Notes under the pieces: model-generated | The model's input: only the letters and a program-made list of their open reading frames with translations | What the model was told of the DNA's origin: nothing | The model's database searches: none | IMG/VR virus record: IMGVR_UViG_3300047557_002576 | Strand: one strand, 5' to 3' | DNA length: 64,000 nucleotides | From: a virus | Lineage: Duplodnaviria > Heunggongvirae > Uroviricota > Caudoviricetes | Made by a program: the position numbers and the translations under genes | Part shown: piece by piece, positions 1 to 64,000 of the stretch | Layout: each line of letters opens with the position of its first letter | Numbering within the stretch: position 1 is the first letter of the stretch

Positions 1-3000
1 CTCTAACAAAAGATGATGTACCGATACCAACAGATAAATTAGGTTTAACTTGTAAATTAATTTTGTCCCCATTAATTAAATCATGATCTTCTTCACAAGT
101 TATTTGTGCAGTTATTCTTTGGACATCTCCAATAATTTTATTATAATTTGACTTTATGTAATATTGATAATCATCGCTTCCATTTGATCTAAAATATAAT
201 CCACTAGATGTGGTTGTTAAACCAATCTGAGTTACTATGCCAATATGATCTACTGATTTTTTAATAATGTATACTGTTTGTTGATCGCTATTATTTGGTA
301 AATCAAAAATTGAACTTGTAGGTGTATTTGATACTGAAATTGATGACGCAGTGCCAGGTTTTACCAAAGTCACTGCCTGATTAGTTTCAAATGGATGATT
401 TGGTAAGTAAATTGATTGTGTTGGAATGGAAATTGTTTTGGATTGAATTCCAATTGTATATACTGCAGAAACACCTATACCAGAAATGGTTCCAACACCA
501 ACAGACTGATTTGGATTAAAGTATACAACATCATCTTCTTTTGAGTCAAAATAGTTAACTTTATTATTAATTTCAATAGAATCTGGAATGAAATATACTG
601 CACTTGTTGCAGTATGTGCAGTTCCACTAGTGTCTCTAGATACTCTAATAATATTTTCATATTTAAAAATATTCAAAATAGAAAATATTTCATTATCAAT
701 TTTAATGCTACTTCCTACAGAAACACTCTCTGGAATTTTTGCAATGTAAATATCAGTTACAATACCTGTAGTGGCATAATTTGGTACGTTTGAAATCAAC
801 GATGATGTATAACTTGTCACACCAATTTTATAAAATCCATTAAGAGTTGATAAACTTGTAGAAAATCCACTTACTTTGACATAATCTGAATCTTGCAGAT
901 TATGTTGAGGAATTATTTTTACCTTTACCTTTTCCCCATTTTTCCAAGTAAATACGGAATCGTTATATGTTAATAAAGAAGTTTGTAGTGATACAATATC
1001 TTTACCTTCAATTTCTGAAACTTCTGCAGATAAACCTTTCCCGTTGGTATCACTTTCATCAATTTGTAAGCGATCTCCCACTTTATAATTAACGCCAGGG
1101 TCAATTATTTCAAATTGATCTATAGAACTATTTGATACCGATTCTACGACTGCAATTTGATTTATAGACTCATTTGATTCTGGAATAAAATCATTATCGG
1201 CATATGGATCACCTACTTTATATGGGAAAGTATTTCTGACTAAACTTGATGAATTAAAATTAAATTCTTGAGTTAAAGTCTTATTTTCAGATATAAATTT
1301 AGATCTGAACGTATTACCGATAAAGTAAGGAAAACTTCCAACCTGCCTATTATTAGCACTAGTTATTGTTGTTGCAAAATATGCATAGATCCCGTTAGGA
1401 AATTCTGGAGTTACACAGAATCTTCCATTGTATTCATCCAGATCTCCAGAGTTATTATACTGATAGTCTTCAATAAAAAATCCAGGAGAAAAATCAGATG
1501 GTCTATTAAAAACTTTACTAGAATCTAATGCATAACCAGATACTAGTTTTTTAATGGCGGAGTTTTTATTTGATGGATTTGAATATCCAAAAGATCCATA
1601 GATTGGATTTCCATCATATGCCCATCCAATTATTGGAGAATGTGTAGATCCGTTGTCATTAAAAATATCTCTAGTTAATTGTGAGTATGAATAAATTGAA
1701 TACTGCAAATTATTTAATGAATCTTTTAGTAGTTCTCCAGTGGATGTAGAACTACCAATATCTGAATAGATTGAATCAATATTAACTCTTAAAGATCTTA
1801 CTTGCGGATCAAAGATTACTTTTTCGCCAGAAGGTTCTACAATTAGTTGTGTATCATTTTGAGAATACCCATTTCCTGGGTTGATAATCTCAACATCAAC
1901 GATTTTGTTATTAACTACTACTGGTTTTAAAATTGCACCAATTCCAGATCCTATAACTTTAATTTCTGGTAGTGAGTAATATTCATCTCCAGGATATTGA
2001 ATTGATACATCATTTATTCTTCCATCAATAACTACAGGTATCAATTGGGCGTATTTCCCATTTTTAACTATAATTGATGGTTTCTTGTGATAATTTAAAA
2101 TATTAGATCCATAGTCCTGCCCATTATCATATACATAAGTGTCAATTATTTGACCTCTTACGATAGGAGTTGCTTTAATTTGTCCCTTAAATTGGGTACT
2201 TCCAATTCCAACATAAGTATATTCTACATTTAAAGATATTTGTGGATAATTAAAAATCTGATATCCAGATCCAGATGTAGTGAAAGTGACATAATCACCT
2301 CTTTGATAATTTGATACGAATGTTCCACCAATTCCTGCATCAGATAATCTAAACGAATTTTCATCAACTTTAATTACATAATATTGCTTTTCAGTACTTA
2401 ATCCACTGATACCTGATGTTTGATAATTATATGTTACTAGTTCTCCACTGTTAAATCCATGATTTGAAAATGTTATAGTATGATTGGACGTTGAAATACC
2501 TGAAGGAAGAACTCTAAGTTTCCGATTTTGATATCCAGATCCTCCATTTATTACTTTTATTTCACGTAGAGTATTTTTTGGTAAAGTAACAAATTTATGA
2601 ACACCTGTAGTTCCAATTGTTGTAAATCCTACAGTGTTAATTCCGGATACATATTCTGAAAATGATTCATAAATTTGAATTGTAGTGTCATTTATGTATT
2701 TTGCATAGTATGTTACTTCATTTTTTAGAGTTTTTCCGGTATCAAAATTATTTCCATTAAAAGTTCCTATTCCGAGTGGTGAAGCATTTCCAGGTCTGTA
2801 AATTATTGCATCGCCATCGATTAATCCGTGTCTAGATTTAAATGTTATGGTCTCATTTGATACATCTACGCCGCCACCATATACTATTTCTCTTGCATCA
2901 AATTCTATTTCTCTCCTTCTTCTCTCAATAATTGGTTGAAATGCAGCTCCACTACCATTTCCGCCGGTAAGAGCAACGGAAACCACAACATTTATATCAA

Positions 3001-5320
3001 AATCTTGAGGAGATACATAAATTTTTTCTACAGATCCATCTACTATTGGTTGTACCTTTGCAGATCCTTCTGAAACAACCAATTCAGGTGGATTGATTAC
3101 ATCATATTTTTTTCCTCCACTTAAAACATTTACAGATTCTAGTGGACCATAGAAAATTTGATTTTCGGATTTGTAATTTGTAATTTCAACACCATTGATC
3201 AGCATTCCAATAGAACCAGGTTCAGTTAAATCGGATTGCCCATCTCCAATATTTGTCGAAATTGGAAATTTTTTAAGTATTTTTTGTGGGGATAATACTT
3301 TTTGCTTTTGACTATTTAAAACAAAATTATGATTTCCGGCAGTTAACGCACCAAATCTTAAGTAATTGTCAGTTCCTATAAGATTTCTAGAGAGATATAG
3401 TTTTACTTGTTGATTATTTGTACCTGGAACTATTTCTACGTAATAAAATCCTTCAGTTAACCCAGAAATTGGAGTTTGTGATGGAGTATAGTATACTTCA
3501 CTTCCAGTTATAAATGAAACTTGTTCTGAAAATGTTATTTTAGAATACAGTTTAGTAATATCATCTTGATCTAAAACACCAGATGCATTATATGAAAAGA
3601 TTGATTTAGAAATTTGATAAGATGGTAGCGAATTTGATGCGACATACATGCTTTCATCGCTATCATTGTATACATTTTGAACGTCTGCAAATAAATCATT
3701 ATATTCTAAAGAATATTTTGTTGATGATATTGAAGATGTTTTAATTTTTCTTCTTACATCATAATCAAATGCAACATTTGGAGTGAAACTCGTGTTTATT
3801 GTAATTTGATTATTTGTAGTATTAATAGAATTTATTAATACGTTTGAGGCAACTACAGTCTGAGACCCTCTAGATAGAATATCAATTCTATCTCCCACTT
3901 TTAAACTAGATTTGTCTATATCACTTTTTAGAATAAATTGTGTTTGAGAAACAAACCTATCAATTTGGTATCTTGAACTGGTATTATAAATCCAACTATT
4001 TGCAAAAATTTCTTTCTTTGATGGATTTACATCTTTATTTTTTATTAATTCGCCAACATTCTTTACGGTTATTTTTTCACCAACATCTATGTTAGAATCA
4101 CTGTTGAGTAAATTTAATCCAGTTAGTACACCAGTTAATCTGAATTCTACCTTTTTAGAAAGATCTCCATTTTCGTAACCGTAGTAAGTATCTGAAGATC
4201 TAATTACTGATGCTACTGGAATCTGTTCAACTATTCCTGAGCATCCAAAAAATTGATTGATACTCTTACTGGTATATTCAATTACGTTGTTGCCGCAGTA
4301 TATTTTTCCGGAAGGTGGAAATCCAATTGTAGAATCTACAATTATTGTAGAACTACCTACACTTACTGTGTTTAAATTTTTAGTGCTTCCTGTAATCTCA
4401 AATGTTCCAGTTATGGTTGGAAATGCATCATCATATCCAACGAATAAAAGGAACTTATAATAAGTTTTTCCTTTTCTTGTGATTACTTCAACTTCAGAAA
4501 CTGAAGCAGTTGTTTTTTCATCAGTGCTCTTTACAATAGTTTGACCAATTAAGTTGAAAGGATTTCCTGAAATTAGATCTCCAATTACAACAACTCTTCT
4601 TGAATATGTTGCTGAGGAAGGTTTAATTAGAAACTGCTCTAAATCTACAACTTTTGGAGTCTCACCGAACAAAATATTGAAGAGAATCCTAAAAGATTCA
4701 TTTGTACCCTTAGACTCATAAAAGGTTCTTGCTTCTTTTACAAAATTACCTACGTTTAAATTCGAAGTAAAATTTAAATTTTCAAATCCTGGAGTTAAAG
4801 AATACTTAAGTTTTTTATAAAACTCTTGTAAAAACAGTACACTAAGATTTTGAATCTTTGAATTTTCAGAGTGACTGCTTGCACTTGATTCTGAAAAAAC
4901 TAATTCTTCTGAGTTTAAAGTTTGGTGATAATCAGTTACACCAGAAAATCCACGAATACAACCAGTAAATGTATTTGTTGTTATTCCGGTGTATGTAATA
5001 ATCTCATCATCAATTTTTAATAATCCATATTTTTTAGGAAATCCTTTAGTACTTGATACTACTATTTCCGTTGATGTACTTGATATATTTGAAGAAAGAG
5101 ACGTAAATCCTACAATAACTTCTGGTGTTAAGTTATCTAACTTGAGATATTGATCTAAATTATCAACTATATCAATTGTACCACCTTGAAATTCTTGGGA
5201 AATATAATATTGCCGCAAGAATTCCGATAATTTTGGACTTTCATCTAAAATAAATTCCGGGAGTTGATTTTCAATTATATCTTGTACTTTTATCCTAGAT
5301 TCAAAACCAGTCTGTATCAT
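1..5320 (-). CDS. giant virion structural protein, partial (more than 1770 aa; runs off the left edge); baseplate/tail-fibre-like (gp7-like position)
   Basis: ATG at 5318-5320 is preceded by AAAGAGG and overlaps the TAA of the upstream gene (TAATATG). The frame stays open to position 1; it is absent from the ORF track only because it has no stop in the window. S/T/N/G-rich repetitive structural composition. Confidence 0.6.
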   Translation of the reverse strand, partial: MIQTGFESRIKVQDIIENQLPEFILDESPKLSEFLRQYYISQEFQGGTIDIVDNLDQYLKLDNLTPEVIVGFTSLSSNISSTSTEIVVSSTKGFPKKYGLLKIDDEIITYTGITTNTFTGCIRGFSGVTDYHQTLNSEELVFSESSASSHSENSKIQNLSVLFLQEFYKKLKYSLTPGFENLNFTSNLNVGNFVKEARTFYESKGTNESFRILFNILFGETPKVVDLEQFLIKPSSATYSRRVVVIGDLISGNPFNLIGQTIVKSTDEKTTASVSEVEVITRKGKTYYKFLLFVGYDDAFPTITGTFEITGSTKNLNTVSVGSSTIIVDSTIGFPPSGKIYCGNNVIEYTSKSINQFFGCSGIVEQIPVASVIRSSDTYYGYENGDLSKKVEFRLTGVLTGLNLLNSDSNIDVGEKITVKNVGELIKNKDVNPSKKEIFANSWIYNTSSRYQIDRFVSQTQFILKSDIDKSSLKVGDRIDILSRGSQTVVASNVLINSINTTNNQITINTSFTPNVAFDYDVRRKIKTSSISSTKYSLEYNDLFADVQNVYNDSDESMYVASNSLPSYQISKSIFSYNASGVLDQDDITKLYSKITFSEQVSFITGSEVYYTPSQTPISGLTEGFYYVEIVPGTNNQQVKLYLSRNLIGTDNYLRFGALTAGNHNFVLNSQKQKVLSPQKILKKFPISTNIGDGQSDLTEPGSIGMLINGVEITNYKSENQIFYGPLESVNVLSGGKKYDVINPPELVVSEGSAKVQPIVDGSVEKIYVSPQDFDINVVVSVALTGGNGSGAAFQPIIERRRREIEFDAREIVYGGGVDVSNETITFKSRHGLIDGDAIIYRPGNASPLGIGTFNGNNFDTGKTLKNEVTYYAKYINDTTIQIYESFSEYVSGINTVGFTTIGTTGVHKFVTLPKNTLREIKVINGGSGYQNRKLRVLPSGISTSNHTITFSNHGFNSGELVTYNYQTSGISGLSTEKQYYVIKVDENSFRLSDAGIGGTFVSNYQRGDYVTFTTSGSGYQIFNYPQISLNVEYTYVGIGSTQFKGQIKATPIVRGQIIDTYVYDNGQDYGSNILNYHKKPSIIVKNGKYAQLIPVVIDGRINDVSIQYPGDEYYSLPEIKVIGSGIGAILKPVVVNNKIVDVEIINPGNGYSQNDTQLIVEPSGEKVIFDPQVRSLRVNIDSIYSDIGSSTSTGELLKDSLNNLQYSIYSYSQLTRDIFNDNGSTHSPIIGWAYDGNPIYGSFGYSNPSNKNSAIKKLVSGYALDSSKVFNRPSDFSPGFFIEDYQYNNSGDLDEYNGRFCVTPEFPNGIYAYFATTITSANNRQVGSFPYFIGNTFRSKFISENKTLTQEFNFNSSSLVRNTFPYKVGDPYADNDFIPESNESINQIAVVESVSNSSIDQFEIIDPGVNYKVGDRLQIDESDTNGKGLSAEVSEIEGKDIVSLQTSLLTYNDSVFTWKNGEKVKVKIIPQHNLQDSDYVKVSGFSTSLSTLNGFYKIGVTSYTSSLISNVPNYATTGIVTDIYIAKIPESVSVGSSIKIDNEIFSILNIFKYENIIRVSRDTSGTAHTATSAVYFIPDSIEINNKVNYFDSKEDDVVYFNPNQSVGVGTISGIGVSAVYTIGIQSKTISIPTQSIYLPNHPFETNQAVTLVKPGTASSISVSNTPTSSIFDLPNNSDQQTVYIIKKSVDHIGIVTQIGLTTTSSGLYFRSNGSDDYQYYIKSNYNKIIGDVQRITAQITCEEDHDLINGDKINLQVKPNLSVGIGTSSFVR

Positions 5321-5321
5321 A

Positions 5322-7259
5322 TTACGACCTCTTTAGTTCTCCGTTGGAATAACTTGATCTATAATAATCATTACTAGAGAATAAGACACCCGATGTGTCG
5401 TCACCAGAAGCGATTACGTCTTTAATCATATTTATTGTGCTTTTTGAAACATCAAATGCCAAATAAAGGCCTTTTAACCCAATAATATCATTCGATTCTG
5501 GGAATGCTTGTATTTCAATAATATCTTGATCAAGAGATGTTGAAGTAATATTTAAGGTTCCTAATAATATTTCTCCAGTTTCATAATTAACTGTACCGAC
5601 AGATTTAACAACTATTGGAGTTTTTAAAGATACAGTTGAACCAGAACCAACAGCAACAGGTGAATCTTTTACAATTGAAATCACTCCAGTTCCTTTCAAA
5701 GATCCATCTGAATTTTTTTCTGGAGTATCAGTAAGATACACGGTTTCACTTTCTCCAAGAATTTTGAATCCAGTAGATTTTATATTTTTACCCAATGGAT
5801 TTATGTGAAATTTATTTCCAAAACAAATTTCATACTGTGATGGGAAATTAATTAATGCTTTTAAATCTCTTCTAATTCTTACTTTTGTGATATTAGAAGT
5901 AATTGCAGAATCAGTTTTATCTATAACCTGGAGAACTTTACTGTATTTAAATCTTCCACCAAAAGAATTAAGGTCCGTAGAATTTGAATATGAGTTTAAA
6001 GAATTTATAACTCTGGTCTTTAAGTCATCTAAGGTATCAACTTGAGAATAATTATAATAGATTGAAGAATCTATTTCTACGTAAAGAATATTTAAATCAC
6101 TGATTTCAACATTAACACCAGCAACAGAATACTGCTTTAGTTTATTCTTAATTTGTTCTTTATTAAAATCAGAAACAAATGTCCCATTTTTTGGTTTTAT
6201 ACTAATTAAAACCTTACCAAATTGAGGAGGATTTAATTCTTCTCCTCCTACAACAGAAACTGATTCTGCTTCAGGATAAATTTTTGACTTTATGATAGTT
6301 TCATAATCCCTTGTGGTTACTGCCCTATACTGCGAGGAATAGAGTCTTGGGGCATAGTTTTTGATTGAGTCAATAGACTCTATATCAGACCCACTCTGAG
6401 ATGATTGTAAGGTGCTTACTGATATGTTATTTGTAACGACGATTCTATCTCTTTCATCTCTAAATGTGCCAGCAAAAGAAAATGAATTCACATCATTACC
6501 CTCTGTTCCTGAAGTAATGATATAGGTAACAGTTATAATTGAATTATTATCTAATTTTTTGCCAAATATTCCATCTCCGAAGAGAATTTCATACTTCTCA
6601 TCCTTGACTTCTTGAATTAAAAAGATCTCAGAGTCCTTATTTACCTGAAAAATATTGTCTACTAATTTAAATTGCCTGCCTATTCCGGTATCGCCAACAC
6701 CTTTTACATAAACTCTAATTGTTGAGGTGTCTATAAATGAATTATCTAATATAAATCTTTGATCTAATGATCCATCAACGGTAAATTGTTTTCTTAAGAA
6801 AGTTCCTTCTGTAATCTTAAGATTATTAAATTGTGCTATATTGTTCTGTACAGTTGCTGTTACATCTTCTGGGATAGAAAATACATAAGATGTCCCTGCA
6901 ACAGATCCAGTACAGACTAGTCCTGCTTGTAAAGTAAGAGTTTTTGTAGTAACACTTACTTGTGGAGAAAATGAAACGATCGCAGTTGCTGCAGTTCTTG
7001 ACTTTGGAACATATCCAATATTTCTAGCCAAAGATACAACATTTTCTCTGACAGTTGCCGAATCCAAAAAGGATTCGTTTACAATCATATTCGCATTAAA
7101 TGCCGTTATATACGTATTATACGCTAAGGTATCAATTAAAATAGAAAAGTTTGATCCTTCAAAATCAAAATCAGTGAAATTTGAATTTGCACGAAGATAA
7201 TCTTTAATAGATGTCTTTATCTGATCAAAATCTAAATTAGAAAACTTGGTGAAAGGCAT
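5322..7259 (-). CDS. baseplate wedge protein, gp6-like
   Basis: 645 aa, immediately downstream of gp25. The N-terminus (NFSILIDTLAYNTYITAFNANM) resembles the gp6 family as recalled from memory. Confidence 0.5.
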   Translation of the reverse strand: MPFTKFSNLDFDQIKTSIKDYLRANSNFTDFDFEGSNFSILIDTLAYNTYITAFNANMIVNESFLDSATVRENVVSLARNIGYVPKSRTAATAIVSFSPQVSVTTKTLTLQAGLVCTGSVAGTSYVFSIPEDVTATVQNNIAQFNNLKITEGTFLRKQFTVDGSLDQRFILDNSFIDTSTIRVYVKGVGDTGIGRQFKLVDNIFQVNKDSEIFLIQEVKDEKYEILFGDGIFGKKLDNNSIITVTYIITSGTEGNDVNSFSFAGTFRDERDRIVVTNNISVSTLQSSQSGSDIESIDSIKNYAPRLYSSQYRAVTTRDYETIIKSKIYPEAESVSVVGGEELNPPQFGKVLISIKPKNGTFVSDFNKEQIKNKLKQYSVAGVNVEISDLNILYVEIDSSIYYNYSQVDTLDDLKTRVINSLNSYSNSTDLNSFGGRFKYSKVLQVIDKTDSAITSNITKVRIRRDLKALINFPSQYEICFGNKFHINPLGKNIKSTGFKILGESETVYLTDTPEKNSDGSLKGTGVISIVKDSPVAVGSGSTVSLKTPIVVKSVGTVNYETGEILLGTLNITSTSLDQDIIEIQAFPESNDIIGLKGLYLAFDVSKSTINMIKDVIASGDDTSGVLFSSNDYYRSSYSNGELKRS

Positions 7260-7260
7260 T

Positions 7261-7662
7261 TTATCTCGTTGCCTCTAGTATGAATGTAAACTGTTGTGTT
7301 GGTATTTCTTGTCCAATAATATCAAATGTAATAGTCACTTCAAATTCATTTAAATCTGGTTTTGGATCTACTTGGACAACGACATTATTTACTCTTGGTT
7401 CATAGTTAGAAATAACCTCAGCAATTTGATCTCTAATTACTGAGGCAGTTCCATAATCTACAAAATCAAATAAAACTTTTCTTACATTAGACCCTAATGT
7501 AGAATTAAAAAATCTTTCAGTGGGTATTGTTTCAACTAAATTACGAATTGATCGAATAATAGATCTTTCATTGGTAAGGATTGGTAGGTCTTTTGACACT
7601 GGATGTGGTGTAAAAGACAAACTAATGTCTTTGAAAGATCTAGATATTCGAGTAATTGCCAT
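7261..7662 (-). CDS. baseplate wedge subunit gp25 (GPW/gp25 lysozyme-like family)
   Basis: 133 aa, the size of T4 gp25. The VISNYEPRV motif matches T4 gp25 NYEPRI. Confidence 0.8.
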   Translation of the reverse strand: MAITRISRSFKDISLSFTPHPVSKDLPILTNERSIIRSIRNLVETIPTERFFNSTLGSNVRKVLFDFVDYGTASVIRDQIAEVISNYEPRVNNVVVQVDPKPDLNEFEVTITFDIIGQEIPTQQFTFILEATR

Positions 7663-7693
7663 TTTAAAGCAAATTTTCTTTACTTATTTATGT

Positions 7694-7936
7694 TTATTTC
7701 CATGAAGATCCATAACTTGGTTCAGTTCCATACTCCCAATCGTCATAATCTTCATCATTTCTAATTTTTTCGTGCAATTCAACCTGCTTTTTTAGATCAT
7801 GTTTAGGTGCAGTATCATATAAAACTTCTTGAATCACTCTTTTTGTGGGATATTCAGTATAGTCCGTGACTAATTTTGTTGTTCCCCACGTTTCTTTCAT
7901 GTAATTTGAGTCTCTATCTACTGGTAAATTAGACAT
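7694..7936 (-). CDS. hypothetical protein
   Basis: 80-aa ORF, tight spacing in the minus-strand gene array. Confidence 0.45.
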   Translation of the reverse strand: MSNLPVDRDSNYMKETWGTTKLVTDYTEYPTKRVIQEVLYDTAPKHDLKKQVELHEKIRNDEDYDDWEYGTEPSYGSSWK

Positions 7937-8003
7937 TTTAGCTCCTGTTTTAATGAATAAAACAGAACTTTTATGAAGGAGGTTGCTATCTCCTTATTTC
8001 TAT

Positions 8004-8345
8004 TTAACGATCTAATTCACGCAGTTTATAATTGTCAGAATTTAGGTATTTTAGAATCTCTATTGCGATTATTTTTGGATTTCCTTCCCCACAAGTGTAT
8101 ACATCTATCGCCAAACAACCATTTTCTGGCCAGGTATGGCATGAAACATGACTTTCCGATAGTGCAATAACGATTGTACACCCCTGTGGATCGAATTTAT
8201 GACTAAAAACGTTCAAAATTGTCATTTTGGCACGTTCAATCCCCCTAATCATGACGTTCTGTAGAGATTCTACGTCATTAATTAGATTAAAATCAACATT
8301 ATAAACCTCCAGAAGAAGGTGTTTGCCCATCGAAAACTGCTCCAA
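8004..8345 (-). CDS. speD: S-adenosylmethionine decarboxylase proenzyme (pyruvoyl-dependent, class 1a)
   Basis: The LSESHVSCHTWPENGCLAIDVYTCG motif is the Glu-Ser self-cleavage and pyruvoyl site of bacterial/archaeal AdoMetDC. 113 aa is typical. speD is a known cyanophage auxiliary metabolic gene. Confidence 0.85.
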   Translation of the reverse strand: MEQFSMGKHLLLEVYNVDFNLINDVESLQNVMIRGIERAKMTILNVFSHKFDPQGCTIVIALSESHVSCHTWPENGCLAIDVYTCGEGNPKIIAIEILKYLNSDNYKLRELDR

Positions 8346-8368
8346 TTTTATTTTTGCAAAAAATTTAT

Positions 8369-8959
8369 TTATTGTATGTAAAAACCCTTACGAAGATAGT
8401 CTTTATCTTCTATAAATGTCATATTTTCGACCTTTTCATCATCCCAGACAGGTATTGCCACTGAATTATTGTATCTAAAGTCAGGATTTTGTCTGAAATG
8501 AACTTCAATAAGGTTTCCATTAATAAATTCACAGTTAATGTACTCATATTCCCCCTTTAAATCGTGTAAAATTTCAGGAAATTCTACATTTTTTTCAATT
8601 TTTTCCCATTTTTTCCATTTGTAATAGGGATCATCTACATTTCGGGTTCCTCTTACGACTAATTCTGGAGTTTTTTCTCTAAAATCAACACTTAGGTGCT
8701 CTCCTTCAAAAATCTCACACCAAAATTCAGAAGGATGCATGTGATCTGTATATTTTTCTATCCATTCTTTACGAGAGAAACGACCCATGCCAAGCAGATT
8801 AAATGATGGACGGACAATATAAAAGTCGGGTTTGGGAACTGTAGTGCCAACAGGACCACAAGTATAACCCAAAACCCGACTTAAAAATAGTTTATTATAA
8901 ACCCAGAGGTCTGATGGATGTATATTTAACCACTCATCATTACCCTCTAGGTGATACAT
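8369..8959 (-). CDS. hypothetical protein, tentatively an ATP-grasp-like fold
   Basis: 196 aa. DFYIVRPSFNLLGMG and NGNLIEVHFRQNP resemble ATP-grasp K-x-KP-GxG and LEVN motifs; weak, from memory only. Confidence 0.45.
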   Translation of the reverse strand: MYHLEGNDEWLNIHPSDLWVYNKLFLSRVLGYTCGPVGTTVPKPDFYIVRPSFNLLGMGRFSRKEWIEKYTDHMHPSEFWCEIFEGEHLSVDFREKTPELVVRGTRNVDDPYYKWKKWEKIEKNVEFPEILHDLKGEYEYINCEFINGNLIEVHFRQNPDFRYNNSVAIPVWDDEKVENMTFIEDKDYLRKGFYIQ

Positions 8960-9111
8960 TACCCTTTACCCTGTCCCCTGTACTTTTTACGAGCTTTATT
9001 ACGAGAAGTAGCGGAATACTTAGTGTTACTTCCAGCACCTTGAAGAGTGCTCTTAGGACGCCCAGGAACATAAGACCCAGTTCGCTTTGATCCAGTTGAT
9101 GATTTTGCCAT
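8959..9111 (-). CDS. small basic protein (50 aa, K/R/S/G-rich)
   Basis: ATG at 9109-9111. Its stop overlaps the ATG of the 8369..8959 gene (TAATG coupling). Sequence MAKSSTGSKRTGSYVPGRPK... Confidence 0.4.
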   Translation of the reverse strand: MAKSSTGSKRTGSYVPGRPKSTLQGAGSNTKYSATSRNKARKKYRGQGKG

Positions 9112-9116
9112 AGTGT

Positions 9117-9278
9117 TTAGTCTCCAATAATTTCAGTTTCAAGATCTTCAGGTTTTGGAGAACCTGTCTTATAAAATTCTATAGACAGATCCTCCATAAC
9201 ATTGAAATATTCCTCCTCTGTAAGATTTGAATAAATTTTTCTTCCCCTACAGAGGATGTTGTAAGTTTCTTTCGACAT
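9117..9278 (-). CDS. small hypothetical protein (53 aa)
   Basis: ORF MSKETYNILCRGRK... fills the gap between the glycosyltransferase stop and the 8959..9111 gene. Confidence 0.3.
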   Translation of the reverse strand: MSKETYNILCRGRKIYSNLTEEEYFNVMEDLSIEFYKTGSPKPEDLETEIIGD

Positions 9279-9282
9279 TTAC

Positions 9283-10038
9283 TCAGATGATTCTTGATTT
9301 TTCGTGACCAACTCTAATACGAGGGTCACACCAAATTTCAAATCCTGCTTCTTTTGCATCTAGACAGAATGATACATCTTCTCCACACATATCTTGAACT
9401 GCACCAGATTCAAAAACTTGCATCTTTGGAGCAAACCAAGGATATTTCATTTCAGGATGTTCAAAAACTCCATGCTTGATGAGAACCCAACCAAACCCAG
9501 TGTAGTCTACTGTAAATGGTTTCCGACGCTTTGAGATACTTTCAACGGTTTCGTGATTCATAACACCACCATTGCCACGGAAATCCTCTTCGTCCAACCA
9601 ATGTGCAACTGAGGTCGTGTGACCATCTTCAGTAGCGTACCAACCAGCAGCGATATCTTTATCCATCAGAACCAGTTGCCAGAATTTTTCTGTGTTGAAG
9701 ACAATATCACTATCAATCCAAAGTTGCCAATCGTATTGTAGTCTTCCATCCCAGGGAATTTGATCAGGTCCACGCAGGACATTCGCACCTAAACATTTGC
9801 ATCTTGCAAAATTTACCATTGACGAATAATCTTGCGAAATCTGAATACTCGCCCCTGACTGGACAAGATCAAAGCAAAGTTGGACGAAGTTCTTCAGATA
9901 AAGGTATGAAACTCCCCTTCCAGGAAGACAGAAAACAATTGATTTTCCCTTTACCATTTCTCTTGCAGCATCATAGTCCCACTCTTGGGTTTTTTCCACT
10001 GCAGGTGTTTTTGTTTTAACAGTAAATCCTTTAGCCAT
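9283..10038 (-). CDS. glycosyltransferase (GT-A fold, family uncertain)
   Basis: 251 aa. The C-terminal GEDVSFCLDAKEAGFEIWCDP...VGHEK resembles an ED/DxxFCxxA GT-A signature. Confidence 0.45.
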   Translation of the reverse strand: MAKGFTVKTKTPAVEKTQEWDYDAAREMVKGKSIVFCLPGRGVSYLYLKNFVQLCFDLVQSGASIQISQDYSSMVNFARCKCLGANVLRGPDQIPWDGRLQYDWQLWIDSDIVFNTEKFWQLVLMDKDIAAGWYATEDGHTTSVAHWLDEEDFRGNGGVMNHETVESISKRRKPFTVDYTGFGWVLIKHGVFEHPEMKYPWFAPKMQVFESGAVQDMCGEDVSFCLDAKEAGFEIWCDPRIRVGHEKSRII

Positions 10039-10090
10039 AATTGTTTGTAATTACTTCAGTATCATACTCTATTATCTATGCCAAGTCAAG

Positions 10091-10267
10091 TCAGTCAATT
10101 TCTTTTTCTGTCAAGATTAGATCGGATCCTTCGACATTAATTTCAATCTCAGTATCTTCATACCATGAGAGTTCATTGACCGCCCACTCTGGGATTACGA
10201 GATAATACTCACCAGAAATTGGATCGACTTGTAGTGGTTGAAAATTTTCTCCGGATTTTTTTTTCAT
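10091..10267 (-). CDS. small AbrB/MazE-like (swapped-hairpin) domain protein, 58 aa
   Basis: YYLVIPEWAVNELSWYEDTEIEINVEGSDLILTEKE fits the AbrB/SpoVT pattern (xxVxIP...G.eiei...lil). Shorter than the 60-aa track cut-off. Confidence 0.35.
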   Translation of the reverse strand: MKKKSGENFQPLQVDPISGEYYLVIPEWAVNELSWYEDTEIEINVEGSDLILTEKEID

Positions 10268-10544
10268 CTCTGTGTATTATTTTTGATTTTTCAAATTATA
10301 TAGTTTTTTTCCTTTTTGATCAAGGTCTACCGGCCGGAATTTTTTGAGTCGAGTGATATTTAGAGGTCGATCTGGGTCAGTTATAGATTACGGGGACCCA
10401 TTGATTTTTATATCGCATCTTCGGGCACCGCCACCCCCCATAGGGTAACTGTCAAACACGAACGCACATAGGGTCGCTAAATGTATCAAACTGTCGCCCA
10501 CTAACTTACAAATAGGGGGACAGAATGACTGCCCCCCACTAATA

Positions 10545-10715
10545 CTAACTGAATGCCATCTGATCTTCAACGAACGTCATAAGTTCGCCCACGTCGAGGT
10601 GGCAATCGACCCAATTTATCTCACTCCCATACTCTAAAAGAAACGCATCTACGACACCGCAATAGGTGGCGAATCGCAGTGCCTCAGAGTAACTAACTGC
10701 CAGGGGGTTGTTCAT
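10545..10715 (-). CDS. small hypothetical protein (56 aa)
   Basis: ATG is preceded by the 36-bp repeated element and a TCTCACCC leader, like its neighbours in the GC island. Confidence 0.3.
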   Translation of the reverse strand: MNNPLAVSYSEALRFATYCGVVDAFLLEYGSEINWVDCHLDVGELMTFVEDQMAFS

Positions 10716-10730
10716 AACGAAAGGGTGAGA

Positions 10731-10766
10731 GGTTTGAGTAATTTAAGGGGAGGGATTAACCTCCCC
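10731..10766. repeat. 36-bp repeated element GGTTTGAGTAATTTAAGGGGAGGGATTAACCTCCCC, copy 1 of 3, with internal hairpin GGGGAGG-GATTAA-CCTCCCC
   Basis: Near-identical copies at 10731-10766, 11186-11221 and 11886-11922, each about 15-25 nt upstream of a minus-strand ATG. Confidence 0.8.
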
Positions 10767-10775
10767 AAGTTCTAA

Positions 10776-11168
10776 TTACCAGTGCCAGGTTTGATAAACT
10801 TTAGTGTCCTCTTTGCCGCCGCAGATGTTAGTTACGCTGAGGTGAGCATTAACGTTACCCTTAAGATCCGCCCATAAGTTACGTGCATCCTCCACACTCA
10901 AACTATCATCAGCGAGCAGACACTTACCCCATACTTTCTCATCAGTCAGGATAGTTTGACGGTGTGAAGCGTAATCGAACTCCCCATTGCGTTTGAACAC
11001 TTCTAGGGAGATTTTAACTGTCCCATCTATTCTCACCTGCTGAGATAGTTTGCCACTACCTTTACAAGCGAAGCAAACGCCGCCGCTTACATGTCCGTAA
11101 TGGGGTAAGATACCTTTACCGTTGCAGCGGTCGCATTCATGAACTAGGGTTTCAAACGTGGCAGGCAT
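10776..11168 (-). CDS. hypothetical zinc-binding protein (CxxC...CxxC)
   Basis: 130 aa. CDRCNGKG ... CFACKGSGK. Confidence 0.5.
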   Translation of the reverse strand: MPATFETLVHECDRCNGKGILPHYGHVSGGVCFACKGSGKLSQQVRIDGTVKISLEVFKRNGEFDYASHRQTILTDEKVWGKCLLADDSLSVEDARNLWADLKGNVNAHLSVTNICGGKEDTKVYQTWHW

Positions 11169-11185
11169 GATCTTAGTGGGGTGTG

Positions 11186-11221
11186 GTTTGAGTAATTTAG
11201 GGGGAGGGATTAACCTCCCCC
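11186..11221. repeat. 36-bp repeated hairpin element, copy 2
   Basis: GGTTTGAGTAATTTAGGGGGAGGGATTAACCTCCCCC, immediately upstream of the 10776..11168 start. Confidence 0.8.
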
Positions 11222-11556
11222 GTTTATCATCAGAGGCGATAACCGCTCAATGGTTCGCTCTCACCTTCGGGCGGTTCAGCATTCCAATGGGAGTACTCGA
11301 CACCCCGTGCAACCATGCTGTAGAGCACTTCCTGGCACTCCGACAGCGGACCCCGCCACATAACCTCGCCACCATCCTCTCCACCCCAAATGGTGGCGAT
11401 AGGTTTGGGAGAGTTCGGGAAAGGGTCGGGCAGGCAGAATCGGCGGATCATGGGTCTTAGGTATGGTGCGGGATCCCCGTCCCGCTTGCAGACATCCTAC
11501 CGCATCGGGGGCGGATCCGCGACCCACCCCCGACACATTTGTTAATTTATAATTTA

Positions 11557-11868
11557 TCAGCGTAGTCCTAAATGCTTTGCTACAACGTAGGGCATTAAAG
11601 TTACATCGACGCCATAATCGTATTCTTCCGATTCTGCGGGGAAGAATGTCACGTACCATCCGCCCGTTCCAGTGATCGTAGGCACCTCATCATTAGACTC
11701 ACAACGACAAACGTAGTTGTATCCGATCGTTTTAATGTAGGACGCCATGCTTTCAGCGTTAGTGTGACCGTTGCGGTTGATCATCATCAGGACATTAACT
11801 GTATCTTCAAGACCAGAATAATCCCAGTCAATTTTAGGGATCCGAACAGTGGGGAGAGTAGCAGACAT
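11557..11868 (-). CDS. hypothetical protein
   Basis: 103-aa ORF with the repeat element upstream. Confidence 0.5.
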   Translation of the reverse strand: MSATLPTVRIPKIDWDYSGLEDTVNVLMMINRNGHTNAESMASYIKTIGYNYVCRCESNDEVPTITGTGGWYVTFFPAESEEYDYGVDVTLMPYVVAKHLGLR

Positions 11869-11885
11869 GGCGAAAAGTGTGGTGA

Positions 11886-11922
11886 GGTTTGAGTAATTTA
11901 AGGGGAGGGATTTAACCTCCCC
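11886..11922. repeat. 36-bp repeated hairpin element, copy 3
   Basis: GGTTTGAGTAATTTAAGGGGAGGGATTTAACCTCCCC upstream of the 11557..11868 start. Confidence 0.8.
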
Positions 11923-11932
11923 AGAGTGTAGA

Positions 11933-12178
11933 TCAGTGAAAGAAATCGTAGGGGGTGTCCTCTGTAGGATCCCAACTATCAGCGATCGACTCCAACGTAG
12001 GTTCGGGATCCTGACCCATGTTATAGGCGTCGATCAGACAATCCAGATAGAAATCCTCAGTGTCCATAATAGGCAGAAAATTATACTTGTCGAATCGCAG
12101 ATCTTCTACGCGATTCCACCAATCGCAGAATCCAGCATCATCAAAGCAGTTGGAGGTTGTGAGGTTTGCGGTTTGCAT
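11933..12178 (-). CDS. hypothetical acidic protein
   Basis: 81 aa, D/E-rich. Confidence 0.45.
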   Translation of the reverse strand: MQTANLTTSNCFDDAGFCDWWNRVEDLRFDKYNFLPIMDTEDFYLDCLIDAYNMGQDPEPTLESIADSWDPTEDTPYDFFH

Positions 12179-12371
12179 GTCGGTGTCAGTGGTGAATGAC
12201 TTTTACAACCTACACGACAGGCACGGATCGCACAAGCGGCAAACGGTTCGTGCTGATACCAAACGGGAAACTCATTCTATTAAAACCGCTGATGGGTCAG
12301 ACCCTTGACGGATGGGCGGGTCATGTGGTTTGAATCGGCATCTGATCTCATAACGCTTGCGGCATCTGCAT

Positions 12372-12413
12372 CATAACAGTAGCGTTATGTATGTCATAAC
12401 AGTAGCGTTATGT
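12372..12413. repeat. direct repeat CATAACAGTAGCGTTATGT, two adjacent copies; a third copy at 16101-16117
   Basis: Exact 19-mer at 12372-12390 and 12395-12413. A 17-nt core recurs at 16101-16117. Confidence 0.8.
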
Positions 12414-12445
12414 CAGCAGTTTGCACATAAAACTCAAACAGTGCT

Positions 12446-12570
12446 AAGTATAAAGAATAAACCAAGGATTGCAGAGTATAAAGAATAAACCAAGGATTGT
12501 AGAGTATAAAGAATAAACCAAGGATTGCAGAGTATAAAGAATAAACCAAGGATTGCAGAGTATAAAGAAT
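12446..12570. repeat. tandem array of 28-bp units AGAGTATAAAGAATAAACCAAGGATTGC, 4 full units plus a truncated fifth
   Basis: Read directly; units differ only at one position (C/T). Gapless, so not CRISPR. Confidence 0.9.
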
Positions 12571-12582
12571 CACTGCCCTTTG

Positions 12583-12681
12583 AGGATTGAATGTGATTAG
12601 AATAACCACACCACATGACAAAAGAATCACATTCAATCCTGAAAAGGTAGTGTAAAGAATAGAGAACTACTTTAGATTCAT
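12583..12681. repeat. two long inverted repeats: AGGATTGAATGTGATT/AATCACATTCAATCCT (12583-12640) and AAGAATAGAGAA/TTCTCTATTCTT (12645-12681)
   Basis: Read directly. Large potential stem-loops, non-coding. Confidence 0.8.
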
Positions 12682-12718
12682 TCTCTATTCTTTATACCTT
12701 CTAATCCTAATTCATTCT

Positions 12719-12880
12719 TTATACTAACCTTGCAGAAACTCCACAAGACTTATAAAACTTAACCATTCTTTCTGCTTCTTCTTTAGTTGTAAAGGATTGT
12801 GTTCTCCATTCACAATCATTATAAGGAGTCTGATAAGTTATAGTGAAACCGATTGAATTGATTTGTTGATTGTTGTTCAT
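12719..12880 (-). CDS. small hypothetical protein (53 aa), AT-rich codon usage inside the GC island
   Basis: ORF MNNNQQINSIGFTITYQ... Confidence 0.3.
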   Translation of the reverse strand: MNNNQQINSIGFTITYQTPYNDCEWRTQSFTTKEEAERMVKFYKSCGVSARLV

Positions 12881-12884
12881 GATT

Positions 12885-13020
12885 GAATAATGATGGTGAT
12901 GTGTATAATCTAGTCGAGATGTGTATGTGTGTGTCTCGACTAGATTAATGTGTGTGTGTCTCGACTAGATTGATGTGTGTGTCTCGACTAGATTAATGTG
13001 TGCATTCTCGTCGAGATTCA
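12885..13020. repeat. cluster A of palindromic 13-bp iterons (ATCTCGACTAGAT/ATCTCGTCGAGAT), including a 3-4x tandem of 23-bp units GTCTCGACTAGATTAATGTGTGT
   Basis: Read directly. Same core as clusters at 16450-16572 and 19020-19265. Confidence 0.85.
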
Positions 13021-13399
13021 ATCCTTGCCTGTTGCATTTCACGAACCAAGTTTAGATAGTTGATTCGTGTAGTTTTTTCTACTTCAGCACAAGAATCTGT
13101 GCGATGTAGATGCCACTCACTGAACGCAATTTGCCATTCAGTGTGAAGTAATTTGAGGGCACTCATCAATAATGCCAGCGACTCATCACACTGTTAGGAT
13201 CATTGTACCAATCTTCCTCCTCATAAGTTGTAACTTTAGGAGTCATCCGAACAATCAGATCATCGGAGAGTGTGCAGACTCCAGTTGTAACTAACTGGAA
13301 AATCTCATCAGGTGTCAGAAAGGTTTCCATTGTGGTGTGGTGTGAACTTGAATCAGTATAAGGTGGAGAGGTGGGGGGTTGGTGCCCCCCGTGTGCAAC

Positions 13400-13663
13400 T
13401 TAATCGACTGTCACAATACAGCGGAACCGTTGCATCTCATCAGCGTAAGAGTCAAGATCCTCGCTTGAAGTATCCTCCCAAGCGATCCATTCATTGTCTC
13501 CCTTGTGAAGATCAATGCACACCAGATCAGGTGCATTCTTTGCAACCTGATTTACACTGCCGAAAAAGTCTACGTAGACTGCATCCCGTTGGGCGTAAAT
13601 CTCAGGTTCGGGATCCAGTGCGGTGATCCAGCGGATGCTGTCCAGGAAAGCGGTGAGATCCAT
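13400..13663 (-). CDS. hypothetical acidic protein
   Basis: Track ORF 13400..13771. Likely true start is MDLTAF at 13663, preceded by the CCACCACACCACACC leader. Confidence 0.45.
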   Translation of the reverse strand: MDLTAFLDSIRWITALDPEPEIYAQRDAVYVDFFGSVNQVAKNAPDLVCIDLHKGDNEWIAWEDTSSEDLDSYADEMQRFRCIVTVD

Positions 13664-13856
13664 TGGGGTGTGGTGTGGTGGACTGAGAGAATTGTAGCAG
13701 ATCAGAGGGAACCTTGGCGACCCATTGCTGACCATTCGTGAGCAGGTTTGGCGACCCCATTGCGGACCCATACCAGTTGGCGGGTCTTAAGGTCGGAAGC
13801 GGGTGAGAGAGTCATGGTAGTGGGGGAACCTTTGTGGTTCCCCGTATTGTAGCAGA

Positions 13857-14114
13857 TCAGGCGAACAGAGCAGCGATCCGGTCACGCTTGCGGATCTGAT
13901 CGGGGATGATGAACCACAGATCCCGCTTGCCGTTGTCGGAGCGGGTAGCGTCCAGGATGCCCCACTTCTCAAGATCGACCAGCACCGCATGAATGGTGCC
14001 CTTATGGCGGCGGGGGTCCATCCCCATCAGGCGAACCAGGTCAGAGCAGGTCTGCGGACCCTTGCTGATCAGGATGCTGCGGACGGCGACGCGGGTGAGC
14101 AGGTGGAAGTTCAT
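13857..14114 (-). CDS. winged-helix DNA-binding protein (putative transcriptional regulator)
   Basis: Track ORF 13857..14153; likely start MNFHLL at 14114. TIHAVLVDLEKWGILDATRSDNGKRDLWFII is wHTH-like. Confidence 0.45.
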   Translation of the reverse strand: MNFHLLTRVAVRSILISKGPQTCSDLVRLMGMDPRRHKGTIHAVLVDLEKWGILDATRSDNGKRDLWFIIPDQIRKRDRIAALFA

Positions 14115-14367
14115 CGGTGTGGTGTGGTGAACTGAGAGAATCATACAGACCACTGTGGCAGGTTCTGATCCAGGTTGTGCCAGTGGTCAGACTGTCCACC
14201 GATGCGGGTTTTGTGGGCGTGCTGGTGCCTATAATACGGGGACAATCGAAGGAGGTGCGGGGTAGCACTGTAGACGACAACGATCGACACCGACCCTGCC
14301 TTGAAATAATGGCGGAAAAAATACAAAGAAAGGGGGCGGATTGTGCCCCCTGTTTGATACTTTAGGA

Positions 14368-14646
14368 TCACATGTCGATCCTTTCAATGTCACCATGTCG
14401 GAGGCATTTGTTAAACAGAGTGCCCCAACTTGTCGCTGCTTTGGATTCTTCATCGCTGAGCAGATCATACCAACGTTGGCACTCTCCCTCATCCTCCCAA
14501 GTATAGCGGTAGGTTTTGCCGCTGCTCTTAAAGGTTACAAGCAGATCATAGGCATCGGTGCCATTATCTGCGGGGATGATCTCCAGATGGGAGATAGCAC
14601 TGGAATCGACTTTAGCAGCGATGGAAAGGTCGGTGGTGGTGAGCAT
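14368..14646 (-). CDS. hypothetical protein
   Basis: 92 aa. Preceded by the cassette (hairpin GGGGGTCTCAGCACCCCC, TATACT, ATG). Confidence 0.5.
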   Translation of the reverse strand: MLTTTDLSIAAKVDSSAISHLEIIPADNGTDAYDLLVTFKSSGKTYRYTWEDEGECQRWYDLLSDEESKAATSWGTLFNKCLRHGDIERIDM

Positions 14647-14717
14647 TGCTCCTCCGTTGTTGACTCTTACAGTATAAGGGTTGGAGTGGGGGTGCTGAGA
14701 CCCCCGTGTGCCAGTTC

Positions 14718-15395
14718 TCAGGGTGTCACAATGGCGTTAACTTTATTCTTTGATGCCCCGTGAGCAGGAAACGCTATCACAAACTCACGGTCTGCTACTT
14801 GACACAAACCACAAGTGGCACAAGTTACCTTACCAGGATGCAATGCTGCAGGGCAGGTAATCACCTTCCGCCCGTTGGTTGTTGTGAAGAATCGACGCTT
14901 TTCTTCACTGTTAACAACCGCAACGGCGGGAATCTTATACTCAGTCATTACACGGTCAGCATCATCAACCGACTCACATGATGCATTGACGGTAAATCCC
15001 ATTCCGTTTGCATTCTGTAGAGCGATCACGTTATGATCGTTCAGAATGTGGTGAGAATAGGTGAAACCTTTCTTACCTTTGTTTGCATCAATTAGGCGAC
15101 GCAGTTTAAGGTAATCAATGTTACCATCATTGTGAGGAAGATCTCCAGCGGTATTGTGCCGCCAGAGTGTATTCTTGGGGACGATTCGGCGGATCTGAGT
15201 AATAAACTCATCCCAATTTACGCCCGTTTCATTGCGGTTCAGGCGATCCCATTGCATACGCTCACGCCCAAGAGTAGCGTAGCATCCTGCATTGTAGAAT
15301 GGGCAGGTTGTAGGGCAGGATACCCGCTCCGTGCGTGTGGTGGTGATCGGACCAGTTTTAGCGTTACCTGAGACCTTTGTGATGGTGACGTTCAT
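14718..15395 (-). CDS. cysteine-rich hypothetical protein (225 aa)
   Basis: SCPTTCPFYNAGC and CATCGLC clusters; no confident family assignment. Cassette upstream. Confidence 0.5.
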   Translation of the reverse strand: MNVTITKVSGNAKTGPITTTRTERVSCPTTCPFYNAGCYATLGRERMQWDRLNRNETGVNWDEFITQIRRIVPKNTLWRHNTAGDLPHNDGNIDYLKLRRLIDANKGKKGFTYSHHILNDHNVIALQNANGMGFTVNASCESVDDADRVMTEYKIPAVAVVNSEEKRRFFTTTNGRKVITCPAALHPGKVTCATCGLCQVADREFVIAFPAHGASKNKVNAIVTP

Positions 15396-15479
15396 GGCGT
15401 GGTGTGGTGCCGTTGACTCCTACAGTATAGGGGATGGGGGCAGCGGTTGCCGCCCCCGTAGTGGACACTTAACGGATTG

Positions 15480-15947
15480 TCACGCTGCCCAGAGGTTTTC
15501 TTCAATCAGGCGATCAATCAGTGCCTTAGAGAGTGACCCACAGTGCTCACAATGGGTCTCAATCTTCACCTTTTCGTGCAGGTAGTTGTAGACAGTCACA
15601 GACTGATAGTGACCGAAGTGCCAGCGATAAACTGCACTGAGAGTTTGCAGATACTTACGGAAGACCACATAATCATCGTAAGAAGTGTGAGACTTCACCC
15701 AGTGATAGATGCCGATAAAGTGGCGGAAGTCGGGAGTTGTGCGGAAATAACCTTTGTTGGCAGCACGACTATACTTAAGGGCATCCATGATGCGATCTGC
15801 GTAATCCTTGCGGAAATACTTTTCAGTTACTTCCTGGCAGACTTCATCAAGTTTGCGAATACCTTCCTCATTCAGTTGCAGAGGAAGAATAGGATTAAAG
15901 AACGGGGCAGCGTTGTTGTTAGCGGTGCCGTTGTTGAAGAAGGACAT
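15480..15947 (-). CDS. hypothetical protein (likely about 155 aa)
   Basis: Track ORF 15480..16172 probably over-extends in GC-rich DNA. The internal ATG at 15945-15947 (MSFFNNG) is the likely start. Confidence 0.45.
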   Translation of the reverse strand: MSFFNNGTANNNAAPFFNPILPLQLNEEGIRKLDEVCQEVTEKYFRKDYADRIMDALKYSRAANKGYFRTTPDFRHFIGIYHWVKSHTSYDDYVVFRKYLQTLSAVYRWHFGHYQSVTVYNYLHEKVKIETHCEHCGSLSKALIDRLIEENLWAA

Positions 15948-16256
15948 GGTTCGGTTCGGTGTGGGTTGTCGGGGTGGTGTGCCGCCGATGAGTGAATGAT
16001 GCCCCGCCAGAATCCAGCACCACAACCGACCTTGTGACACTACCAGGATTGTCACATCAGGCAAACGGACACTACTAATAGATGGGATGAGACATAATGA
16101 CATAACAGTAGCGTTATCATTAAGACAATAAAAAGGATCGGGCACCACCCCGATCCTCTGTACCCACATCACCTATACCATGCTAGGATTATCTGTTCTC
16201 TTACTCGCTGGGTAACTTTACTGAACAGTTGGAGGCAAACCCCTTCCTCCTTTGTG

Positions 16257-16445
16257 TTAGAATTGTATCATCCAGTCTGGGTCGTTGTCAAGTGCTGCCC
16301 AGAAGAAGTTTTTGCGATTCTGGGATGCAATGAACAGTTTGCCACCCTTGTGTTGTTCAACAATACATTCAGGGTTGCTGTCCATGAGATTGGCAAAACG
16401 ATTCTTTGCCTTGCGGGAAATTGGAGTGACGATTGCGGTTTGCAT
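16257..16445 (-). CDS. hypothetical protein (62 aa)
   Basis: ORF directly downstream of iteron cluster B. Confidence 0.35.
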   Translation of the reverse strand: MQTAIVTPISRKAKNRFANLMDSNPECIVEQHKGGKLFIASQNRKNFFWAALDNDPDWMIQF

Positions 16446-16449
16446 GATG

Positions 16450-16572
16450 AATCTCGATCTCGATGTGTGTAATCTAGATCATTGTGCAGGTCTCGTCGAG
16501 ATTGATGTGCCACTAGATGATGTGGCACATCTCGTCGAGTTTCAGAACTGGATCTCGTCTAGGGTTGGAACA
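16450..16572. repeat. cluster B of palindromic iterons (GTCTCGTCGAGATT, ATCTCGTCGAGTT, ATCTCGTCTAGGG, AATCTAGATCAT) plus inverted repeat GTGCCAC-TAGATGATG-TGGCAC
   Basis: Read directly. Confidence 0.8.
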
Positions 16573-16695
16573 TTATCTTGACTAGATTCACTAGAGTCCA
16601 TCCCATTACACAGTGCATCAAGAATCGAAAGGATGCTGTTCCCATCAGTGCCTAGACGAAGTTGAGCAATCAGAAGATCTTTGGTCATTGTAGTT

Positions 16696-16932
16696 TCAGT
16701 AATCAGGGGTTTCAGTAATTTTTACACCAAACGATTCGAGAACTTCATCATCATAATACTCACGAATCTCATTGATGAGTTCTTCTTCAGAATACTCGTT
16801 GTAGTTTGCAACGAGAGTGTCAAATACGAACTGTTCCATTGTCTTGTAATCCATGCCGTCCATTACGAACTCGGCATACTTCTCAACAAGAGTCGAGAAG
16901 TCATCAGTCCAGGTTTTTGCGTTGTTAGACAT
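16696..16932 (-). CDS. small acidic protein
   Basis: 78 aa, D/E/Y-rich. Confidence 0.5.
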   Translation of the reverse strand: MSNNAKTWTDDFSTLVEKYAEFVMDGMDYKTMEQFVFDTLVANYNEYSEEELINEIREYYDDEVLESFGVKITETPDY

Positions 16933-17114
16933 CAGAATACCAGATAGGGTGTGCCTTCGGAAATGAGACCAGGAATACTACAATGTGCAGAGCGAAGTCC
17001 AGTAACTTCATTATCCAGTAAAAGATCCTCCTCAAAGTTATAGAGAATGATCTCACGATCCAGTTGTTCTTCAGTCAGATTCTGAATCTGGGAGAGAAGA
17101 TCACGGTAAGTCAT
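16932..17114 (-). CDS. small acidic protein
   Basis: 60 aa; start/stop overlap with neighbours. Confidence 0.45.
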   Translation of the reverse strand: MTYRDLLSQIQNLTEEQLDREIILYNFEEDLLLDNEVTGLRSAHCSIPGLISEGTPYLVF

Positions 17115-17350
17115 CAGTCGTTCTCCTCAAAGAGTGAGCGAATCTTAGTCAATGCAGTGTAGTAATCTTCCAGATACTCACAATCTTCATCTTCATACTG
17201 ACGATTACTGTCCAGAAGATCATGAATCAGATCCCATTCGGAATCTGTAAAGAACTCTTTGATGGGGTGTGTGGTGGTGTTCATGTGATGTCTCAGGAAC
17301 AAAGGTAGTATGGCAGGGATCTGGTGAAAACACAAGACCCCTTGTGCCAC
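17114..17350 (-). CDS. small acidic protein
   Basis: 78 aa; coupled to the downstream gene. Confidence 0.45.
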   Translation of the reverse strand: MAQGVLCFHQIPAILPLFLRHHMNTTTHPIKEFFTDSEWDLIHDLLDSNRQYEDEDCEYLEDYYTALTKIRSLFEEND

Positions 17351-17530
17351 TTACTTAACTGTCACACATCATAGCAGATGGTGCCTTGAAACTCATCTTC
17401 AACCAGTTTGTTCTCATAATCATCCCAGAGGTGAAGATTCAGGAGAAAGTTGAGATGATCGACCCATTGTGCGTTGAGTTGCATGATGTGATCGTGATTC
17501 CGAATGATGTCGGTGTTGTAGTAGTTCATT

Positions 17531-17713
17531 TCAGAAGTCCCAGTTAGAGTTCAGAAAAGCATCAAAGGATTCTTCTTCAGCAGGGAACTCATCATCAAGA
17601 TCCCGCATCTCAAGGAGATCCCAAATCTCACCCGGAGCATCAGCGATTTCAATCCAGAGGGTGTCTTCCATGAGTGGTGGTGTCGTTGGTTGACTCTTGA
17701 AGTATAGGGGCAC
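17531..17713 (-). CDS. small acidic protein
   Basis: 60 aa. Cassette variant upstream (TATACTTCAAGAGTCAACC..CACCACCACTCATG). Confidence 0.45.
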   Translation of the reverse strand: MPLYFKSQPTTPPLMEDTLWIEIADAPGEIWDLLEMRDLDDEFPAEEESFDAFLNSNWDF

Positions 17714-17747
17714 TGTAGCGTCTTCTAGGTGCCCCTTAGGTCAGTTG

Positions 17748-18005
17748 TCAGAGTGGCACACAAGCACCTTGACGGACTTGAGAATAAGACTCACCAAACA
17801 ATCCGCCATTCTTATGGTGAATCCCATAATAATAGCGTCGTGTGTTCACTTCAGTGAGACCAAAGTGTTGTGCAATCGTCTTGAATGAATGAGTCGGATA
17901 ACACTTCTTATAAGCGTTAATCATTGTACACCAGAACTCTGCGTGTTTGGTGAATCGAATGCTCTTGGATGGATGAACTTGAACGGTTCTCATGGTACTT
18001 GACAA
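17748..18005 (-). CDS. small helix-turn-helix protein
   Basis: TIAQHFGLTEVNTRRYYYG is HTH-like. Confidence 0.4.
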   Translation of the reverse strand: MSSTMRTVQVHPSKSIRFTKHAEFWCTMINAYKKCYPTHSFKTIAQHFGLTEVNTRRYYYGIHHKNGGLFGESYSQVRQGACVPL

Positions 18006-18073
18006 AGTGTGATTTTGTGAGTAGACTAGGTTTGTCCCCGATGAAGATGAGAATCTAAGTTACTTTAAGACTC

Positions 18074-18577
18074 TTATACCGCTAGTGCCCCAGCAGGAAT
18101 GTCCACCAGTTCAGGATCCTGATCGGTGAACTGGTGCATATCGTAGCATACCCACTCACCCTCAGTGAACAGGTAAGAATATTCTTCACCTTTCGATAGA
18201 TACTCCTCTACCGAATCATCATGACGTGGTGGGGTATCTTCACCACGCTGAGAATAATAGAGTGGACCTTGTGCTACAGTTTCATTATTGAAACCAGCAT
18301 TAGTCCATGCAGAACTCATGTCACCTCCATCAATCAGTTCTGCTGCCTGATCATAGGAGTTGTAATGAGTCTTAAGAATACGACCCAACCAGGAAGGATA
18401 ACCATCCCAGTGATGATACGCAGAGAGCACAGAACCATCAGAGAGTTCAATGCCGATTCGTGATCTGGTTGCCATTGGTGTGGGGTGAACAACGATGTCA
18501 ATGTAGGGCATGAAGTGGGGGAAGGAACTCCCCCTTGTGTCAGTTGTTGAATCGTCACATTTTATATCCAGACACAA
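18074..18577 (-). CDS. hypothetical protein
   Basis: 167-aa track ORF; likely start at MPYIDIVV (18508). YHHWDGYPSWLG motif, no family recognised. Confidence 0.45.
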   Translation of the reverse strand: MCLDIKCDDSTTDTRGSSFPHFMPYIDIVVHPTPMATRSRIGIELSDGSVLSAYHHWDGYPSWLGRILKTHYNSYDQAAELIDGGDMSSAWTNAGFNNETVAQGPLYYSQRGEDTPPRHDDSVEEYLSKGEEYSYLFTEGEWVCYDMHQFTDQDPELVDIPAGALAV

Positions 18578-18729
18578 AGATATGACTCCTAAGTGATGAG
18601 AATTGAAAACACCAATCCTATCAGGAATCGTCCTGTTTTTTTGTTGAGTTGTGTCAATGATTTATTGTTTCCTATTTTATTATGCCGGAGACAGGATTTA
18701 ACTCCCTCTTGTATAACGAATGTTGTGTT

Positions 18730-18785
18730 TATTTATAAGGCAAAAGCGGCACTTGGATTTGATCCTTGTGCCGCTTTTTTTATTG
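18730..18785. terminator. intrinsic terminator hairpin (AAAAGCGGCAC...GTGCCGCTTTTTTT, bidirectional A/T runs) with an adjacent minus-strand TATAAATA late-promoter box at 18730-18737
   Basis: Read directly. GC stem flanked by an A-run and a T-run. Confidence 0.6.
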
Positions 18786-19019
18786 TCACAGTATACTTGA
18801 CTACCGCGAATTCTTATGCTAGTATAAATCTGAATAGTCTTTGACTTTAGCAGTGACTGATTCATCTCCTTCTAACTTTAGAAGTTCATGCCAATTAATA
18901 TCTTCCAAGTCTAAATCATCATAACACTCAAGGTCTAGTGTGACTTGTACTAGGCGTTTTTGTGCGATCATAAGAACTCGTGGTAGTGTGGTCTAGATTC
19001 TATCATGCGTAGTGACGAA

Positions 19020-19265
19020 ATGCAAGATCTTGATAGTCTTGCGAGTCTCGTGCATAATCCTCGTCGAGATCTGATGCATAATGCCCATCCTCGTCGAGAT
19101 TATAATCGTTGCTGTAAGAATAGTCGAGATCGTAATCGTCGTACATAACTCGTCGAGATTCTGTGAGTGACTTGATTATTGTACCATAAAACTCGACGAG
19201 ATGCAAGTGTTCTCACAGGTCTCGTCGAGATTCACATGATTCTATATATGCGTCTCGTCTAGATT
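19020..19265. repeat. cluster C of about 9 palindromic iterons, (A/T)CTCGTCGAGAT in both orientations
   Basis: Read directly. Sits between the terminator and the plus-strand endonuclease gene; the ORFs called here are spurious. Confidence 0.85.
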
Positions 19266-19526
19266 TTGTGTGGGTCTCATGATATAACAATAGTATTATA
19301 TAATTATGTGTGGGTCTGTGAACTTTTGTGGAACCTGCTTGACTTTTTTGCGATCTCGTGGTAGAGTGCGGGGTTAGTGGCATATAAGGACTCATATTTA
19401 TAATGCTTATAAAACACGCAAATATATTTTTCCACAATTAAACTTAAGTTATCCACATAGTTGTTAAAAACATAAGAAGAAAACAAACTATATAAAAAAG
19501 AATAATATACTATACAAATAATACCA

Positions 19527-20339
19527 ATGTCTCAGGGTATAATCTACTTAATTACTAATAAAGTAAATGGTCACAAATACGTGGGACAAACTACTCAACC
19601 TATGAATAAAAGATGGTCTGCTCACATTCAAGAATCAATTAGAATGTCGAATAAACCATTACATAGAGCATTTCGCAAATATGGTGTAGATAAATTTGTA
19701 ATTAAACAAATTGATGAATGTGACATATCGATACTAAATGAAAGAGAAGAATATTGGATAAAACATTATAACACATTTGAAAGTGCTGAAGGGTACAATG
19801 CTACAAGTGGTGGAGATAGACCTTCTTTTAGTCAAGAAACTAAAGATAAACTATCAAATATAATGTCTGATATTGAAAGAACAGACATTTGGGTTAATAA
19901 TATTAAAAACTCACTCATCGAAAAAGCAAAAAAAGAATCTTGGGGATTTTTAAAAGAAAGTAATAGAGGAAATGGTAAGCACTCTGCTTTAAAAATAAAA
20001 GGAACAAATATTGAAACTGGTGAAATAAAAGAATGGAATAGTGTCTCAGAAGCAGCGATAGAAGTTGGTGGATCTGTTAAAAAGAATGGTAATATACTAC
20101 GTGCTGCTCGTAAAGGATATAAATGCTATGGTTACACTTGGGAAATATTAGAAGATAAAACTAAAAAGAAATCAATATTTGGGGTTAACAAAAAAACCAA
20201 AATGATTGGACCAAAATATGAAAGTATAAGACAAGCAGCAAGAGAAGTTGGTGATGGTGGTGCGGGAAGTGGAATTATAAAAAGTTTAAGGAATCCAGGA
20301 AAGTATAGTTGGAAAGGATATTATTGGTATTACCTATGA
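19527..20339 (+). CDS. GIY-YIG homing endonuclease (Seg/I-TevI-like), 270 aa
   Basis: GIIYLITNKVNGHKYVGQT is the GIY-YIG motif; C-terminal K-rich DNA-binding region. One of very few plus-strand genes. Confidence 0.8.
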   Translation: MSQGIIYLITNKVNGHKYVGQTTQPMNKRWSAHIQESIRMSNKPLHRAFRKYGVDKFVIKQIDECDISILNEREEYWIKHYNTFESAEGYNATSGGDRPSFSQETKDKLSNIMSDIERTDIWVNNIKNSLIEKAKKESWGFLKESNRGNGKHSALKIKGTNIETGEIKEWNSVSEAAIEVGGSVKKNGNILRAARKGYKCYGYTWEILEDKTKKKSIFGVNKKTKMIGPKYESIRQAAREVGDGGAGSGIIKSLRNPGKYSWKGYYWYYL

Positions 20340-20518
20340 GTAGAATTACAAAAAGACCACAAAACATGTGCTATAACTGTTGGTACACATGGTATCCAAG
20401 AGGTAAGAACATTAGTAACGTCTGTCCTAATTGTGGAAGTCGTAACGTTGGATTTGATTGGAGTGGTATACTATTATTCCTATTCCTATTGTTTATTCTT
20501 GCTATTCTTCTTAACTGA
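20336..20518 (+). CDS. small zinc-ribbon membrane protein (60 aa)
   Basis: ATG overlaps the endonuclease TGA (ATGA). CYNCWYTW...CPNCGS, then a hydrophobic C-terminal helix. Confidence 0.35.
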   Translation: MSRITKRPQNMCYNCWYTWYPRGKNISNVCPNCGSRNVGFDWSGILLFLFLLFILAILLN

Positions 20519-20704
20519 CATGATCTCTGGTTTTGGTTTCCATTCATGAAGACCATGACATTCGACACCTCTACGTATCATCTTCATCATTGCTTCTTGT
20601 GCAGATTGTAATGAGAAATAGACTGCACATTTTTTGGATTCCATATACGTATACTCCACATAATGAAAACCAGTCTTCAGTGGATCAGAGATGAATTGTT
20701 TCAT
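20486..20704 (-). CDS. hypothetical protein
   Basis: 72-aa ORF. Confidence 0.4.
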   Translation of the reverse strand: MKQFISDPLKTGFHYVEYTYMESKKCAVYFSLQSAQEAMMKMIRRGVECHGLHEWKPKPEIMSVKKNSKNKQ

Positions 20705-20881
20705 CGATCTTTGTAATATTGTTCAATTATTCTACATCCCTCAAATCATTTTCGTCAATCAAAATCATAGTTTCAAAGGGCATTAGTTCTTCTTCCCAAC
20801 AGTCCCAGTAAATATCCCCATAAGCATTTCCATCAGCAAATCCACAGGTTTCAGCAAGTTCAAGGATTTCTTCGTTAGTCA

Positions 20882-21121
20882 TTAGAATTTACCTCTCAGA
20901 TTGTGACAAATACGATGAATAGTTACAGATGCCAAATGCTCATCTGTATGACCAATTCCAATTTCTTCTACAACTTCACGCAGAGTAGAACGAATCTCAG
21001 ATGAGGTGATTTTGTCTTCATAAATGAGTTCAATCAATTCTGAAGCAATCATCACTCCAATTTCAAGTTCTTCACGGGGAGAAAGTGTTTGTCGCATTGG
21101 TGCAATGATTTGAGTTTTCAT
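20882..21121 (-). CDS. hypothetical protein
   Basis: 79 aa; ATGA overlap with the next gene. Confidence 0.5.
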   Translation of the reverse strand: MKTQIIAPMRQTLSPREELEIGVMIASELIELIYEDKITSSEIRSTLREVVEEIGIGHTDEHLASVTIHRICHNLRGKF

Positions 21122-21336
21122 TTTTGATATTCTTTAATAAGATCCGCAATCGCTTGAGCACAAATATTCAGAATTTCAGAATATTGTGGATTTATTTCAG
21201 CAGTTTTTCGGAGAAACTCTGCTGAGGTAAGAATTCCGTGAAAATAACCTTCTTTTGCAGCATCTTCTGCAATTTTCACCATTGAAGATTGAATTTCTTC
21301 AAAATCAATTTCATTCATTTTGTGTGAAGATGTCAT
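21118..21336 (-). CDS. hypothetical protein
   Basis: Track ORF to 21369 includes the translated -10 cassette (MMPYNTLIHKD). The true start is probably MTSSHK at 21336. Confidence 0.5.
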   Translation of the reverse strand: MTSSHKMNEIDFEEIQSSMVKIAEDAAKEGYFHGILTSAEFLRKTAEINPQYSEILNICAQAIADLIKEYQK

Positions 21337-21339
21337 ATC

Positions 21340-21415
21340 TTTGTGGATGAGAGTATTATAAGGCATCATAGGGACACTCAGAGCATCCCTGTGCCACTTA
21401 TGCTTGTGTCACAGG
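21340..21415 (-). promoter_or_regulatory. PeSL-like cassette: box GTGACACAAGCATAAGTGGCACAGGGA, hairpin, then TGATGCCTTATAATACTCTCATCCACAAAG
   Basis: Member of the recurrent cassette family. Confidence 0.5.
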
Positions 21416-21577
21416 AGCAAAGTAAATTTCGGTCATTTGTTGATCATACTCTTGTGCTGAATGAATGACATGAGTATGAATCGCAGGATCATCAATGTAA
21501 TGTGAAGTATTCTCAAGACTGGTAATCAGACGAGAACAGAGTTTCATCATTTCTTGAACTTTTTGTTCGTTAGTCAT
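21398..21577 (-). CDS. small protein (59 aa), paralogue of 21570..21737
   Basis: MTNEQKVQEMMKLCSRLITSLENT... versus MTDAQKVEALTELLSNVIHSLEMT... Confidence 0.4.
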   Translation of the reverse strand: MTNEQKVQEMMKLCSRLITSLENTSHYIDDPAIHTHVIHSAQEYDQQMTEIYFAPVTQA

Positions 21578-21737
21578 TGTGAAGAATGTCTATCATTTGT
21601 TGGTGATAGTGATCTGCCTCACGAACTACATTTGCTGCCTCTGATACATCTTCAATCTCATACTTTGTCATCTCCAGAGAGTGAATTACATTGGAAAGAA
21701 GTTCAGTTAATGCCTCAACTTTTTGTGCGTCAGTCAT
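21570..21737 (-). CDS. small protein (55 aa), paralogue of 21398..21577
   Basis: Tandem duplicate; the stop overlaps the next start. Confidence 0.4.
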   Translation of the reverse strand: MTDAQKVEALTELLSNVIHSLEMTKYEIEDVSEAANVVREADHYHQQMIDILHND

Positions 21738-21955
21738 TTCAATAAATCCATCACTGGTTTACATTCTTCGGCATCAAACTCTTGTCCAACAGGCATTTCA
21801 TAAATCAAATGACCATATTTACCACCACGATAAAGATGATGAGAATCGGCAGCATCTTTGGCATCTTGAAGAGTGCGAAACAATCCTACAGGAAAATTGT
21901 AAGATCGTTTATCACCCATACGATATGCCCAAACACAGAATAAATTGTCAGTCAT
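21734..21955 (-). CDS. hypothetical protein
   Basis: 73 aa; ATGA-type coupling. Confidence 0.5.
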   Translation of the reverse strand: MTDNLFCVWAYRMGDKRSYNFPVGLFRTLQDAKDAADSHHLYRGGKYGHLIYEMPVGQEFDAEECKPVMDLLK

Positions 21956-22320
21956 TTTACACCAAGCAGTTCTTTCTCTTCATCAGTCAAACGAGCAAGC
22001 AATTCTTTACGTTTTTGTGCTTTCATTTCTTTCTCTTTTTGTTCTTCAAGTTCATCATCTAAGATTCTATTCATCGTGTCAAAATCATAATCTCCCTCCT
22101 CCCAAGTAGACTCACCTTTATTAGTGATGAAAACAGTTAGATAATACCTGTCATTGTCATCGTGCCAGTTATGACGTAGAGAGATGTAATAACCTTCGTC
22201 TGTTTTACGAAAAATTATATCAGAGGGGCAGAGTTTCTGTGCTTTACAGAGAAAATCCAGAAGTTCAGTTGCGGTAATCATCGTTGTGAAAATGAGTTGA
22301 GTTGATAGGCAAGATAACAT
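21952..22320 (-). CDS. hypothetical protein
   Basis: 122 aa. Confidence 0.5.
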   Translation of the reverse strand: MLSCLSTQLIFTTMITATELLDFLCKAQKLCPSDIIFRKTDEGYYISLRHNWHDDNDRYYLTVFITNKGESTWEEGDYDFDTMNRILDDELEEQKEKEMKAQKRKELLARLTDEEKELLGVK

Positions 22321-22419
22321 GCTTCTTCAATAGATTTGCATGTTTTGCAACAATATGAAAAACCAAGTGGAAGATCACGGTAGATTCGATTCTCTTCCAC
22401 TCGATAAGAACCTTTTGCC

Positions 22420-22608
22420 TTAAGAAACTGATTCAGTAGAAATCTTATCACGACGTTGAAGTTCAGCGATGAGTCGATTTAAGTAAGCATCACATTCAGG
22501 ACTGTCGATGATACAAGTATCTGCAATTTCGGCAGAAATATCAGAATCTGGAATATCCTTGAGTTCTTCATCAGTCCAGAAGGAAGGAGGAAAAGCAAAC
22601 ATCATCAA
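22420..22608 (-). CDS. hypothetical protein
   Basis: 62 aa. Confidence 0.4.
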   Translation of the reverse strand: MMMFAFPPSFWTDEELKDIPDSDISAEIADTCIIDSPECDAYLNRLIAELQRRDKISTESVS

Positions 22609-22829
22609 CCTCCACCATAAACATAAGACACAACACCAGCAGAATGATTGACACCTTCAATTACTTTGATTGGTGCTTCATTAAACTCTTTTTGTCGTTT
22701 TTCCCTGCTATAATCAGAAGAAAACTGTGTCATGAAGATAGATTCACAATGAGGCATGGATTCAGCAGCGATCACACACATACCAGGAGTGTAATCATAG
22801 AGAACACTGTTGATGATGTAGAGGTTCAT
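22605..22829 (-). CDS. hypothetical protein
   Basis: 74 aa; coupled. Confidence 0.45.
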   Translation of the reverse strand: MNLYIINSVLYDYTPGMCVIAAESMPHCESIFMTQFSSDYSREKRQKEFNEAPIKVIEGVNHSAGVVSYVYGGG

Positions 22830-22833
22830 GGTT

Positions 22834-23025
22834 TTAATTGTCTAATTCATAAACAAGTTGAGTGAGTTCTTCTAAAAGTTCGGGAGTGAACTTTTCGACA
22901 ATTGGTTCATTAATCTTATCTGCATAATACAGATCACACTCATAATCATAAGCAAGTTCATCATCGAAGTGTGCAAGATTCTCAAGTTGTTGTTCAATAC
23001 TGCGAATCAATTGATCTTGTATCAT
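22834..23025 (-). CDS. hypothetical acidic protein
   Basis: 63 aa. Confidence 0.45.
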   Translation of the reverse strand: MIQDQLIRSIEQQLENLAHFDDELAYDYECDLYYADKINEPIVEKFTPELLEELTQLVYELDN

Positions 23026-23366
23026 CGGATGTAGAGATACTTTTTGTTTTCAATCATATGATCCAGAACTTGTGCAAGTTTCTGTTCATAGGTTGAATTG
23101 TGATTCTTCAGACATTCTGTGTAGGCATCATGAAGACGAGCATACAGATCATCCCAGTGTTGCTTGTCAATGCCAGTTACCTCAGCAATAGTTTCAACTT
23201 CCCAATCTGGAAGTATGCTATACATCCATTCAATGTGTTCATTGAATTCAGAATCTTTCAATTCATCAGTACGATTGATTCGTTCACTTACTGCAAGTGC
23301 GTCTTCTTTTGTATCAAATGTCAATTGACAAGTTCGTGTTTCTGTAACTAAAACATTGTAAGTCAT
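23022..23366 (-). CDS. hypothetical protein
   Basis: 114 aa. Confidence 0.5.
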   Translation of the reverse strand: MTYNVLVTETRTCQLTFDTKEDALAVSERINRTDELKDSEFNEHIEWMYSILPDWEVETIAEVTGIDKQHWDDLYARLHDAYTECLKNHNSTYEQKLAQVLDHMIENKKYLYIR

Positions 23367-23609
23367 GATTCAGTCCTCAGGGTAAAGTTTCCAACCGTCA
23401 GGGTTTAGACCAAACATTTCACATTGCTGCTCATAAGCGACACGTTGAAGAGTTTGGAGATCAGTGTTCAGAATAGCGTTCTGAATGGAGCGACGCATCT
23501 GAGCGTCTTGAGTGGTGTCCGTAATCATCAGAGGTGTGTTCCGATTACCTCTGTATTATAGGGGTATTGGAGGGGCAGGGGGAGGGGTCTTGTGACAGTT
23601 GTAAAAGTG

Positions 23610-24632
23610 TCAGTCTGCGAGTCCAACTCCACCAATTCCAAATCTTCCACCCGCTCCAGGAGTATATGATCTCGTATTAGATGCAGATCCGGTATTGGAA
23701 AGAGATCCTGAAAGTTTTGATTTGATTCTACTTGAGAGTTTTGGTTTTGGAGTGATTGGTTTTGGAATACTTGGTGCAGTAATAGGTGAAGTATTTTTTA
23801 ATGCTTTAATAGCAGCATTTGCACTTGGTCTGGATGGTTTTGCAGGAGCAATCTTTCTTGGTTCAACTTTGTTTGACCATGCTAATTTAGGTTTATGTGC
23901 TCTCTCTGCGTTAAGATCATCAATTTTTCTACTATTTGCATAACTTGTTTCAAGATCTCCAGAAAGTGGTGTAACTCTTTGAACACCTTTTTCGGATTGT
24001 TTTCGTGATGGTGGACGATTTACGGAAGCATATTGTCTTCCAAGAGATCCAACTTTTCCAAAACCTGCAACGCTTGAATATAGTTTTGATCTTGTATTTC
24101 GATCACTTGTATCATTGGAAAGTGGGAAATTTGTTAAAACTGAATTATTTGGAATTCGTGGAGCAACTTGATTTCTCCACATATTTGTAACATCTCTTAC
24201 AACTCTTCTTGCCTCTCCTGGATTATGTTTTTGTTTCATTGAATAATTACTCCATTCAACATCATAAACTGGTTTTTTGTCTGGAGAGATTTGATTTTTT
24301 TGATATATTCTCATTTCAACGTCACCCTTTTGATCACGCACTCTCATATAACTTGGACCTTCTCCAGATACATCATATCGACCACTTTTATCTGGACGTA
24401 AATTAAAGTTTGGATTATTTGCACCACGACTGACTTCTTGATTTCTTCTCTGCACTTGTTTTATTATTCTATCAAAGTGTTGAGGATTTTGTCTTCCTCC
24501 TCTAAAATACTCACCCTTTTGTCGATAATAAGAAGACGTTGCTTTACCATACGGTGTCTTTCCAGATGGTAAAGGTTCATCTGGTTCATAATATCTTTCT
24601 GCAATATGAATAAACTCTTTAAAGGTTTTCAT
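23610..24632 (-). CDS. internal-head-protein-like highly basic disordered protein (module B2) with T4 capsid-targeting-like N-terminus MKTFKEFIHIAE
   Basis: 340 aa, low complexity, K/R/S/G/P-rich. N-terminus resembles the T4 IPIII capsid-targeting sequence MKTYQEFIAE with an L/I-x-E cleavage motif. TATAAATA sits 25 nt upstream. Confidence 0.55.
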   Translation of the reverse strand: MKTFKEFIHIAERYYEPDEPLPSGKTPYGKATSSYYRQKGEYFRGGRQNPQHFDRIIKQVQRRNQEVSRGANNPNFNLRPDKSGRYDVSGEGPSYMRVRDQKGDVEMRIYQKNQISPDKKPVYDVEWSNYSMKQKHNPGEARRVVRDVTNMWRNQVAPRIPNNSVLTNFPLSNDTSDRNTRSKLYSSVAGFGKVGSLGRQYASVNRPPSRKQSEKGVQRVTPLSGDLETSYANSRKIDDLNAERAHKPKLAWSNKVEPRKIAPAKPSRPSANAAIKALKNTSPITAPSIPKPITPKPKLSSRIKSKLSGSLSNTGSASNTRSYTPGAGGRFGIGGVGLAD

Positions 24633-25060
24633 ATAAAAATGTCTTTTAAATTATTTATACCTAAGGTTTCTATGATATCATCCAATTCTTGCTCACTAAT
24701 TTCATTTATAACTTCACAACTTACATAAATTCGATCAGGAACAAATCCAAAATAACCCTGCAACCAGGGACATAACCATACACTCATACCAGAAAGGTCA
24801 TCTGAATATGTGGATCCAAACTCGTCCGTTTTAATTAAATTAATTTTTGTAATTGCATCATTAAATTTATCGGTGCTTAAATAAAAACTAATTTTATCTT
24901 CAAATTTAGATTGTTTTTTAGTCATTAATTCATAATACCAGTCAATTGCATATTCAGTTCCATTACATAATGCTTCAGCAATAGTGTCATTATGTTCATG
25001 ATCAAATGCCCAAATACCCGATTGAGTTTTGTAAGCGATTAAGTTAAGAGTTTTTGGCAT
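24629..25060 (-). CDS. hypothetical protein (module A2), paralogue of 26145..26597
   Basis: IAYKTQSGIWAFDHEHNDTIAEALCNGTE...WLCPWLQGYFGF shared with A1. ATGA overlap with B2. Confidence 0.55.
   Translation of the reverse strand: MPKTLNLIAYKTQSGIWAFDHEHNDTIAEALCNGTEYAIDWYYELMTKKQSKFEDKISFYLSTDKFNDAITKINLIKTDEFGSTYSDDLSGMSVWLCPWLQGYFGFVPDRIYVSCEVINEISEQELDDIIETLGINNLKDIFI
24652..24659 (-). promoter_or_regulatory. T4-type late promoter TATAAATA for B2
   Basis: Reverse complement of tatttata, about 25 nt upstream of the ATG at 24632, inside the 3' end of A2. Confidence 0.5.
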
Positions 25061-25144
25061 AAAACTACTAAAGATATATTTTTATTATAGCACCATCATT
25101 TGAATTGAAGAAAGATCTTATGTCAGTTGTGAAAGTGTCAGTAA

Positions 25145-26170
25145 CTACTTGACATCGCCACCGACTGCACCAATCATTCCTCTTACACGACCAGTTGGAT
25201 CTAATGGTTGAACTCTTCTACCAAAACGTCGAGCATACATTTTCTCTCTTTGCTTAATTCCTTGTTGTGGATTTTCCCCAGACATCATTGGGGATGGTTG
25301 TCCACTAATAATATCACCTTTTTGTGCTCCTGCTTTTTCTAAATTTTTTGCAAGATCTTTCTGTGCCTTTACGAAGTTTCTACCTCTCTTCATTGCATAC
25401 TTATCCATTTCACCTTTATATAAAGTTGCATCAGATCTTTGAATAAAATCAACTTTATGAACTGGTTGCCTTTCATTTCCACCAGTTTTCACAATGCGAC
25501 GACGAAGTTCTTTCATATTTCTTGCAATCTCATTAGTTGATGGAACTCTTCTTTGTGTGCGATAAAAAGTTCCTAAAGATGCTTTCGGTCTTTTAACTGG
25601 TTCAGGTCGTTTTGATCCAATTGATCTTGCCGCTGCTACTCTACCTGATGGTAGAGTTTCGATTTGAGTATCAACCTGAGTATTGCTTTTTGGATGAGCA
25701 AATCCGTCTGGATACTTATCTGTCGGATAAGTTGTATAATTTTTATTACTTGTATTAAAGTCTACGCGATTTTTATTTCCACCACCCTTAAACCCTGCTT
25801 TTCTAGCGGCAGATCTTGCCATTGTAATGTTGCGACTTCTAGGGTCAGCACCTGAAATAGATGTTGCATCCTTATTGCCCCAATATGAAACACGTCTTCT
25901 GTATTCTTTTTGTTTATTGGAATCAAAAAAATTAGACTTTGGATTAATTTCTGCAGTTTTAACTTGCTTATCTCCTACACTCTTCCAAGTTTCTCCTCTT
26001 TCAACACGACTCATCGTCGTACTTGGTCTTACATTTCTTGATACTCTTGCTGCAGACGTAATTCTACGACCACCATCAGCAGTTTTTGCTACTTTTGATG
26101 CTACTTTAGCACCTCTAAGTGCTAATCTTGCGAGAGCAGATTCTTCAAGAAACTCCTGAAATGTTTTCAT
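25145..26170 (-). CDS. internal-head-protein-like highly basic disordered protein (module B1), N-terminus MKTFQEFLEE
   Basis: 341 aa; same composition and N-terminal motif as B2. Confidence 0.55.
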   Translation of the reverse strand: MKTFQEFLEESALARLALRGAKVASKVAKTADGGRRITSAARVSRNVRPSTTMSRVERGETWKSVGDKQVKTAEINPKSNFFDSNKQKEYRRRVSYWGNKDATSISGADPRSRNITMARSAARKAGFKGGGNKNRVDFNTSNKNYTTYPTDKYPDGFAHPKSNTQVDTQIETLPSGRVAAARSIGSKRPEPVKRPKASLGTFYRTQRRVPSTNEIARNMKELRRRIVKTGGNERQPVHKVDFIQRSDATLYKGEMDKYAMKRGRNFVKAQKDLAKNLEKAGAQKGDIISGQPSPMMSGENPQQGIKQREKMYARRFGRRVQPLDPTGRVRGMIGAVGGDVK

Positions 26171-26597
26171 CTTTTGCTTTTTTTAAATATTTAGCAAAAG
26201 GATTTGAATAGTTCTTGTTAATATTTTTTAATCCTTTGTTAAGTGGCGTAAGTTTAATATACAATTCAGATGGAATGAATCCAAAATATGATTGCAACCA
26301 AGGACATAACCAAACATTTTCAAATAAAACCATGTCAAGATAAGTAGTTCCTTCATTATCAGTTTTTTGAAATGAAAGAATAGTATCAGATTCTTTTAAT
26401 TCTTCAATACTTGCTATAATTTCAATTTCATCACCAACCTTTGGTTTTCTACTTGAAAATAATTCAAAATATTCATCAATTACTGATTCAGTCCCATTAC
26501 ATAACGGTTCAGCAATTGTGCTATTGTGCTCATGATCAAATGCCCAAATTTGCGAATCAGTTTTGTAAGCGATGAATTTAATAGTGTTCATTGTCAA
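26145..26597 (-). CDS. hypothetical protein (module A1)
   Basis: Paralogue of A2; overlaps the B1 start. Confidence 0.55.
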   Translation of the reverse strand: MTMNTIKFIAYKTDSQIWAFDHEHNSTIAEPLCNGTESVIDEYFELFSSRKPKVGDEIEIIASIEELKESDTILSFQKTDNEGTTYLDMVLFENVWLCPWLQSYFGFIPSELYIKLTPLNKGLKNINKNYSNPFAKYLKKAKDENISGVS

Positions 26598-26609
26598 GAA
26601 ATTAAAATT

Positions 26610-26777
26610 TTAAACTGTGTACTTTCCAACTTCACGATTAAGATACCTTCTCAGTTTTGTGAGTCTTGGATTCTGTAACTTTTGAGATGGTGTTTGATAC
26701 ATGTCGTCTTCATGACGAGTCAGTTCATACTGCCTTCTTTTTGCAACGTCCTCAGAAAACTGGAAGAATGTCTTCAT
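26610..26777 (-). CDS. small basic protein (55 aa) with N-terminus MKTFFQFSED
   Basis: ATG at 26775-26777; GATAAATA box upstream. Fourth ORF with the MK(T/S)F.(E/D)F start. Confidence 0.4.
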   Translation of the reverse strand: MKTFFQFSEDVAKRRQYELTRHEDDMYQTPSQKLQNPRLTKLRRYLNREVGKYTV

Positions 26778-26788
26778 AGTTTTTCTTT

Positions 26789-27709
26789 TTATTTATCCCA
26801 TGCTTTCACTTTGTTGAAGTTTGCATGAGAGAACAGACGGCGATTGACAAATTTTACAAGGATCTCATCACTTCGAAGAACAAATCCTTCTTGATTGATT
26901 CGTTCACCATTTAGGTAAGAATCTGGGGAATTATCAGAACGACAGAAATGTAGAAAGTCAAGTTTCACACTTTCAGCAAGTTTCCAGAGGGAAATAAGGG
27001 CAGGATTCTCAAACTCATTAGGATTGATATCACGACCCTCACGAATTGCAGAGTTGATTTGTCTCTGAATCTCTTTCGATTCCTTAGGAGTTGCAAACTC
27101 CACAAGAGTTCCCATTTGCTTAATGAACGAAACTATTTCTACAAAGTCATCACGTTCTGCAATTAAGTGAGCGGTATTATCAACAAATAGAACACAATCA
27201 TCACTCTCAAGTTGAGGGGCAGAACCTACCACATAAGCATCTTTTAATTCACTTTCTGTTGCCCACTCAGTGTGAACAGATACAATAATCTTCTGAGAAA
27301 CTATCTCTGGAAACTTATAGGTGATGGTGTTGGGAGTATACTCATCTGATCCAGAAAATCCCAGAAAATCGCATTGAAAAATTTTATTTGTGCGAGGAAG
27401 ATAATCAAAGCAAGCGTGTAGAATATCTGCAACTTGTCCATCAAAGAGATTATCAATTTCCTGATGAGAATGACAAAGTTTAATCTTTACTTTATTAAAT
27501 GCAGATTTAGTGGATATACAAAACTTACCAGTCGCAGGATTAGTACCAAAAGCAATACTTGGAGAACCGTCAATTTTGGTTGAAAGATGAAAGTCTCCAA
27601 GAATAGCATCTAGGGCACGAAAGTCACCCGTCAGCAGATAATCTTCAAAATGATTTTGATGCAAATTTTGCATTGGATGTGTTTCTTTGATACTTATAGT
27701 ATGGCACAA
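26789..27709 (-). CDS. ATP-dependent RNA/DNA ligase-like nucleotidyltransferase
   Basis: KIDGS (motif I KxDG), EGFVLR (motif IV), LVKFV (motif V). Likely start is the internal MQNLHQ. Confidence 0.5.
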   Translation of the reverse strand: MCHTISIKETHPMQNLHQNHFEDYLLTGDFRALDAILGDFHLSTKIDGSPSIAFGTNPATGKFCISTKSAFNKVKIKLCHSHQEIDNLFDGQVADILHACFDYLPRTNKIFQCDFLGFSGSDEYTPNTITYKFPEIVSQKIIVSVHTEWATESELKDAYVVGSAPQLESDDCVLFVDNTAHLIAERDDFVEIVSFIKQMGTLVEFATPKESKEIQRQINSAIREGRDINPNEFENPALISLWKLAESVKLDFLHFCRSDNSPDSYLNGERINQEGFVLRSDEILVKFVNRRLFSHANFNKVKAWDK

Positions 27710-27711
27710 AG

Positions 27712-28476
27712 TCAGGAGGACCGCAAGGGGTCCTGTGTCAGTTCAGCGACCGTCCATCCTTTATGGTTAGATGCTTTTCTATTAATTACATTGTGTAGAG
27801 ATTTTCTGTCTAACGAATACTTTTCACAAAATTTTCGTAAGGTAGTATATTCCTCCACAATTTCACCAGTTGGAGATATAAATCTCCACATTTTATAGTG
27901 TCTTTTTATTATTTTGTCTTTAGTCTTTTGAGTGTGTTTTTTGCCATAAAAATGATTATCATCTCCTCTCATAGAGTTTGCTTTTTTTAATTTTAATTCA
28001 TCACTCCATATTCTACCTATATGAGTATTTCTTATTTTTTCTTTAGACTCTTCGGTATGAGTTTTTCCATACATTGGATTTTTTTCACCTTTAACTGCAT
28101 TACTCCATTTTTCATAACTACATTCAGTAAATACTCCAGTTTCCCATTTTCTTTTAGTTTCTTCACCAATTCTTTTCTTACGTTCTTCACTGAAGACTAT
28201 TCCACTTGCTCCTTCACCACCATCAGTTCTATTATAAAGAATACCAGTGCCTAAATCTTTCCTACCAAACACGGCAATCATATACTTCTCGTGTTTGAAT
28301 GCTTCTTCTTCAGTTAAATTTTGTTTGAGAAATATAATTCTGAATTTATCTTTTGGTAGGTTTATTCCGTCTTGATGTTTATTATATGCACGATTTTTAG
28401 TTCCTTTACCTATGTAATAAGGACTTCCATCCTTACGCAAGTAAGCATAAGTATAAAACCTGTTAGGATTTATCAT
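27712..28476 (-). CDS. GIY-YIG homing endonuclease
   Basis: FYTYAYLRKDGSPYYIGKG, then repeated GxxHxEExKxKI NUMOD3-like units. Confidence 0.75.
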   Translation of the reverse strand: MINPNRFYTYAYLRKDGSPYYIGKGTKNRAYNKHQDGINLPKDKFRIIFLKQNLTEEEAFKHEKYMIAVFGRKDLGTGILYNRTDGGEGASGIVFSEERKKRIGEETKRKWETGVFTECSYEKWSNAVKGEKNPMYGKTHTEESKEKIRNTHIGRIWSDELKLKKANSMRGDDNHFYGKKHTQKTKDKIIKRHYKMWRFISPTGEIVEEYTTLRKFCEKYSLDRKSLHNVINRKASNHKGWTVAELTQDPLRSS

Positions 28477-28501
28477 AGTTCTGCTTTATATGTCGCAGTG
28501 G

Positions 28502-28537
28502 TATTTATACTAAAAGAGGGGCATTTCTACCCCTCAA
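28502..28537 (-). promoter_or_regulatory. hairpin (GAGGGG-CATTTCTA-CCCCTC) followed by TTTT and TATAAATA late promoter; leader TACCACTGCGACATATAAAGCAGAACT-ATG
   Basis: Same module as in front of the Seg-like paralogues. Confidence 0.55.
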
Positions 28538-28619
28538 TGTTGCTTTAGTTGCGACACATAAGCATCATTATTTATTATAAAGAGCACCCCAACTAACCAA
28601 GATGCCCCATGTGACAGTT

Positions 28620-28778
28620 CTATTTCTGGTACACTGGTGGAGGCAATTCTGGACGATTCATCTCAGATGCTGTCTTCTGGATATTGAGCATCATACCATC
28701 CAGGGTCTTAGCAACAGGACCAAAACCAATGGTAGCAACAATAATACCGAAGATTGTACCAGAAATGAAGTTAAACAT
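28620..28778 (-). CDS. small membrane protein (52 aa)
   Basis: ATG overlaps the TGA of the SPFH gene. MFNFISGTIFGIIVATIGFGPVAK is one TM helix. Confidence 0.4.
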   Translation of the reverse strand: MFNFISGTIFGIIVATIGFGPVAKTLDGMMLNIQKTASEMNRPELPPPVYQK

Positions 28779-29620
28779 CACTTACCACTGAATCCACCGG
28801 GCAGGAAGTCCATAGAAGCACCATTGATGATTACCATCTTTTGAATCGAACCATTTTGGAATGCTGCTTTCAGAATCTCATTACGCTGATATTCCAGCGA
28901 TTGAGTCGTAACAGTCGAAGCAAGTGCTTTGTTCTCTTCTGCTTTCAGTTGAGCAGTGCGAGTCTTCACTTCCTGTTCTTTATTCGCAGATTGAGCAGCA
29001 ACCACACGGTTCACGGAAGCAACCAGATCATCGGGCAGATCTGCTTTACCAACGATAATGGAATCAATGGTAATCTTACCATCCAATCCATTCTTCTTCA
29101 GTGCCTCAGTCAGGTTGGTCTTGATGGTATCCTGAATCTGCTCCAGTTTGCTGTTCACTTCCAGAGCAGGGAACTCATCAACCGACTGGTTCACCGAAGA
29201 AGTAATCAGGCGGGAGATATAACTGGACATCAGTTGAACTTGACCGCCTTCACCAATAGCGTGGTTGCTCAGGTCATAGTTCGTATAGAACTCATACAGA
29301 GAGGTAGGATTGATGCTGTAAGTCACAGTCACATCCATTTCTTTCATAATCGTATTGTCCTTAGTCTTAGGACGCAGATCATTTGCGGTCACGGTAATCT
29401 TACGAGTGTTGAACACTTTGATAGAACCGAAACCATCGTATTTGATACCAGGCGTCAGCACTTCATTCTTCACCTGACCATCAAATCCCACATAGAGACC
29501 ATTCTCACCTGTGCTGATGGTAGTGAATTGACCAGCAGTAATCAGCAGTGCCAGAGCAGCAGCAGTACCACCAAGAATCAGTTTGCCAGTAGACATAATA
29601 AATTTCAGGGTAAAGAACAA
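28778..29620 (-). CDS. SPFH/band-7 (prohibitin/stomatin-like) membrane protein
   Basis: N-terminal TM, then PHB domain (GLYVGFDGQV...VLTPGIKYDGFGSIKVFNTRKITV) and coiled-coil tail. Confidence 0.75.
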   Translation of the reverse strand: MFFTLKFIMSTGKLILGGTAAALALLITAGQFTTISTGENGLYVGFDGQVKNEVLTPGIKYDGFGSIKVFNTRKITVTANDLRPKTKDNTIMKEMDVTVTYSINPTSLYEFYTNYDLSNHAIGEGGQVQLMSSYISRLITSSVNQSVDEFPALEVNSKLEQIQDTIKTNLTEALKKNGLDGKITIDSIIVGKADLPDDLVASVNRVVAAQSANKEQEVKTRTAQLKAEENKALASTVTTQSLEYQRNEILKAAFQNGSIQKMVIINGASMDFLPGGFSGK

Positions 29621-29623
29621 GAA

Positions 29624-29785
29624 TCAGTCAGAAGTTACGCCAGCATATATTAGTGCTGCCGCAACGATGAGAAGAAGAATCAGAGGTAACATCTTGATGA
29701 AAAACAAGACAGGAAGACCTCTTGATAGAAGAATGAGCAGGATTAGAAATACACCTGTTCCAACACCAAGAATACGAGCAACCAT
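29624..29785 (-). CDS. small hydrophobic membrane protein (53 aa)
   Basis: MVARILGVGTGVFLILLILLSRGLPVLFFIKMLPLILLLIVAAALIY, between the pilin-like and SPFH genes. Confidence 0.4.
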   Translation of the reverse strand: MVARILGVGTGVFLILLILLSRGLPVLFFIKMLPLILLLIVAAALIYAGVTSD

Positions 29786-29791
29786 TTTACA

Positions 29792-30034
29792 TCAGTTGTA
29801 AGTACAGAGTTGAGTCATGCGACCATACTGGATGCCTTCAGACCATTTACCACCAGCATTCAGACATTCTTGTTTGTTGGGAACGATGCTACTACCATTT
29901 TTGATGGCAGTGAAGATAGTAAGACCAACTCCCAAACTCACCATAATGAAAACAATAGTGATTATGAGTTCAACAATAGTGTAACCGTTTTTGGAAGGCA
30001 TTTGTTTGTTTGAACTGAAGTTATTATAGGGCAT
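29792..30034 (-). CDS. type IV pilin-like protein (prepilin N-terminal cleavage/methylation motif)
   Basis: SKNG|YTIVELIITIVFI: Gly(-1), Glu(+5), hydrophobic helix; C-terminal Cys pair CLNAGGKWSEGIQYGRMTQLC. Confidence 0.65.
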   Translation of the reverse strand: MPYNNFSSNKQMPSKNGYTIVELIITIVFIMVSLGVGLTIFTAIKNGSSIVPNKQECLNAGGKWSEGIQYGRMTQLCTYN

Positions 30035-30090
30035 CAGGAGGGGTCGCGGAAGACCCCCTGTGATACTTTAGGAACTGTCCTCAGATTGCT
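30030..30090 (-). promoter_or_regulatory. PeSL-like cassette (box GGACAGTTCCTAAAGTATCACAG, hairpin GGGGTC-GCGGAA-GACCCC, TATAAT)
   Basis: Cassette family member upstream of the pilin-like gene. Confidence 0.5.
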
Positions 30091-30614
30091 TCAGTTACAA
30101 TCTTGGCACCCTTGAACTTGGAACGAGCACTCTTGTTCTTGGTGTCAATACCAGTCACCACAGCAATCTGAGGAGTGCTAGAACCAGTGTAGAGTAGAAC
30201 ATCACCTTTACTCAGAGCACCAGGAGTTCCAACATAATGATTTTCACTGTTGCCCATCTTGGCACTGAAGGTATAAGGTACGACTTCCTCCAGAGCACTC
30301 TTGTCAAAGACATGAATTGCTCCAGTACCCTTTTCTTCAATCAGGTATTGGTTTTGACTGTTGGTGCCAATATGAGTACCGTATGCAACAGTACCATCTT
30401 CTTTTGTGAATGAATACAGGGTCTTAGTGTCAGTTGCCATTTCGTCAGTTTCTCCTTCGTAAAGTTTTAGACAGGTATCATCTTCATAAAAGGTTTGTTT
30501 GGATTTGAGATACCGACATTGCCATTGGTCAATTCTCCAACCCTTAGAAATAATCTCTGCAGGAGTTTTACCATACAGTTTGGTGACAATATCACCAACA
30601 TTAAATTGTGCCAT
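30081..30614 (-). CDS. hypothetical protein
   Basis: 177 aa. Confidence 0.5.
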   Translation of the reverse strand: MAQFNVGDIVTKLYGKTPAEIISKGWRIDQWQCRYLKSKQTFYEDDTCLKLYEGETDEMATDTKTLYSFTKEDGTVAYGTHIGTNSQNQYLIEEKGTGAIHVFDKSALEEVVPYTFSAKMGNSENHYVGTPGALSKGDVLLYTGSSTPQIAVVTGIDTKNKSARSKFKGAKIVTEAI

Positions 30615-30880
30615 TAGAGTGCCTCTACCTCTTCCATAATGATTTCTATGTCCCGCTCATCACGATGACCCATAACGTCATCAGTGATAGGAGTATCATA
30701 GCATAGAACATAGTCATCTTCGTTACCTTTGATTACTGCCACTTCATATAGATCATCCTCGTAACCATATGAACCAGGAAAGCGAACAACACTTACTCCA
30801 TAACCGTTAGAGAAGATGTGTTTTGCTTGAATACCAGAACCAATGGGGTGTGGTTGGAAATTGAGATCAGTGAATTTCAT
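30614..30880 (-). CDS. hypothetical protein
   Basis: 88 aa; start/stop overlap. Confidence 0.5.
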   Translation of the reverse strand: MKFTDLNFQPHPIGSGIQAKHIFSNGYGVSVVRFPGSYGYEDDLYEVAVIKGNEDDYVLCYDTPITDDVMGHRDERDIEIIMEEVEAL

Positions 30881-30882
30881 AA

Positions 30883-31173
30883 TCAGTTATTGTTATAAGG
30901 AGGATTATCAAAGCGGTGCATCCAAAGATTATGAGAACGCTGTTTTATGTCCATCAGCATGTTATACTTTCGTTTGATTTCTGAATCATCTGGCAGCATA
31001 TCAATCTCAAAAAATCCAACAAAATCATAAGTTTCAATTGCATGATTCAGAACTTCGTTGAGAAAGTCATGCTCATGAAATGAAAACTCCATTGTGATTG
31101 GTTTTTGATCACAATAGTTGTCTTCGGTCAGTTCAATCATTGCGGGATCCAAAGAATTCCTCCTTGACAACAA
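30883..31173 (-). CDS. hypothetical protein
   Basis: 96 aa. Confidence 0.5.
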   Translation of the reverse strand: MLSRRNSLDPAMIELTEDNYCDQKPITMEFSFHEHDFLNEVLNHAIETYDFVGFFEIDMLPDDSEIKRKYNMLMDIKQRSHNLWMHRFDNPPYNNN

Positions 31174-31299
31174 ATGAATTATAAAGGATTTTGATCAGGT
31201 TGAAAGCAGTGGAGTGCCACTTAGAAAACTGGCACAACCTCTACATTTGAACATCCCTGTGCAATGACATGCTTTTCCCACATTGACGCATCTTCAAGT

Positions 31300-31572
31300 T
31301 TATAGAAAGTTGCCACTTGCTTGGACTTGCTTTTCTTTTTGTCTTTCAGGTAGATTACTTGGTACTTCATGGGGATTTTTAATAAAGATTTGAATTTGAG
31401 AGTCGTCGTTCCAGTGTCGAATTACACCAGCGACAATGAAAGCATTTGTAATCAAATACGTTGCAAAAATAATCGTGCGAATGATTGCAACAGTATCAGA
31501 TTCACGATCACACTTGGATGCTTTTTCACCAAGTGCCTTTGCCCACCACCTCCATGCATTTTTATTCTTCAT
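31300..31572 (-). CDS. small membrane protein
   Basis: 90 aa with a hydrophobic helix. Confidence 0.45.
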   Translation of the reverse strand: MKNKNAWRWWAKALGEKASKCDRESDTVAIIRTIIFATYLITNAFIVAGVIRHWNDDSQIQIFIKNPHEVPSNLPERQKEKQVQASGNFL

Positions 31573-31798
31573 AAATTGAATTTCTTGATTTTACATAAGT
31601 GAGTTCTTTCCACTGTTCTTTGTAACAAACGACCAACAGACGTTCGTTTGCATGAATTGGTGCTGCCTTGTAGTTTTCTACATCTTTTGGTCGAACTGAT
31701 GCTTCTATGGTGATATATTGATTTCCTTTAAAATAAATCCACCCCTCAACACCATTTGACCAGGTTACATAATGATTGATTTCTGGAATGTAACTCAT
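31562..31798 (-). CDS. hypothetical protein
   Basis: 78 aa. Confidence 0.45.
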   Translation of the reverse strand: MSYIPEINHYVTWSNGVEGWIYFKGNQYITIEASVRPKDVENYKAAPIHANERLLVVCYKEQWKELTYVKSRNSIYEE

Positions 31799-32175
31799 AC
31801 AAATGCTGAGATGAGTGGATTTTGTTTGATTTGCATTGCAGAATATTGAGTTGTATCTTTGATTTGAACTACACTACCAACCGTTGAACTGTTGATTGGT
31901 GCATAGTAGGCGTTTGTTTTGGAGTTGTAGAACCCCCAGATGCAGCGAACTGAACTACCACCATTGTAAACATACTTACGATGATTAAGCAACCATATTG
32001 AAATAATGTTTCTTTTGAAAGGTTTGAATTCATAACTGTATCCTGCTGGTGCTTGGTGAGGAAACTCAAGTATCTGCAACTGCTCGCAAATAGTTTGGGT
32101 TGAACCCTCTTTCAAGGTATTCTTTGAGTTTGATGTCGCACTGTTCTTTGGTGAGTTTTGCTGCACTTTCATCAA
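31795..32175 (-). CDS. hypothetical protein
   Basis: 126 aa. Confidence 0.45.
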   Translation of the reverse strand: MMKVQQNSPKNSATSNSKNTLKEGSTQTICEQLQILEFPHQAPAGYSYEFKPFKRNIISIWLLNHRKYVYNGGSSVRCIWGFYNSKTNAYYAPINSSTVGSVVQIKDTTQYSAMQIKQNPLISAFV

Positions 32176-32223
32176 TCAACTCCCACCCATTTGTAAAGTA
32201 TTCTTCAATACGATATAGTTGTG

Positions 32224-32475
32224 TCATGTGGTAAATGCCTCCAAAATACCAGACTCGTAGTCATCCTGTAGAGCAAACTTTTGAGCATTGATTACACGTT
32301 CCATAATGCGTTCCGTGTATTGATCATCAAATTGTTCTTCATTAGAAAGCAGTGTAAATGCTTCCGTGTCGTTTGAAGCGATTAGGTTAATCAGACCACC
32401 ATATTCAGATGAAGGAAAAGGAACCCAATAGTCAACGATGTAGAGATACTTCATTTTTTGTTCTTTAGGACTCAA
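32224..32475 (-). CDS. hypothetical acidic protein
   Basis: 83 aa. Confidence 0.45.
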   Translation of the reverse strand: MSPKEQKMKYLYIVDYWVPFPSSEYGGLINLIASNDTEAFTLLSNEEQFDDQYTERIMERVINAQKFALQDDYESGILEAFTT

Positions 32476-33099
32476 TAATTTTAGCAGAGGATTGCCAATT
32501 GGTCAATTGACGTTTCAGTTCATAGAATACTGGCGTCAACTGAGAATAGAGAAACTTTTGCGATTCATTACCCTCTAGCAGTTGAGTGAGTGCATCAACA
32601 TGATCGATAGCAAGAATGAGTTTGGTTTTTTCTTTCATACAAACTCCATCAAATAGTAGTCCACAGTAACTTCCAATTCCGCTGCTTTCTCTTCAATTGC
32701 AAGTGCAAATAAATCTGCCTCAAGTTCTTCAAGGGCCTCGAAAAAGTCTTGCTCGTTCATGGATATTGAGTGGGGAAAATGAGGTTGAGAATTGCATCAC
32801 ATTCCTGATATGCCTTACTGTTTAAAGGCACATCATTAATCTGATACTTGCGAACTGCTTTGTAAATGATCTTCAGTTGTTCGGTCGTAAATTTCATTAT
32901 TTTTTACAATCAGGATGCATTTTTGCTTGAGAGTCTTGAGAGTTGCAAAATGCTTCTACGGTTGTCGGATGATCATAGATCATTTTGGGTTGCCTATTCT
33001 CAATAATAATAGATCCAACCCATCCAATAGCAAAACCAACTGCAGCAATGATGGGATACTTGAACTTCATCAAATTGGTGTGCATTGATTACTTACATA

Positions 33100-33594
33100 T
33101 CATACTACCTGCGTCAGGCGGTTGGGGAAGTAGTGTGCCACATGTCGAACTGGCACACCCACATCCAAAAGATACTGAAGATAGAGCAAAGATTCTTGCT
33201 GTCGTGCTTCAATCTCATGTGGTTGATCAATGTAATCATAATTTTCAATTTTGCAAGTACCGTAATACATTTTACTCCTCTTCATTTTTAAAGAACCATT
33301 CACCCATTGACGCAAATGCACTAACTCATGCAAAAGAGTCTTAATATAAATTTCATCTTCCATATAAGTGTCCAGTTCAATCAAGAATGATCGCGGACGC
33401 TTATAATCATCTGTAAAATCACAATATCCAAGCACACCTTCACGCTTCAATCCACGATGAACAATCTGAATATCAAGTTGATGGCGTGGTAGAAATTTAT
33501 CTAAAAACCAAATGGTAACATTCTCACAGAGGCGTTTGCGAAAACCATATCCAGTAATTTCAAGGTAAGATTGCATGACCAATGAGAAAACCAA
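33100..33594 (-). CDS. putative zinc metallopeptidase (HExxH)
   Basis: LLHELVHLRQW plus a downstream E. Confidence 0.4.
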   Translation of the reverse strand: MVFSLVMQSYLEITGYGFRKRLCENVTIWFLDKFLPRHQLDIQIVHRGLKREGVLGYCDFTDDYKRPRSFLIELDTYMEDEIYIKTLLHELVHLRQWVNGSLKMKRSKMYYGTCKIENYDYIDQPHEIEARQQESLLYLQYLLDVGVPVRHVAHYFPNRLTQVV

Positions 33595-33641
33595 ATGAAG
33601 GACAGAATGAAAAGGAAGCGATCAAAAGTATTATATTTCAT

Positions 33642-34061
33642 TTAACAGGCAAAAGTCAAACCTCCAAGTGATGCCCCAAGTGCTGTTGCCCAACCGTAAT
33701 TTTGTGGATAATTCATTGCTGCAGCACGACCAATTGCACCACCTAAAGTGGCACCTAATGCAGTTCTCACAGGATTGCAGTTAGGATTAGTCGGTCTACC
33801 ATAATAACCATATCCACCATAATACTGATTCGGTTGCACATAACTTTGATTCACTAGATTGCAAGGAACATTGTAAGTTTGTACACTTACACCACCAGGA
33901 ACGTAATTTCCATAGCGATCATATCCACCAGGTCGGTAGACTTCTTGATTTTGGGTACAAACTGCAAAGTTATTCACTTGTTGTGCCGCCATGGGCATTG
34001 GTGCAAATAAGACTACAGTGGAAACAAGAAAGTGTTTCATTGCCGAATTGCATATACACAT
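33642..34061 (-). CDS. secreted Gly/Tyr-rich glycine-zipper protein
   Basis: Signal peptide MKHFLVSTVVLFAPMPMAAQQ; C-terminal GATLGGAIGRAAA...GASLGG glycine zipper. Confidence 0.5.
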   Translation of the reverse strand: MCICNSAMKHFLVSTVVLFAPMPMAAQQVNNFAVCTQNQEVYRPGGYDRYGNYVPGGVSVQTYNVPCNLVNQSYVQPNQYYGGYGYYGRPTNPNCNPVRTALGATLGGAIGRAAAMNYPQNYGWATALGASLGGLTFAC

Positions 34062-34120
34062 ATTATAAAGGGTTCCCAGTGCCCTGAGAACCCCATATGT
34101 GCCAGTTGTAAAAGTGTCAC

Positions 34121-34408
34121 TCAGTCTTCATAAATTCTACACTCAGGTGCTTCAGGATTCTCATCACAATAAAGTTCTAGTGGTGTAGGATCATGATCAT
34201 CGTTTGGATGATTTTCCTTATAAGTCTTCAGTGCCTGCAATTCACTCTCAATGTGTCTACGTGACTGAGGTGAAATCGTAGGATCCTCTAAAAGGTTTTC
34301 ATCTTGTTTTATATGTTGATGAATGTTTTCCATCTTTAGATATACTAATAATTTATTTATTTGAAAATAAAAATTTATGGATATAATCTTCTGCAAATTG
34401 ATTCCCAA
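34121..34408 (-). CDS. hypothetical protein
   Basis: 95 aa; overlaps the 3' end of the bilin reductase gene. Confidence 0.35.
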   Translation of the reverse strand: MGINLQKIISINFYFQINKLLVYLKMENIHQHIKQDENLLEDPTISPQSRRHIESELQALKTYKENHPNDDHDPTPLELYCDENPEAPECRIYED

Positions 34409-35000
34409 AGTAGGACTTTAAAATTCCATACGCAGGATCATTTGTAGACATATGCCGATTATAATCACAATGATTAAGATGAAAGGAATTGGATTTCATC
34501 TTCGACTTTTCAAGACACTTTTTGTATTGATGTAAAAAACATTTTACCATTATTTGATATTCATTGTAAAATTCTTCATTTTTCCTCCTCATCCATAATT
34601 TTTTAGAGAAAAAACGATTTAAGTCATAAAATTTAGAATGTAGTTTAGTTTTATCTGGAAATTGCTCCAGAAATTCCATGAATTCTTGATTTTCAGTAAT
34701 TGGATGAAAATCAATAGCAGCAAAATACTTGTTTTTTCCTATTTTTAGATATTCTGTGCCGAAAATAGGTGTTTCGTAGTTAAGTTGAGGATAAATTACT
34801 AAACTTTCTGCATGGAATTTGTTTTGAACACAAAGTTCACAAAGTCTTATCTTATGACATGAATCAGTTTTCCACAAATAAGATTTCAATTCAGCATTGT
34901 TTTCAGATACGCTTGAACTCAACCATGATGGCAAACTTTCCTGAGTTAAATCAAAAAATTGTTCGAGTATTGTCTTCAATGTTGTCACTTTTACCCTCAA
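34353..35000 (-). CDS. ferredoxin-dependent bilin reductase (PebA/PebS/PcyA family)
   Basis: 215 aa. Blocks align to PebA from memory: KSYLWKTDSCHKIRLCEL versus IESWCWEVPGFRKVRVTRL, and PIFGTEYLKIGKNKYFAAIDFHP versus PLLGIDLVWFPASGKLMAVLDFQP. Confidence 0.6.
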   Translation of the reverse strand: MRVKVTTLKTILEQFFDLTQESLPSWLSSSVSENNAELKSYLWKTDSCHKIRLCELCVQNKFHAESLVIYPQLNYETPIFGTEYLKIGKNKYFAAIDFHPITENQEFMEFLEQFPDKTKLHSKFYDLNRFFSKKLWMRRKNEEFYNEYQIMVKCFLHQYKKCLEKSKMKSNSFHLNHCDYNRHMSTNDPAYGILKSYFGNQFAEDYIHKFLFSNK

Positions 35001-35229
35001 GAGATCTTACAAATAACTCAGTAAACTTTTCCATTTTTTGCGGAGAAACAGTGTGTGGATCATAATTGATTGCTTCTCTGAGTGCATTCAATTCATTCCA
35101 CTCTTCAAGTGATAGATAATTACTTCCTGTTTTTGCAAGAGTCATGATTTCTTTGCGATGTGACCCAATGTTAGCATTTCAATACATAACTATCTATCAA
35201 CTTAATGTTTTCTTCGGGATTGCGTTACA

Positions 35230-35604
35230 TTAGTTAATAAAGTCCTCAAGAGCATCAAGATTATCGTTAAGTTTCTTCTCATGACCCTTGTTATAATAGG
35301 ACCACAAGGCATTATGAACATCCATTAGATGATCTACCCAGAAACCAGCAGGATAAATGCCAAGAGAATCTTGAAGTCCACGATGTGATGTACCTTCACT
35401 CTCTGCTTTACACACAATATAACAAATTGCTTGAACCATGTCAAGTTTATCTTCTTCAGAAAGCATAAAGTATTTGCCTACAGCACGTTGCTTTGCTTCT
35501 TCATTTGCTTTCTGAAGTTCTTTACACGCATCAGAATCCCACCATTCTTTTAAGGATTTTGCAAGTTGGTTTGGGGTGTTTTTATTAGGTTCTGATAATG
35601 CCAT
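35230..35604 (-). CDS. hypothetical protein
   Basis: 124 aa. Confidence 0.45.
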   Translation of the reverse strand: MALSEPNKNTPNQLAKSLKEWWDSDACKELQKANEEAKQRAVGKYFMLSEEDKLDMVQAICYIVCKAESEGTSHRGLQDSLGIYPAGFWVDHLMDVHNALWSYYNKGHEKKLNDNLDALEDFIN

Positions 35605-35804
35605 ACTAATTTACTCTTACTATCTTTACAATCTGGATAAAAATCACTATTAACATAACAAGATTCTGTCGGTTTATAATACTCAATTGTATTTGGAATA
35701 GATGCTTTAAAATTACACATCAAACCTCTTCCACCACTCAGAATTCCATCAGCACATGCCATTACAACAATTGGAGTTAAGAAGAATATTGTATACATCA
35801 GCAC
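35550..35804 (-). CDS. small secreted Cys-rich protein
   Basis: N-terminal hydrophobic helix plus 5 Cys. Confidence 0.35.
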   Translation of the reverse strand: MLMYTIFFLTPIVVMACADGILSGGRGLMCNFKASIPNTIEYYKPTESCYVNSDFYPDCKDSKSKLVWHYQNLIKTPQTNLQNP

Positions 35805-36388
35805 TCATTACCTTGAATTGGTTGAGTAACTTTACGAATTGTGTATGTTCCATCATTATTATCTACCCAATAAACTTGATCTCCCTCTTGAAGATTTGCC
35901 GCATCTAAAAGATCTTCTGGAAAAGAAACATAATATTGACCAGACGGATCATCCATTTCCACGGGAAGAATCCACTTTTTAATTTTATCTTTTACTTCTG
36001 GTGTCCATTCATATCCACCTTCCTTGCGGATATGATCTATTTGTTCGTTAAGATTTGTTTTGTTATTCATATGATTCAATGCTTCTTCTGGATAATAATT
36101 TTCTTCCCAAAAGTCATTCCATGCGTTTTGACACTCTTTTGTGGTATCACCATCACGAAGATCTCCTACAGTTGCCTGCCAAGCATCTTTGAATTTCTCA
36201 TCAAACTCTTCAATAAAATATCCAAGAAACTCATATGCTGCCATTGTCATTTTTTCAGCACGGTCTTTTTGATTATAAGAAAGTGCTTCATTTGCAACGT
36301 CAATCATTTCACGGGCAGAAACAACCTTTGAAATAATCATCTCAAGGGCATTCATCGTGTCCCATACACGCTGATACTTAACGGGCAT
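35798..36388 (-). CDS. hypothetical protein with C-terminal AbrB/MazE-like swapped-hairpin domain
   Basis: YYVSFPEDLLDAANLQEGDQVYWVDNNDGTYTIRK. Confidence 0.45.
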   Translation of the reverse strand: MPVKYQRVWDTMNALEMIISKVVSAREMIDVANEALSYNQKDRAEKMTMAAYEFLGYFIEEFDEKFKDAWQATVGDLRDGDTTKECQNAWNDFWEENYYPEEALNHMNNKTNLNEQIDHIRKEGGYEWTPEVKDKIKKWILPVEMDDPSGQYYVSFPEDLLDAANLQEGDQVYWVDNNDGTYTIRKVTQPIQGNEC

Positions 36389-36535
36389 TGTGCTCCTCCC
36401 TGATTGCTTGCTGTATTATAACTTGGAGTTCCTTGGCAGTCAACCCATTTAACCACTTCCAGTTTGGGTCTTGTGGGTCCCAGGTTGCTGTGTAAGAACC
36501 ATCATCATTTTGTGTTATCTTAAAGGTGTCTTCCA

Positions 36536-36733
36536 TCAATCTCTTTGTTTTGGTTTATTACATTCGTTGCAATAATAAGAAAATCCAGATTGGAATGCTT
36601 TAACTTTTTGGAAATGATTTAAGTCAATGGGTTTCTCTTCACCACATTTACTGCACTTCCTTTTTGTACTGTTTACGAATTCGTTTGAGTTCTTTGAGTT
36701 CCATTTTAATATTTTTGTAAGCAGTATCAGCAT
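36536..36733 (-). CDS. small zinc-ribbon protein
   Basis: CSKCGEEK...CNECNK. Confidence 0.35.
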   Translation of the reverse strand: MLILLTKILKWNSKNSNEFVNSTKRKCSKCGEEKPIDLNHFQKVKAFQSGFSYYCNECNKPKQRD

Positions 36734-36833
36734 CTATTTTGCCTCCTATTTCCATTGCACAGATAATATCGACTCTTGTTCCAAAATGTGCTAAAGCACG
36801 TTCAAAATCATCATTTAGTTCATACACAATCAT
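36648..36833 (-). CDS. hypothetical protein
   Basis: 61 aa; ATGA overlap with the endonuclease. Confidence 0.35.
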   Translation of the reverse strand: MIVYELNDDFERALAHFGTRVDIICAMEIGGKIDADTAYKNIKMELKELKRIRKQYKKEVQ

Positions 36834-37438
36834 TTCCTCCTATTATAGGGTTTTAACTTTAATCTTCCAGATTTCCACTCATTTCCTGGACATTCTACAC
36901 TTCTTTTGTTGATTTGTCCATTATTCCACCATTTTGAGTTTTTGTGATTGTTATGATGTTCTCCCAAAGATTTACCTAGATGAGATAATCTAATTTTTTC
37001 TCTTGTTTCTAGGGTATGTTTTTTACCAAAAATCCATGGCATTTTACCTCTATTCACTTCACTCAATTTTTTCTTCGTTTCTTCACTACATAATTTTCCA
37101 AAATTTGATTTAGAAATCTTTTCCTTAGTTTCTTTAGTGTGTTTCCATCCACTTTTACCATCTCCTCCAAGTGTACTATTATATCCACATTTAAAACTAT
37201 CATATTCTCTTATATAAGTAACTTCTTTTTGTGATAATAAGCACTCATCACATTCTTCAATTATGCCGTAAATAAAATTTTTCCAACCATATTTTCTAAC
37301 AGCGTTGTAAAATTTTCTTTTAGAACCACTTCTTACCATATGGCAATGATGTTCTTTTCTCTTTCTTTCATATAATGTTTTTCCAATGTATTTCTTTCCT
37401 GTGGAAATACAGTGGTAGCAATAAATTACTCCTTTCAT
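36830..37438 (-). CDS. GIY-YIG homing endonuclease
   Basis: GVIYCYHCISTGKKYIGKT; NUMOD3-like repeats. Confidence 0.75.
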   Translation of the reverse strand: MKGVIYCYHCISTGKKYIGKTLYERKRKEHHCHMVRSGSKRKFYNAVRKYGWKNFIYGIIEECDECLLSQKEVTYIREYDSFKCGYNSTLGGDGKSGWKHTKETKEKISKSNFGKLCSEETKKKLSEVNRGKMPWIFGKKHTLETREKIRLSHLGKSLGEHHNNHKNSKWWNNGQINKRSVECPGNEWKSGRLKLKPYNRRK

Positions 37439-37465
37439 CTCTGCTCTAAACTTGGTGGTTATTAT

Positions 37466-37497
37466 TATTTATACAGGAAAAGCACCCGAAGGTGCTT
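37466..37497 (-). promoter_or_regulatory. hairpin terminator (GCACCTTCGGGTGC, UUCG loop) plus TTTT plus TATAAATA late promoter
   Basis: Read directly. Confidence 0.55.
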
Positions 37498-37841
37498 TAT
37501 CCCAACCTGAAAAGAACCACCAAGTCAGGCAATATTATTTATTATACATCTTTACTGCCCCTAAATTCATCTGCGATAATATCTATGCGACGATCAACCG
37601 CTTCAATGGAATTCATCAATTGGTAAATAAGATTTGAATTTTCAATATTTTCTTCTTCAAGAGCATTGATACGTTCTTGAAGTCTTTGAATCAACTCAAG
37701 AAGATTTTCATTTGATTCCATACTTTTGAAAATATCGTTGATATGCCATAAAGCGACCCACAGATGGGGTCACTCCAAGACTTTCACAGCACCGAAGGTA
37801 AGAAATAAACTCATACCAGGGTGCTGTGGGGTCAGTATCAC

Positions 37842-38048
37842 TCACAGTTTGCCTCCTACCACTCCTTCATAAGTTTGGGATTCAGTGAAACCTTCCTGCC
37901 GTCCTTTAAGATAAAAACGGGTTGCTGCGATACACGACTGTTCAGTGAAAGATGTGACCAAGGGTTTTTCATCTTTATCATAGGAATTCCAGGTTCCCCA
38001 GCGTTGTTGTTGGACATAAAAAACATCATCAATTAGTTTCTTTTCCAT
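37842..38048 (-). CDS. hypothetical protein
   Basis: 68 aa. Confidence 0.4.
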   Translation of the reverse strand: MEKKLIDDVFYVQQQRWGTWNSYDKDEKPLVTSFTEQSCIAATRFYLKGRQEGFTESQTYEGVVGGKL

Positions 38049-38193
38049 TTGTTAGATCGGGATGAGGAGCATATAGTGGTCCAGAATAATTACCAGAAAA
38101 ATTATTCAATTCTTGAATAGCACTTAGAACTTCTGGTGTTTCTTCCCACTCCCAAGAATTGCCATTTTTATCAGTAAAAGTACGTGTAGTCAT
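38029..38193 (-). CDS. small protein (54 aa)
   Basis: ATGA coupling with 38190..38396. Confidence 0.3.
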   Translation of the reverse strand: MTTRTFTDKNGNSWEWEETPEVLSAIQELNNFSGNYSGPLYAPHPDLTNGKETN

Positions 38194-38396
38194 TCGTTGT
38201 CCTCCTTAAATGTAATAGTGTAATCTTTTTTCTTAAATTTACAACGCTCAATGTATTTCTTGGCGTGTGCTTCAGTCTGAAAGTAGCAAGTTTTCTTGTC
38301 CTTAAGATCCTTACCATCTTTGTGGACAACCTTTACAGGAAATCCAGAATGGGGAAACTCTTCTTTCACAGGTTTAATCATCAAGTTCAACTCCAT
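38190..38396 (-). CDS. hypothetical protein
   Basis: 68 aa. Confidence 0.4.
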   Translation of the reverse strand: MELNLMIKPVKEEFPHSGFPVKVVHKDGKDLKDKKTCYFQTEAHAKKYIERCKFKKKDYTITFKEDNE

Positions 38397-38736
38397 CTAC
38401 AAGATCAGAAAGACGTTTCATATCTTCCAAAGTAACGGGAATGAGTTTCTCTTCACCTCTGTCTATTCTATCACACATTTCCATCAAGTCTTCAAGAAAG
38501 TGCTTAGGATAGGTCTCATCTTCACCCAACGTTGCCCAGAACCACTCATAACACTCTGTGTAGGGGTCTTCGTAGTCAAGTATAGCATAACCCTCATAGT
38601 TTCCAGTCATCAGATCACGCCAATTACGAAACGCCATACCAAAACTCTGCCATCCTGTCATCCAGCAATGACCAATCCAGTATTCCCACCAGTTTAGTTT
38701 GGTTTTGTTTTCTTTTTTAGATGTCATTTTAATCAT
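38374..38736 (-). CDS. Trp-rich small protein
   Basis: 120 aa, 11 W. Confidence 0.45.
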   Translation of the reverse strand: MIKMTSKKENKTKLNWWEYWIGHCWMTGWQSFGMAFRNWRDLMTGNYEGYAILDYEDPYTECYEWFWATLGEDETYPKHFLEDLMEMCDRIDRGEEKLIPVTLEDMKRLSDLVDGVELDD

Positions 38737-39061
38737 CCCAAGGTGCTTTACGATTTACAAGTCTCTTAATACTTTCCATTGTATCTTCGCTAGGAAGTGC
38801 TAATCTTTCCACAAGAGCATCAAAATCTCCTTCTTTCAAGAAAATACGTTCTGGTGGATAAGAACCTTTACCCCAGAATTCTTCAAACTTATAAACATAC
38901 TCCATATGTTCCCACCCGTGATTGAGAGAATGCCAGAATGAATACCAAATATGGTAATCATCAAAACGGAACTCCCGATGAGACATCAAACGATACCACC
39001 ACCAAAAGGGAGTATATTTTAGATACTTGTTGCTGATGATAAGTTTATGAAGAATTACCAT
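38729..39061 (-). CDS. Trp/Tyr/Phe-rich small protein
   Basis: 110 aa; FWWWYRLM, WYSFWHSLNHGWEHMEY. Confidence 0.45.
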   Translation of the reverse strand: MVILHKLIISNKYLKYTPFWWWYRLMSHREFRFDDYHIWYSFWHSLNHGWEHMEYVYKFEEFWGKGSYPPERIFLKEGDFDALVERLALPSEDTMESIKRLVNRKAPWDD

Positions 39062-39282
39062 CTTCCCAGTCTCAATTTGCGTTCTGGTGAAATATAAGGA
39101 TTATAGGGGTCATCATATGGAAAAATATATTCAGACATCCAACCCCAAGAAAGTGCCTCCCAGAAGTCATCAGGAAAGTGTTCTACGGTCTCATAACAAT
39201 CAAAAATATAATGAATGTTGCGGAAACCTTCAATAAACCACTGCCAGTTACTCATATTGTAATAGGTGTCTCTATCACTCAT
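39055..39282 (-). CDS. Trp-rich small protein
   Basis: 75 aa; NWQWFIEGF, WEALSWGWMSEY. Confidence 0.45.
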   Translation of the reverse strand: MSDRDTYYNMSNWQWFIEGFRNIHYIFDCYETVEHFPDDFWEALSWGWMSEYIFPYDDPYNPYISPERKLRLGRW

Positions 39283-39551
39283 AATGTCTCCAGTTCATCA
39301 GCAATTTCATAAAGTTCATCAGCATAAAATACCACATCTACCACACGAGCATCCTGATGATATTTTACTTCATTATTATGAGCAATCTGTCGCAGAGCAG
39401 TTGCAAGTGCTTCTTTTACATCCTCACCATTTTTTACACCATTATCAATCAGTTCCCCACAAAATGCTTTCCAGATTTCTTGTGCTCTTACTGAAGTCAT
39501 AGTTTTCATTTCGTATGTAGTCATTATACGATAAAAGTCACCATATTTCAA
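39279..39551 (-). CDS. hypothetical protein
   Basis: 90 aa. Confidence 0.45.
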   Translation of the reverse strand: MKYGDFYRIMTTYEMKTMTSVRAQEIWKAFCGELIDNGVKNGEDVKEALATALRQIAHNNEVKYHQDARVVDVVFYADELYEIADELETL

Positions 39552-39579
39552 GTTCCCTGTTCCAGTTCATCAAGTGTCC

Positions 39580-40239
39580 TTATAATATTCTGCGTCTTTT
39601 AGAAGTGTCTATTCCTCTTGCTTTTTGATATTTTGTTAGTGCTCCCGAAGTTGTAACATAACCTGTTTCGCAACATTCCCATCTTTGAGAATTAGTTTTT
39701 GATACTGTTTCTCTCCTTTGTTCTGGTGTAATACCATAAAATCCAATTTTATTTTTTCTATTAAATTCATCTGCTTTTTTAGCATTTTCTTTTAATTGTT
39801 CTTTTGTTAATACAGCAAGTCCTGTTCCATTTTTATAACATCTTTTTCCGTGTTCTTTTCTTTCTTCCTTGGTATATGCGTGAAATCCTAATTTGAGTTC
39901 TTTTGATTGGTTTCCAACTCTCTTACCATTTTTTCTTGTAGCATCTAAAGATATTTTAGCACCACAACTTGCGTTCAAACACCATTTATCAGTTTGATAG
40001 AATGGATTTATCAATCTATCTTCAACTAAATTTGCTTCTAACCAACCTTCATCTGTAAAGTCAAAAAGTTGAAGTATTTGCTTCTTTGGTGTATAAAATT
40101 CCCAGCACCATTTATGAGTTACGGGAGAACCCATATAATACTCACCATACCTCTTTTCTTTATGAACTCCATAATAGTAATATGGAACTTCTTCAAAGGT
40201 AATCTTGTATATGTAAATTCTTGGACTATTTTTAGTCAT
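39580..40239 (-). CDS. Seg-like GIY-YIG homing endonuclease, paralogue 1
   Basis: RIYIYKITFEEVPYYYYGVHKE; repeated LGxGxH.LTxEQRxExGKK units. Hairpin and TATAAATA upstream. Confidence 0.7.
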   Translation of the reverse strand: MTKNSPRIYIYKITFEEVPYYYYGVHKEKRYGEYYMGSPVTHKWCWEFYTPKKQILQLFDFTDEGWLEANLVEDRLINPFYQTDKWCLNASCGAKISLDATRKNGKRVGNQSKELKLGFHAYTKEERKEHGKRCYKNGTGLAVLTKEQLKENAKKADEFNRKNKIGFYGITPEQRRETVSKTNSQRWECCETGYVTTSGALTKYQKARGIDTSKRRRIL

Positions 40240-40264
40240 TTCTATTCTATTGAAACCGCATTAG

Positions 40265-40297
40265 TATTTATAATAGAAAAGGTGCCCGAAAGCACCT
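40265..40297 (-). promoter_or_regulatory. hairpin (GGTGCTTTCGGGCACC) plus TTTT plus TATAAATA late promoter
   Basis: Read directly. Confidence 0.55.
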
Positions 40298-40334
40298 AAT
40301 CTGTCCGTAGAGATTGCGGTTTCAACAGACATTA

Positions 40335-40553
40335 TTATTTATAAGGTTGTTGAGGATCTCTAGTCCACATTTTTTGATAAACTAACCATTTTTCTTGTGT
40401 ATTATTCATTTCTGCAGACCAATGATATCCCTCAGAATCCACTGCATCCAAATAATGAATACCTTTGCGTTCATCTATAACACGAGCGATGGTTACAAAT
40501 TTTACTCTTTCAGTCATCCTTCCACTCTTCGTATTGGGTGTTAATCTTACCAC
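40335..40553 (-). CDS. hypothetical protein
   Basis: 72 aa. Confidence 0.4.
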   Translation of the reverse strand: MVRLTPNTKSGRMTERVKFVTIARVIDERKGIHYLDAVDSEGYHWSAEMNNTQEKWLVYQKMWTRDPQQPYK

Positions 40554-40731
40554 AGTTTCGGAAGATATTCAAGTGCCCTGTGGTGCCATCCTCCATGTAG
40601 AATGCCATCCAAACGTGCTCACCCTCATCCATACACTCAAAATGAAATGATTTGATGTTGTCAAGTAGAAACTCATCAGGATTGATAAGTTCTTTGTGTT
40701 CTTTGAAGTAATCAGATTCTCTTTCATTCAT
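40510..40731 (-). CDS. hypothetical protein
   Basis: 73 aa. Confidence 0.4.
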   Translation of the reverse strand: MNERESDYFKEHKELINPDEFLLDNIKSFHFECMDEGEHVWMAFYMEDGTTGHLNIFRNCGKINTQYEEWKDD

Positions 40732-41270
40732 GGTTGATACTTATTCAAAAGATACTGAACATAATCATCAGGAGCATCCCCTAAGTCTTTACCTTCTGGA
40801 ACCACTTCCACATAATCACCGAACTTTGCAAGTTTTCTACCTGCAGCGTCGTTGTCACAAACAGCAACCACAGGACGGTTCAACATTTTCAACCAGTTCT
40901 TATAATCTTTTGGAGGATTATTTGCAAGAGTTGCGAGTGCAGATTGTCCTAGATTAGTCATTCTGGCAGCATCAAACACACCTTCGGTCAGATAGACTAC
41001 TCCATTTGACTGATAAAGGCTTTCTGTACCCCAGACAACTACTGTGGGTTGATTTTTGTTGCGGTAAGTGTAATACTTTCCCTCCAGTTTAGAGTTGAAG
41101 ATTTTCTTATCTCCATTTGGATTGTATTGTTGATACCCCACAAGTTTTCCTGAGAGGTTCCAGCAATAGAATGTTGCTATTCCGAGTTCCTCATCCAGAA
41201 CTGGTTGATGCAGTTCCAGATTGAGGTGTCGTTCTCTCAGGTGTTCTTTGAGGTTCATTTTAGTTCTCAA
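40728..41270 (-). CDS. Toprim-domain protein (DnaG-primase-like core)
   Basis: VYLTEGVFDAARM and VVAVCDNDAAGRKLA fit Toprim E...DxD. Confidence 0.5.
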   Translation of the reverse strand: MRTKMNLKEHLRERHLNLELHQPVLDEELGIATFYCWNLSGKLVGYQQYNPNGDKKIFNSKLEGKYYTYRNKNQPTVVVWGTESLYQSNGVVYLTEGVFDAARMTNLGQSALATLANNPPKDYKNWLKMLNRPVVAVCDNDAAGRKLAKFGDYVEVVPEGKDLGDAPDDYVQYLLNKYQP

Positions 41271-41487
41271 ATTTATCGGGGAATTGGCGACGGAGAATTT
41301 CTAATGCAGAGCGATAACCAATAAGTTCCATTCGCATAATAACTGGACCTCCTTCTGCTTCTTGTTCTGCAAGTTCTCGGAGAAGACAATCTCCAATAAC
41401 TCCAGCATTTTCAAGTTCTTCCCGTTGAATAACAAGTTCCCAGAGTTCGTTAGTTGCGTATTCTTTTGGATTGAAAATGTAAGACAT
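41260..41487 (-). CDS. hypothetical protein
   Basis: 75 aa. Confidence 0.4.
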   Translation of the reverse strand: MSYIFNPKEYATNELWELVIQREELENAGVIGDCLLRELAEQEAEGGPVIMRMELIGYRSALEILRRQFPDKFEN

Positions 41488-41489
41488 TT

Positions 41490-41789
41490 TCAGTTTTCCG
41501 TTAATTCAAGTTCTTCAATCATACTTTCGCTCCAAGTAATACCATCAAAATCTTCAGGGCATTCCATCCAATTTTGGGCATCTTCTTCGGTTTCAAAATC
41601 TTTATAACCAATGTTGGTTTCAACAATTTTTACGGTGTAAGTCATCAGGTGCCTTTGTGTTTGCGATACTATTATAGTGCATCCAGGAGGAAATCCCAGA
41701 TATCCTGTGACAGTTTGGAAAGTGTCCTTAACTATAATTAAAGTGATAATGTGTTTCCCAGATAAATCCTGGTTGGTCTCGTTTGTCAA
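41490..41789 (-). CDS. hypothetical protein
   Basis: 99 aa. Confidence 0.4.
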   Translation of the reverse strand: MTNETNQDLSGKHIITLIIVKDTFQTVTGYLGFPPGCTIIVSQTQRHLMTYTVKIVETNIGYKDFETEEDAQNWMECPEDFDGITWSESMIEELELTEN

Positions 41790-42219
41790 GCATTTTACTT
41801 ACATAATCTGGGATTAGTGCGGCATACCGAGTGCGGAACTCTTCTTCTGTTGGTTCTTCAATACCAGGATAGTAATGGTCACAACCGATAAACTCTTTGA
41901 ATCTTTCCATTTCACGGTCTTTATCATCAAATGATTGATAGTTACGACACGCTTTCAACCAATAAGATACACCTTCACCAGTGCCAAAGTATTCTACAGC
42001 AAAGAAACGATAGAATGGTCTTTCAGTTTTAGCAAGTTGTTCTAATGCTGGTTTATATTCTTCAATTCCTTTCTTTGCGACTTCCAGAGCATCTTGAACT
42101 TTCTTCAAGTCCTCATCAGAAATCTTAGCAAGAATGATGTTTTCTTCTTCTCGCTTTGCTGCTTCTTCAAACATATAATCAGGATAGTTTTCAGTCATAA
42201 GTTCCTTTATACCATTCAA
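41728..42219 (-). CDS. hypothetical protein
   Basis: 163 aa. Confidence 0.45.
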   Translation of the reverse strand: MNGIKELMTENYPDYMFEEAAKREEENIILAKISDEDLKKVQDALEVAKKGIEEYKPALEQLAKTERPFYRFFAVEYFGTGEGVSYWLKACRNYQSFDDKDREMERFKEFIGCDHYYPGIEEPTEEEFRTRYAALIPDYVSKMLDKRDQPGFIWETHYHFNYS

Positions 42220-42466
42220 GGTCTCTTGGGCGTGAGTCTAGTATATCACATTGAAACTCAAATCGTCCCCAACGAAATGAAAATGCACACAAACGATGAG
42301 AACCAATACTTACAGCAAGCATTGGAAAAATATCATCTACACCATAGTCGTCCCACTGAACGGTTAAATCAATCAAAGTAACTTTTGGAAATATGAAGAG
42401 TTGAAGAAACCACTCTCTTCCAAAATCTTCATAGGTTTCGTAATCAAAGAGTTTCATTGTTCCCAT
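42191..42466 (-). CDS. hypothetical protein
   Basis: 91 aa. Confidence 0.4.
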   Translation of the reverse strand: MGTMKLFDYETYEDFGREWFLQLFIFPKVTLIDLTVQWDDYGVDDIFPMLAVSIGSHRLCAFSFRWGRFEFQCDILDSRPRDLEWYKGTYD

Positions 42467-42657
42467 GCGTAAGATTTTAACAAATTGTTGTCTTTTTCCA
42501 GTTGTTCTACTTTACTTTGTAATTCAGAAATCATAATGTAAAGTTCTTCAAGATGAGAAGCAAGGTGGTAAATATTCACCTTATCAATCTCATAAACTCC
42601 ATTATCTTCTACAAGAGAATTAAAAATGCTTCTCCAATCGCCAGTTCGTTCAGTCAT
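42454..42657 (-). CDS. hypothetical protein
   Basis: 67 aa. Confidence 0.4.
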   Translation of the reverse strand: MTERTGDWRSIFNSLVEDNGVYEIDKVNIYHLASHLEELYIMISELQSKVEQLEKDNNLLKSYAWEQ

Positions 42658-42812
42658 TTGTATTCCAGAGCAATCAGTGTGCGTTTAATAATGATTTGTT
42701 CAAAACATTGTCCCAAATCCAATTCAACACCTTCATAGTAATCAATTCCATCAGGACCATCATATAGTTTCCAGGTGTATGTTTCACCATTATGAAGAAT
42801 TTCTACTTTCAT
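42654..42812 (-). CDS. small protein (52 aa)
   Basis: ATGA coupling. Confidence 0.3.
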   Translation of the reverse strand: MKVEILHNGETYTWKLYDGPDGIDYYEGVELDLGQCFEQIIIKRTLIALEYK

Positions 42813-42813
42813 T

Positions 42814-43032
42814 TTAGTTATACATCCACTCCTTCAAATCCACCACCCTATACCAATCACAAGACACATACTCATCATTATCGTTTTTCAACTTTTCCGC
42901 TACTTCCTTAGCATCTTCTTCGGTAGCATAACAACCAATCCAATCTTGGGTTCCACTGCCAGGATAATAATCGTATCCAGCAATCAGTAAGTAAGTTTTC
43001 ATCGCAGTTTGTCTCTCATAATCTTCAAACAT
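42814..43032 (-). CDS. hypothetical protein
   Basis: 72 aa. Confidence 0.4.
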   Translation of the reverse strand: MFEDYERQTAMKTYLLIAGYDYYPGSGTQDWIGCYATEEDAKEVAEKLKNDNDEYVSCDWYRVVDLKEWMYN

Positions 43033-43505
43033 TTATTCCATTGATAATCATTAGTATTAGAATGAGGTGGAATAAATTCTTTATCAATTTTACTTACCAA
43101 AACATCAATACAAATATCATTATCCATTTCATTTACAAACACATCATCCCACCATTCCATACAAATTTGGTAGAGTGTTTTTGGTTTGTTCTCTTCACCC
43201 CATTTTTTGATAAGGTCAAGAGTATTCTTAAAGTTCTTATCATTTTCTTCAACTTCTTGATACTCTCCTACCTTATAATCTTCCTGTGCGGACTTATAAC
43301 CATTCACAAAATCAATCCAAGTTGTATCACTCTCATTGGGATTTGAATAATACCCATAAACTCTTTTGAATGCTTTTTCACAAGGAGTTTTTGTTCGTTC
43401 CAACTCTTTATAAAACTCCAACTTACTTTGAAGCATTTTGATTTCTGCTTCAATACTTTCCACACTATCCAACTTTTTAATCTCCAATCCACCTTCAAAT
43501 TTCAT
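42999..43505 (-). CDS. hypothetical protein
   Basis: 168 aa. Confidence 0.45.
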   Translation of the reverse strand: MKFEGGLEIKKLDSVESIEAEIKMLQSKLEFYKELERTKTPCEKAFKRVYGYYSNPNESDTTWIDFVNGYKSAQEDYKVGEYQEVEENDKNFKNTLDLIKKWGEENKPKTLYQICMEWWDDVFVNEMDNDICIDVLVSKIDKEFIPPHSNTNDYQWNKCLKIMRDKLR

Positions 43506-43823
43506 TCAAAACACCTCAATAATTCGTTGAATTGCTTGATTATAACCAATAAAATACTCTGGAAGACCCATACCTTCATAAGGTTCAGGAATATGCTCCC
43601 TAATCAAATCCCTCACTCGGTCTGCCATTTCATCACACTCAACACTATCACCAAGTTTAGTTTTTAGCAACCCCCAGAGTTTATCATAAAAAGGTTGAGG
43701 TTCTTCAACCCTCTTGTATTTTACACCACCAATCTCAATAGTGTCTGGTGGTTGTTTGTCCTTGTTAAGAGGTCCATAAACTTGTTCCATAAGATTTTGA
43801 AAGTCCTTATCAATACCAAACAT
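43506..43823 (-). CDS. hypothetical protein
   Basis: 105 aa. Confidence 0.45.
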   Translation of the reverse strand: MFGIDKDFQNLMEQVYGPLNKDKQPPDTIEIGGVKYKRVEEPQPFYDKLWGLLKTKLGDSVECDEMADRVRDLIREHIPEPYEGMGLPEYFIGYNQAIQRIIEVF

Positions 43824-44068
43824 TAGAGTGCCTCCAATTCATTAGCAATATCTAAAATTGCCTCACGAATACTTTCATTTCTTGTTTCAAGTGCTTCATC
43901 CCATTCTCTATGCCCCGAAAAACAGGCATAATTTTCAGGGGCAACATTATCAGCAAGAACACGAAGAGAAGCAGCAAATCCCTCTCTAATTGTTCCTCCG
44001 TGAGAAAATACTTCATCAGCAGCATCTATGATTGCTTGTGCTTGGGTAGAAAGGTTAGTCATAATCAA
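43823..44068 (-). CDS. small protein, family QAQAIIDAADEVFSHGG (paralogue of 47353..47565)
   Basis: About 45 aa near-identical to the paralogue. Confidence 0.5.
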   Translation of the reverse strand: MIMTNLSTQAQAIIDAADEVFSHGGTIREGFAASLRVLADNVAPENYACFSGHREWDEALETRNESIREAILDIANELEAL

Positions 44069-44274
44069 GCATTCTCCAAACGAATGTATTTTTCAAACAT
44101 TCCTCTCATATCGTGAAAATATGATTGTGCCCTATCAAGAACAGCAGTATCATAATCTTCTTGGGTTGGTTCTTCTTCCATTTCCATATCCTTCCAAACT
44201 TCCAAGAAATCTTCAACAGACATATGATATTCCAGAGGAATGTATGCGACTTTGGGAGTGATTGAGTTAGTCAT
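44065..44274 (-). CDS. small acidic protein, family MTNSITPK (paralogue of 48035..48223)
   Basis: Shared N-terminus and EEEPTQEDYD. Confidence 0.5.
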   Translation of the reverse strand: MTNSITPKVAYIPLEYHMSVEDFLEVWKDMEMEEEPTQEDYDTAVLDRAQSYFHDMRGMFEKYIRLENA

Positions 44275-44654
44275 TTCAGTTCTCCATAAGAAAGTTCTTT
44301 GATTTCTTGTTTATTCAAAGTTTTACAATACCCAAAAGTATTATAATCTTCCCCAGCATCAAAGATAAAAACAGGAATATTTCGTTCTTTACAGATTTCT
44401 TTGAACTTATCTCCGTCAAGTTCAAACTTTCCAACATACTCTACATTTGGATACCTGTCCCAAGATACTACAAGTCCTTCTGGATAATAACTCCATTCAA
44501 ACTCATCAAGTTCTTTGATAATGGTTTCAACCTCTTTGATGTTTTCTGGATTGGTGTAAATTCTACCATATCCTTTGTATGTGAAAGCAGTCATTTCAGT
44601 TCTTTTTGAAGAGTTTGTAGATGGCATCAGCAATAGCAAGTGCTTGTTCTTCAT
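44271..44654 (-). CDS. hypothetical protein
   Basis: 127 aa. Confidence 0.45.
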   Translation of the reverse strand: MKNKHLLLLMPSTNSSKRTEMTAFTYKGYGRIYTNPENIKEVETIIKELDEFEWSYYPEGLVVSWDRYPNVEYVGKFELDGDKFKEICKERNIPVFIFDAGEDYNTFGYCKTLNKQEIKELSYGELK

Positions 44655-44817
44655 TCATACAAATGTGTTGCACTCGTTTATCACCTTTCTCAACATCATA
44701 TACCCAATAAGAAATGGTGCAACCATCACATCCCACATCAAGGTGAGTGTCTTCTACTGTATACCAAAAATCTTCGTATTGTTGAATACGAATTTGATGG
44801 GTGATTTCAACAGGCAT
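44596..44817 (-). CDS. hypothetical protein
   Basis: 73 aa; cassette upstream. Confidence 0.45.
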   Translation of the reverse strand: MPVEITHQIRIQQYEDFWYTVEDTHLDVGCDGCTISYWVYDVEKGDKRVQHICMNEEQALAIADAIYKLFKKN

Positions 44818-44830
44818 TTGGAGTTCCTTT

Positions 44831-44902
44831 GTGTATGAGAGTATTATAAGGCATCACAGGGGAATTTGGAGTGTCCCTGTGCCAGTTCTTCAAGTGTCCT
44901 TA
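44831..44902 (-). promoter_or_regulatory. PeSL-like cassette: AAGGACACTTGAAGAACTGGCACAG; hairpin CACAGGG-ACACTCCAAATTC-CCCTGTG; ATGCCTTATAATACTCTCATACACAAAGGA; 8 nt; ATG
   Basis: Archetype copy. Confidence 0.55.
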
Positions 44903-45229
44903 AAACTTCTCTTCAATTTCTTGTTTTGTTGCTACTTCCACATTAGGATAACTCACATCCTCATAACCACGCAAGTCAAAATTCAAAACCAGTTGTCCAA
45001 CAACATTATCACACAGATAATCAGCAAAAATGTTAGGGTCAAGTTCTCCCTCATCTGTAAGCATATCATCGTCCTTATGCTTTTCAGGGTCAAACCTAAT
45101 ATAAAAGGTCACTTTATAACCTTTTAGATTTTTTAGATTATCTTTGTGTTTTTGTTCTTCCTTATGTTTTTGGATTTGAAGTTGAAGTTCGTTGATTTGG
45201 TCTTCGGTCAGTTGAGAGAGGTCAATCAT
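44900..45229 (-). CDS. hypothetical protein
   Basis: 109 aa. Confidence 0.45.
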   Translation of the reverse strand: MIDLSQLTEDQINELQLQIQKHKEEQKHKDNLKNLKGYKVTFYIRFDPEKHKDDDMLTDEGELDPNIFADYLCDNVVGQLVLNFDLRGYEDVSYPNVEVATKQEIEEKF

Positions 45230-45240
45230 CGGTTTGGTTG

Positions 45241-45312
45241 CTTATGAGAGTATTATAGACCAATAGGAGACCTTGTTGGGTCTCCCTGTGCCAGTTCTTC
45301 AAGTGTCCTTAT
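45241..45312 (-). promoter_or_regulatory. PeSL-like cassette copy (hairpin GGAGACC-CAACAA-GGTCTCC)
   Basis: Box AAGGACACTTGAAGAACTGGCACAGGG is identical to the archetype; hairpin differs with compensatory changes. Confidence 0.55.
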
Positions 45313-45980
45313 AATATTCGTTTTCTTTTAGAAGTGTCTATACCTTTTGCCCTTTGATATTGAGTAAGATTTCCTGCGTTAGTTGTAAATCCAGTTTCAA
45401 GACATTCCCATCGTTGTGAAGCAACTTTTTTACCAGTTTCACTTCTTTGTTCTGTGGTAAGTGCGTGAATACCAAGTCCAAGTTCTTTTACTTTTTTACC
45501 AGCAATAGCACCTCCTCGTTTTCCATTTTCACTTAATTCTTCTTTTGATAAAGAATGTACTCCTACGCCAAGTTCTTTTGCTTTTTTACCATTTTTACTT
45601 TTTTGTTCTAAAGTAAGTGCGTAAATACCTGTCCCAAGTTCTTTACACTTATTCACACCAATACTTCCTGCTCTTATTTGATGCTCTATAGAAAATCTAC
45701 CACCACAATTTTCATTAAGACACCACTTATCATCATTATAAACAGGTCTTATTAATCTCTTTTCAACTTCTTGTGCTTCTATCCATCCATCATCTGTAAA
45801 AGGAAAGATTTCTAATATTTGTTTCTTTGGAGTATAAAGTTCCCAACACCACTTATGAGAATATGGAGAACCCATATAATACTCATTATACTTTTTCTCT
45901 TTATGAACTCCATAATAGTAATATGGAACTTCTTCAAAGGTAATCTTATATGTGTAAATTCTTGGACTTTGTGAAGTCAT
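45309..45980 (-). CDS. Seg-like GIY-YIG homing endonuclease, paralogue 2
   Basis: RIYTYKITFEEVPYYYYGVHKE. Confidence 0.7.
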   Translation of the reverse strand: MTSQSPRIYTYKITFEEVPYYYYGVHKEKKYNEYYMGSPYSHKWCWELYTPKKQILEIFPFTDDGWIEAQEVEKRLIRPVYNDDKWCLNENCGGRFSIEHQIRAGSIGVNKCKELGTGIYALTLEQKSKNGKKAKELGVGVHSLSKEELSENGKRGGAIAGKKVKELGLGIHALTTEQRSETGKKVASQRWECLETGFTTNAGNLTQYQRAKGIDTSKRKRIL

Positions 45981-46005
45981 TTCTATTCTATATGAACCGC
46001 AATAC

Positions 46006-46040
46006 TATTTATAATAGAAAAGGTGCCCCGAAGAGCACCT
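46006..46040 (-). promoter_or_regulatory. hairpin plus TATAAATA late promoter module
   Basis: GGTGCTCTTCGGGGCACC, TTTTCTATTATAAATA. Confidence 0.55.
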
Positions 46041-46080
46041 AATCTTTGTCTGTAGAGAATTGCGGTTCTTATAGACGATA

Positions 46081-46311
46081 CTATTTATGAGGTTTTTTTG
46101 GTTCAAAATAACGACCTTCTTTCCCACACATACCATAAGGTCGTCTCATATTCTCACAAAAACGACCACCTTTTCTTTTACCTGTTACAAGATTTTCACT
46201 CAATACTGGATTGAGACAAGTATCATATTGGTCTCCACTACCAGTAAGGTGTTCAAACCAAGATTTACGATACCACTTACAATCCTTACAGAGTTTCGGT
46301 TCGTCAGTCAT
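46081..46311 (-). CDS. Cys-rich small protein (family KLCKDCKWY; paralogue of 47111..47356)
   Basis: Shared N-terminal Cys motif. Confidence 0.5.
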   Translation of the reverse strand: MTDEPKLCKDCKWYRKSWFEHLTGSGDQYDTCLNPVLSENLVTGKRKGGRFCENMRRPYGMCGKEGRYFEPKKPHK

Positions 46312-46522
46312 AATACTTATTCAAAATGCGGTTGATTGCTGTCCAATTTGCTTCTGGATTAGGAACATCTTTGATTAGTGTGAGAACTTCATCAATCGTT
46401 TGCTTACGAATTTCTTGGGCAAACTTCAAGAGTTGATCCTCACGGCACTTATACAGATTTTCATCCCAACGCTTCTTAACTCCGCAGATTTCAGCAAGTT
46501 CACGGATTTCTTCGTCAGTCAT
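46304..46522 (-). CDS. hypothetical protein
   Basis: 72 aa. Confidence 0.4.
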   Translation of the reverse strand: MTDEEIRELAEICGVKKRWDENLYKCREDQLLKFAQEIRKQTIDEVLTLIKDVPNPEANWTAINRILNKYYD

Positions 46523-46725
46523 CCATTTCCTCCAGTTGCTTCATAGCATCCATCATCATAACCTGATTCATAACCATCATATTTACCTTTCCGATACATT
46601 TCTTGGGCAAACTTCACAAAAGCATCAGGTTTCCCAGAAAACTCAGTCCATCCATGCCCATCTTCTTCACACCATTCTTCGGTGAAGCATTTTTTTACCA
46701 TTTGAAGGATTTGGTCGTCAGTCAT
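46519..46725 (-). CDS. hypothetical protein
   Basis: 68 aa. Confidence 0.4.
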   Translation of the reverse strand: MTDDQILQMVKKCFTEEWCEEDGHGWTEFSGKPDAFVKFAQEMYRKGKYDGYESGYDDGCYEATGGNG

Positions 46726-46963
46726 TTTCTTTCATCACAGGGTATTCAAACTCCACACCAATCTGTTCTAAAAGTGTGCGACAGATGAGGATTTCACCAT
46801 ATTCAGCACCAACTTCAAAGGCAACAGTACCATACCAAGTACAATCATTTGGACTGAAATCATCACCTTCAGTTTCATAGCAGTGTTTTGCCTCTGCGTA
46901 TAATTTGAGAACCTTGATAAGGTGTTCGTATTTTTCTTTGTGGTCAGACATCATCAATCCCAT
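46718..46963 (-). CDS. hypothetical protein
   Basis: 81 aa. Confidence 0.4.
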   Translation of the reverse strand: MGLMMSDHKEKYEHLIKVLKLYAEAKHCYETEGDDFSPNDCTWYGTVAFEVGAEYGEILICRTLLEQIGVEFEYPVMKEND

Positions 46964-47129
46964 CCAGAATGTTGGTTAGTTCGTCAATAATACTATCCAG
47001 TCGTCGTGCTCGTTGTGCAGAAGTATTACCATCATCCCATAAAATACAAGAAAGAGTATTGAGTTGTGGAATAATCCTTACTCGGATTAGTTGTTCTTGG
47101 TCTTCTTTAGTCATTTTCGTTCCTCCCAA
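46944..47129 (-). CDS. hypothetical protein
   Basis: 61 aa. Confidence 0.35.
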   Translation of the reverse strand: MGGTKMTKEDQEQLIRVRIIPQLNTLSCILWDDGNTSAQRARRLDSIIDELTNILDGIDDV

Positions 47130-47356
47130 TAATCACCATTTGGACCACATACCATACTATATTGAGTGTAACCACGATTTTGATAGCAGTACTTCAGTTC
47201 TTGTAATTTACCAGAAACTACATTGATTTCTTCACAACAAAACATACGAGGAGAAACCATGCATCTATCATAAAGATGTCCCTTTCCAAGTAGATGTGCA
47301 ATCCAATCTTTCTTATACCACTTACAATCCTTACAAAGTTTGATAGGTTCAGTCAT
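47111..47356 (-). CDS. Cys-rich small protein (family KLCKDCKWY)
   Basis: Paralogue of 46081..46311. Confidence 0.5.
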   Translation of the reverse strand: MTEPIKLCKDCKWYKKDWIAHLLGKGHLYDRCMVSPRMFCCEEINVVSGKLQELKYCYQNRGYTQYSMVCGPNGDYWEERK

Positions 47357-47565
47357 TTTAGTTGCTCCAGTTCATCAGCAATTTTATAAACAGAAGAGGC
47401 ATCAATCACTCTACAATCATTTCCTGGTAGAAAGATTGTATGAGAAAGTTCATCAGCAAGAACACGAAGGGCAGCAGCAAATCCATCACGAATTCTTCCT
47501 CCGTGAGAAAATACTTCATCGGCAGCATCTATAATTGCTTGTGCTTGTGGGGAAACGTCAGTCAT
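47353..47565 (-). CDS. small protein, family QAQAIIDAADEVFSHGG
   Basis: Paralogue of 43823..44068. Confidence 0.5.
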   Translation of the reverse strand: MTDVSPQAQAIIDAADEVFSHGGRIRDGFAAALRVLADELSHTIFLPGNDCRVIDASSVYKIADELEQLK

Positions 47566-47634
47566 CGGTTTGGTTGCTTATGAGGTTATTATACAACAAA
47601 AAGGTGCCTTGTAGGGAACCTATGTGACGGTTCT

Positions 47635-47844
47635 TCAAGTGTCCTCCCATCGGTCTTGGACCCAATCAGAACATACCCATAATAGTTTATCATCATAATA
47701 ACAATCTAAATCAGCAGGAACTTTTTTGTAAAGTTCAGGATTGTATTTGTAAAGTTCATTCATAAAAGATTGACCTACTCGCAGACCTTTATCATCTTCC
47801 CAATAAGAATTAACAAAGTTTTTGTAGAAAGTTTCGTAAGTCAT
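47635..47844 (-). CDS. hypothetical protein
   Basis: 69 aa. Confidence 0.4.
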   Translation of the reverse strand: MTYETFYKNFVNSYWEDDKGLRVGQSFMNELYKYNPELYKKVPADLDCYYDDKLLWVCSDWVQDRWEDT

Positions 47845-48110
47845 TTCTCCAGAATAAACAGAGAGTCGTCAATCATTTCTTTGGTGAGATAGATTTCACC
47901 TTTATCAGTCTGAAAGGAAAAGTATTTGAGGTCGCAAAGTTTCTCTAAAAACTTTCCAATCTCATAATATTTTTCTTCACTATATTCCTTTTCAACACCT
48001 TCAAAGACACCGTATTTTGTGTGTGCGATGATTTTCATTTCAGTTTTAGGTAATTGTCTAATTCGAATTGGTATCTTTGAAAAAACCCCATAGCATTTGA
48101 GAATAACCAA
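47841..48110 (-). CDS. hypothetical protein
   Basis: 89 aa. Confidence 0.4.
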   Translation of the reverse strand: MVILKCYGVFSKIPIRIRQLPKTEMKIIAHTKYGVFEGVEKEYSEEKYYEIGKFLEKLCDLKYFSFQTDKGEIYLTKEMIDDSLFILEK

Positions 48111-48223
48111 TTATCATAATCTTCTTGTGTTGGTTCTTCATCTTCTTCCCATTCGTCATAAAAATCATCAATTGGACATTCAATCTCAATATATGCGATT
48201 TTTGGAGTAATTGAGTTAGTCAT
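48035..48223 (-). CDS. small acidic protein, family MTNSITPK
   Basis: Track ORF runs to 48295 through the translated cassette; the true ATG is at 48221-48223. Confidence 0.45.
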   Translation of the reverse strand: MTNSITPKIAYIEIECPIDDFYDEWEEDEEPTQEDYDNWLFSNAMGFFQRYQFELDNYLKLK

Positions 48224-48230
48224 AAGTCCT

Positions 48231-48303
48231 TTGTGTATGAGAGTATTATAAGGCATTATAGTGACACTTGGAGCATCTCTGTGCCAGTTTATCAAGTGTC
48301 TTC
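48231..48303 (-). promoter_or_regulatory. PeSL-like cassette copy
   Basis: GAAGACACTTGATAAACTGGCACAG, hairpin, ATGCCTTATAATACTCTCATACACAAAGGA. Confidence 0.5.
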
Positions 48304-48690
48304 ACCATCAGGAAGAAACAACAGAGTGGGTTGCAAATCTTCTTCATATCTACTATAACCGATAAAATCACCAGGACATCCATCAATATGTGGCATAATC
48401 CATTCAAAGAATTTCTCAATCTCTCCACTATAGTTTTTGATGTCTCCCTTACCAAGAAGAGACCAACGATTGGTAATTTTATCAAATTGCAAAAACCTAC
48501 AACTAGTGCTTGGAGTATAATAACTCATATTTGAAAAAAGACATCGCCACCGTTGAGGGTAATCTACTAATACTTCATCGCATTCTTGGTCGGGCAACAT
48601 ACGACACATTGCTTTGAGAACCTGAATAACATCATCGGATGTTTCTTCTTTGAGGTCTACATTGATGTAGATTTCGGTGTACATTCCCAT
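48292..48690 (-). CDS. hypothetical protein
   Basis: 132 aa. Confidence 0.45.
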   Translation of the reverse strand: MGMYTEIYINVDLKEETSDDVIQVLKAMCRMLPDQECDEVLVDYPQRWRCLFSNMSYYTPSTSCRFLQFDKITNRWSLLGKGDIKNYSGEIEKFFEWIMPHIDGCPGDFIGYSRYEEDLQPTLLFLPDGEDT

Positions 48691-48957
48691 AGGAGTTTAT
48701 TATGAATATAAGAATATTATAGACCAAAAAGGACACCCGAAGGTGCCCTAGTGTGCCAGTTCTTCAAGTGTCCTCAGTCTTCTAATGGAAGAGAAAATAC
48801 TTCAACTTCATTAGGAAGTACAAGAATTTGGGTTTTTTTCACAGCACATTGAATTGAGTTTTCAATTTCTTTCTTTTGTTCCGAAGTATAAGTATCTGGA
48901 ACTTTTGCTACAATAATTGATTTGGTCATAATAGTTCATCAAGGTTTTTGGAAGAAG

Positions 48958-49347
48958 TCAATGATACACATCAACTTCAAAGGTATAAGATTTTCTAAAA
49001 TTCTCCATATTCACACTCATACCAATTACTCTTGCGTCACCTTTTTGAATTTTATTAGCAACTTCTAAAAAAGTATTTCCTCCACCAGAAGGATCATAAG
49101 AAGTGAGTGTCTTGAATGTGGGAGGAATATGATTTGATGATGTAATAGCACCTACAGAGTTTGGATTTGTAATCGTTTGAGTAGTTACAGAAGTTGTAGA
49201 ATAATTTTTAGGGTCTGTGAGATACTTACTCACAATATCAATTTGTTCTTGTGATAGTTTTGCAGTACCTTCAAATTCTACTTTCTTTGGTTTCTCCTTC
49301 TTCTCTGGATGAAGTTCGTAAAATTTATCAATCAGTGGATTACTCAT
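48958..49347 (-). CDS. hypothetical protein
   Basis: 129 aa. Confidence 0.45.
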   Translation of the reverse strand: MSNPLIDKFYELHPEKKEKPKKVEFEGTAKLSQEQIDIVSKYLTDPKNYSTTSVTTQTITNPNSVGAITSSNHIPPTFKTLTSYDPSGGGNTFLEVANKIQKGDARVIGMSVNMENFRKSYTFEVDVYH

Positions 49348-49565
49348 AGTCCCGTATCAGCATCAATAGTAAAGGATGGTTTTTCAGTAATAATTTCTAC
49401 ATTCATATCAGACATAATGTTTTCTAATTTTTCCATCACTTTTTGTCGTGCATCGCTGGTGATAGAACCCCCCCAGTTAGAAAAACACAAAGAATAATTT
49501 AGAGTATCTACACAGATATATAGGTCAATTGCTGATAGTTTATGATTAGTCATTACCAAGCACAC
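49344..49565 (-). CDS. hypothetical protein
   Basis: 73 aa. Confidence 0.4.
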   Translation of the reverse strand: MCLVMTNHKLSAIDLYICVDTLNYSLCFSNWGGSITSDARQKVMEKLENIMSDMNVEIITEKPSFTIDADTGL

Positions 49566-49843
49566 TCCACATTCACATAAAAACCAAGTTTATCTTTGAG
49601 ACATTCTATCATATACTTACGAAACTCATAAGCAGTTGGAGAACACTCTTCAATCAGAACATTGTACTCAATATCTCCATCCATATGGTAGGTTAGATAA
49701 ACATCAACAACACTCAAATTACATTCATTGACTCCATTAAACATTTTTTTGGAGAGACTTTTCTCCCGTAAAACTTCTTTTGCTGCTTCTTTGATTTTGA
49801 TGAAGTTATTATAAACATATTCATTATCAAATATCAAAGTCAT
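49553..49843 (-). CDS. hypothetical protein
   Basis: 96 aa. Confidence 0.4.
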   Translation of the reverse strand: MTLIFDNEYVYNNFIKIKEAAKEVLREKSLSKKMFNGVNECNLSVVDVYLTYHMDGDIEYNVLIEECSPTAYEFRKYMIECLKDKLGFYVNVECAW

Positions 49844-50070
49844 TTTGTATAATCCTCAAACTTTGGAATTTCTCCACAAACACTATCAATATAGCGAAGG
49901 TCTCTGCCTTCATAAGCAATCCGACACTCAATAGATTTTTGATATACTTGTTGGTACATCAAACGAATTTGATTATCATTCCAACAAAGAGAGGAAATCA
50001 ATAGAATAAAGAAAGTAAGAGTAAAAAGAATACCAATAGTAAAGATGGTGCCTTCTTCAGAAAGTCTCAT
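49840..50070 (-). CDS. small membrane protein
   Basis: TM helix ILFTLTFFILLISSLCW. Confidence 0.4.
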   Translation of the reverse strand: MRLSEEGTIFTIGILFTLTFFILLISSLCWNDNQIRLMYQQVYQKSIECRIAYEGRDLRYIDSVCGEIPKFEDYTK

Positions 50071-50291
50071 TTTGTATCCTCAATTTCAGGTCTTTTATAC
50101 TCAAAAAGTTTGATTCGTGCTTTGTTGTGGTCGTATTCTTCCTTACAGAGTTTTGGTTTCTCAATACAATACTCAACCACTTTAGGTCTCATCAGGTCTT
50201 CACCTTCTTTTATGCCGTAGTGGTTTCCCGCATTATATCCTATAAGAAATAGACCAGCAAGACCACCAAAGAATGCTACAACTAATCCCAT
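50067..50291 (-). CDS. small membrane protein
   Basis: TM helix VVAFFGGLAGLFLIGY. Confidence 0.4.
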   Translation of the reverse strand: MGLVVAFFGGLAGLFLIGYNAGNHYGIKEGEDLMRPKVVEYCIEKPKLCKEEYDHNKARIKLFEYKRPEIEDTK

Positions 50292-50491
50292 TTTGTGTTT
50301 CTAATAATCTTTTTGTAAGTTTCTTCGGTGATAATGTCTAAACTAAGTTCTCTGTCGGTAGCGTAGCACAAAAACAGGTTATAGTCATCTGTGGAAAGGT
50401 CTTCGGATGGAATGATTTGTTTGTAGGATGAAACCTTTTGGATTGCTTTGTTTGTGGGATTGATGAAATCCTCTGCAATATTAAACACCAT
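50282..50491 (-). CDS. hypothetical protein
   Basis: 69 aa. Confidence 0.4.
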   Translation of the reverse strand: MVFNIAEDFINPTNKAIQKVSSYKQIIPSEDLSTDDYNLFLCYATDRELSLDIITEETYKKIIRNTKWD

Positions 50492-50584
50492 CTGGTAGAT
50501 TTCCTGTTATAGCAAGAATAAGGGAAATAATCATAATAAGGACAAATCCTACTGGTAATGCCCAACTTGGTTCTTCTGGGTCAG

Positions 50585-50791
50585 TCACAGTTTCCTCCAA
50601 ATGAAATAAATGCTGAAAATTCCAAGAATCATAGAGACACCAGTGTAATCAGGATACTCTGGATTGTTGATGCGTCTGATTTTGAAATTGACTCGTTTTC
50701 CATCAAGTGTCCAATAGTCCCAGTCATCAGGAACTCTTACACCAAAATCAAAATGTGGAAGTTTTTGAAAATGTAGGATTTCTTGGGACAT
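50585..50791 (-). CDS. small membrane protein
   Basis: C-terminal TM. Confidence 0.4.
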   Translation of the reverse strand: MSQEILHFQKLPHFDFGVRVPDDWDYWTLDGKRVNFKIRRINNPEYPDYTGVSMILGIFSIYFIWRKL

Positions 50792-50911
50792 TATTTTACA
50801 AAGGATGATTGTGCTGGAATAAGGTCAATTGTTGCATCAAACTTTTGTCCTTGTAGTGCGTATCCTGCTAAAAGAGAAATGATGAGAATACCAAGAAAGG
50901 TTTTGATGAAG

Positions 50912-51097
50912 TCAAAGATTTTCAAGTTCTTCGCAGAGTTCAAGTAGGTCAGCACAGGAAATAATACCAGGACTTTGTTGAAGTTCGTTGATAAGCACTT
51001 TGAATGTATGAATAAGAATTTTTGGTTGAGACAAATCCTTTTCTACATCCATATAAGAATATAGAATTTCTAGTGCTTGTTCTTTTTTGTTAGTCAT
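50912..51097 (-). CDS. hypothetical protein
   Basis: 61 aa. Confidence 0.35.
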   Translation of the reverse strand: MTNKKEQALEILYSYMDVEKDLSQPKILIHTFKVLINELQQSPGIISCADLLELCEELENL

Positions 51098-51247
51098 AAT
51101 ACCTCAATAACAAAACCAATAATCACAATCTTTGTTGGGACATTTTACCCCACCACCAGAAGCATCTTCTAATTCAGTTCCACATTCAGGGCAAGGGTCT
51201 GAAAACTCTTCATCCTCACAAAGTTGTTCTGCAAGCATACCAACAAT

Positions 51248-51541
51248 TCAAGTGTCTGTAAGCATTTTACGAATTCTATCACCAATCAGTTCAAGAATAC
51301 TCTTTTGTCTGGGTGCCCAAGAACTATAACTCACACAAACATTTCCGTGAAGTGATGGAAACCTATGAACAAATTCACAGTATGTTCCAGCAGATTTCAT
51401 ACACTTATCAAACTCAGCACCAACATAACTGCGTTCGCAATGAATACAATTACGGCAGTTGATAGGAAGATTGGAAGAGGGGTCAATTTGATTATTGACC
51501 AGTCCTTCCAGTTGTGCCCGTTGTTGTTCAAGAGTGCTCAT
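51248..51541 (-). CDS. Cys-rich hypothetical protein
   Basis: Track ORF to 51577 includes the translated cassette; likely start MSTLEQQ at 51541. CRNCIHCE...C...C. Confidence 0.45.
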   Translation of the reverse strand: MSTLEQQRAQLEGLVNNQIDPSSNLPINCRNCIHCERSYVGAEFDKCMKSAGTYCEFVHRFPSLHGNVCVSYSSWAPRQKSILELIGDRIRKMLTDT

Positions 51542-51554
51542 AGTTTTGTTGTCT

Positions 51555-51622
51555 ATGAATGTATTATAAGGCATCACAGAAGAACTTGGAGTGCCCTTGT
51601 GTCGGTTTGTAAAGTGTCCTCA
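51555..51622 (-). promoter_or_regulatory. PeSL-like cassette copy
   Basis: GAGGACACTTTACAAACCGACACAAGGG, hairpin, ATGCCTTATAATACATTCATAGACAAC. Confidence 0.5.
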
Positions 51623-52384
51623 CATTATTCGTTCTCTTTTAGAAATGTCTATACCTCTGTGTTTTTGATATCTTGTTAGTGCTCCAGCATTAGTAATATG
51701 TCCTGTTTCTAAACACACCCATCTTTCAGAATGAAGTTTTTGTGCTGATTTTTTACCTGCTTCACTTTTTTCTTTAGTAGTGAGACCATATAAACCAACA
51801 CCTTGTTCTCTTCTTTTTACATCACCTTTTCTAGCATTTTCTTGTCTTTGTTCTAAAGTTAGTCCCCAAAAACCAATACCAAGTTTTTGTTGGGTTTTAT
51901 GTGCTTTTTTAGCACCCTTTCTTCCATTATTTGCTTTTTCTTTAGATGAGTGAGAATGAATACCCATTCTCCTTTCGTAACTTTTTTTACCTCCAACTTT
52001 CCCACCTTTTTTACCACCTATTTTTCCACCTTTTCTCCCACCTTCTTTCAAAATTTCAATTGGAACTTTACTGTAAAACTTTGTAGAGGTTTGATATGAC
52101 TTATTAGCAAAATGTGGATTTTCTACTACTTTATAATATTGCTGTAAAATAATCTCATCAGCATATGCTTCTTCTCTTGTAGCATAATCGTCTTTGAGTA
52201 TTATTTTTTGAGTTGGTTTGAATGTCTTATCATAAAATGAACCAAAATACTTTACATCTTCTTCTGGTAAGCATTTACATCCTCTGCTTCCAATATAACC
52301 TCTCCCCCATTCTTCATAAGAATAATAGGTATAGTAATACTCTTTTGGAGTTTCCATAGTTCTGCTTCTAAATTGTGTTCGCAA
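51620..52384 (-). CDS. Seg-like GIY-YIG homing endonuclease, paralogue 3 (254 aa)
   Basis: YYYTYYSYEEWGRGYIGSRG; Gly/Lys-rich repeats plus NUMOD3-like units. Confidence 0.65.
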   Translation of the reverse strand: MRTQFRSRTMETPKEYYYTYYSYEEWGRGYIGSRGCKCLPEEDVKYFGSFYDKTFKPTQKIILKDDYATREEAYADEIILQQYYKVVENPHFANKSYQTSTKFYSKVPIEILKEGGRKGGKIGGKKGGKVGGKKSYERRMGIHSHSSKEKANNGRKGAKKAHKTQQKLGIGFWGLTLEQRQENARKGDVKRREQGVGLYGLTTKEKSEAGKKSAQKLHSERWVCLETGHITNAGALTRYQKHRGIDISKRERIM

Positions 52385-52387
52385 TAG

Positions 52388-52424
52388 TATTTATACAAGA
52401 AAAGGTGCCTGCAGGCACCTTTTC
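52388..52424 (-). promoter_or_regulatory. hairpin (GGTGCCTGCAGGCACC) plus TTTT plus TATAAATA late promoter
   Basis: Read directly. Confidence 0.55.
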
Positions 52425-52461
52425 CACTCTTATGGATGCGAACACATTAGAGCACTATTAT

Positions 52462-52932
52462 TTAGTATAGTTTAGTGTATAGAAAATCTTGATTATTAGT
52501 GCTCCAATGAATTTCTTTAATTGTAGGACAGTTTGTTCTAATATAATAGTAACATATAGGACAACAAAAACTTTCACGAAGTTCTTTTCTTCCGTGTCCT
52601 CCTATCCTACAAATAATTAATTTATTTCCAGGTTTTCTTGCTTTCAACAAGCAATTAATTTCACAATGTAGATACAACTTCTTGCGAAGATTAGGATTTT
52701 TAAATTTTTTAGACGCCATTACCGCAGCATAAAACTGCTGTGGATGTGTAGTTTCATAAGAATTTACTCCCGTAGAAATTACACGATTTCTTTTATCCAA
52801 TAGAATTGCAGACATTTTCTTTGGAGCATTTGACGCCATTGCAACTGCGATTGCTTGTTGTTTGATTTCTTTCTTTAAAAGAGACGATTTTGCCGTTTCA
52901 ATCGCAAGTTCAAGAAAATTGTCACTAATCAT
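52462..52932 (-). CDS. cytidine/dCMP deaminase-like zinc enzyme
   Basis: LHCEINCL is the HxE motif; CCPIC about 33 residues downstream is the CxxC zinc ligands. Confidence 0.55.
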   Translation of the reverse strand: MISDNFLELAIETAKSSLLKKEIKQQAIAVAMASNAPKKMSAILLDKRNRVISTGVNSYETTHPQQFYAAVMASKKFKNPNLRKKLYLHCEINCLLKARKPGNKLIICRIGGHGRKELRESFCCPICYYYIRTNCPTIKEIHWSTNNQDFLYTKLY

Positions 52933-53255
52933 TCAAAATTACCAGCAGCAGGAGGAGCAGGGGGAGTGGGTGGGGCAGCAGGAGGAACAGGTGGTAGAGT
53001 TACGGGAGCAGGAGCAACCACTTTAACTTGAGGTTGTTGTGGAAGTGTTACAGGAGTGGGAGGATTCACATTTACAGACTGTTGTTTTAGGTCGGCAAGT
53101 TGTTGTTGAAGATTAGTAATTTGCTGTTCATATTTTGTTTGAATATTTTGTGAGTCTAAGTTTTGATTGTCTTGTGCAATTTTATATCCTGCTGCACCAA
53201 CACCAAAGATGCTAGCAAGGGCAGCACAAACTGAAACTGTTTTTGAAAAACTCAT
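52929..53255 (-). CDS. membrane-anchored coiled-coil, Pro-rich protein (spanin-like?)
   Basis: N-terminal TM, Q/L coiled coil, C-terminal PPVPPAAPPTPPAPP. Confidence 0.4.
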   Translation of the reverse strand: MSFSKTVSVCAALASIFGVGAAGYKIAQDNQNLDSQNIQTKYEQQITNLQQQLADLKQQSVNVNPPTPVTLPQQPQVKVVAPAPVTLPPVPPAAPPTPPAPPAAGNFE

Positions 53256-53326
53256 TCAGGTCTTTTGGACTACGGGTTTATTATAGGTTAAAAGAATGGA
53301 ATTGGTAAAGGTCTTGTGACAGTTTA

Positions 53327-53596
53327 TCAAGTGTCTGGTGGTAGGTCATAATATGTGGAGTCTCTCCAGTTGCGACCCAAAAAATCCATTGAAAAACCAA
53401 ATTTTGATGCTGTAAGAAGAACTGAAAATAACCTTCCCTGCCCCATAGTAATATTAAGATAAGGAAGTTCAGTCCACTTTGAATAGACCCCAATATCAAA
53501 CTCCGCTTGAAGGAGTGAGTATCTTTTTGTGGAAAATAGAAAGAGATAATACTCTTTTCCGTAATCGTCTCTAACACCAAATTTGATTAATTTCAT
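53327..53596 (-). CDS. hypothetical protein
   Basis: 89 aa; preferred over the overlapping 53281..53580 frame because of ATGA coupling. Confidence 0.4.
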   Translation of the reverse strand: MKLIKFGVRDDYGKEYYLFLFSTKRYSLLQAEFDIGVYSKWTELPYLNITMGQGRLFSVLLTASKFGFSMDFLGRNWRDSTYYDLPPDT

Positions 53597-54036
53597 TTGC
53601 TTCCGTAAGTCATTGCATTAATTTCTTCGTCAGTATATTGAGGTGCATCGGGATTTTCAAGACGCGATAGTTTTGCTTTCAGGTCTTTGATTTCTTTTTC
53701 TTGGGCATAAACTTTGTTTTCAAGTTTAATCACCTTTTGTCCGTGGTCTTCAGCAAGAATCAAATCGTACTCATCAGCAACTTTACGCATATCTTCATAT
53801 CTGCGACTTTCATTAAATGCCACAGAAGCACCGCCTTTCATTACACCAATTTCATTATGCCCAATCATGAGAAGAAACTTACTAAACGCATTGAACATTT
53901 GAGGAGAAGTTGCATCCTCTACTGGAAACTCATAAGTTACGTGTTCTTCTGGGAGAATATCTTCACCAAAAGAACTACCAACAGTATGAATCCATTCGGA
54001 GTGATAAGACAGAGTGACTTTCGCTTTATAAGTCAT
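53593..54036 (-). CDS. hypothetical protein with C-terminal coiled coil
   Basis: 147 aa. Confidence 0.45.
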   Translation of the reverse strand: MTYKAKVTLSYHSEWIHTVGSSFGEDILPEEHVTYEFPVEDATSPQMFNAFSKFLLMIGHNEIGVMKGGASVAFNESRRYEDMRKVADEYDLILAEDHGQKVIKLENKVYAQEKEIKDLKAKLSRLENPDAPQYTDEEINAMTYGSK

Positions 54037-54105
54037 GATTAAAACTGATTGACTTACATACTATAAGACCCCTGACTGCGAAAGTCAAGGGTCAATGGAC
54101 GGTTT

Positions 54106-54300
54106 TTAATCTGTCTTTTTTTCGTAATATTTGCACCAACCATCTGCTGCTATTTTACCACGAACTGCTGTACATCTAGCAGGTGGTCTCCACATAGTAC
54201 ATTTGTCGCAACGTTGCTGCCCCTTAGGACTGTCCTGGTAGTCGGCGGTTGGTTTTGCGACTTTTTCCTCTTCTGTAAGAAAATCCTTAAAAGATTTCAT
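54106..54300 (-). CDS. HiPIP-like iron-sulfur protein with capsid-targeting-like N-terminus MKSFKDFLTEEE
   Basis: C-x2-C-x8-C-x12-C with CTAVRGKIAADGWCKYY matches the HiPIP signature C-x(6,9)-[LIVM]-x3-G-[YW]-C-x2-[FYW]. Confidence 0.45.
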   Translation of the reverse strand: MKSFKDFLTEEEKVAKPTADYQDSPKGQQRCDKCTMWRPPARCTAVRGKIAADGWCKYYEKKTD

Positions 54301-54620
54301 TAGTCTCTAGTTCTCCAATCATCTTCCTCATCTCTGCGAAACCAATCCACAATATCATCAACACTATTAAAACCAGAAATTCCCTTTCCTTCGTGTCCGA
54401 TACCACCAATATCAAGTGCGTTTAGAAATCCATCTAAACTGTCTTCAACCATATCAGGATTTGCTGCTTTTCTACGTGCTTGACGAAGCATCGTTCCTGC
54501 TGTTCGATTTGCTTTTGCTAATTTTTCCGCCCAAATCATCTGATTTAATTCTACCGACTCGCCATTTACAATTTTCTTACAAATCTCTTCAAGTCTCATT
54601 CTGTAATTGTGACTTAACAT
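54300..54620 (-). CDS. hypothetical protein
   Basis: 106 aa. Confidence 0.45.
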   Translation of the reverse strand: MLSHNYRMRLEEICKKIVNGESVELNQMIWAEKLAKANRTAGTMLRQARRKAANPDMVEDSLDGFLNALDIGGIGHEGKGISGFNSVDDIVDWFRRDEEDDWRTRD

Positions 54621-54644
54621 TATTATTTCCCAATAATAGAATAT

Positions 54645-55429
54645 TTATTTTATGCGAATTCTATTTTTTGTGTCTATTCCTCTTGTATTTTGATATTTGG
54701 ATAATCCCGATGGATTGGAAATATAACCAGTTTCCATACATTTCCATTTTTGTGATAACATTTTTTTAGAATTTTCACTTCTTTGTTCTCTTGTTAATGA
54801 GAAAATTCCTAAATTATTTTCTCTATTTTTCTTACCACCTTTTTTACCACCTATACTTCCACCTTTTATGCTATTTTTTCTTTTTTCTTCTTTTGTTAAA
54901 CCAAATATCCCCAAATTATTTTCTCTCATTTTTTTAATACCTTTTTCGCTATTTTCTTTTAATTGTTCCGCAGTTAAAGAAAATATTCCAGTTTTATTTT
55001 CTTTTGCCTTTTGTCCGGATTTTTTACCAGTTTCACTTCTTTTTTCCTTAGTTAGTCCAAATATACCAATTTTAAGATTTTTACATTTTTCACTTCCTAT
55101 TTTTCCACCAATTTTACCAGCATCGCTTCTTTTCTTTAACTAAATTTTACCACCACAATTTTCATTAAGACACCATTTATCGGTATTAAAAATGGTTTGA
55201 TTAATCTCCTTTCAACTTCTTCTGCTTTTATCCAACCTTCATCTGTAAAGTCAAAAAGTTGAAGTATCTGTTTTTTTGGAGTATAAAAATCCCAAACCCA
55301 TTTATGAGTTACAGGGGAACCCATATAATACTCACCATATCTTCTTTCCTTATGAACCCCATAATAGTAATATGGAACTTCTTCAAATGTAATTTTATAC
55401 AAGTATATTCTTGGACTTTGTGAAGTCAT
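54645..55429 (-). pseudogene. decayed Seg-like homing endonuclease (paralogue 4)
   Basis: N-terminal 97 aa is intact and highly similar to paralogue 1, ending at RLIKPF where the frame shifts. The next segment NTDKWCLNENCGGKI hits an in-frame TAG. A C-terminal NUMOD3-rich ORF continues in that frame (54645..55138). Promoter module intact. Confidence 0.55.
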
Positions 55430-55454
55430 AGTTCTACTCTGTAAGTCGCAATAC

Positions 55455-55488
55455 TATTTATACAAGAAAAGGTGCCCGAAAGCACCTC
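55455..55488 (-). promoter_or_regulatory. hairpin plus TATAAATA late promoter module
   Basis: GGTGCTTTCGGGCACC, TTTTCTTGTATAAATA. Confidence 0.55.
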
Positions 55489-55518
55489 TTCTACCTATAA
55501 TGCGACTTACAGGTACTA

Positions 55519-55710
55519 TTATTTATTTCTACGAAAATACTCTTTGTAGTATTTCCTTTTCATCTCACAGATGATATTATAATCTTCATCTTCACCCAGA
55601 CAATCTAAGATGTACGTCGCACCTTCTAATTCACTCAGAAGTCTTGCTATTGTCGTTGCTGATTCGGGATTGACGTTCCATTTCGATTTCATTTTGCAGT
55701 TCCTTTGCAA
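55519..55710 (-). CDS. hypothetical protein
   Basis: 63 aa. Confidence 0.35.
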   Translation of the reverse strand: MQRNCKMKSKWNVNPESATTIARLLSELEGATYILDCLGEDEDYNIICEMKRKYYKEYFRRNK

Positions 55711-55906
55711 GTTTCCATGCCCTACGCCACATTAGATATTTTACAACAGGATTTTGTGGATTGTAAACTATCCACCATTTTATTTTTTCATATTCAACTT
55801 TTGCAAGACTTAAAATTAACAGAAAAAATCTAGCGACAGAAGCATCAGATACAATTAAATATCCGACAAGTGAAAATATAACAAACCAAATATAAAATGG
55901 GTTCAT
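55631..55906 (-). CDS. small membrane protein
   Basis: N-terminal TM. Confidence 0.4.
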   Translation of the reverse strand: MNPFYIWFVIFSLVGYLIVSDASVARFFLLILSLAKVEYEKIKWWIVYNPQNPVVKYLMWRRAWKLAKELQNEIEMERQSRISNDNSKTSE

Positions 55907-56029
55907 TTTAAAGAATGCAAATAGTCAATAAGATTTATCTTCAACTCCTCAAGTTCCTTTTCACATTCAAGTTGTTTTGCAATAACCCGTATTTCGTGAT
56001 GATTAGTATGCAAATCTTCTAACATGAGA

Positions 56030-56218
56030 TCAATTGCTTGGAGTTCTTTTTGGGTCATGAGGTTTAATGATTAGAGGACATGAGGGAACAATATTCTTTA
56101 ATTCTAAAATAATCTCAGTCTTTTGTTGTGAAGATAGTAAACTATTATTAACTAATCTATTTGCAATTCCTAGCAACTGATGACAAGATATAACTGTAGT
56201 AAGAAATATTGGTTCCAT
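56030..56218 (-). CDS. hypothetical protein
   Basis: 62 aa. Confidence 0.35.
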   Translation of the reverse strand: MEPIFLTTVISCHQLLGIANRLVNNSLLSSQQKTEIILELKNIVPSCPLIIKPHDPKRTPSN

Positions 56219-56241
56219 AGGAGTTCCTATGATTTGAATAT

Positions 56242-56454
56242 TTATTTGCCAAATCCTTTTCCCTTAACTTTTTGTTTATCTTTAACAATTATAAGATCCA
56301 AAAAATCTGGAATTTGACAGTGCTGTAACCAATAAACTTGAGCGTCGTCCCAGTTGTCGAAAACAACATTTTTTTGATTTTTCAATACAATCTCATAGTT
56401 ATGCCTATCATAAGGGACATTGGATGTACAAGAAAAATTATTCAATACCATCAA
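56242..56454 (-). CDS. hypothetical protein
   Basis: 70 aa. Confidence 0.4.
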   Translation of the reverse strand: MMVLNNFSCTSNVPYDRHNYEIVLKNQKNVVFDNWDDAQVYWLQHCQIPDFLDLIIVKDKQKVKGKGFGK

Positions 56455-56641
56455 ACTTCCTCATAAAACGAACACATTGCTTAAACTTCTCCCACTCTGC
56501 ATCAGAAAAGTTATCGGATGCGTAGGGAATTCCAACAATTTTAGCACACACCCGATTTACATTAACGTAGATCATCATACTTTCAGCATGAACTGGAGTG
56601 TTGAAAAGTAGAACAGAACATGCGATGAGTGCTTTTTTCAT
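56438..56641 (-). CDS. small secreted protein
   Basis: Signal peptide MKKALIACSVLLFNTPVHA. Confidence 0.4.
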   Translation of the reverse strand: MKKALIACSVLLFNTPVHAESMMIYVNVNRVCAKIVGIPYASDNFSDAEWEKFKQCVRFMRKFDGIE

Positions 56642-56871
56642 TTTAGAAAATTTTCAACAGAAGAATTTGTTTTGTTTTTGGTTACTTTGAGTTGTTTTGA
56701 AATATAAGATTTAGCGGTTTTGTAATTATTTGCAGTATGGACTTGATATCCATTGTGAATAATTACAAACTTATTTCCAAAAGGAACTGCCGCCCACATT
56801 CCATCTTTAGTTACATACCCATTGGGATCTGATGGTTTAGGATTTAATAGACTTTCATTTTGAATGTTCAT
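56638..56871 (-). CDS. hypothetical protein
   Basis: 77 aa. Confidence 0.4.
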   Translation of the reverse strand: MNIQNESLLNPKPSDPNGYVTKDGMWAAVPFGNKFVIIHNGYQVHTANNYKTAKSYISKQLKVTKNKTNSSVENFLK

Positions 56872-57659
56872 TTTAGATTACCACTTTCTTTCATTTTAGC
56901 GTATTTTTCTTTTGCTTCCTCTAAGGAAATATCATATTCATTGTCGCAATGAATTTTTAAGTCAATGATTGAATTTCTTGCATCAAGAATTGTTTTAACG
57001 TAGACACAAGTTTGAAATCCGCTTCCGTTACCAGGAATTCTTTTTAGTTTCCACTGCTTTTTTGAATTGAGGTATGCAATATTATTAACCCACATCAAAT
57101 TTAGATCTTCATATTTCTCTTGCTCAGAAATAAACATCCTCACACTGTACTCATTATCATCACGCCTATGAAGAACTAGAACATCCTGCATTCTATCAAG
57201 ATTAAATTTATTGAAACTTTCTTCTCGTTTTTTAACCAGAGTATTAATTACACCCTTACCTATGTCTAAACCTTCATCCAGTGGGCAGCGACACTGAACA
57301 AAATCACACGTTTGTAAGTGACCTTTATTAAGTTTTTTATTAAGAGTTTTTACATTAAGACCATCACGATTCACATATCCGTCTGCCATGAATGTGTCTC
57401 CTGGAATATGAGTCCCACCGAAGGACTTACAAATAATCTTTTCCCAGGTCTTTGGTTTAATAGTACCCTCCATAGTACCGTAAATCCATACAAGGGATTC
57501 GAATCCTTCAGCATCAAAATTCATATGATCAATAAACAATTGTAGAGGACATGACTCGGGCATTTGGATATTGAGAAAGAGCAACCCGAATTGCTTCTTC
57601 CCGATTGCGAGCATAACATTCAACATAGAATGTTTGTCCACTGACCATGCACATGACAC
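56868..57659 (-). CDS. hypothetical protein (263 aa), coupled downstream of the helicase
   Basis: No motif recognised. Confidence 0.5.
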   Translation of the reverse strand: MSCAWSVDKHSMLNVMLAIGKKQFGLLFLNIQMPESCPLQLFIDHMNFDAEGFESLVWIYGTMEGTIKPKTWEKIICKSFGGTHIPGDTFMADGYVNRDGLNVKTLNKKLNKGHLQTCDFVQCRCPLDEGLDIGKGVINTLVKKREESFNKFNLDRMQDVLVLHRRDDNEYSVRMFISEQEKYEDLNLMWVNNIAYLNSKKQWKLKRIPGNGSGFQTCVYVKTILDARNSIIDLKIHCDNEYDISLEEAKEKYAKMKESGNLK

Positions 57660-57680
57660 GATGCTTCATGATAAATTACC

Positions 57681-58910
57681 TCACTTTTTGATGGTGGAAA
57701 TTGCAGGTTCGCCTTGAACAAAGATTGTCTCAGCGACACTCTGCAGTCGTTTAGCAGTTGTGATTCCAGTGTTACTATACACTGGAACGTGAATGAAACC
57801 GTAGGACTTCACATAATCTTCCACTTTACCAGGAGTCAGGGTGCCCTCTGAGAGACGCTTAGAATCCTCTGGATGGAGTCGAATCACCCGACCGATGGTC
57901 TGTGCCATTGAGATGTAATCCATGTTCCTCATGAGGACGCAGGAGGTCAACCCAGGGCAGTTAATACCCTCAGACAGAATGCTGTAGTGAAGAATAATGA
58001 ACTTTTTGTCAGGATCTTTACCCCATGCAGTCAGAGTGTCAAAGAACACATCACGGGAAACTTTCTGATTGTTGATGAATGCACCATACTTTGAAGTCAC
58101 CCACAGAACATCATAACCCCAAGACTGAACTTCAGACATGAAGTCAGTCTCTGCAAGCATCCGAATCAGAACTTTAGTATTGGGTGCTGCTACCAGGACT
58201 TTCTGCATGTTGTCCTCATTGAGAATCGTATCCAGAAGAGTCATGCAGTCACGTTCTGCAGCATACTCCTTGTGTCGAATCGAATCAATAGAAGACACCT
58301 TGATCTGAGGAGGAACGATAAAACCACCATCTACAAGTTCAGGAGCAGGAACGTTGCAAATCACTTGACCATACACTGATCCATCATTCATACCAGGTTT
58401 AGAAACCGTAGCGGAGTGCTTTGGAGTTGCAGTAAAGAAATAGGCACGCTTAGCAGCATCTGAGAAATGCTTAGTTGCAGGAAAGAAACTCTTCTTTACA
58501 GAATTGTGTGCTTCATCAAAATAGATGGTATCAATCCAAATATCAGACTGTTGAAATCGTTGCAGTGAGTTGTAAGTTGTAAAGATCAGTTTGTGACCTT
58601 TGTTGTGATAGTTCCAAGCAAAGATCTTACTAGGATTAGTGGTGCTGTAATGAGAAGTCTCACCACTGTGAACATGAAGAACAGAAGCATTTGTAATGTG
58701 CTCCAGAAACTCAGCAGACAGTTGCTCAGCAAGCATGATGCGTGGAGCAACTACTACAATGGTTTGAGACTCTTCTTTCTGAAACTCACGAATTGCATCT
58801 GCAATCATGGTAAGAGTCTTACCTGAACCAGTCGGCATGATAACCTGACCCTTCAGATAGGTATCCAGTGCCTTCAGAGCACGGTCTTGATGAGGACGGA
58901 GAGTGATCAT
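57681..58910 (-). CDS. SF2 DEAD/DEAH-box helicase (UvsW-like?)
   Basis: LRPHQ (Q motif), MPTGSGKT (Walker A), FDEAHN (II), TATP (III), QTIGRVIR (VI). Confidence 0.7.
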   Translation of the reverse strand: MITLRPHQDRALKALDTYLKGQVIMPTGSGKTLTMIADAIREFQKEESQTIVVVAPRIMLAEQLSAEFLEHITNASVLHVHSGETSHYSTTNPSKIFAWNYHNKGHKLIFTTYNSLQRFQQSDIWIDTIYFDEAHNSVKKSFFPATKHFSDAAKRAYFFTATPKHSATVSKPGMNDGSVYGQVICNVPAPELVDGGFIVPPQIKVSSIDSIRHKEYAAERDCMTLLDTILNEDNMQKVLVAAPNTKVLIRMLAETDFMSEVQSWGYDVLWVTSKYGAFINNQKVSRDVFFDTLTAWGKDPDKKFIILHYSILSEGINCPGLTSCVLMRNMDYISMAQTIGRVIRLHPEDSKRLSEGTLTPGKVEDYVKSYGFIHVPVYSNTGITTAKRLQSVAETIFVQGEPAISTIKK

Positions 58911-58944
58911 GGGGGGTCGTGTGTATGCAGATATTATACAGCGA

Positions 58945-58995
58945 AAAACCGCCCCTGAAGAGTCTCAGTGGACGGTTTCGAAAGTGTCTTTAAAG
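58945..58995 (-). promoter_or_regulatory. PeSL-like box variant (GACACTTTCGAAACCGTCCACTGAGAC) in the divergent intergenic region
   Basis: Family member upstream of the helicase. Confidence 0.35.
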
Positions 58996-59102
58996 TATCT
59001 TTAAGTTACTTAATCCTTATCTTCAATGGAGACAAACCTAGTCTAGCAGTATTATGGGTATTGTGTCAAGTCATTATCTAAATAATACAAAAAAGTCTTA
59101 GA

Positions 59103-61262
59103 ATGGCAATTCAAAAATACTCAAGAATAGGCATTAGAAGAGATAATAACTTTGGAGATTTATCTAATACTAATACTGCACTGAATAACCTTCTTGCTAA
59201 ACTGGTTGCACAATCATCTGATACTTTTTATAGTGAAGACTTAGATGCGATTAGAGGAATATCATCATTTGGACTTACAAATGAACAATATCAAAAGATA
59301 ATTGGAAGTGCCGCACTAGTCACACAAAAAAATGGAACAACACAAGCATTTAAACCAAAGATTACATATCAAAATAGAATAGATAAATTTAAATTATTTT
59401 CTGGGGAACCAAGAATTAATGGCGGAGACGGTTTAACAGCAAGATATTTCAATCCTACCGATGTCTATGAAAATACGGTAGGAATTTTTTCTGGATCTCC
59501 TTTTAAGGTTGATAATTTCTGGGAAAGAGGAATATTCACATATTCTGGAAAAATCACTCCAGAATCAATCAATGCAAATGGTGGTGTAGAATGGGAAGGA
59601 TACTTCATACCAATCCGATCTGGCGAACTTACTTTCATTATAGATTCTAGTGCTTGTTTCACATTTGATTTTCAAACACAGGGTTATACCACTGGAATAG
59701 GAACTTATACTGAAATATCTAGAATTGGTATAGCATCAACCTTTTCTGGATCTGGTACAATTAATACAAATTCAATTACTCTGGCATCTCCAACAAATAC
59801 AAACTATGTTGCAATAGGTCAAAGTGTTTCAGCGTCTTCAATTGTTGTTGGAACAAGAGTTGCGAGTTATAATAGACAAACTGGTGAAGTTGGACTCACT
59901 CCGCCAGATGGAACTGATTTTGCAGTTTCATCAACATTCAGTGGAAATATTACATTTTCAAAAGAGATAGGGCAAAATACAAGAATAACTCACACTACTT
60001 ACACTTTAACCGAACGAGAAAAATATAGAATTAGATTTAGATATTTTATTCCTCAAAATATTGATGCGTTTGATAAAGAAAGGTATATTTTCTTTGATAT
60101 TTCTGGTCCAGCATATGCAGATTATGGATTAAGATATGTTAATCTTTATGCATTAGACTATGATTTTTCTGAAAATGCAAAGGGAGAATTCAATAGATTC
60201 TTAGATAATTCTATTAGTTATGGTGGAGGTCTGATAGGAAGCACTACAGATGCTAATCAATATGTAAAAGTCAATACAACAAAAAATATTGATATTAGAT
60301 ATCAACCAAAAACATCTATTGCAAATGTTGTAAAATCTACAGTATCTGGGACGGTGTTTTCTGGAATCAATGTAATGGAAATATCAGATACCTCAAATAT
60401 TGAGATTGGAAACTATGTATTTGGCACTGGAGTTCCTGAAGGAACTAAAGTAGAACAAATTGTCCCAAATGTTTTTATTCTGTTAAGTCAAAACGCAACT
60501 TCTTCAACAACTACATCATATACGTTTGTAGAGCATCGTGGGTTTGTAAAAAGAGTTGCAGGTAGCATAAGTTCTGGAACAGTCAATGTTACCTCTGGTA
60601 ATACAAACTCATTGACAAAAGACATGATTGTGATTGCAACAGGTCTTCAAGCATATACAAAAATTAATACAATCATATCATCAACTTCATTTACTATTTC
60701 TCCAAGTCAATCTATAGGATCAACAAATTTATATTTCTATCATTCAAGGGGTTTAATTAATAACGGACTATCGGCATTTTGTGGAATTTCTCAAAGTCGC
60801 TGCATGTTAGTATCTACTAACACTGCAACTGGATCAACTGTAATTCCTGTCACTAACGCATCAGATGCCACCACAAATTGGACAGTTCAAGGATTTTCAT
60901 TTAGTCCAGGAACAATCATCACTTCTATTGATGTTGCTGGTGGTACAATTACGATTAGTTTACCTACAACCAGACCAATAACTTCTGGTTCTAACTTTAC
61001 CATTGCAGATCCAACTAGTGGCAATAAACAACTATGCTGCCCACCAACAGATACATCTCCACCATTTAATCCAACAGCAAATGGACTTGAAACTGTTTCA
61101 GATGCTCCAAATTTAAGAATTGACTCTGGAAACCTTGTTTTCGGATCTTTAAGAGCAAATATACCTTCAGAAAATATTACAACTGCAACTACATCCGATA
61201 CGTCACGGAGTAGATTAGTATTACAAACCCCAATAGGAACTTACAGAATTTTATGTGCGTAA
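59103..61262 (+). CDS. tail fibre-like structural protein (719 aa)
   Basis: S/T/G/N-rich. Upstream CTAAATAATAC is a possible late promoter. Confidence 0.55.
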   Translation: MAIQKYSRIGIRRDNNFGDLSNTNTALNNLLAKLVAQSSDTFYSEDLDAIRGISSFGLTNEQYQKIIGSAALVTQKNGTTQAFKPKITYQNRIDKFKLFSGEPRINGGDGLTARYFNPTDVYENTVGIFSGSPFKVDNFWERGIFTYSGKITPESINANGGVEWEGYFIPIRSGELTFIIDSSACFTFDFQTQGYTTGIGTYTEISRIGIASTFSGSGTINTNSITLASPTNTNYVAIGQSVSASSIVVGTRVASYNRQTGEVGLTPPDGTDFAVSSTFSGNITFSKEIGQNTRITHTTYTLTEREKYRIRFRYFIPQNIDAFDKERYIFFDISGPAYADYGLRYVNLYALDYDFSENAKGEFNRFLDNSISYGGGLIGSTTDANQYVKVNTTKNIDIRYQPKTSIANVVKSTVSGTVFSGINVMEISDTSNIEIGNYVFGTGVPEGTKVEQIVPNVFILLSQNATSSTTTSYTFVEHRGFVKRVAGSISSGTVNVTSGNTNSLTKDMIVIATGLQAYTKINTIISSTSFTISPSQSIGSTNLYFYHSRGLINNGLSAFCGISQSRCMLVSTNTATGSTVIPVTNASDATTNWTVQGFSFSPGTIITSIDVAGGTITISLPTTRPITSGSNFTIADPTSGNKQLCCPPTDTSPPFNPTANGLETVSDAPNLRIDSGNLVFGSLRANIPSENITTATTSDTSRSRLVLQTPIGTYRILCA

Positions 61263-62162
61263 AAGGATGAAGTAAATTTCACCATTAATAGTTACTGGAA
61301 TTTTATGAGTAAATGTGGTAACATTTACGTTTGTTCCGGATTCGGTGCTTATTCCAGTTATAGTAATTGCATTATCAAAATACAATTCTCCAACAGTAAC
61401 TGAACTACTTGATGTGCTCAACGCTGTTCCAACTTTTTGCCAAGGACTATCATCAGAAGAAAATGCACGAGTTGTTCCAATAAAAAGACCTGGAGAAATG
61501 TTAGTTGCTAAATTGGCGGAAGTATTATTGTATGATGTAGGATCGCTGACTGTGACAACACCGTCAATAATTACATCTTTACTTACTATTGTATCTCCAA
61601 CTTTTTTATACTTTTTCTTAATATCATTTGATACGGAATCTATGATTTCTTGAATTGCATCAGATGTGGAATTAATATTAGAACTTCTATATCCAAAATT
61701 TGGATCAGATACTTCTGGTTGAATATAATTTACAATATTTTCTAGATATACCGGATCTTTTCGAACAAAACTAAAATTGGTTGGCGATACTATAGTTACA
61801 TTAATTGTACTCAATCCAACATTTGATGGTGTATTTGATAATTTAAATTTTGTTTGAGCGTCTGAATTGCACACATAATAATCTTGACCAGCAACTAAAG
61901 TTAACGTACCAACATTTACATTTGTACTTACAGTTACAATGTCATCATTAGTAAATACAAAATCGTTATTTTCTCCAAAAAAGAAAAATCCATCAGATAA
62001 TGAATTATATGATATTGTTGATATATTTCTTAGGTTATTTCTAATAATTAATAAATCATCTGCAATTCCACTTCCACCAAGAACATTGATTGCAACAAAT
62101 GCATTTTCAGTTTCTTGAAGATTAAAGTCTCTTAAAAATCCTTGGTTTTGTCTTACTGCCAT
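61251..62162 (-). CDS. structural protein, tail fibre-like (303 aa)
   Basis: S/T/N-rich; convergent with the plus gene, 12-nt overlap. Confidence 0.5.
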   Translation of the reverse strand: MAVRQNQGFLRDFNLQETENAFVAINVLGGSGIADDLLIIRNNLRNISTISYNSLSDGFFFFGENNDFVFTNDDIVTVSTNVNVGTLTLVAGQDYYVCNSDAQTKFKLSNTPSNVGLSTINVTIVSPTNFSFVRKDPVYLENIVNYIQPEVSDPNFGYRSSNINSTSDAIQEIIDSVSNDIKKKYKKVGDTIVSKDVIIDGVVTVSDPTSYNNTSANLATNISPGLFIGTTRAFSSDDSPWQKVGTALSTSSSSVTVGELYFDNAITITGISTESGTNVNVTTFTHKIPVTINGEIYFILLRT

Positions 62163-62163
62163 T

Positions 62164-63969
62164 TTATTCGTATACGATTGTCCAACCTTTTGATCTTAAA
62201 AAATTTATTTGAATCAACGCATTTCCTGTCGGTAGTGCATTTCCTCTTAGATTAATAGTGACTCTTCCACGCTTTACAGTATCATAATTAATGAAAAGAT
62301 CATTTACTATTGTATTTACCGCTTGCTCAGAAAGTAAATTATTTGCAACATCAAAGTATCTAAGAAAATATAAGGTAGTTAATGATCCTGCGGTGTAATT
62401 TGTAAACCTATTGCTAAAAAGACTTAAAAATGATATCCTAGGGCACTCACTAAAATCTGGTATATCTCCAGACAATAAATTATTATTTACATAAAAATTT
62501 TGTAGTTGCGGAAGATTTTTAGGACTTGGTAATTGTGTAAATTGATTATTATTAAGATATATAGAATTCAACCTTAAAAGATTTCTATATTGAGGTATTG
62601 CACCAGTTAGTGAATTGTAACTTAAGTCCACAATAGTTATTTGTGGATTGGATACAAATGTTGGCGTATTGGAATTGAAATTGTTATTGCTTAAGTAAAG
62701 ACTGACTAATTTTGAACAATTTGCAAAATTAGGAATTGCCCCTCCAGTTCTTCTACTTGATGAATATCGTATTGTTGCTATTTCTGGAGTATAATCGAAC
62801 ACATTTGGATGAATTGGAGATGATAGCAACAGAGAAGGGGAAGTTAGTAGAAATGCTGTTAATTTGGGGCAGAATTCAAAAGTTCTTTCCGGAATTACGA
62901 AAGATGTATCGCCATCAATTGATCCACCAATCAATCTAGTTCCTTCAAAATTAATAGTTCTTAAATTTGAATTTCTAAATTGGGGAATTCTTCCTGATAA
63001 AGAGGAGGATGGAAAAGATAATGATGTTAATGAATTACACTCGTTAAATTTGTAATTGTTACTTGTTGTTGTTAAAAATCCAATATTTCTACAATCTGTT
63101 GCTGTAAAAGAAATAAGAGATTGCTTTCCAGATAAATCTGGGCAAGGTAAATTTGTATTTGAAATATTGATAGATTGTATTACATTGTTTCCTGATGAAA
63201 TTGAAAAATTAGCGTCAGATAAATTTCTATTTCCAGCAAGATTTAATGAAACTAAATTATCCAATTCTTTTATATTTTTGGAAGTTCCACTTGATGGTCC
63301 TATGACTCTAAAGTCATTGGAAGCGACTTCATAAGTTGTGCAAGTTTCTGGAACGTTTGGAATTGTACCTATACCCAAATTATCTGGATGTAAAAATGGA
63401 CCACCACTTCTAGATAAATTTAGTATTGTTAAATTTGGTAAACGTTCTGCTATTGAATTTATACCTACTGATCCAAAGAAACATCCACCTAAAAATAATT
63501 GCTTGACAGATGTAGGTATTTTTGATAAAATAGCATCAAGTCTTCTTTCACTCTGAGTATCTGATAAATTGAATGGATTCTGACTAAAATTAACAAGTTC
63601 TAATTTTCCTGAGTTATCTGAAAATGTATTTAAATCTGGAAAATTTCTGAAATTATTTGATGCTAAATTAATCCCTACTAAATTTGATAACTTTATTTCT
63701 GGTAACGTAGAAATATTTGCACTATTAATTGTAATTGTTTGGATATTATTTGGGTTATAATAAAATTGTATGTTTCGCTCTCTTGCTACGGGAGAATTGA
63801 AAACAATAGTTGAGTTTAATCCACTGGTAGTAAATGTAGAAAACCCAAGTGGATTTGCAGTTTCTACAATTTTCCAACTTGGTCTTATTGTTCCTATTAA
63901 TGAAGTTAATGTAACTGCTGGTCTTAAAGTTCTAAAATTACCAGTAAAAGTCAATGGAATTCCCTTCAT
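62164..63969 (-). CDS. leucine-rich repeat (LRR) protein, plant-type LxxLxLxxNxLSGxIP repeats; the frame stays open to the window end
   Basis: LSYNSLTGAIPQYRNL, YVNNNLLSGDIPDFSEC, LYLSNNNFNSNTP, INLASNNFRNFPDL. No stop between 63969 and 64000 in this frame, so the true start may lie upstream. Confidence 0.6.
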   Translation of the reverse strand: MKGIPLTFTGNFRTLRPAVTLTSLIGTIRPSWKIVETANPLGFSTFTTSGLNSTIVFNSPVARERNIQFYYNPNNIQTITINSANISTLPEIKLSNLVGINLASNNFRNFPDLNTFSDNSGKLELVNFSQNPFNLSDTQSERRLDAILSKIPTSVKQLFLGGCFFGSVGINSIAERLPNLTILNLSRSGGPFLHPDNLGIGTIPNVPETCTTYEVASNDFRVIGPSSGTSKNIKELDNLVSLNLAGNRNLSDANFSISSGNNVIQSINISNTNLPCPDLSGKQSLISFTATDCRNIGFLTTTSNNYKFNECNSLTSLSFPSSSLSGRIPQFRNSNLRTINFEGTRLIGGSIDGDTSFVIPERTFEFCPKLTAFLLTSPSLLLSSPIHPNVFDYTPEIATIRYSSSRRTGGAIPNFANCSKLVSLYLSNNNFNSNTPTFVSNPQITIVDLSYNSLTGAIPQYRNLLRLNSIYLNNNQFTQLPSPKNLPQLQNFYVNNNLLSGDIPDFSECPRISFLSLFSNRFTNYTAGSLTTLYFLRYFDVANNLLSEQAVNTIVNDLFINYDTVKRGRVTINLRGNALPTGNALIQINFLRSKGWTIVYE

Positions 63970-64000
63970 GGCATAAAGAGAAACAGTTCTACCTCCAATA

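Follow-up and report, generated by a model that had tools for sequence, protein, structure and literature searches.

The GC-rich segment described here is probably an accessory region that is built from regulatory cassettes, shuffled as modules, and endowed with its own composition and with host-like early genes; we give this overall reading a probability of about 0.6. The segment lies in a 64-kb stretch of DNA, hereafter the window, which belongs to a T4-like cyanomyovirus; Synechococcus phage S-SRM01 is its nearest isolate and closely related. The source is a freshwater cyanobacterial virus, and the region is one found in Kyanoviridae T4-like cyanophages. The segment would form the GC-rich core of a hyperplastic (accessory) gene region just upstream of the baseplate-wedge module, in which recombination at cassettes and gene boundaries may cause modules to be gained, lost or swapped one at a time. 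An earlier note on this DNA had proposed that the block was taken up from a related phage with higher GC. Rather than a one-off import, the segment appears to be a fast-shuffling block of small genes that sits at the same place in relatives and whose composition evolves apart.

Composition and conserved position of the island

The island and its borders are as follows:
10400..18600, minus strand: GC-rich core of the hyperplastic small-gene region, in which cassettes separate about 23 ORFs; position kept in relatives
9283..10038, minus strand: 251-aa core gene, the downstream border marker in all relatives, adjoining the baseplate genes
10515..10553, minus strand: island end, with the last difference from the near-identical contig L002, at 10553, and with the terminal intrinsic terminator at 10537-10515 (-19.1 kcal/mol)
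19527..20339, plus strand: gene for a GIY-YIG homing endonuclease, located at the upstream edge (Pfam GIY-YIG 5.5e-13 plus NUMOD1), absent from L002

The GC content is 0.469 at 10300-18600 and 0.351 in the remaining window. Other windows of 8.3 kb have a mean of 0.358 (SD 0.014, maximum 0.382), and the island, about 8 SD higher, exceeds any other. The GC edges are sharp at about 10.4 and 18.6 kb; the flanks are AT-rich, as the earlier note described, but the parts next to the island are transitional (0.37-0.40 at 8.5-10.3 kb and 0.35-0.42 at 18.6-19.4 kb). Inside the island GC is uneven, with peaks of 0.57-0.60 at 11.2-11.6 and 13.6-14.2 kb and a dip to 0.31-0.35 at 12.4-13.0 kb.

The break in codon usage is real as well. 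GC3 is 0.48 in the island and 0.25 outside, C ends 0.47 of NNY codons (0.25 outside), and G ends 0.48 of NNR codons (0.23 outside). AGA makes up 5% of Arg codons compared with 48% outside (p = 4e-18), TTA 6% of Leu codons compared with 25%, and ATA 5% of Ile codons compared with 21%. Non-coding DNA is also richer in GC (0.47-0.51 vs 0.37), the GC skew flips sign so that the coding strand of the island has more C than G, and amino-acid usage is shifted too, with R/(R+K) at 0.55 compared with 0.36. The spurious ORFs reported in several frames were found again (13 kb contains 75 ORFs of at least 50 aa, many of which overlap one another on the two strands), and the description of small, acidic genes on a single strand holds for the approximately 23 island ORFs, which encode 37-225 aa, are all on the minus strand, and have 15.3% D+E against 9.3% K+R.

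This composition recurs in relatives. The GC maximum upstream of the 251-aa gene, whose product has 84-100% amino-acid identity in 80 IMG/VR loci and 90% in S-SRM01, exceeds the downstream mean in 23/23 related IMG/VR loci. The upstream maximum is 0.45-0.64 in 22 of the 23 and 0.44 in the remaining one, and the downstream value is 0.29-0.40, a range that narrows to 0.29-0.37 when only loci extending over about 130 nt downstream are counted. Loci L085 and L086 show the same upstream rise, S-SRM01 has a GC of 0.42-0.52 at the syntenic site, and marine S-PM2 has an island of 0.51-0.58 at 21-25 kb, in which the same cassettes recur and homologues follow the same order. The order of the island genes matches that of S-SRM01 gp172-178 and of many IMG/VR loci. 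Per locus, the GC3 of island orthologues (0.39-0.87) is uncorrelated with that of the core (0.23-0.42; rho = -0.12). Polarised substitutions between the window and L002 number 89 GC-to-AT and 70 AT-to-GC in the island, an equilibrium GC of about 0.41; therefore the island is not decaying towards 0.30. The region holds its own composition in every relative examined, with high GC and AGA, TTA and ATA nearly absent.

Because the island is syntenic in all relatives examined, with many collinear orthologues, the reading as a one-off acquisition fails, even though relatives differ in gene content and the region is not uniform among them. Import from a higher-GC phage is also unsupported because no potential donor, that is, a relative with a GC-rich core genome, was found among the relatives examined, and the island is lineage-wide.

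Regulatory cassettes and expression of the island genes

Most genes or gene pairs are preceded by a cassette that begins with a 24-bp dyad, TGTGACA-N10-TG(G/T)CACA. After the dyad comes a spacer of about 30 bp, with a G-rich/C-rich stem-loop closing the upstream gene in about half; next are a -10 box, either TATACT or TATAAT and lacking a -35 partner, a conserved start region that reads AGTCAAC or CAGTTCA, and a C/A-rich leader without a Shine-Dalgarno sequence. The cassettes and U-tract terminators include:
18476..18559, minus strand: cassette A1, dyad TGTGACG-N10-TGACACA, G5/C5 hairpin (-12.4 kcal/mol), TACATT box, CA-rich leader, ATG of gene 18074-18475
17672..17750, minus strand: cassette A2, distal half-site degenerate, GGGGCAC..GTGCCCC hairpin (-16.5 kcal/mol, z = -3.7), TATACT, AGTCAAC, CA-rich leader
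15948..16056, minus strand: cassette A4, perfect palindrome TGTGACA-N10-TGTCACA, 31 nt, CATCATT, long C-rich leader, gene 15480-15947
15396..15484, minus strand: cassette A5, upstream of the DUF7227 gene
14647..14730, minus strand: cassette A6, quoted in the earlier note, containing GTGACACCCTGAGAACTGGCACA at 14729-14707
13331..13415, minus strand: cassette A8, dyad 13415-13392, G6/C6 hairpin, TATACT, CACCACACCACA leader
10716..11926, minus strand: block B, three direct copies of a second cassette around gene modules
16132..16159, minus strand: intrinsic terminator with U-tract (-20.6 kcal/mol, z = -4.2), closing the first transcription unit of the island
14331..14351, minus strand: intrinsic terminator with U-tract (-15.1 kcal/mol), after gene 14368-14646

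The second cassette consists of a GGGGAGGTTAATCCCTCCCC hairpin followed by TTAAATTACTCAAACC; its copies (11876-11922, 11175-11221 and 10721-10767) form family D3, with 47 nt and 85% identity. Exact dyads occur seven times in the window against 0.73 expected. The window and about 0.95 Mb of related loci together hold 79 distinct cassettes, 75 of which have an inner spacer of 11 nt. In the related loci alone, the gene strand carries 74 dyad cassettes and the opposite strand 19, and dyad-to-TAnnnT distances peak at 30 nt. The dyad cassette is seen in both orientations (L002, Syn9 52998). Standard sigma-70 scans miss the promoter sites of dyad cassettes. Besides GTGACACCCTGAGAACTGGCACA, other quoted elements were recovered: there are three CTATACTGTAAGAGTCAAC-type boxes (family D9), CACCACACCAC leaders correspond to families D8 and D15, and the folding energies of the G5/C5 hairpins are -9 to -30 kcal/mol, the range of all 14 intergenic hairpins. 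Only three of these 14 have a U-tract; the others, which lack one, are at best putative terminators. The island genes do use the regulatory grammar of their own lineage. The cassette is not a local variant, as had been supposed: 72% of the 79 lie in the 24% of sequence with local GC above 0.42, and it therefore belongs to these islands.

The T4-type late promoter TATAAATA has no match at 10.3-18.6 kb, so the island genes are probably not late; the window has 10 matches, all on the gene strand, and many are just upstream of larger ORFs elsewhere in it. The stem-loop/promoter cassettes of the island resemble PeSLs, and the promoter type together with the T4 and PeSL analogy suggests that the island genes are early and would be transcribed by host RNA polymerase. 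The gene behind cassette A1 (18074..18475, minus strand: first island gene, 133 aa, phrog_1987, PHROG match 5.6e-45) is a homologue of S-PM2p016, with 64% amino-acid identity to S-PM2 5370-5771, and an early promoter upstream of S-PM2 g016 is given in the S-PM2 paper (PMC4503421).

If so, a host-like composition may let these genes be translated with a high-GC host's tRNA pool until phage tRNAs for A-ending codons appear, and host-compatible codons for early genes are one candidate cause of the high GC. In the accepted view, cyanomyoviruses remain low-GC and depend on tRNAs (PMC3152331). The near-absence of AGA, TTA and ATA fits this candidate, as does the fact that 9/11 S-SRM01 tRNAs read A-ending codons (TTA, CTA, AGA, GGA, CCA, TCA, ACA, GCA and GTA, the others being Met-CAT and Asn-GTT; PMC8557907). 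However, depletion is no stronger for A-ending codons that have a cognate tRNA in S-SRM01 than for those that lack one, either in the window (OR 0.38 vs 0.44) or in S-SRM01 (0.58 vs 0.56), and the shifts in intergenic GC and amino-acid usage are not predicted by pure translational selection. The three dyad cassettes outside the island (21411, 23612 and 34119) sit in sequence of ordinary GC, and no ORF of at least 60 aa near them reaches a GC3 of 0.38. A shared GC-rich gene pool and biased gene conversion are the other candidates.

Module exchange among related phages

The following genes bear on exchange or mark the GC peaks:
17748..17993, minus strand: 81-aa gene, with an unrelated ORF in its place in L002
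17285..17529, minus strand: module of gene 17362-17529 with cassette A3 (dyad 17366-17343) on its 3' side; the window has this module, L002 does not
14718..15395, minus strand: DUF7227 protein, 225 aa, Pfam 1.3e-78
13857..14114, minus strand: GC peak gene, 85 aa, GC 0.61, GC3 0.83, predicted winged-helix protein
11230..11451, minus strand: second GC peak, 73-aa ORFan, GC 0.59, with only 2 clusters in 5.8 billion proteins

L002, a single metagenome-assembled contig that is possibly chimeric and was compared alongside two other close pairs, is 100.0% identical to the window over 6050-10552 (4.5 kb on the baseplate side, 0 differences); from 10553, at the last island gene, it turns into a mosaic of 73-99% identity in which single genes are gained, lost or swapped. 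Cassettes, leaders or start/stop microhomology mark the boundaries of these insertions, deletions and replacements. For example, the swap site of the 81-aa gene has a conserved leader on one side and a conserved downstream cassette on the other. Where L002 lacks the module 17285-17529, the flanking genes join as TGATG, with ATGAAC microhomology at the junction. Gene 11557-11868, between two copies of the second cassette, is only 73% identical to L002, and L085 and L086 diverge 8 nt upstream of an ATG.

Homologous cassettes also precede unrelated genes. Cassette A5 aligns with the S-SRM01 cassette upstream of the GP88-family gp179, to which the DUF7227 protein has no protein similarity, and the L085 gene in the equivalent slot has a GP88 Pfam match. 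The DUF7227 protein shares 57% identity with Synechococcus phage DSL-LC03, and 166 Pseudomonas phage records match it at 44%; its gene is an accessory gene of several phage groups.

Sequence comparison thus supports the part of the earlier proposal in which the segment passes horizontally among related phages, and not its import as a single block. Given module-wise recombination, the region would evolve as a gene pool common to related phages, uncoupled from the clonal core genome.

The 85-aa product of the GC peak gene is predicted to be a stand-alone winged-helix DNA-binding protein (AlphaFold2 pLDDT 91.9; nearly all top Foldseek matches MarR-type or other winged-helix). It belongs to a conserved family known only from uncultured phages: 371 clusters, the best 120 at 71-98% identity, on contigs of up to 240 kb, with a median GC3 of 0.78 and no homologues in isolate phages or cyanobacterial genomes.

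Palindromes and repeat loci

The repeats assigned to the island are real and conserved in relatives, but they lie mostly in the AT-rich dip (12.2-13.0 kb) or outside, at 19.0-19.3 kb:
16492..16541, minus strand: three-copy palindrome cluster (T)CTCGACGAG(A) around a TGTGCCAC..GTGGCACA hairpin, upstream of gene 16257-16445
12910..13017, minus strand: tandem array of period 23-25, TCTCGACGAGA / TCTAGTCGAGA palindromes with CACACA spacers, ending with an inverted copy and TAGATTATACA
12719..12880, minus strand: low-GC 53-aa gene conserved in 18 related loci, with the palindrome array on one side and the AT-rich repeat gap on the other
12180..12718, no strand: 540-bp non-coding gap, GC 0.39, candidate "origin-like" locus
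19060..19264, minus strand: third palindrome cluster, 7 copies, outside the GC island and partly within the conserved acidic mini-ORF 19003-19146

The tandem array lies upstream of the 53-aa gene and is found upstream of its homologue in S-SRM01, L002, L008, L011, L012, L015 and L023. The gap contains a 28-bp tandem repeat of 4.4 copies (12447-12570) with an inverted copy at 12686-12708, an inverted repeat with 28-nt arms (12571-12652), and two ATAACGCTACTGTTAT palindromes (12368-12411). Its repeat differs in copy number in L002, and L023 and L067 carry repeats of the shared core TATTCTTTA at the same locus.

Composition and genes of the GC-rich island

DNA searches place the window among the T4-like cyanomyoviruses. 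Among isolates, the closest is S-SRM01, a freshwater Synechococcus phage (Kyanoviridae, Serangoonvirus; 240.8 kb, 35.6% GC), which matches it patchwise at about 77-79% nucleotide identity, and in the search for donors among isolate phages the DNA comparisons gave only T4-like cyanophages, as short patches. Baseplate-wedge genes lie at 1-8 kb, and outside the island the minus strand carries 95 of 101 ORFs. The window contains no tRNA gene, and an Rfam search of it returned no known RNA family.

An earlier note, made from the sequence alone, had described a sharp change of composition and codon usage between 10.3 and 18.6 kb, and measurement bears this out. The GC content of 10300-18600 is 0.469 compared with 0.351 in the rest of the window, and other segments of 8.3 kb average 0.358 (sd 0.014), none exceeding 0.382. 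In a 200-bp GC profile, the island edges fall at about 10.4 and 18.6 kb, and the interior is heterogeneous: GC climbs to 0.57-0.60 in two peaks (11.2-11.6 and 13.6-14.2 kb) and drops to 0.31-0.35 between 12.4 and 13.0 kb. GC3 rises from 0.25 elsewhere to 0.48 in the island, and the shift is present at NNY, NNR and fourfold sites. AGA supplies only 5% of the Arg codons there (48% elsewhere), TTA 6% of the Leu codons (25%) and ATA 5% of the Ile codons (21%); the codons chosen are CTG, CGC and ATC for Leu, Arg and Ile, and GGT and GCA for Gly and Ala. A hand calculation from position-specific frequencies gives an expected AGA share of about 0.16 against the observed 0.05, which suggests that AGA, TTA and ATA are rarer than base composition alone would make them. 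Non-coding DNA is also richer in GC (0.47-0.51 versus 0.37), and R/(R+K) is 0.55 versus 0.36, so that amino-acid usage is shifted too. The sign of the GC skew flips across the island because the coding strand is C-rich inside it. Polarised substitutions in the island comprise 89 GC-to-AT and 70 AT-to-GC changes, which corresponds to an equilibrium GC of about 0.41; the flank, with 8 informative substitutions, is too small a control for comparison. The pattern is near equilibrium and shows no strong decay.

The island holds about 23 ORFs of 37-225 aa, net acidic and on the minus strand throughout, in agreement with the small, acidic, co-oriented genes of the earlier note. Most of their products have no family assignment. 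Gene 18074-18475 belongs to phrog_1987 and is a homologue of S-PM2p016, which directly precedes the 'ORFanage' of phage S-PM2 and has an early promoter reported upstream (PMC4503421). Gene 14718-15395 encodes a DUF7227 protein common to Synechococcus phage DSL-LC03 and 166 Pseudomonas phage records, and gene 10776-11168 gives weak, sub-cut-off Pfam matches to DnaJ-type CxxCxGxG zinc-finger families. The two GC peaks correspond to an ORFan (11230-11451) and to gene 13857-14114 (GC3 0.83, 85 aa). The structure predicted for the latter product (pLDDT 91.9, topology H-H-H-E-E-H) finds nearly exclusively MarR-type and other winged-helix proteins among the top Foldseek matches (query-normalised TM 0.6-0.7), and on this model it is a stand-alone winged-helix protein. 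It falls short of Pfam MarR membership (best MarR_2 E = 0.017, 15.7 bits versus a cut-off of 27) and lacks the dimerisation helices of full MarR proteins, which are about 140 aa long. Its family comprises 371 clusters, occurs on phage-sized contigs of up to 240 kb, sits at the same syntenic site where checked and has a median GC3 of 0.78.

Features beside and beyond the island (window coordinates)
10270-10545, minus strand: non-coding stretch of 275 bp between the island's terminal terminator and gene 10091-10267
19003-19146, minus strand: D/Y-rich mini-ORF of 47 aa, conserved in about 15 loci
19527-20339, plus strand: GIY-YIG/NUMOD homing endonuclease gene of very low GC (0.28)
27712-28476, minus strand: gene for a NUMOD3-domain protein (domain match)
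28778-29620, minus strand: SPFH/Band-7 gene, GC3 0.46, at a smaller GC bump (28.5-30.5 kb)
57681-58910, minus strand: UvsW-type helicase gene, GC3 0.42, at a smaller GC bump (57-59 kb)

The non-coding stretch at 10270-10545 contains GGGGGGTGGCGGTGCCC and an A-rich tract and is 100% identical in L002, a near-identical metagenomic contig (IMGVR_UViG_3300046777_002692). The neighbouring gene 10091-10267 is conserved, and the S-SRM01 homologue of its 58-aa product is annotated as a DNA-binding domain protein. At the other border, the DLDE codons of the mini-ORF coincide with copies of the palindrome GATCTCGACGAG, so that its conservation may reflect either the protein or the DNA sites, and the GIY-YIG gene is a precise insertion relative to L002. 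The NUMOD3-domain gene is probably another homing endonuclease.

Intergenic cassettes and promoters

The upstream regions of island genes, when aligned, share a cassette of fixed layout. A dyad, TGTGACA-N10-TG(G/T)CACA, is followed after about 30 nt by TATACT/TATAAT, about 5-7 nt further by AGTCAAC/CAGTTCA, and then by a CACCACACC-type leader and the ATG; the spacer of about 30 nt often contains a G5-6/C5-6 hairpin. The same module is present in S-SRM01. Seven exact matches to the core dyad occur in the window against 0.73 expected, and with a slightly looser pattern, six of nine minus-strand matches lie at 13.4-18.8 kb, the remaining three being at 21411, 23612 and 34119. In about 0.95 Mb of related loci, the dyad is found 74 times on the gene strand and 19 times on the other, and its distance to TAnnnT peaks at 30 nt. 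The window and these loci together yield 79 distinct cassettes. Local GC exceeds 0.42 in 24% of the sequence, and this fraction contains 72% of the cassettes. Of the 79, 75 have an inner spacer of 11 nt and 37 have a G-run with a C-run in the dyad-to--10 spacer, making the hairpin optional.

The cassettes have no -35 box and are missed by an ordinary sigma-70 scan. The position 17 nt upstream of the -10 lies inside the hairpin and is unconserved; instead, the dyad ends about 30 nt upstream. Its half-sites are reverse complements save for one variable position, and it also occurs inverted, in L002 and at Syn9 52998, which suggests recognition by a dimeric DNA-binding factor. Two known recognition patterns were considered and dropped on comparison with their consensus sequences: a sigma-54 reading of TGGCAC lacks a conserved TTGC five nt downstream, and a CRP reading (TGTGA..TCACA) matches in its half-sites but has a spacing of 14 nt rather than 6.

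Phage Syn9 carries a dyad/30-nt/TATTCT/AGTCAA module in its small-gene clusters, upstream of gp73 and, with the dyad inverted, of gp90 (position 48560 of record L087 and position 2998 of L088, the latter being Syn9 52998); these are the only two strict matches in the first 100 kb of that genome. According to Doron et al. 2016, a novel element reportedly drives the early genes of Syn9 and is conserved among T4-like cyanophages, and the dyad promoter element may already have been published for this phage.

Fourteen intergenic hairpins (-9 to -30 kcal/mol) lie beside -10 boxes in the island, and only three of them carry U-tracts (16159-16132, 14351-14331 and 10537-10515). A second cassette type consists of three direct 47-nt repeats at 10.7-11.9 kb, GGGGAGGTTAATCCCTCCCC followed by TTAAATTACTCAAACC, with 85% identity; these copies could serve as substrates for recombination into deletions or mini-circles of the PeSL type. 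An extended -10-type promoter-like sequence, TGATCTGCTACAAT, is repeated on the minus strand at 13816-13858 and 13664-13706, before two adjacent small genes, and the leader ATTCTCTCAGTYCACCACACCACACC (26 nt, 96% identity) is common to genes 13400-13663 and 13857-14114.

The T4 late-promoter consensus TATAAATA does not occur at 10.3-18.6 kb. All ten copies in the window lie outside it, on the strand of the genes. Several immediately precede larger ORFs, so that much of 20-56 kb looks late-transcribed despite its small genes.

Positions of the TATAAATA boxes in the window
18730, 19395, 24652, 28502 and 37466, minus strand: late-promoter boxes
40265, 40336, 46006, 52388 and 55455, minus strand: late-promoter boxes

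Gene turnover and conservation in relatives

L002 and the window agree without a single mismatch from 6050 to 10552. They first differ at 10553, a position within the last gene of the island and a short way upstream of the terminal terminator, and from there to 20.8 kb identity is 73-100% per 200 bp outside the sites of insertion, deletion and replacement.

Differences in gene and repeat content between the window and L002
12.2-12.5 kb: gap with differing repeat content
12993-13166: gene found only in the window
16932: site of two extra ORFs found only in L002
17285-17529, minus strand: gene with its 3' cassette, found only in the window
17748-17993, minus strand: gene replaced in L002 by an unrelated ORF, between a conserved leader and a conserved cassette

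The joints between the two sequences are start/stop overlaps with 5-6 nt of microhomology or lie in cassettes. As in the variable regions described for PeSL elements, insertions, deletions and replacements relative to L002 and S-SRM01 fall at cassettes or leaders. Homologous cassettes also precede unrelated genes, DUF7227 in the window and a GP88-family gene in S-SRM01. Two further records, L085 (position 6256) and L086 (383), are identical downstream of a point that lies 8 nt ahead of an ATG, and upstream of it they are unrelated; at this point one genome has a dyad cassette and the other does not. From such comparisons the island is apparently uncoupled from the core by recombination, the contrast between a clonal core and a mosaic island being drawn from three sufficiently close locus pairs, one of which (L085/L086) is identical save for the contig-end replacement. 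Close pairs are few, and L002 is a metagenome assembly that may be chimeric.

By its sequence features, the region appears to work like the PeSL-type hyperplastic regions of T4-type phages, in which the same pattern of modular shuffling has been described (PMC4122927). PeSL (promoter-early stem-loop) cassettes (Arbiol et al. 2010, PMC2839356; Comeau et al. 2014, PMC4122927) are, like the cassettes here, short composites of a stem-loop and a promoter between small accessory ORFs. Both are concentrated in hyperplastic regions, bracket genes as near-identical direct copies and coincide with insertions, deletions and replacements of single ORFs between close relatives. PeSL differ in having a sigma-70-type -35/N17/-10 promoter, a stem-loop just upstream of it and a Shine-Dalgarno sequence, whereas the cassettes here have a 24-bp dyad upstream of the -10 in place of a -35, a stem-loop inside the 30-bp dyad-to--10 spacer and a C/A-rich leader without Shine-Dalgarno. 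Since the defining -35/-10 promoter downstream of the stem-loop is lacking, the region is termed PeSL-like rather than assigned to the class. A shifted base composition of PeSL-bearing regions is not reported in PMC2839356 or PMC4122927.

A conserved 251-aa gene at the downstream border (9283-10038) served as an anchor to collect 80 related IMG/VR loci, of which the 23 with at least 5 kb of upstream sequence were compared for GC content. In all 23, the maximum upstream GC exceeds the downstream mean, reaching 0.45-0.64 in 22 and 0.44 in one, and GC on the baseplate side is 0.29-0.40, the value of 0.40 coming from a stub of about 130 nt and the others being 0.29-0.37. The syntenic site has a GC of 0.42-0.52 in S-SRM01, and L085, a 240.8-kb metagenomic genome, shows a similar rise. 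Island genes are collinear with gp172-178 of S-SRM01 and with many loci, at 28-85% amino-acid identity, and the remaining ones were seen in the window alone or shared by it and L002 only. The synteny with Synechococcus myoviruses that the earlier note had proposed to look for is thus present, both in S-SRM01 and in the marine phage S-PM2 (NC_006820, our L091), where homologues of island genes occur in the same order. S-PM2 has a GC island of 0.51-0.58 at 21-25 kb, with three dyad cassettes at its start (20118, 20399 and 20656). Across loci, mean GC3 is 0.39-0.87 for island orthologues versus 0.23-0.42 for the core, and the two are uncorrelated (rho = -0.12). None of the relatives examined has a GC-rich core; hence no related donor of higher GC is in evidence.

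The region has the deviating composition of a genomic island, but it is not absent from the site in close relatives. Signs of mobility were not found either: there is no tRNA gene in the window, no integrase-like match among the scanned proteins and no att-type flanking repeat, the sole long-range repeat across the borders being a 22-nt AT-rich inverted pair (I3). The earlier note had suggested a block acquired from a related phage of higher GC that uses the same regulatory grammar. Horizontal exchange and the shared grammar stand, as the mosaic with L002 and the cassettes attest, and the one-off import does not, given the raised GC at the same site in all relatives examined and their GC-poor cores.

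The S-PM2 ORFanage (ORF017-050; Puxty et al. 2015, PMC4503421, and Millard et al. 2009 cited there) resembles the island in its runs of small ORFans beside conserved modules, and both are dispensable in culture and prone to gain and loss. The first island gene is the homologue of S-PM2p016, directly before that ORFanage. The ORFanage differs in its GC of 0.35-0.40 and holds few PeSL-like elements (PMC4503421); the GC-rich, cassette-dense part of S-PM2 lies beyond it and the tRNA cluster, at 20.6-25.3 kb. In S-PM2 the ORFanage (p017-p050) and the tRNA cluster lie between the first and the later homologues of island genes, as if inserted.

Possible causes of the GC-rich composition

Three processes that do not exclude one another fit the composition: selection of host-compatible codons, influx of GC-rich genes and GC-biased gene conversion. 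We rank host-compatible codons, together with shuffling, first of the three, with modest preference. Island genes would use such codons as genes expressed before the phage tRNAs. In line with this, nine of the 11 tRNAs of S-SRM01 read A-ending codons (TTA, CTA, AGA, GGA, CCA, TCA, ACA, GCA and GTA), and AGA, TTA and ATA are avoided beyond base composition by hand calculation. A depletion specific to codons with a phage tRNA was looked for and rejected: depletion is similar in A-ending codons that have a cognate S-SRM01 tRNA and in those that have none, so that this form of the hypothesis is unsupported beyond the general GC shift. Also against the codon account, intergenic DNA and the use of amino acids are shifted, which pure translational selection would not predict, and cassettes outside the island sit among low-GC3 genes.

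A further-reaching reading, tentative at a probability of 0.3, is that Kyanoviridae may have two translation compartments, a low-GC bulk served by phage tRNAs and a conserved block of host-like composition. The block, with GC3 up to 0.87 versus about 0.23-0.42 in the core, would probably be immediate-early, its composition actively maintained independently of the core, and it would be translated by the unmodified tRNA pool of a high-GC host. Its expression would be driven by the dyad-dependent, -35-less promoter, and cassette shuffling would keep its diversity. The iteron locus in the island might be an oriE-like origin or a hub bound by an island protein such as the winged-helix protein.

In the accepted picture, cyanomyoviruses are uniformly low in GC and carry tRNA genes, whereas cyanopodoviruses specialise in GC and match their hosts (Limor-Waisberg et al. 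2011, PMC3152331). The island resembles cyanopodovirus genomes in a codon usage shifted towards high-GC hosts, and differs from them in being a single compartment of a myovirus whose remainder is low in GC and, in S-SRM01, served by 11 phage tRNAs. A conserved compartment with its own composition in cyanomyoviruses is absent from the papers on S-SRM01, on S-PM2 deletions (PMC4503421) and on codon strategy (PMC3152331). Such a compartment, if its host-like composition does evolve independently, would refine this picture. From sequence alone it would mark a distinct set of genes in uncultured cyanophages, probably those for early host takeover, and it would point to a place where freshwater and marine phages are likely to exchange genes. 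Concrete objects for tests are the dyad/-10 promoter, the stem-loop cassettes, the conserved winged-helix protein and the iteron locus.

If gene influx were the sole cause, the island would be an ordinary, though unusually clear, hyperplastic region. A steady, unselected influx, with the site acting as a landing pad for GC-rich phage or host genes whose turnover outpaces amelioration, is a possible but not a probable account. Genes turn over one by one even between near-identical genomes, DUF7227 is common to Pseudomonas and other phages, and the GC peaks are an ORFan and a gene not seen in isolate phages. The shift extends to all site classes, to intergenic DNA and to the use of amino acids, and the variance of GC3 is accounted for better by gene family (R2 = 0.48) than by locus (0.31). 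Yet no homologue in hosts or GC-rich phages was found for the genes richest in GC, and the lineage-native cassettes are GC-rich as well. Widely conserved collinear island genes still have a GC3 of 0.4-0.5 and GC3 within families spans 0.23 to 0.90, which indicates that composition changes in place. How widely a gene is shared is not significantly related to its GC3 (rho = -0.17, p = 0.44), and with no strong substitution decay either, an amelioration gradient was rejected.

GC-biased gene conversion at a recombination hot spot, promoted by repeated cassettes and breaks from homing endonucleases, seems unlikely. It would account for a strong recombination signal confined to the region, for coding, non-coding and amino-acid composition shifted alike and for a composition near equilibrium, and homing endonucleases do occur at or in the region (GIY-YIG in the window, two HNH in S-SRM01 and one HNH in L085). 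Against it, the middle of the island retains the AT-rich repeat locus as well as the low-GC gene 12719-12880, the mosaic zone reaches upstream to 20.8 kb where GC is low, and the avoidance of AGA, TTA and ATA exceeds base composition in the hand calculation. GC-biased conversion is not known from T4-type recombination.

The repeat loci of the island raise the question of a replication origin. The 11-bp palindrome TCTCGACGAGA has 12 copies with at most one mismatch against 0.3 expected, all at 12.9-19.3 kb, in three clusters that each lie directly upstream of a -10-like box and a gene start; the array before gene 12719-12880 is kept in S-SRM01 and six other loci. Downstream of this gene, a 540-bp non-coding gap (GC 0.39) contains a 28-bp direct repeat in 4.4 copies, one further copy of the unit in inverted orientation, an inverted repeat with 28-nt arms and two ATAACGCTACTGTTAT palindromes. 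It thus combines evenly spaced direct repeats with lower-GC non-coding DNA, as an iteron-type origin does, and arrays at the syntenic position in L002, L023 and L067 vary in their units and share the core TATTCTTTA. ATAACGCTACTGTTAT occurs in non-coding DNA at 12368-12411 (two adjacent copies), 16097-16117 and 19279-19299; the two copies at 12368-12411 are missing from L002.

That the whole anomaly marks an origin like T4 oriE, with the skew and GC shifts arising from replication, is also unlikely in our estimate. The parallel lies in the iterons and palindromes of the lower-GC gap, in the varying arrays at the same locus in relatives, in the skew change and in the setting: T4 oriE lies in an early-transcribed pocket 1.7 kb upstream of baseplate gene 6 with a GIY-YIG gene beside it, depends on an early promoter and has 12-nt iterons conserved in syntenic regions (PMC3016281), and the putative origin here likewise lies a few kb upstream of the baseplate genes, with a GIY-YIG gene nearby. 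The two differ in that they share no sequence similarity, that the window has no repEA/repEB homologues and that T4 oriE lies antisense inside gene 5. An origin does not account for a third-position GC rise over 8 kb, no initiator gene was recognised, and the role of the iterons is unproven even in T4 oriE (PMC3016281). As all genes are co-oriented, C-ending codons together with CA-rich leaders explain the skew change. With the palindrome arrays directly before a -10-like box and gene start, operator arrays would fit the repeat loci as well as an oriE-like origin would.

A single, fairly recent import of 8 kb from a related phage of higher GC and the same grammar is largely refuted and very improbable. 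In its favour, composition changes abruptly at the edges, divergence from L002 is far greater in the island than in its flank with a break at the island edge, and the cassettes belong to the lineage. However, GC is raised at the same position in the 23 loci and S-SRM01, with a comparable island in S-PM2, and many collinear orthologues have 40-85% amino-acid identity, so that the island is older than these lineages. No relative has the GC-rich core expected of a donor (downstream GC 0.29-0.40 throughout, 0.40 being the stub of about 130 nt), the interior varies from 0.31 to 0.60, and substitutions are near equilibrium rather than ameliorating.

A captured fragment of a cyanobacterial genome is scarcely credible: one gene has a GC3 of 0.83 and orthologues attain values of up to 0.9, within the range of high-GC Synechococcus, and the choice of CTG, CGC and ATC is host-like, but GGT and GCA depart from the GGC/GCC preference expected for Gly and Ala in high-GC hosts, island proteins match PHROG phage families or nothing, and the borders lack a tRNA, an integrase or att-like repeats. 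The most GC-rich gene, the winged-helix gene, was absent from isolate phages (tblastn, 50,697 phage records) and from cyanobacteria in a scan of 185,579 species genomes, where it matched three MAG contigs only, none cyanobacterial and two shorter than 8 kb. Homologues of the winged-helix gene (the MAG contigs L082 and L083, and P0068) are on short contigs binned in MAGs of Bacteroidetes, Rhodobacteraceae and Ilumatobacteraceae, and are most likely phage contamination of the bins.

Follow-up and report, generated by a model that had tools for sequence, protein, structure and literature searches.

A repeat-rich, non-coding locus in the genome of a T4-like freshwater cyanomyovirus, kin of Synechococcus phage S-SRM01, looks like a conserved, phage-specific structured RNA that would be read from the minus (gene-sense) strand. 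The window was the whole stretch of 64,000 nucleotides analysed (IMG/VR record IMGVR_UViG_3300047557_002576). A sequence-only reading had taken the repeats for a replication origin or a pac site, with a structured non-coding RNA as its fallback. No positive support was found for an origin or a pac site, and the fallback was the part that stood, by covariation and strand asymmetry of the hairpins and the repeat core. Our best reading overall, to which we give about an even chance on sequence comparison, is a structured RNA, riboregulatory or cis-acting, inside a region of cassettes resembling promoter-early stem-loops (PeSLs).

The genes neighbouring the locus were all on the minus strand. The GC content of positions 12447-12730 was 31%, compared with approximately 50% in the flanks. 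Such an AT-rich stretch beside repeats is not specific to origins. No tRNA or tmRNA was found, and the start codons of two window genes were corrected. The four repeat classes that had been described were present at their coordinates, far above chance. The locus had also been said to hold no credible ORF, and this agreed with our comparison. ORFs crossing the repeats (for example 12394-12636, minus strand) were unconserved because the relatives differ in the number of 24-28-nt units, which breaks any frame. The coordinates of the features are collected in the table.

Table. Features of the repeat locus and its surroundings, in window coordinates
Feature	Position	Strand	Description
Equivalent leaders	11180-11188, 13332-13341, 13670-13679, 14119-14128, 15399-15408	minus	
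Leader CACCACUGAC	12185-12194	minus	6 nt upstream of the AUG (12178) of an 81-aa gene; candidate target
Conserved non-coding segment	12196-12371	minus	..GAUUCAAACCACAUGAC..CCAUCCGUCAAG..GACCCAUCAGCG..UUUGGUAUC..; reaches the leader of the 81-aa gene
Two 19-mers	12372-12413	minus	overlap the region's best match to a sigma70-like promoter, ATGACA-16-TGTTATGAT, 12397 to 12370
Array end	12415-12447	minus	UUAGCACUGUUUGAG at 12433-12447; degenerate terminal copy UUUUAUGUGCAAACUGCU at 12415-12432
Tandem array, 4.4 x 28 nt	12447-12570	minus	sense-strand unit AUUCUUUAUACUCUGCAAUCCUUGGUUU; TRF
Hairpin B	12571-12652	minus	28-nt arms 12571-12598 / 12625-12652, 26-nt loop 12599-12624; conserved centre of the module
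Anti-leader loop (putative)	12604-12619	minus	sense GUCAUGUGGUGUGGUU; consensus of relatives GUCAGUGGUGUGGUU
Hairpin A	12650-12697	minus	17-nt arms, formed by two repeat cores in inverted orientation, GUAUAAAGAAUAGAGAA ... UUCUCUAUUCUUUACAC
Two forward core motifs	12686-12724	minus	GUAUAAAGAAUG at 12713-12724, GUAUAAAGAAUA at 12686-12697; 15-nt spacer
53-aa ORF	12719-12880	minus	directly upstream of the module in sense orientation
Second repeat cluster	12906-13018	minus	palindromes ATCTCGwCGAGAT / ATCTAGwCGAGA, with CACACA after each; upstream of the 53-aa ORF

The repeats proved to be related to one another. The array had been described as five gapless 28-bp units. It was tandem and free of indels (TRF score 241, 97% matches), but it held 4.4 copies rather than five full ones: four complete units (one carrying a C>T change) and a fifth copy reduced to the 13-nt core. 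A 12-mer core, GTATAAAGAATA, which the sequence-only reading had not listed, united the array and the inverted repeats. Six copies were on the plus strand, five in the array (12448-12459, 12476-12487, 12504-12515, 12532-12543 and 12560-12571) and one at 12650-12661, and two inverted copies were at 12686-12697 and 12713-12724. With at most one mismatch, the core matched 11 times in the window, where 0.67 matches were expected. Segment 12686-12724 corresponded to one array unit and a further core in inverted orientation, and in the sense-strand fold it paired with array units via G.U pairs. The inverted repeat with 16-bp arms was the perfect centre of hairpin B, whose longer arms were 89% complementary, and the one with 12-bp arms extended to the 17-nt arms of hairpin A (12650-12666 / 12681-12697, 94% complementary). 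The two direct 19-mers were exact copies of CATAACAGTAGCGTTATGT at 12372-12390 and 12395-12413, both with the palindromic form CATAAC-N6-GTTATG. A further copy, differing at one position, was located at 16101-16118, giving three in the window against 0.04 expected. A CRISPR array was excluded, as the units stood head-to-tail without spacers. The second repeat cluster lies a little beyond the range given in the sequence-only reading; it was found in 2-5 copies at the same position in nearly all related loci.

The core of the module (12447-12730) was found in approximately 85 uncultured viral contigs, in 63 distinct versions. Three parts made up the module: GUAUAAAGAAU copies, long hairpins (one or two) and a tandem run of 1-9 AUUCUUUAUAC units. 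A search with a 17-mer of the loop returned 90 viral stretches, one per contig, and approximately 85 of these carried the flanking motifs. In bacterial genomes (596 Gb) the same 17-mer gave chance-level matches, and the module was carried by only two mis-binned MAG phage fragments. Near and distant DNA searches of the locus found no module in cultured phages; one match of the hairpin query, in DSL-LC02, was a chance hit inside a baseplate gene. Rfam gave 0 matches at the gathering threshold, and its best matches by E-value (E up to 10) were noise, with 11-25 bits against thresholds of 36-90 bits. A search with motif pairs for other loops returned mostly AT-rich noise, together with one single-base loop variant (L265) and one loop-less locus (L311).

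Among the relatives, hairpin B was found in 56 of 62 ORF-seeded loci, and the small palindrome of hairpin A occurred also in L017, L022, L025, L043, L073, L095 and others. The core, (A/G)TTCTTTATAC, was present in 1-9 copies at a spacing of 24-28 nt, and the copy number varied even between 96%-identical relatives. The last array unit was nearly always followed by (A/T)AACTG, and AGCACTGTTTGAG was repeated 1-10 times after the array. A sub-element homologous to the 19-mers (half-sites CATAACGC / GCGTTATG) was found in L013-L016 and L176. The 96%-identical relative L002 lacked it: 12196-12446 was replaced by approximately 85 unrelated bases, the array had 2.6 copies and the ORF at 12993-13169 was missing. 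At the syntenic site of S-SRM01 an HNH endonuclease gene took the place of the module, which was also absent from some relatives having the same leaders. Judged by the genomes compared, the module is dispensable.

The hairpins and the core helix, formed by GUAUAAAGAAU with AUUCUUUAUAC, were kept by compensatory changes and by G.U-only changes on the sense strand. Stem covariation was assessed with RNAalifold and pair counts, and the 25 stem pairs were 99.3% paired, compared with approximately 40% when the partners were slid. Double-change cells numbered 35, against 10.4 ± 2.3 in shuffles, and 0 of 500 shuffles reached 35; the module sequences are mutually related, so neither these shuffle statistics nor the Wilcoxon p-value are true probabilities. 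In a mixed alignment, the inner stem showed compensatory changes at 7 of 13 pairs. The ratio of G.U to A.C in hairpin B was 127 to 4 on the sense strand (61 to 3 when distinct contexts were counted). Counted over entire modules, it came to 198 to 10 for the sense and 40 to 78 for the antisense strand. In 59 of 63 modules the sense strand gave the more stable fold, with a median of -7 kcal/mol. The conserved part of the unit was an 11-nt core. This core and its upstream partner covaried as an RNA helix, and in most relatives the core makes up the hairpin's outer helix. One-sided changes of this core pair gave 7 G.U cells and 4 C.A cells. Since G.U was tolerated on the sense strand and A.C was not, these patterns indicated selection as RNA rather than as double-stranded protein sites. 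A CsrA-sponge or Shine-Dalgarno-like reading of the plus-strand CAAGGAUUG was abandoned, as the strand test pointed to the minus strand.

The same patterns bear on the origin or packaging site, in which the 28-bp units would be iterons for an initiator or terminase and the AT-rich DNA would unwind. We consider this very improbable. The locus does resemble iteron origins such as lambda ori, P1 oriR, plasmid iterons and T4 oriE, the last of which reportedly has iterons: tandem direct and inverted copies of one 12-mer lie in non-coding DNA of 31% GC. However, strand-asymmetric pairing is unexpected for double-stranded protein sites, and the core and its inverted partner covary as the two sides of a helix. 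G.T pairs would equally be tolerated in a DNA hairpin formed by a displaced sense strand, so the strand test is no strict exclusion for single-stranded DNA. No initiator, helicase-loader, primase or terminase was found among the ten flanking proteins (Pfam, PHROGs). The units are spaced 24-28 bp apart, variably and without helical phasing, in 1-9 copies, and the module is missing at the syntenic site of S-SRM01, a viable phage, and from other relatives. In T4-like phages, packaging follows the headful mechanism, and replication is initiated by way of R-loops and recombination. A change in cumulative GC skew near 11 kb was uninformative for an origin, as it lay at a GC-rich island and was not a global extreme. 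The module differs from iteron origins in its one-strand constraint, the lack of an initiator gene nearby, its variable copies and spacing, and its dispensability in relatives.

The core could instead be a DNA operator array that binds a phage protein, for example that of the 53-aa ORF or the protein at 13857-14114, which showed weak winged-helix similarity. The 53-aa ORF accompanied the module in approximately 90% of contigs, the core occurs in both orientations, and a 98-aa ORF gave a weak MarR-like match. The linkage of the 53-aa ORF and the module was, however, separable both ways among contigs, and the G.U-only variation of the core pair is that of an RNA helix, so that an operator array appears quite unlikely. 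A tblastn search with the 53-aa ORF found no match in cultured phages.

The structured-RNA reading gains a possible function from the loop of hairpin B, the most conserved part of the module. Fourteen consecutive alignment columns of the loop were invariant over 35 distinct sequences, while the stems varied. Its predicted unpaired probability was 0.69, compared with 0.32 for the rest of the module (62 of 62 modules). The loop was exactly complementary to the leaders ACCACACCAC(UGA) / CACCACUGAC, which stand just 5' of start codons and precede six consecutive genes of the window. In the window, loop-complementary 10-mers occurred five times in sense orientation, always 1-6 nt before an ATG (15395, 14114, 13663, 13330 and 12178), and the antisense strand of the window had 0 besides the hairpin itself. 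Across 46 loci, 140 sites lay at most 25 nt upstream of an ATG-started ORF, compared with 12 on the antisense strand. Exact complementarity between loop and leader extended over 10-13 nt, 0-12 nt upstream of the ATG, and 165 sense sites were counted against a mean of 10.6 for shuffled 15-mers. No Shine-Dalgarno-like motif (GGAG, GAGG or AGGA) was found in the 84 distinct leaders. In a hybridisation-energy scan, the leaders ranked with the top sites (-20 to -22.7 kcal/mol) without being unique, as the G/U-rich loop is a promiscuous pairing partner. The covarying stem, the invariant and predicted-accessible loop and the complementarity to translation-initiation regions were all consistent with a riboregulator.

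The genes that bear these leaders are small ORFan genes in cassettes composed of a G/C stem-loop, a sigma70-like -10, a short leader and ATG. Their promoter and leader consensus was derived from 120 distinct upstream regions; 40 of the 120 had a TAnnnT hexamer 16 nt ahead of the leader motif, and a clear -35 was present in a subset only. PeSLs were defined in T4-type phages by Arbiol et al. (2010, PMC2839356), and the stem-loops of that definition, usually poly-G...poly-C and placed directly before or across an early promoter, were found in the neighbours (GGGGAGG..CCTCCCC near 11900 and GGGGGGCACCAACCCCCC near 13380). As with PeSLs, stem-loops of the locus overlap promoter-like elements, and the locus is a hot spot of indels and copy number among close relatives. 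In contrast, the cassettes here have a CA-rich leader where the PeSL definition has a Shine-Dalgarno. The hairpins of the module are long and AT-rich with a conserved 15-nt loop, and the tandem 28-nt array and the putative anti-leader hairpin have no place in the definition.

These likenesses allow a passive composite, which we regard as a serious if minority possibility. The hairpins would be terminator or attenuator stem-loops, and the AUUCUUUAUAC units would be promoter cores, with TATACT as -10 and a TTGCAA-like -35 from the preceding unit, or recombination scars, that is, 'half-cassettes' in a hyperplastic hot spot. The neighbouring genes form PeSL-like cassettes, the locus is an indel hot spot relative to L002, and degraded 'half' PeSLs near indels have been mentioned (Comeau et al. 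2014, PMC4122927). The promoter scan found TCTACA-17-TATACT inside the array, real cassettes use TATACT among their -10 hexamers, and a ATTCTTTATA(C/G/T) motif lies 30-55 nt before a gene in L311 and S-SRM01. The array units matched a sigma70 promoter at 9 of 12 positions. As sigma70 promoters they gained partial support, but conservation spans an 11-nt core rather than a hexamer, this core covaries in the manner of an RNA helix, and no -35 is conserved. The last array copy is often TATACA, in which the final T critical for a promoter is missing, and genes downstream of the module usually have their own cassette promoter. The complementarity of loop and leader could be inherited from an inverted leader copy, and as such a relic it would have no trans-acting role. 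A relic would be expected to drift, however, and the invariance of the loop beside changing stems argues for selection.

The forward motif was also considered as a late promoter and rejected. T4-type late promoters read TATAAATA and stand about 20-30 nt ahead of the start of a late gene. It read TATAAAGA in all loci, with one invariant mismatch to TATAAATA, whereas the genome's late promoters matched TATAAATA without a mismatch, with 10 on the minus and 0 on the plus strand. Elsewhere, TATAAAGA had no ORF behind it.

A structured RNA could also act in cis only, as a leader or insulator whose loop pairs with a leader-like site in the opening part of the conserved segment downstream on the same transcript, and which controls the expression or processing of the next gene alone. 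The segment 12196-12371 is kept in many loci and in S-SRM01, and it starts with GATTCCAACCAC.. in most loci. It contains a leader-like site at 12320-12329, ACCACAUGAC, which is exactly complementary to the window's own unusual loop variant, GUCAUGUGGU. This is a single loop variant available for comparison. The cis site covers approximately 8 bp in most loci, compared with 10-13 bp for many gene leaders, and L002 has the hairpin without the downstream segment. We therefore regard control of the next gene alone as improbable.

In the regulatory form of the structured-RNA reading, the module would be transcribed together with the small ORF upstream of it, or immediately afterwards, and its RNA would be released or stabilised as a long hairpin. 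The loop would pair in trans with the common leader, ACCACACCAC(UGA), of many cassette mRNAs, and perhaps also in cis with the leader-like site in segment 12196-12371. Such pairing would either cover the ribosome-binding region or provoke cleavage, so that the gene class would be switched off or co-regulated as a group. The tandem 28-nt units may repeat the 3' side of the closing helix. Only the first copy, or the first two, would pair with the upstream forward copies, and extra copies would arise by slippage and might serve as alternative pairing partners, as a processing platform or as weak promoter cores. The two 19-mers would form a distinct sub-element, a palindromic operator/promoter serving the downstream gene. 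That one anti-leader RNA of a lytic T4-like cyanophage controls all its mobile PeSL-like early-gene cassettes is a tentative proposal, which we think may well be wrong.

The proposal has parallels in known systems. The c4 RNA of P1/P7 and the CI RNA of satellite P4 are phage antisense immunity RNAs processed from the operon that they control. The likeness would lie in a hairpin RNA that shares a transcription unit with its targets and whose loop, or another single-stranded part, is complementary to target sites repeated at or near ribosome-binding regions. However, c4 and CI act on two or three sites of a single operon in temperate elements, whereas the candidate targets here are shared leaders of many independent cassettes in a lytic T4-like phage. 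The module has no sequence or Rfam similarity to them. In RNAIII and the Rsa RNAs of Staphylococcus aureus, an exposed loop motif pairs with the ribosome-binding region of several mRNAs. Their conserved C-rich hairpin loops (Geissmann et al. 2009, PMC2790875) resemble the module, whose conserved loop motif would face several such regions. The polarity is reversed here, with a G/U-rich loop facing a CA-rich leader that lacks a Shine-Dalgarno. There is no homology, and the module is phage-encoded with one mobile cassette family as its candidate targets.

T4-like cyanophages are major agents of cyanobacterial mortality. To our knowledge they lack the MotA/AsiA middle-mode system of T4, and the expression timing of their small, fast-evolving early genes is therefore largely unknown. 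Regardless of mechanism, the locus adds a new phage RNA motif outside Rfam, with 63 distinct examples and covariation, and a new leader/promoter cassette type in freshwater cyanophages. If the loop controls the leaders, it would offer a testable mechanism for the coordinated shut-off of the cassette gene class, and a reason why the cassettes keep their unusual leader without a Shine-Dalgarno. It would also be an RNA-based functional parallel to the RegA/RegB shut-off of early mRNAs in T4. A new cassette carrying the standard leader would then join a single post-transcriptional switch automatically, in a plug-and-play manner.

The direct 19-mers, inverted repeats and tandem units described in the sequence-only reading were all found at the locus. 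Both 19-mers were exact copies, and the inverted repeats belonged to longer hairpins. The 16-bp repeat was the perfect centre of a hairpin with 28-nt arms (hairpin B, the main hairpin), and the arms of the 12-bp repeat extended to 17 nt (hairpin A). The array, described as five 28-bp units without gaps, was indeed gapless, but TRF counted 4.4 copies instead of five complete units (score 241). The units had also been called AT-rich, and the core region had 31% GC inside a ~50% GC island. This AT-rich module lies inside an island of 40-52% GC that houses the cassette genes treated below; the genome has 30-36% GC. The absence of a credible ORF was borne out, since ORFs crossing the repeats were artefacts because the 24-28-nt unit differences between relatives break any frame. 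The 12-mer core GTATAAAGAATA, with one mismatch allowed, matched 11 times in the window where 0.67 matches were expected. The locus accounted for eight of them, with six copies in plus-strand orientation and two inverted. The 19-mer had three copies in the window against 0.04 expected. The abundance of the repeats is beyond chance.

The 53-aa ORF located directly upstream in sense had 63 related loci in viral contigs, and at most of them the downstream intergenic parts were identical in kind and order. The series opened with forward cores GTATAAAGAAT, of which there were one to four, and a small two-core palindrome was often present next. It continued with a long hairpin; between one and nine units starting with (A/G)TTCTTTATAC at a spacing of 24-28 nt; the motif AGCACTGTTTGAG; a final unit followed by (A/T)AACTG; and an additional conserved non-coding segment. 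A search with the hairpin-loop sequence gave 90 stretches, one per contig. The 53-aa ORF was 35-281 nt upstream in 70 of them, another small ORF took its place in 8, and the remainder were at contig ends (7) or were unrelated matches (5). The conserved unit is the non-coding module rather than the 53-aa ORF. Among bacterial and archaeal genomes (596 Gb), loop matches were at chance level and the module was found on two short MAG fragments only. Sequence searches did not find it in cultured phages, and nothing in Rfam resembled it. The module is phage-specific.

Several further elements accompanied the module. A strongly basic ORF of ~40 aa (MFGRWIHKDGKSRPDKRFKN...KKKK) separated the 53-aa ORF from the hairpin at L004, L005, L010, L012, L032 and L041, and was not present in the window. 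At the related loci L025, L056, L060 and L061, L151 and L265, other tandem arrays followed the module immediately, with AGCACTGTTTGAGTTTAATTCA-type units up to ~10 times or ACGGATCCTGATGMT units 3-7 times. Downstream of the module was a conserved non-coding segment of ~150-350 nt (..CCGTCAAG.GTTTGACCCATTAGCGTTGCTGAT..TTTGGTATC..GATACC..), which was also found in Synechococcus phage S-SRM01 despite the lack of the module there. It had no Rfam match and may serve as a promoter region or as a long, structured 5' UTR.

Features of the locus and related elements (window coordinates unless L001, which is S-SRM01)
Feature	Position	Strand	Remark
53-aa ORF	12719-12880	minus
5' segment with two forward cores	12686-12724
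Hairpin A arms	12650-12666 / 12681-12697
Hairpin B arms	12571-12598 / 12625-12652
Tandem array	12447-12570
19-mers	12372-12390, 12395-12413
Downstream conserved segment	12196-12371	minus	L001 13690-13960, minus
Leader-like site	12320-12329		inverted repeat I16
Leader	15399-15408	minus	ATG 15395
Leader	14119-14128	minus	ATG 14114
Leader	13670-13679	minus	ATG 13663
Leader	13332-13341	minus	ATG 13330
Leader	12185-12194	minus	ATG 12178
Leader	11180-11188	minus	9-mer version, upstream of 11168
Cassettes	11168-15408	minus
CATAAC-N6-GTTAT palindrome	16101-16118
CACACA-tailed palindromes	12906-13018, 16446-16541, 18990-19265
Palindrome-like strings	19050-19160
Exact late promoters	55462, 52395, 46013, 40272, 37473, 28509, 24659	minus
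ORF missing from L002	12993-13169
GC island	~9000-19000
HNH endonuclease gene, S-SRM01 gp180	L001 14010-14447	opposite
ORF starting MSQGIIYLITNKVNGHKYVGQTTQ...	from ~19528	plus
Other TRF repeats	51983-52049		TTTTTTACCACC x5.5
Other TRF repeats	29673-29742		28-nt x2.6
Other TRF repeats	47715-47758		21-nt x2.1

The stems of the main hairpin differed in sequence among lineages, and pairing was retained. In the mixed alignment, compensatory changes occurred in 7 of the 13 pairs of the inner stem. The commoner architecture had 25 pairs, and 99.3% of its cells were paired, compared with ~40% when the partners were slid. Cells changed on both sides numbered 35 against 10.4 ± 2.3 in shuffles, and none of 500 shuffles was as high. 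The outer helix of this architecture was the repeat core itself, TATAAAGAAT paired with ATTCTTTATA. Of the one-sided changes across the 25 pairs, 11 cells had G.U and 4 had C.A. A protein-bound DNA palindrome is expected to show G:T and A:C mismatches in about equal numbers. However, the hairpin mismatches were 127 G.U against 4 A.C (61 against 3 distinct contexts). Counted over whole modules, G.U outnumbered A.C on the sense strand (198 against 10), and the antisense strand showed the reverse (40 against 78). The module sequences are interrelated, so these pairing counts are not formal probabilities, and their direction was consistent. The sense fold was stabler than the antisense fold in 59 of 63 distinct modules (median difference −7 kcal/mol). 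In the window, the 5' segment was an inverted unit copy that pairs with the array units via G.U. These results supported selection of the module as RNA on the gene-sense strand. Single-stranded DNA of that strand could be under the same constraint; since the strand is the transcribed sense, RNA is the simpler explanation. The structured RNA, offered originally as a fallback, thus gained support from the covarying stems and the G.U bias of the sense strand.

The favoured proposal at the outset, a replication origin or pac site, was not supported, and no positive evidence for it was obtained. The pairing constraint differed between strands, unit spacing and copy number varied, and no initiator or terminase was found among the flanking proteins. 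The element was also missing from a viable relative, and the GC-skew change coincided with the GC-rich island.

The core of the array unit supplied the 3' side of the closing helix. Ensemble folding left copies one and two mostly paired and those after them about half free, and copy number changed quickly among relatives. We consider, with low confidence, that the array consists of helix strands reiterated by slippage, possibly with a secondary role as promoter or in processing. A reading of the units as promoters has some support from TATACT with a TTGCAA-like -35 supplied by the preceding unit. Against it, the conserved core spans 11 nt, the -35 is not conserved and the final copy is frequently TATACA. 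The 19-mers were a separate sub-element common to L013-L016 (half-sites CATAACGC / GCGTTATG). The best sigma70-like match of the region, ATGACA-16-TGTTATGAT on the minus strand, overlapped them, and they most likely form an operator/promoter for the gene downstream. A third palindrome copy, before a gene whose conserved part begins near 15950, may be a shared operator.

Other promoter-like elements were present in the window. The T4-type late promoter TATAAATA had 10 exact copies on the minus strand and none on the plus strand; most were in the upstream context CACCTTTTCTTG, 19-30 nt before an ATG. The forward motif of the module had one invariant mismatch to it. Upstream of a second small-gene class there were clusters of palindromes of the ATCTCGwCGAGAT / ATCTAGwCTAGAT type, with CACACA after each, which resemble operators or a separate type of promoter. 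The palindrome-like strings between 19050 and 19160 may be coding (D-L-D-E, minus strand).

No part of the module was more conserved than the loop of the main hairpin, GTCAGTGGTGTGGTT, which had 14 invariant columns in a row. Folding predicted it to be unpaired (probability 0.69, against 0.32 over the remaining module sequence), and this held for 62 of 62 modules. Its complement, ACCACACCAC / CACCACTGAC, was located on the sense strand of the window 1-6 nt before five ATGs, and the antisense strand had no such site apart from the hairpin itself. Across 46 non-identical loci, 140 sites were ≤25 nt upstream of an ATG-started ORF; there were 25 further sense sites, several preceding GTG starts, and 12 antisense sites. 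The sense sites totalled 165, and shuffled 15-mers gave 10.6 on average. The exact complementarity of 10-13 nt lay at the ribosome-binding region in an entire class of genes. When duplex energies were scanned, the leaders were high-ranking but not unique.

These genes shared a cassette of a G/C stem-loop, a -10-like hexamer (TAGGAT, TAGACT, TACAAT or TATACT) 16 nt before the leader motif, and AGTTCAC-ACCACACCAC-(TGA)-ATG. The leaders were 46% C and 30% A, and 0 of 84 had a Shine-Dalgarno sequence. Two leader-preceded ATGs lay within the mechanical ORFs 13857-14153 and 13400-13771, whose true starts are therefore later, at 14114 and 13663. Promoter-early stem-loop cassettes (PeSLs) flank ORFans in hyperplastic regions of T4-type phages (PMC2839356, PMC4122927). 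The window cassettes have the PeSL architecture, but the leader stands in place of the Shine-Dalgarno sequence.

The window phage was a T4-like cyanomyovirus, and its nearest deposited relative was the freshwater phage S-SRM01 (Kyanoviridae), with 72-78% nucleotide identity in the baseplate and adjacent genes. The locus was surrounded by minus-strand genes only, all of them small ORFs without assigned function. The uncultured contig L002 was ~96% identical to the window on either side of the locus. Its array had only 2.6 units, and it lacked 12196-12446, with the conserved segment and the 19-mers, and one upstream ORF. The locus is therefore a hot spot of insertion, deletion and copy-number change. 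S-SRM01 had the same leaders but lacked the 53-aa ORF, hairpins and array, and some further relatives also lacked the module. The module is dispensable. An HNH endonuclease gene was located in S-SRM01 exactly where these elements sit, which suggests replacement by a homing element. A plus-strand ORF in the window, against the strand of its neighbours, resembled a GIY-YIG homing endonuclease by sequence reading.

The region upstream of the 53-aa ORF contained 2-5 palindromes of the ATCTCGwCGAGAT type, and the module would be co-transcribed with this ORF. The long AU-rich duplex may stabilise or process the hairpin, and the loop would pair in trans with the leaders of cassette mRNAs. Alternatively, it may pair in cis with the leader-like site, which matched the window's own loop variant exactly. 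Once paired with the loop, a leader would have its initiation region masked or be cleaved. Such a mechanism would be similar to that of P1 c4 or P4 CI RNA, or to the way in which S. aureus RNAIII/Rsa RNAs pair a loop with the RBS (PMC2790875), without homology to any of these. Judged from its sequence, the element represents a new RNA motif specific to phages and set within a PeSL-like cassette system, and the complementarity between loop and leaders provides a specific regulatory hypothesis open to direct test.

Follow-up and report, generated by a model that had tools for sequence, protein, structure and literature searches.

What is the role of a short palindrome that is repeated at three separate places within one region of a viral genome? 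This question is raised by the 64,000-nucleotide stretch of viral DNA analysed here (the window), in which a first-pass annotation had pointed out the 13-bp palindrome ATCTCG-N-CGAGAT and had read its clusters as arrays bound by a dimeric protein. The window is 79% identical to Synechococcus phage S-SRM01 (Kyanoviridae) across positions 16128-19252 and represents a T4-like cyanomyovirus related to that phage. T4-like cyanophages are responsible for the death of a large part of marine Synechococcus and Prochlorococcus, and the timing of their gene expression is poorly understood. The explanation favoured here on the sequence evidence, with slightly better than even confidence, is that the clusters serve as arrays of operators, positioned over predicted early promoters and bound by a dimeric DNA-binding protein that the phage itself encodes. 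The element proved to be undescribed in the literature searched, which covered full text for the motif and for cyanophage promoters, palindromes and operators, as well as the description of S-SRM01 and the comparative paper of Sullivan (2010). The lone sequence match in that literature, in the DLP6 terminator table, is coincidental. Neither Rfam families nor tRNAs were detected in the window.

A clustered site with twofold symmetry

The exact 13-mer ATCTCGNCGAGAT has no copy in the 64-kb window, and ATCTCGTCGAGAT is therefore to be understood as a consensus and not as a literal sequence; as a consensus, derived from 605 unique sites in related viral contigs, it is correct. When up to two mismatches to the 13-mer are allowed, the window holds 16 matches against 1.69 ± 1.14 in dinucleotide shuffles, and none of the 100 shuffles reaches 16. 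The core CT[AC]G-N-C[GT]AG (CTMGNCKAG) occurs 15 times in the 64 kb, compared with 0.8 copies expected from first-order Markov simulations (maximum 4), and 14 times in the island at 10-19.5 kb, where 0.33 are expected. The three-locus clustering described earlier is borne out, as 14 of the 15 cores fall within three stretches totalling about 450 bp (12908-13017, 16451-16587 and 19058-19264, here called clusters A, B and C); the sole copy outside them is at 59038. The clusters lie in a 10-19 kb island with a GC content of 44-51%, in a genome of otherwise 30-38% GC, and the array region is a high-GC island in the window phage and in S-SRM01 alike. Further hairpin cassettes are also present in the island.

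The full consensus of the 605 sites is (A)ATCTCG-T-CGAGAT(T), and on the minus strand, which is the strand of the genes in this region, the motif reads AATCTCGACGAGAC. The site is dyad-symmetric and 13-15 bp long, with half-sites of the form TCTCG or TCTAG. The profile is symmetric to ±6, with a right half better conserved than the left, and the centre base is nearly always A or T. The joint counts at positions -2/+2 (CG 343, CT 79, AG 68, AT 22) give an odds ratio of only about 1.4, which implies that the half-sites vary independently, without compensation of the hairpin type. Double variants of the 13-mer are not enriched, and stem-preserving compensation of the kind that would mark it as an RNA hairpin is thus not seen. 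The distances between neighbouring sites peak at 22-24, 31-33, 39-43 and 60-67 bp, near 2, 3, 4 and 6 helical turns, and these statistics of spacing and position are drawn from homologous loci that are not phylogenetically independent.

Cluster A (12908..13017, minus strand) consists of five full sites, at 12908, 12933, 12958, 12981 and 13005, and fills the space between the p54 ORF and the start codon (12880) of p53 (12719..12880, minus strand), the gene directly downstream. Its spacers are rich in CACACA, and the tandem of 23-bp units reported by the first-pass annotation is recovered by TRF as 3.3 copies with a period of 23-25 at 12925-13002. A layout of this type, with 3-5 sites and CACACA spacers, recurs ahead of the p53 homologues of 15 loci.

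Cluster B (16451..16587, minus strand) has full sites at 16490-16502, 16529-16541 and 16552-16564, together with ATCTAGAT at 16472-16479 and a weak site at 16575-16587. Tandem half-sites at 16451-16463 immediately precede the ATG (16445) of p62 (16257..16445, minus strand), the gene directly downstream, while the site at 16552-16564 sits in the last codons (LDEI) of a 48-aa ORF. The elements follow one another in a fixed order, from the stop codon of the 48-aa ORF through a site, the hairpin and a site with TCGACG, then 17 nt to a conserved TAGATT, CACACA, the tandem half-sites and finally the p62 ATG; this layout is conserved in 26 loci and in S-SRM01. The hairpin, TGTGCCAC-N8-GTGGCACA (16506..16529, minus strand), lies between two of the sites and corresponds to the inverted repeat GTGCCAC/GTGGCAC, which the annotation had rightly noticed. 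In 17 loci its 8-bp stem is paired in 97% of cells, three of the eight pairs are compensated, and none of 500 shuffles is as good. G-U pairs are seen only in the mRNA sense, and the hairpin is probably an RNA stem-loop on the early transcript. This covarying hairpin is distinct from the 13-mer palindrome, and clusters A and C contain no stem-loop comparable to it.

Cluster C (19058..19264, minus strand) holds six full sites (19058, 19088, 19147, 19190, 19219 and 19252) and one partial site (19120-19130), and the earlier count of about nine sites was generous. The site at 19190 is flipped and lies in a promoter spacer, the site at 19147 abuts the ATG of a short acidic ORF, and the sites at 19120 (partial), 19088 and 19058 lie inside that ORF. 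In 51 unique loci ascertained by protein, the site centres fall at about -8, -50, -82, -112 and -148 relative to the ATG, and the -50 site is usually in the flipped orientation. The second gene of this unit is p50 (18819..18971, minus strand). A short conserved AT-rich stretch, gcATATATAc, adjoins the arrays.

Predicted promoters and a coding sequence that contains the sites

The sites overlap predicted core promoter elements in a conserved register. One case is the predicted sigma70-type promoter P1 (19178..19206, minus strand), which was read from the sequence and which consists of the -35 hexamer TTGCAT (19206-19201), a 17-nt spacer with the core of a site (19200-19192) and the -10 hexamer TACAAT (19183-19178). 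About 48 of 51 loci share the arrangement cTTGCAt-site-N7-8(TGn)-TAtAAT, and the full register reads cTTGCAt-CTCGTCGAG-N7-8(TGn)-TAtAAT, about 22 nt, and then aatCTCGACGAG-N2-5-ATG. The promoter calls are matches to the consensus, and the -35 of P1 in the window falls below the threshold of the promoter scanner. The counterpart of P1 in P-SSM2, TTGACA-at-CTCGACTAG-atctgg-TATAAT, is a perfect TTGACA-N17-TATAAT that also carries a site in its spacer; the P-SSM2 array can be placed at 66,000-66,190 of NC_006883. Further upstream, a predicted promoter TTCACA-N16-TATAAT (19295..19322, minus strand; 11 of 12 matches; -10 at 19295-19300) reads into the array, and many relatives have TTGACA-N17-TAGAAT upstream instead, with a site immediately after it. 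Cluster B likewise has a -35-like hexamer that is overlapped by a site and stands 17 nt away from the conserved TAGATT, and a -10 element is predicted there at about 16471-16476. A conserved divergent promoter, TTGACT-N17-TAGAGT (19339..19367, plus strand), stands back-to-back with the cluster C array and in the window faces a gene for a GIY-YIG endonuclease.

It had been suggested that cluster C controls this endonuclease gene, and several observations speak against it. The array is kept in S-SRM01, P-SSM2 and S-T4 without an adjacent annotated GIY-YIG gene, and the GIY-YIG family occurs near a cluster in only 27 of the roughly 95 contig loci found by the motif. In addition, the array is organised around the minus-strand operon of the acidic ORF and p50, and the endonuclease faces the separate plus-strand promoter at 19339-19367. 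The strong terminator that was supposed to border the cluster (18933-18955, plus strand) falls inside the conserved coding sequence of p50.

The acidic ORF (19003..19146, minus strand) encodes a 47-aa protein, MYDDYDLDYSYSNDYNLDEDGHYASDLDEDYARDSQDYQDLAFRHYA, in which the codons for LDE double as sites. By its sequence it is a real gene, with 74 unique homologues that share a conserved LAYRHYA end and with indels relative to S-SRM01 that are multiples of 3 nt. LDE is encoded by CTCGACGAG in 51 of 70 cases (73%) of a set ascertained by protein, compared with about 2% predicted from the codon usage of neighbouring genes. The test had first been made on loci ascertained by the motif, and it held when it was repeated on protein-ascertained loci. 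Such an excess means that the nucleotide motif itself is under selection, beyond the protein, and it makes the acidic ORF a clear example of a gene whose codons are constrained by a DNA site within it.

Distribution of the arrays and competing explanations

The genome-wide count proposed by the first-pass annotation shows no scatter of the motif: of the 15 core sites in the complete genome of S-SRM01 (240,842 bp), where about 6 are expected, 13 fall within 5.4 kb (85.57-91.0 kb); the three clusters are found in synteny, and the sites are kept while their flanks drift. A pattern of two sites matches at least 120 viral contigs, about 95 of them with a GC content like that of cyanophages. Since these loci had been chosen by the motif itself, loci were re-ascertained through the motif-free neighbour p50, relatives of which are encoded in 516 viral contigs. 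Among the best 66 p50 loci whose upstream sequence was long enough, 63 show sites in the first 700 bp upstream, 5.6 on average, and the remaining sites at these loci are confined to further discrete clusters. The arrays are taken to occur in most of the more than 500 contigs. Arrays are carried by S-SRM01, S-T4, P-SSM2/P-SSM5 and the single-cell virus AG-345-F15, as well as by S-SKS1 in a variant form; phages of the S-SKS1 type have direct repeats of ACGAGAT in units 11 bp apart. Among other phages that encode p50, S-SM2, Bellamy, SynMITS9220M01 and S-SCSM1 keep the promoters but lack sites; sites are also missing from DSL-LC03, S-CAM9 and S-PRM1, and S-CAM7 has an unrelated repeat, CGCAG(C/T)ATATA, at the position of the array.

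The borrowing of a host regulon by the phage was considered and rejected on the basis of paired sites, for which no cyanobacterial arrays were found among 185,579 species genomes: the two-site pattern gave 20 matches there, none of them cyanobacterial. At least one match (L228, a contig of 5,171 bp) looks like a mis-binned phage contig, since it has a p62 gene and the cluster B hairpin. The lack of paired sites in cyanobacteria, together with the different repeats at the same place in related phages, favours a specificity encoded by the phage.

According to the operator model, three early units of the minus strand, namely the acidic ORF with p50 (cluster C), p62 (cluster B) and p53 (cluster A), would have the arrays over their sigma70-type promoters and 5′ leaders. 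Sites in the promoter spacer, in the -10/+1 region, ahead of the start codon and within the first ORF, at intervals of about 3-4 helical turns, would be bound cooperatively, and host RNA polymerase would thereby be occluded from promoters that are predicted to fire early. Once the regulator, for which the MazE/AbrB-like protein p58 is a candidate, had accumulated, the very strong early promoters would be shut down, and such repression, as opposed to activation, would amount to a Cro-like early shut-off in a T4-like phage. The dimeric-protein array of the first-pass annotation is thus retained with regard to the dyad, the independent half-sites, the apparently phased spacing, the register with promoter and start codon and the clustering, and it fails with regard to the proteins that were nominated.

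The position of many sites within transcribed leaders and coding sequences, mostly in one orientation, would also suit an element of the early mRNA, recognised by an RNA-binding translational repressor or by an endoribonuclease, in the manner of RegA and RegB, which act on early messages in T4. The start codons of the acidic ORF, p62 and p53 always have a site or half-site directly beside them, sites run on into the coding sequence, and in 46 of 47 unique loci the start-proximal site of cluster C is centred on an A of the coding strand. Moreover, a covarying RNA hairpin lies between two cluster B sites, and a promoter further upstream would place every site in the transcript. We nevertheless regard an RNA-level element as unlikely, because the full twofold symmetry, which an RNA-binding protein does not need, is conserved, and a hairpin would show compensation, of which the -2/+2 positions give no sign. 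The P1 spacer site, which precedes the predicted P1 start, is flipped in most cases, the spacings appear to match the helical repeat of DNA, and the variant phages keep their ACGAGAT units 11 bp apart. The absence of -2/+2 compensation, the apparent helical spacing and the site upstream of the predicted P1 start point together to a dimeric protein on double-stranded DNA and not to a small RNA hairpin.

Two further explanations also act on DNA. The arrays could be iterons of a replication origin, or hotspots of recombination or homing at which early-gene cassettes are exchanged. They contain 5-9 dyad repeats, some of them in coding sequence, next to the AT-rich gcATATATAc and flanked by predicted strong divergent promoters; homing endonuclease genes stand beside them (GIY-YIG in the window and in the 27 motif-found loci, HNH in S-SRM01), they belong to a high-GC island in both phages, and the megablast homology block with S-SRM01 stops at the edge of cluster C. 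An origin is difficult to reconcile with the presence of three distinct arrays in a span of about 6 kb, all of them aligned to a promoter and a start codon, with an AT-rich stretch of just 9-11 bp or so, and with neighbours that include no recognisable initiator gene. The cumulative GC skew of S-SRM01 changes monotonically and does not inflect at 85-91 kb, but it is uninformative because the genome is transcribed almost wholly in one direction. This second explanation is considered improbable. The palindrome could instead be an intrinsic box of an unusual class of promoter, recognised directly by the host polymerase together with a particular (group 2) sigma factor or a co-factor from the phage, in which case it would activate and would not be a repressor operator. 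Its TCGAC and GAGACA portions do resemble -35 hexamers, the latter because AC(A) typically follows the sites, the cluster B site places a -35-like TCGACG exactly 17 nt from the conserved TAGATT, and direct repeats 11 bp apart, as in the variant phages, are known from response-regulator boxes. The cluster C promoter, however, has a good -35 of its own and an extended -10, with the site in the spacer between them; the 605-site profile has no fixed distance from site to -10-like motif, S-SM2 and Bellamy have equivalent promoters without sites, and sites also occur inside an ORF. An activating box therefore appears very unlikely, and the operator arrays remain the preferred explanation.

The candidate regulator and known operator systems

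The proteins nominated by the first-pass annotation as binders were a winged-helix protein (13857-14153) and an HTH protein (17748-18005). Neither has a DNA-binding match in Pfam, PHROG or NCBIfam. Their occurrence is limited to 11 and 6 of the compared loci, respectively, and both are missing from S-SRM01, which has all three arrays, so neither can be the general binder. Among the products of the array-bearing units, p62 is an SH3/Tudor/KOW-like barrel whose distribution does not match that of the arrays, and it is taken to be a target and not the binder. The protein p50 was tried as a ribbon-helix-helix protein and rejected: its model (pLDDT 79) has almost no regular secondary structure, no two-helix pattern and no recognisable DNA-binding fold.

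The best candidate for a protein that binds TTGACAatCTCGACTAGatctggTATAAT is p58 (10091..10267, minus strand), a small acidic MazE/AbrB/SpoVT-like protein of 58 aa encoded at the downstream end of the early region. In its family, 10 of 22 members match Pfam MazE/AbrB (PF04014), with a best E value of 1.7e-4, and hhalign aligns the family with AbrB and MazE in the correct register at a probability of 16-18%. Several homologues are named MazE antitoxin by JGI, and the S-SRM01 orthologue is a DNA-binding domain protein in GenBank; PSSM2_102 and QPX48150 are further records of p58. The copy in the window, taken alone, has no Pfam or NCBIfam match and is not significant in any library, and the family profile searched against the PDB returns noise only, with no solved MazE/AbrB structure. 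The protein is strongly acidic, with basic residues at the N-terminus only. Its own predicted promoter, TTGATC-N17-TATAAT, carries no sites, which suggests that it is not autoregulated.

The distribution of p58 is consistent with such a role. It is present in all six array-bearing isolate lineages and missing from eight array-less ones, with Sf-CH8, which has p58 and no array at the p50 locus, as the single exception (Fisher p = 0.0014, without phylogenetic correction). There are 14 p58-anchored contigs with at least 9 kb of upstream sequence, and in at least 12 of them arrays lie 1.7-9.7 kb upstream of p58; no arrays were found downstream of p58 (up to 10 kb, 30-plus loci). This co-occurrence may reflect mere shared synteny within one mobile early-gene module.

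The arrays owe their importance to their breadth among ecologically important cyanophages and to the dual coding in the acidic ORF. As they are present in the cultivable P-SSM2, S-T4 and S-SRM01, they offer a concrete cis-element and one candidate trans-factor, and they may mark a mobile module of higher-GC early genes that is exchanged among cyanophages. T4 uses MotA/AsiA for its early-to-middle switch, and, to our knowledge, T4-like cyanophages lack the MotA/AsiA/Alt/Mod machinery. A more far-reaching proposal, to which only a slim chance is given, is that the arrays and the acidic ORF constitute the missing early-to-middle switch of the T4-like cyanophages in which arrays are present. A regulator, perhaps p58, would coat three promoters of consensus strength, and the operator sequence would do double duty by encoding the LDE repeats of an acidic, DNA-mimic-like peptide, by which the regulator could be titrated or timed. 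The ACGAGAT and CGCAGYATATA variants would then be co-evolved specificity swaps of a mobile module shared by marine and freshwater cyanophages.

A close parallel is provided by the lambdoid Cro/cI operators (OR, OL), in which adjacent dyad sites for a small dimeric phage protein lie over early promoters. In both systems, adjacent dyad sites overlap the -35, the spacer and the -10 of strong early promoters, which are predicted ones in the cyanophages, and the likeness to a Cro-type factor that lowers early transcription during lytic growth is proposed here. The lambdoid sites are 17 bp long, whereas those of the cyanophages are 13-15 bp. The cyanophage arrays also have 5-9 sites each, 24-42 bp apart, which extend through the leader into the first ORF, and there are three of them in a strictly lytic T4-like cyanophage in which no HTH repressor was found. 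The MazE/AbrB/SpoVT swapped-hairpin proteins (PF04014) act as small dimers on promoter sites that are palindromic or repeated. The match of p58 to this domain holds at the family level only, and p58 differs in that it has no evident adjacent toxin partner, is very acidic and has a promoter of its own without sites.

Ribbon-helix-helix arrays, such as those of omega of pSM19035, ParR/parC and CopG, consist of short repeats over promoters that are bound cooperatively on one face of the helix. Short repeats over promoters in both orientations are common to them and to the cyanophage arrays, but the former are contiguous units of 7-11 bp, while the latter are spaced 13-bp palindromes, with no ribbon-helix-helix protein found. 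The iterons of the lambda origin, inside gene O, and those of T4 oriE are dyad repeats near AT-rich DNA and active promoters. As in the arrays, dyad repeats lie partly in coding sequence and beside AT-rich DNA; in contrast to these origins, no initiator gene was found here, and there are three arrays in a promoter and start-codon register.

The PeSL cassettes of T4-type phages combine a sigma70-like early promoter with a terminator hairpin and are placed between small, non-essential early ORFs in a plastic region with mosaic boundaries (Arbiol et al. 2010, PMC2839356). Cluster B likewise has a stem-loop, together with a promoter-like element that is a predicted one. As described in that paper, however, the cassettes are without arrays of palindromic protein sites, whereas the cyanophage unit is a 13-bp palindrome repeated at three loci. 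In kind, the proposed operator arrays would thus be a new entry in the familiar class of phage operator systems.

Putative transcribed elements around clusters B and C

The hairpin TGTGCCAC-N8-GTGGCACA (16506-16529) is located inside cluster B, an array of the 13-bp palindrome, where it is flanked by two palindrome sites. Across 17 loci it covaries, with compensation at 3 of the 8 pairs and 97% of the cells paired, and its G-U pairs are present in the mRNA sense only. The element is probably an RNA stem-loop, which would act as a terminator, an attenuator or a stabiliser. The product of p62, the gene directly downstream of cluster B (16257-16445), is predicted with confidence (pLDDT 92) to consist of a helix and an SH3/Tudor/KOW-like barrel. 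This fold class includes the Tudor domains that bind RNA polymerase. S-SRM01 carries a second p62 copy at 49543-49743.

The sequence ATGTCATAACAGTAGCGTTAT (minus strand: ATAACGCTACTGTTATGACAT) is found in four copies, at 12368-12411, 16097-16117 and 19279-19299. Because the copy at 19279-19299 immediately follows the -10 element of the predicted promoter 19295-19322, the sequence arrangement suggests that ATGTCATAACAGTAGCGTTAT is an initial transcribed sequence common to the early promoters.

A conserved sigma70-like promoter, TTGACT/TTGACA-N17-TAnnnT, is predicted next to the cluster C palindromes (19339-19367, plus strand) and is directed away from them. Its counterpart occupies the equivalent place in L001, L125-L203, L206, L232 and L234 of the related loci. 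The promoter faces the GIY-YIG gene in the window, and in most relatives it faces tandem repeats without an annotated gene, 100-250 nt in total, with units of 12-28 nt such as ccttataaatgcc (early-gene strand). This stretch might represent a non-coding RNA; alternatively, its repeats might be TATAAAT boxes in a row, similar to those of late promoters.

Variation and possible exchange of the array-bearing region

Arrays have homing endonuclease genes as neighbours. The GIY-YIG gene (19527-20339) adjoins cluster C, and such a gene lies beside the arrays in 27 of about 95 contig loci, which were found by motif. In S-SRM01, an HNH gene (L001, 5110-5547) stands beside the cluster A equivalent in place of p53. 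The megablast homology to S-SRM01 ends at the edge of cluster C, at 19252. The early region with the arrays is the highest-GC stretch both in the window (10000-19500, 44-51% versus 30-38% elsewhere) and in S-SRM01 (85-95 kb, 41-42% versus 30-39%), which suggests that it is a horizontally exchanged module.

The cluster C position is itself variable among relatives. A different repeat, CGCAG(C/T)ATATA, takes its place in S-CAM7 (L207, 3600-3780), and ACGAGAT direct repeats 11 bp apart replace the palindromes in S-SKS1 (L205, 3600-4000) as well as in the contigs L148, L179, L186 and L297. It is possible that the two repeat types represent variants of one system that differ in specificity. Upstream of the gene for the MazE/AbrB-like protein p58, the motif CTACAAAGTGTTACG(G/A)AAG is common to Sf-CH8 (L231, ~2420-2440) and P-SSM2 (L232, ~5870-5890) and is absent from this position in the window. 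A second, larger protein is encoded in the window at 35822-36148 (minus strand); it is related (36% identity over 152 aa) to S-SRM01 QPX48095, whose annotation places it among the DNA-binding domain proteins of the AbrB/MazE/SpoVT family.

Further repeats and intergenic cassettes

Immediately downstream of p53, the 28-bp unit AGTATAAAGAATAAACCAAGGATTGCAG is tandemly repeated at 12447-12570 (4.4 copies, 97% matches). An intergenic cassette of about 27-47 nt recurs six times, at 13371-13417, 14686-14732, 16030-16056, 17338-17373, 18515-18561 and 18762-18797, with a distance of about 1.2-1.3 kb between copies. All six contain TGTGNCA-N11-13-TGTCACA, and the three longest also hold a GC-rich hairpin (GGGGGG...CCCCCC). 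They recall the terminator/promoter cassettes of PeSL type that T4-type phages carry.
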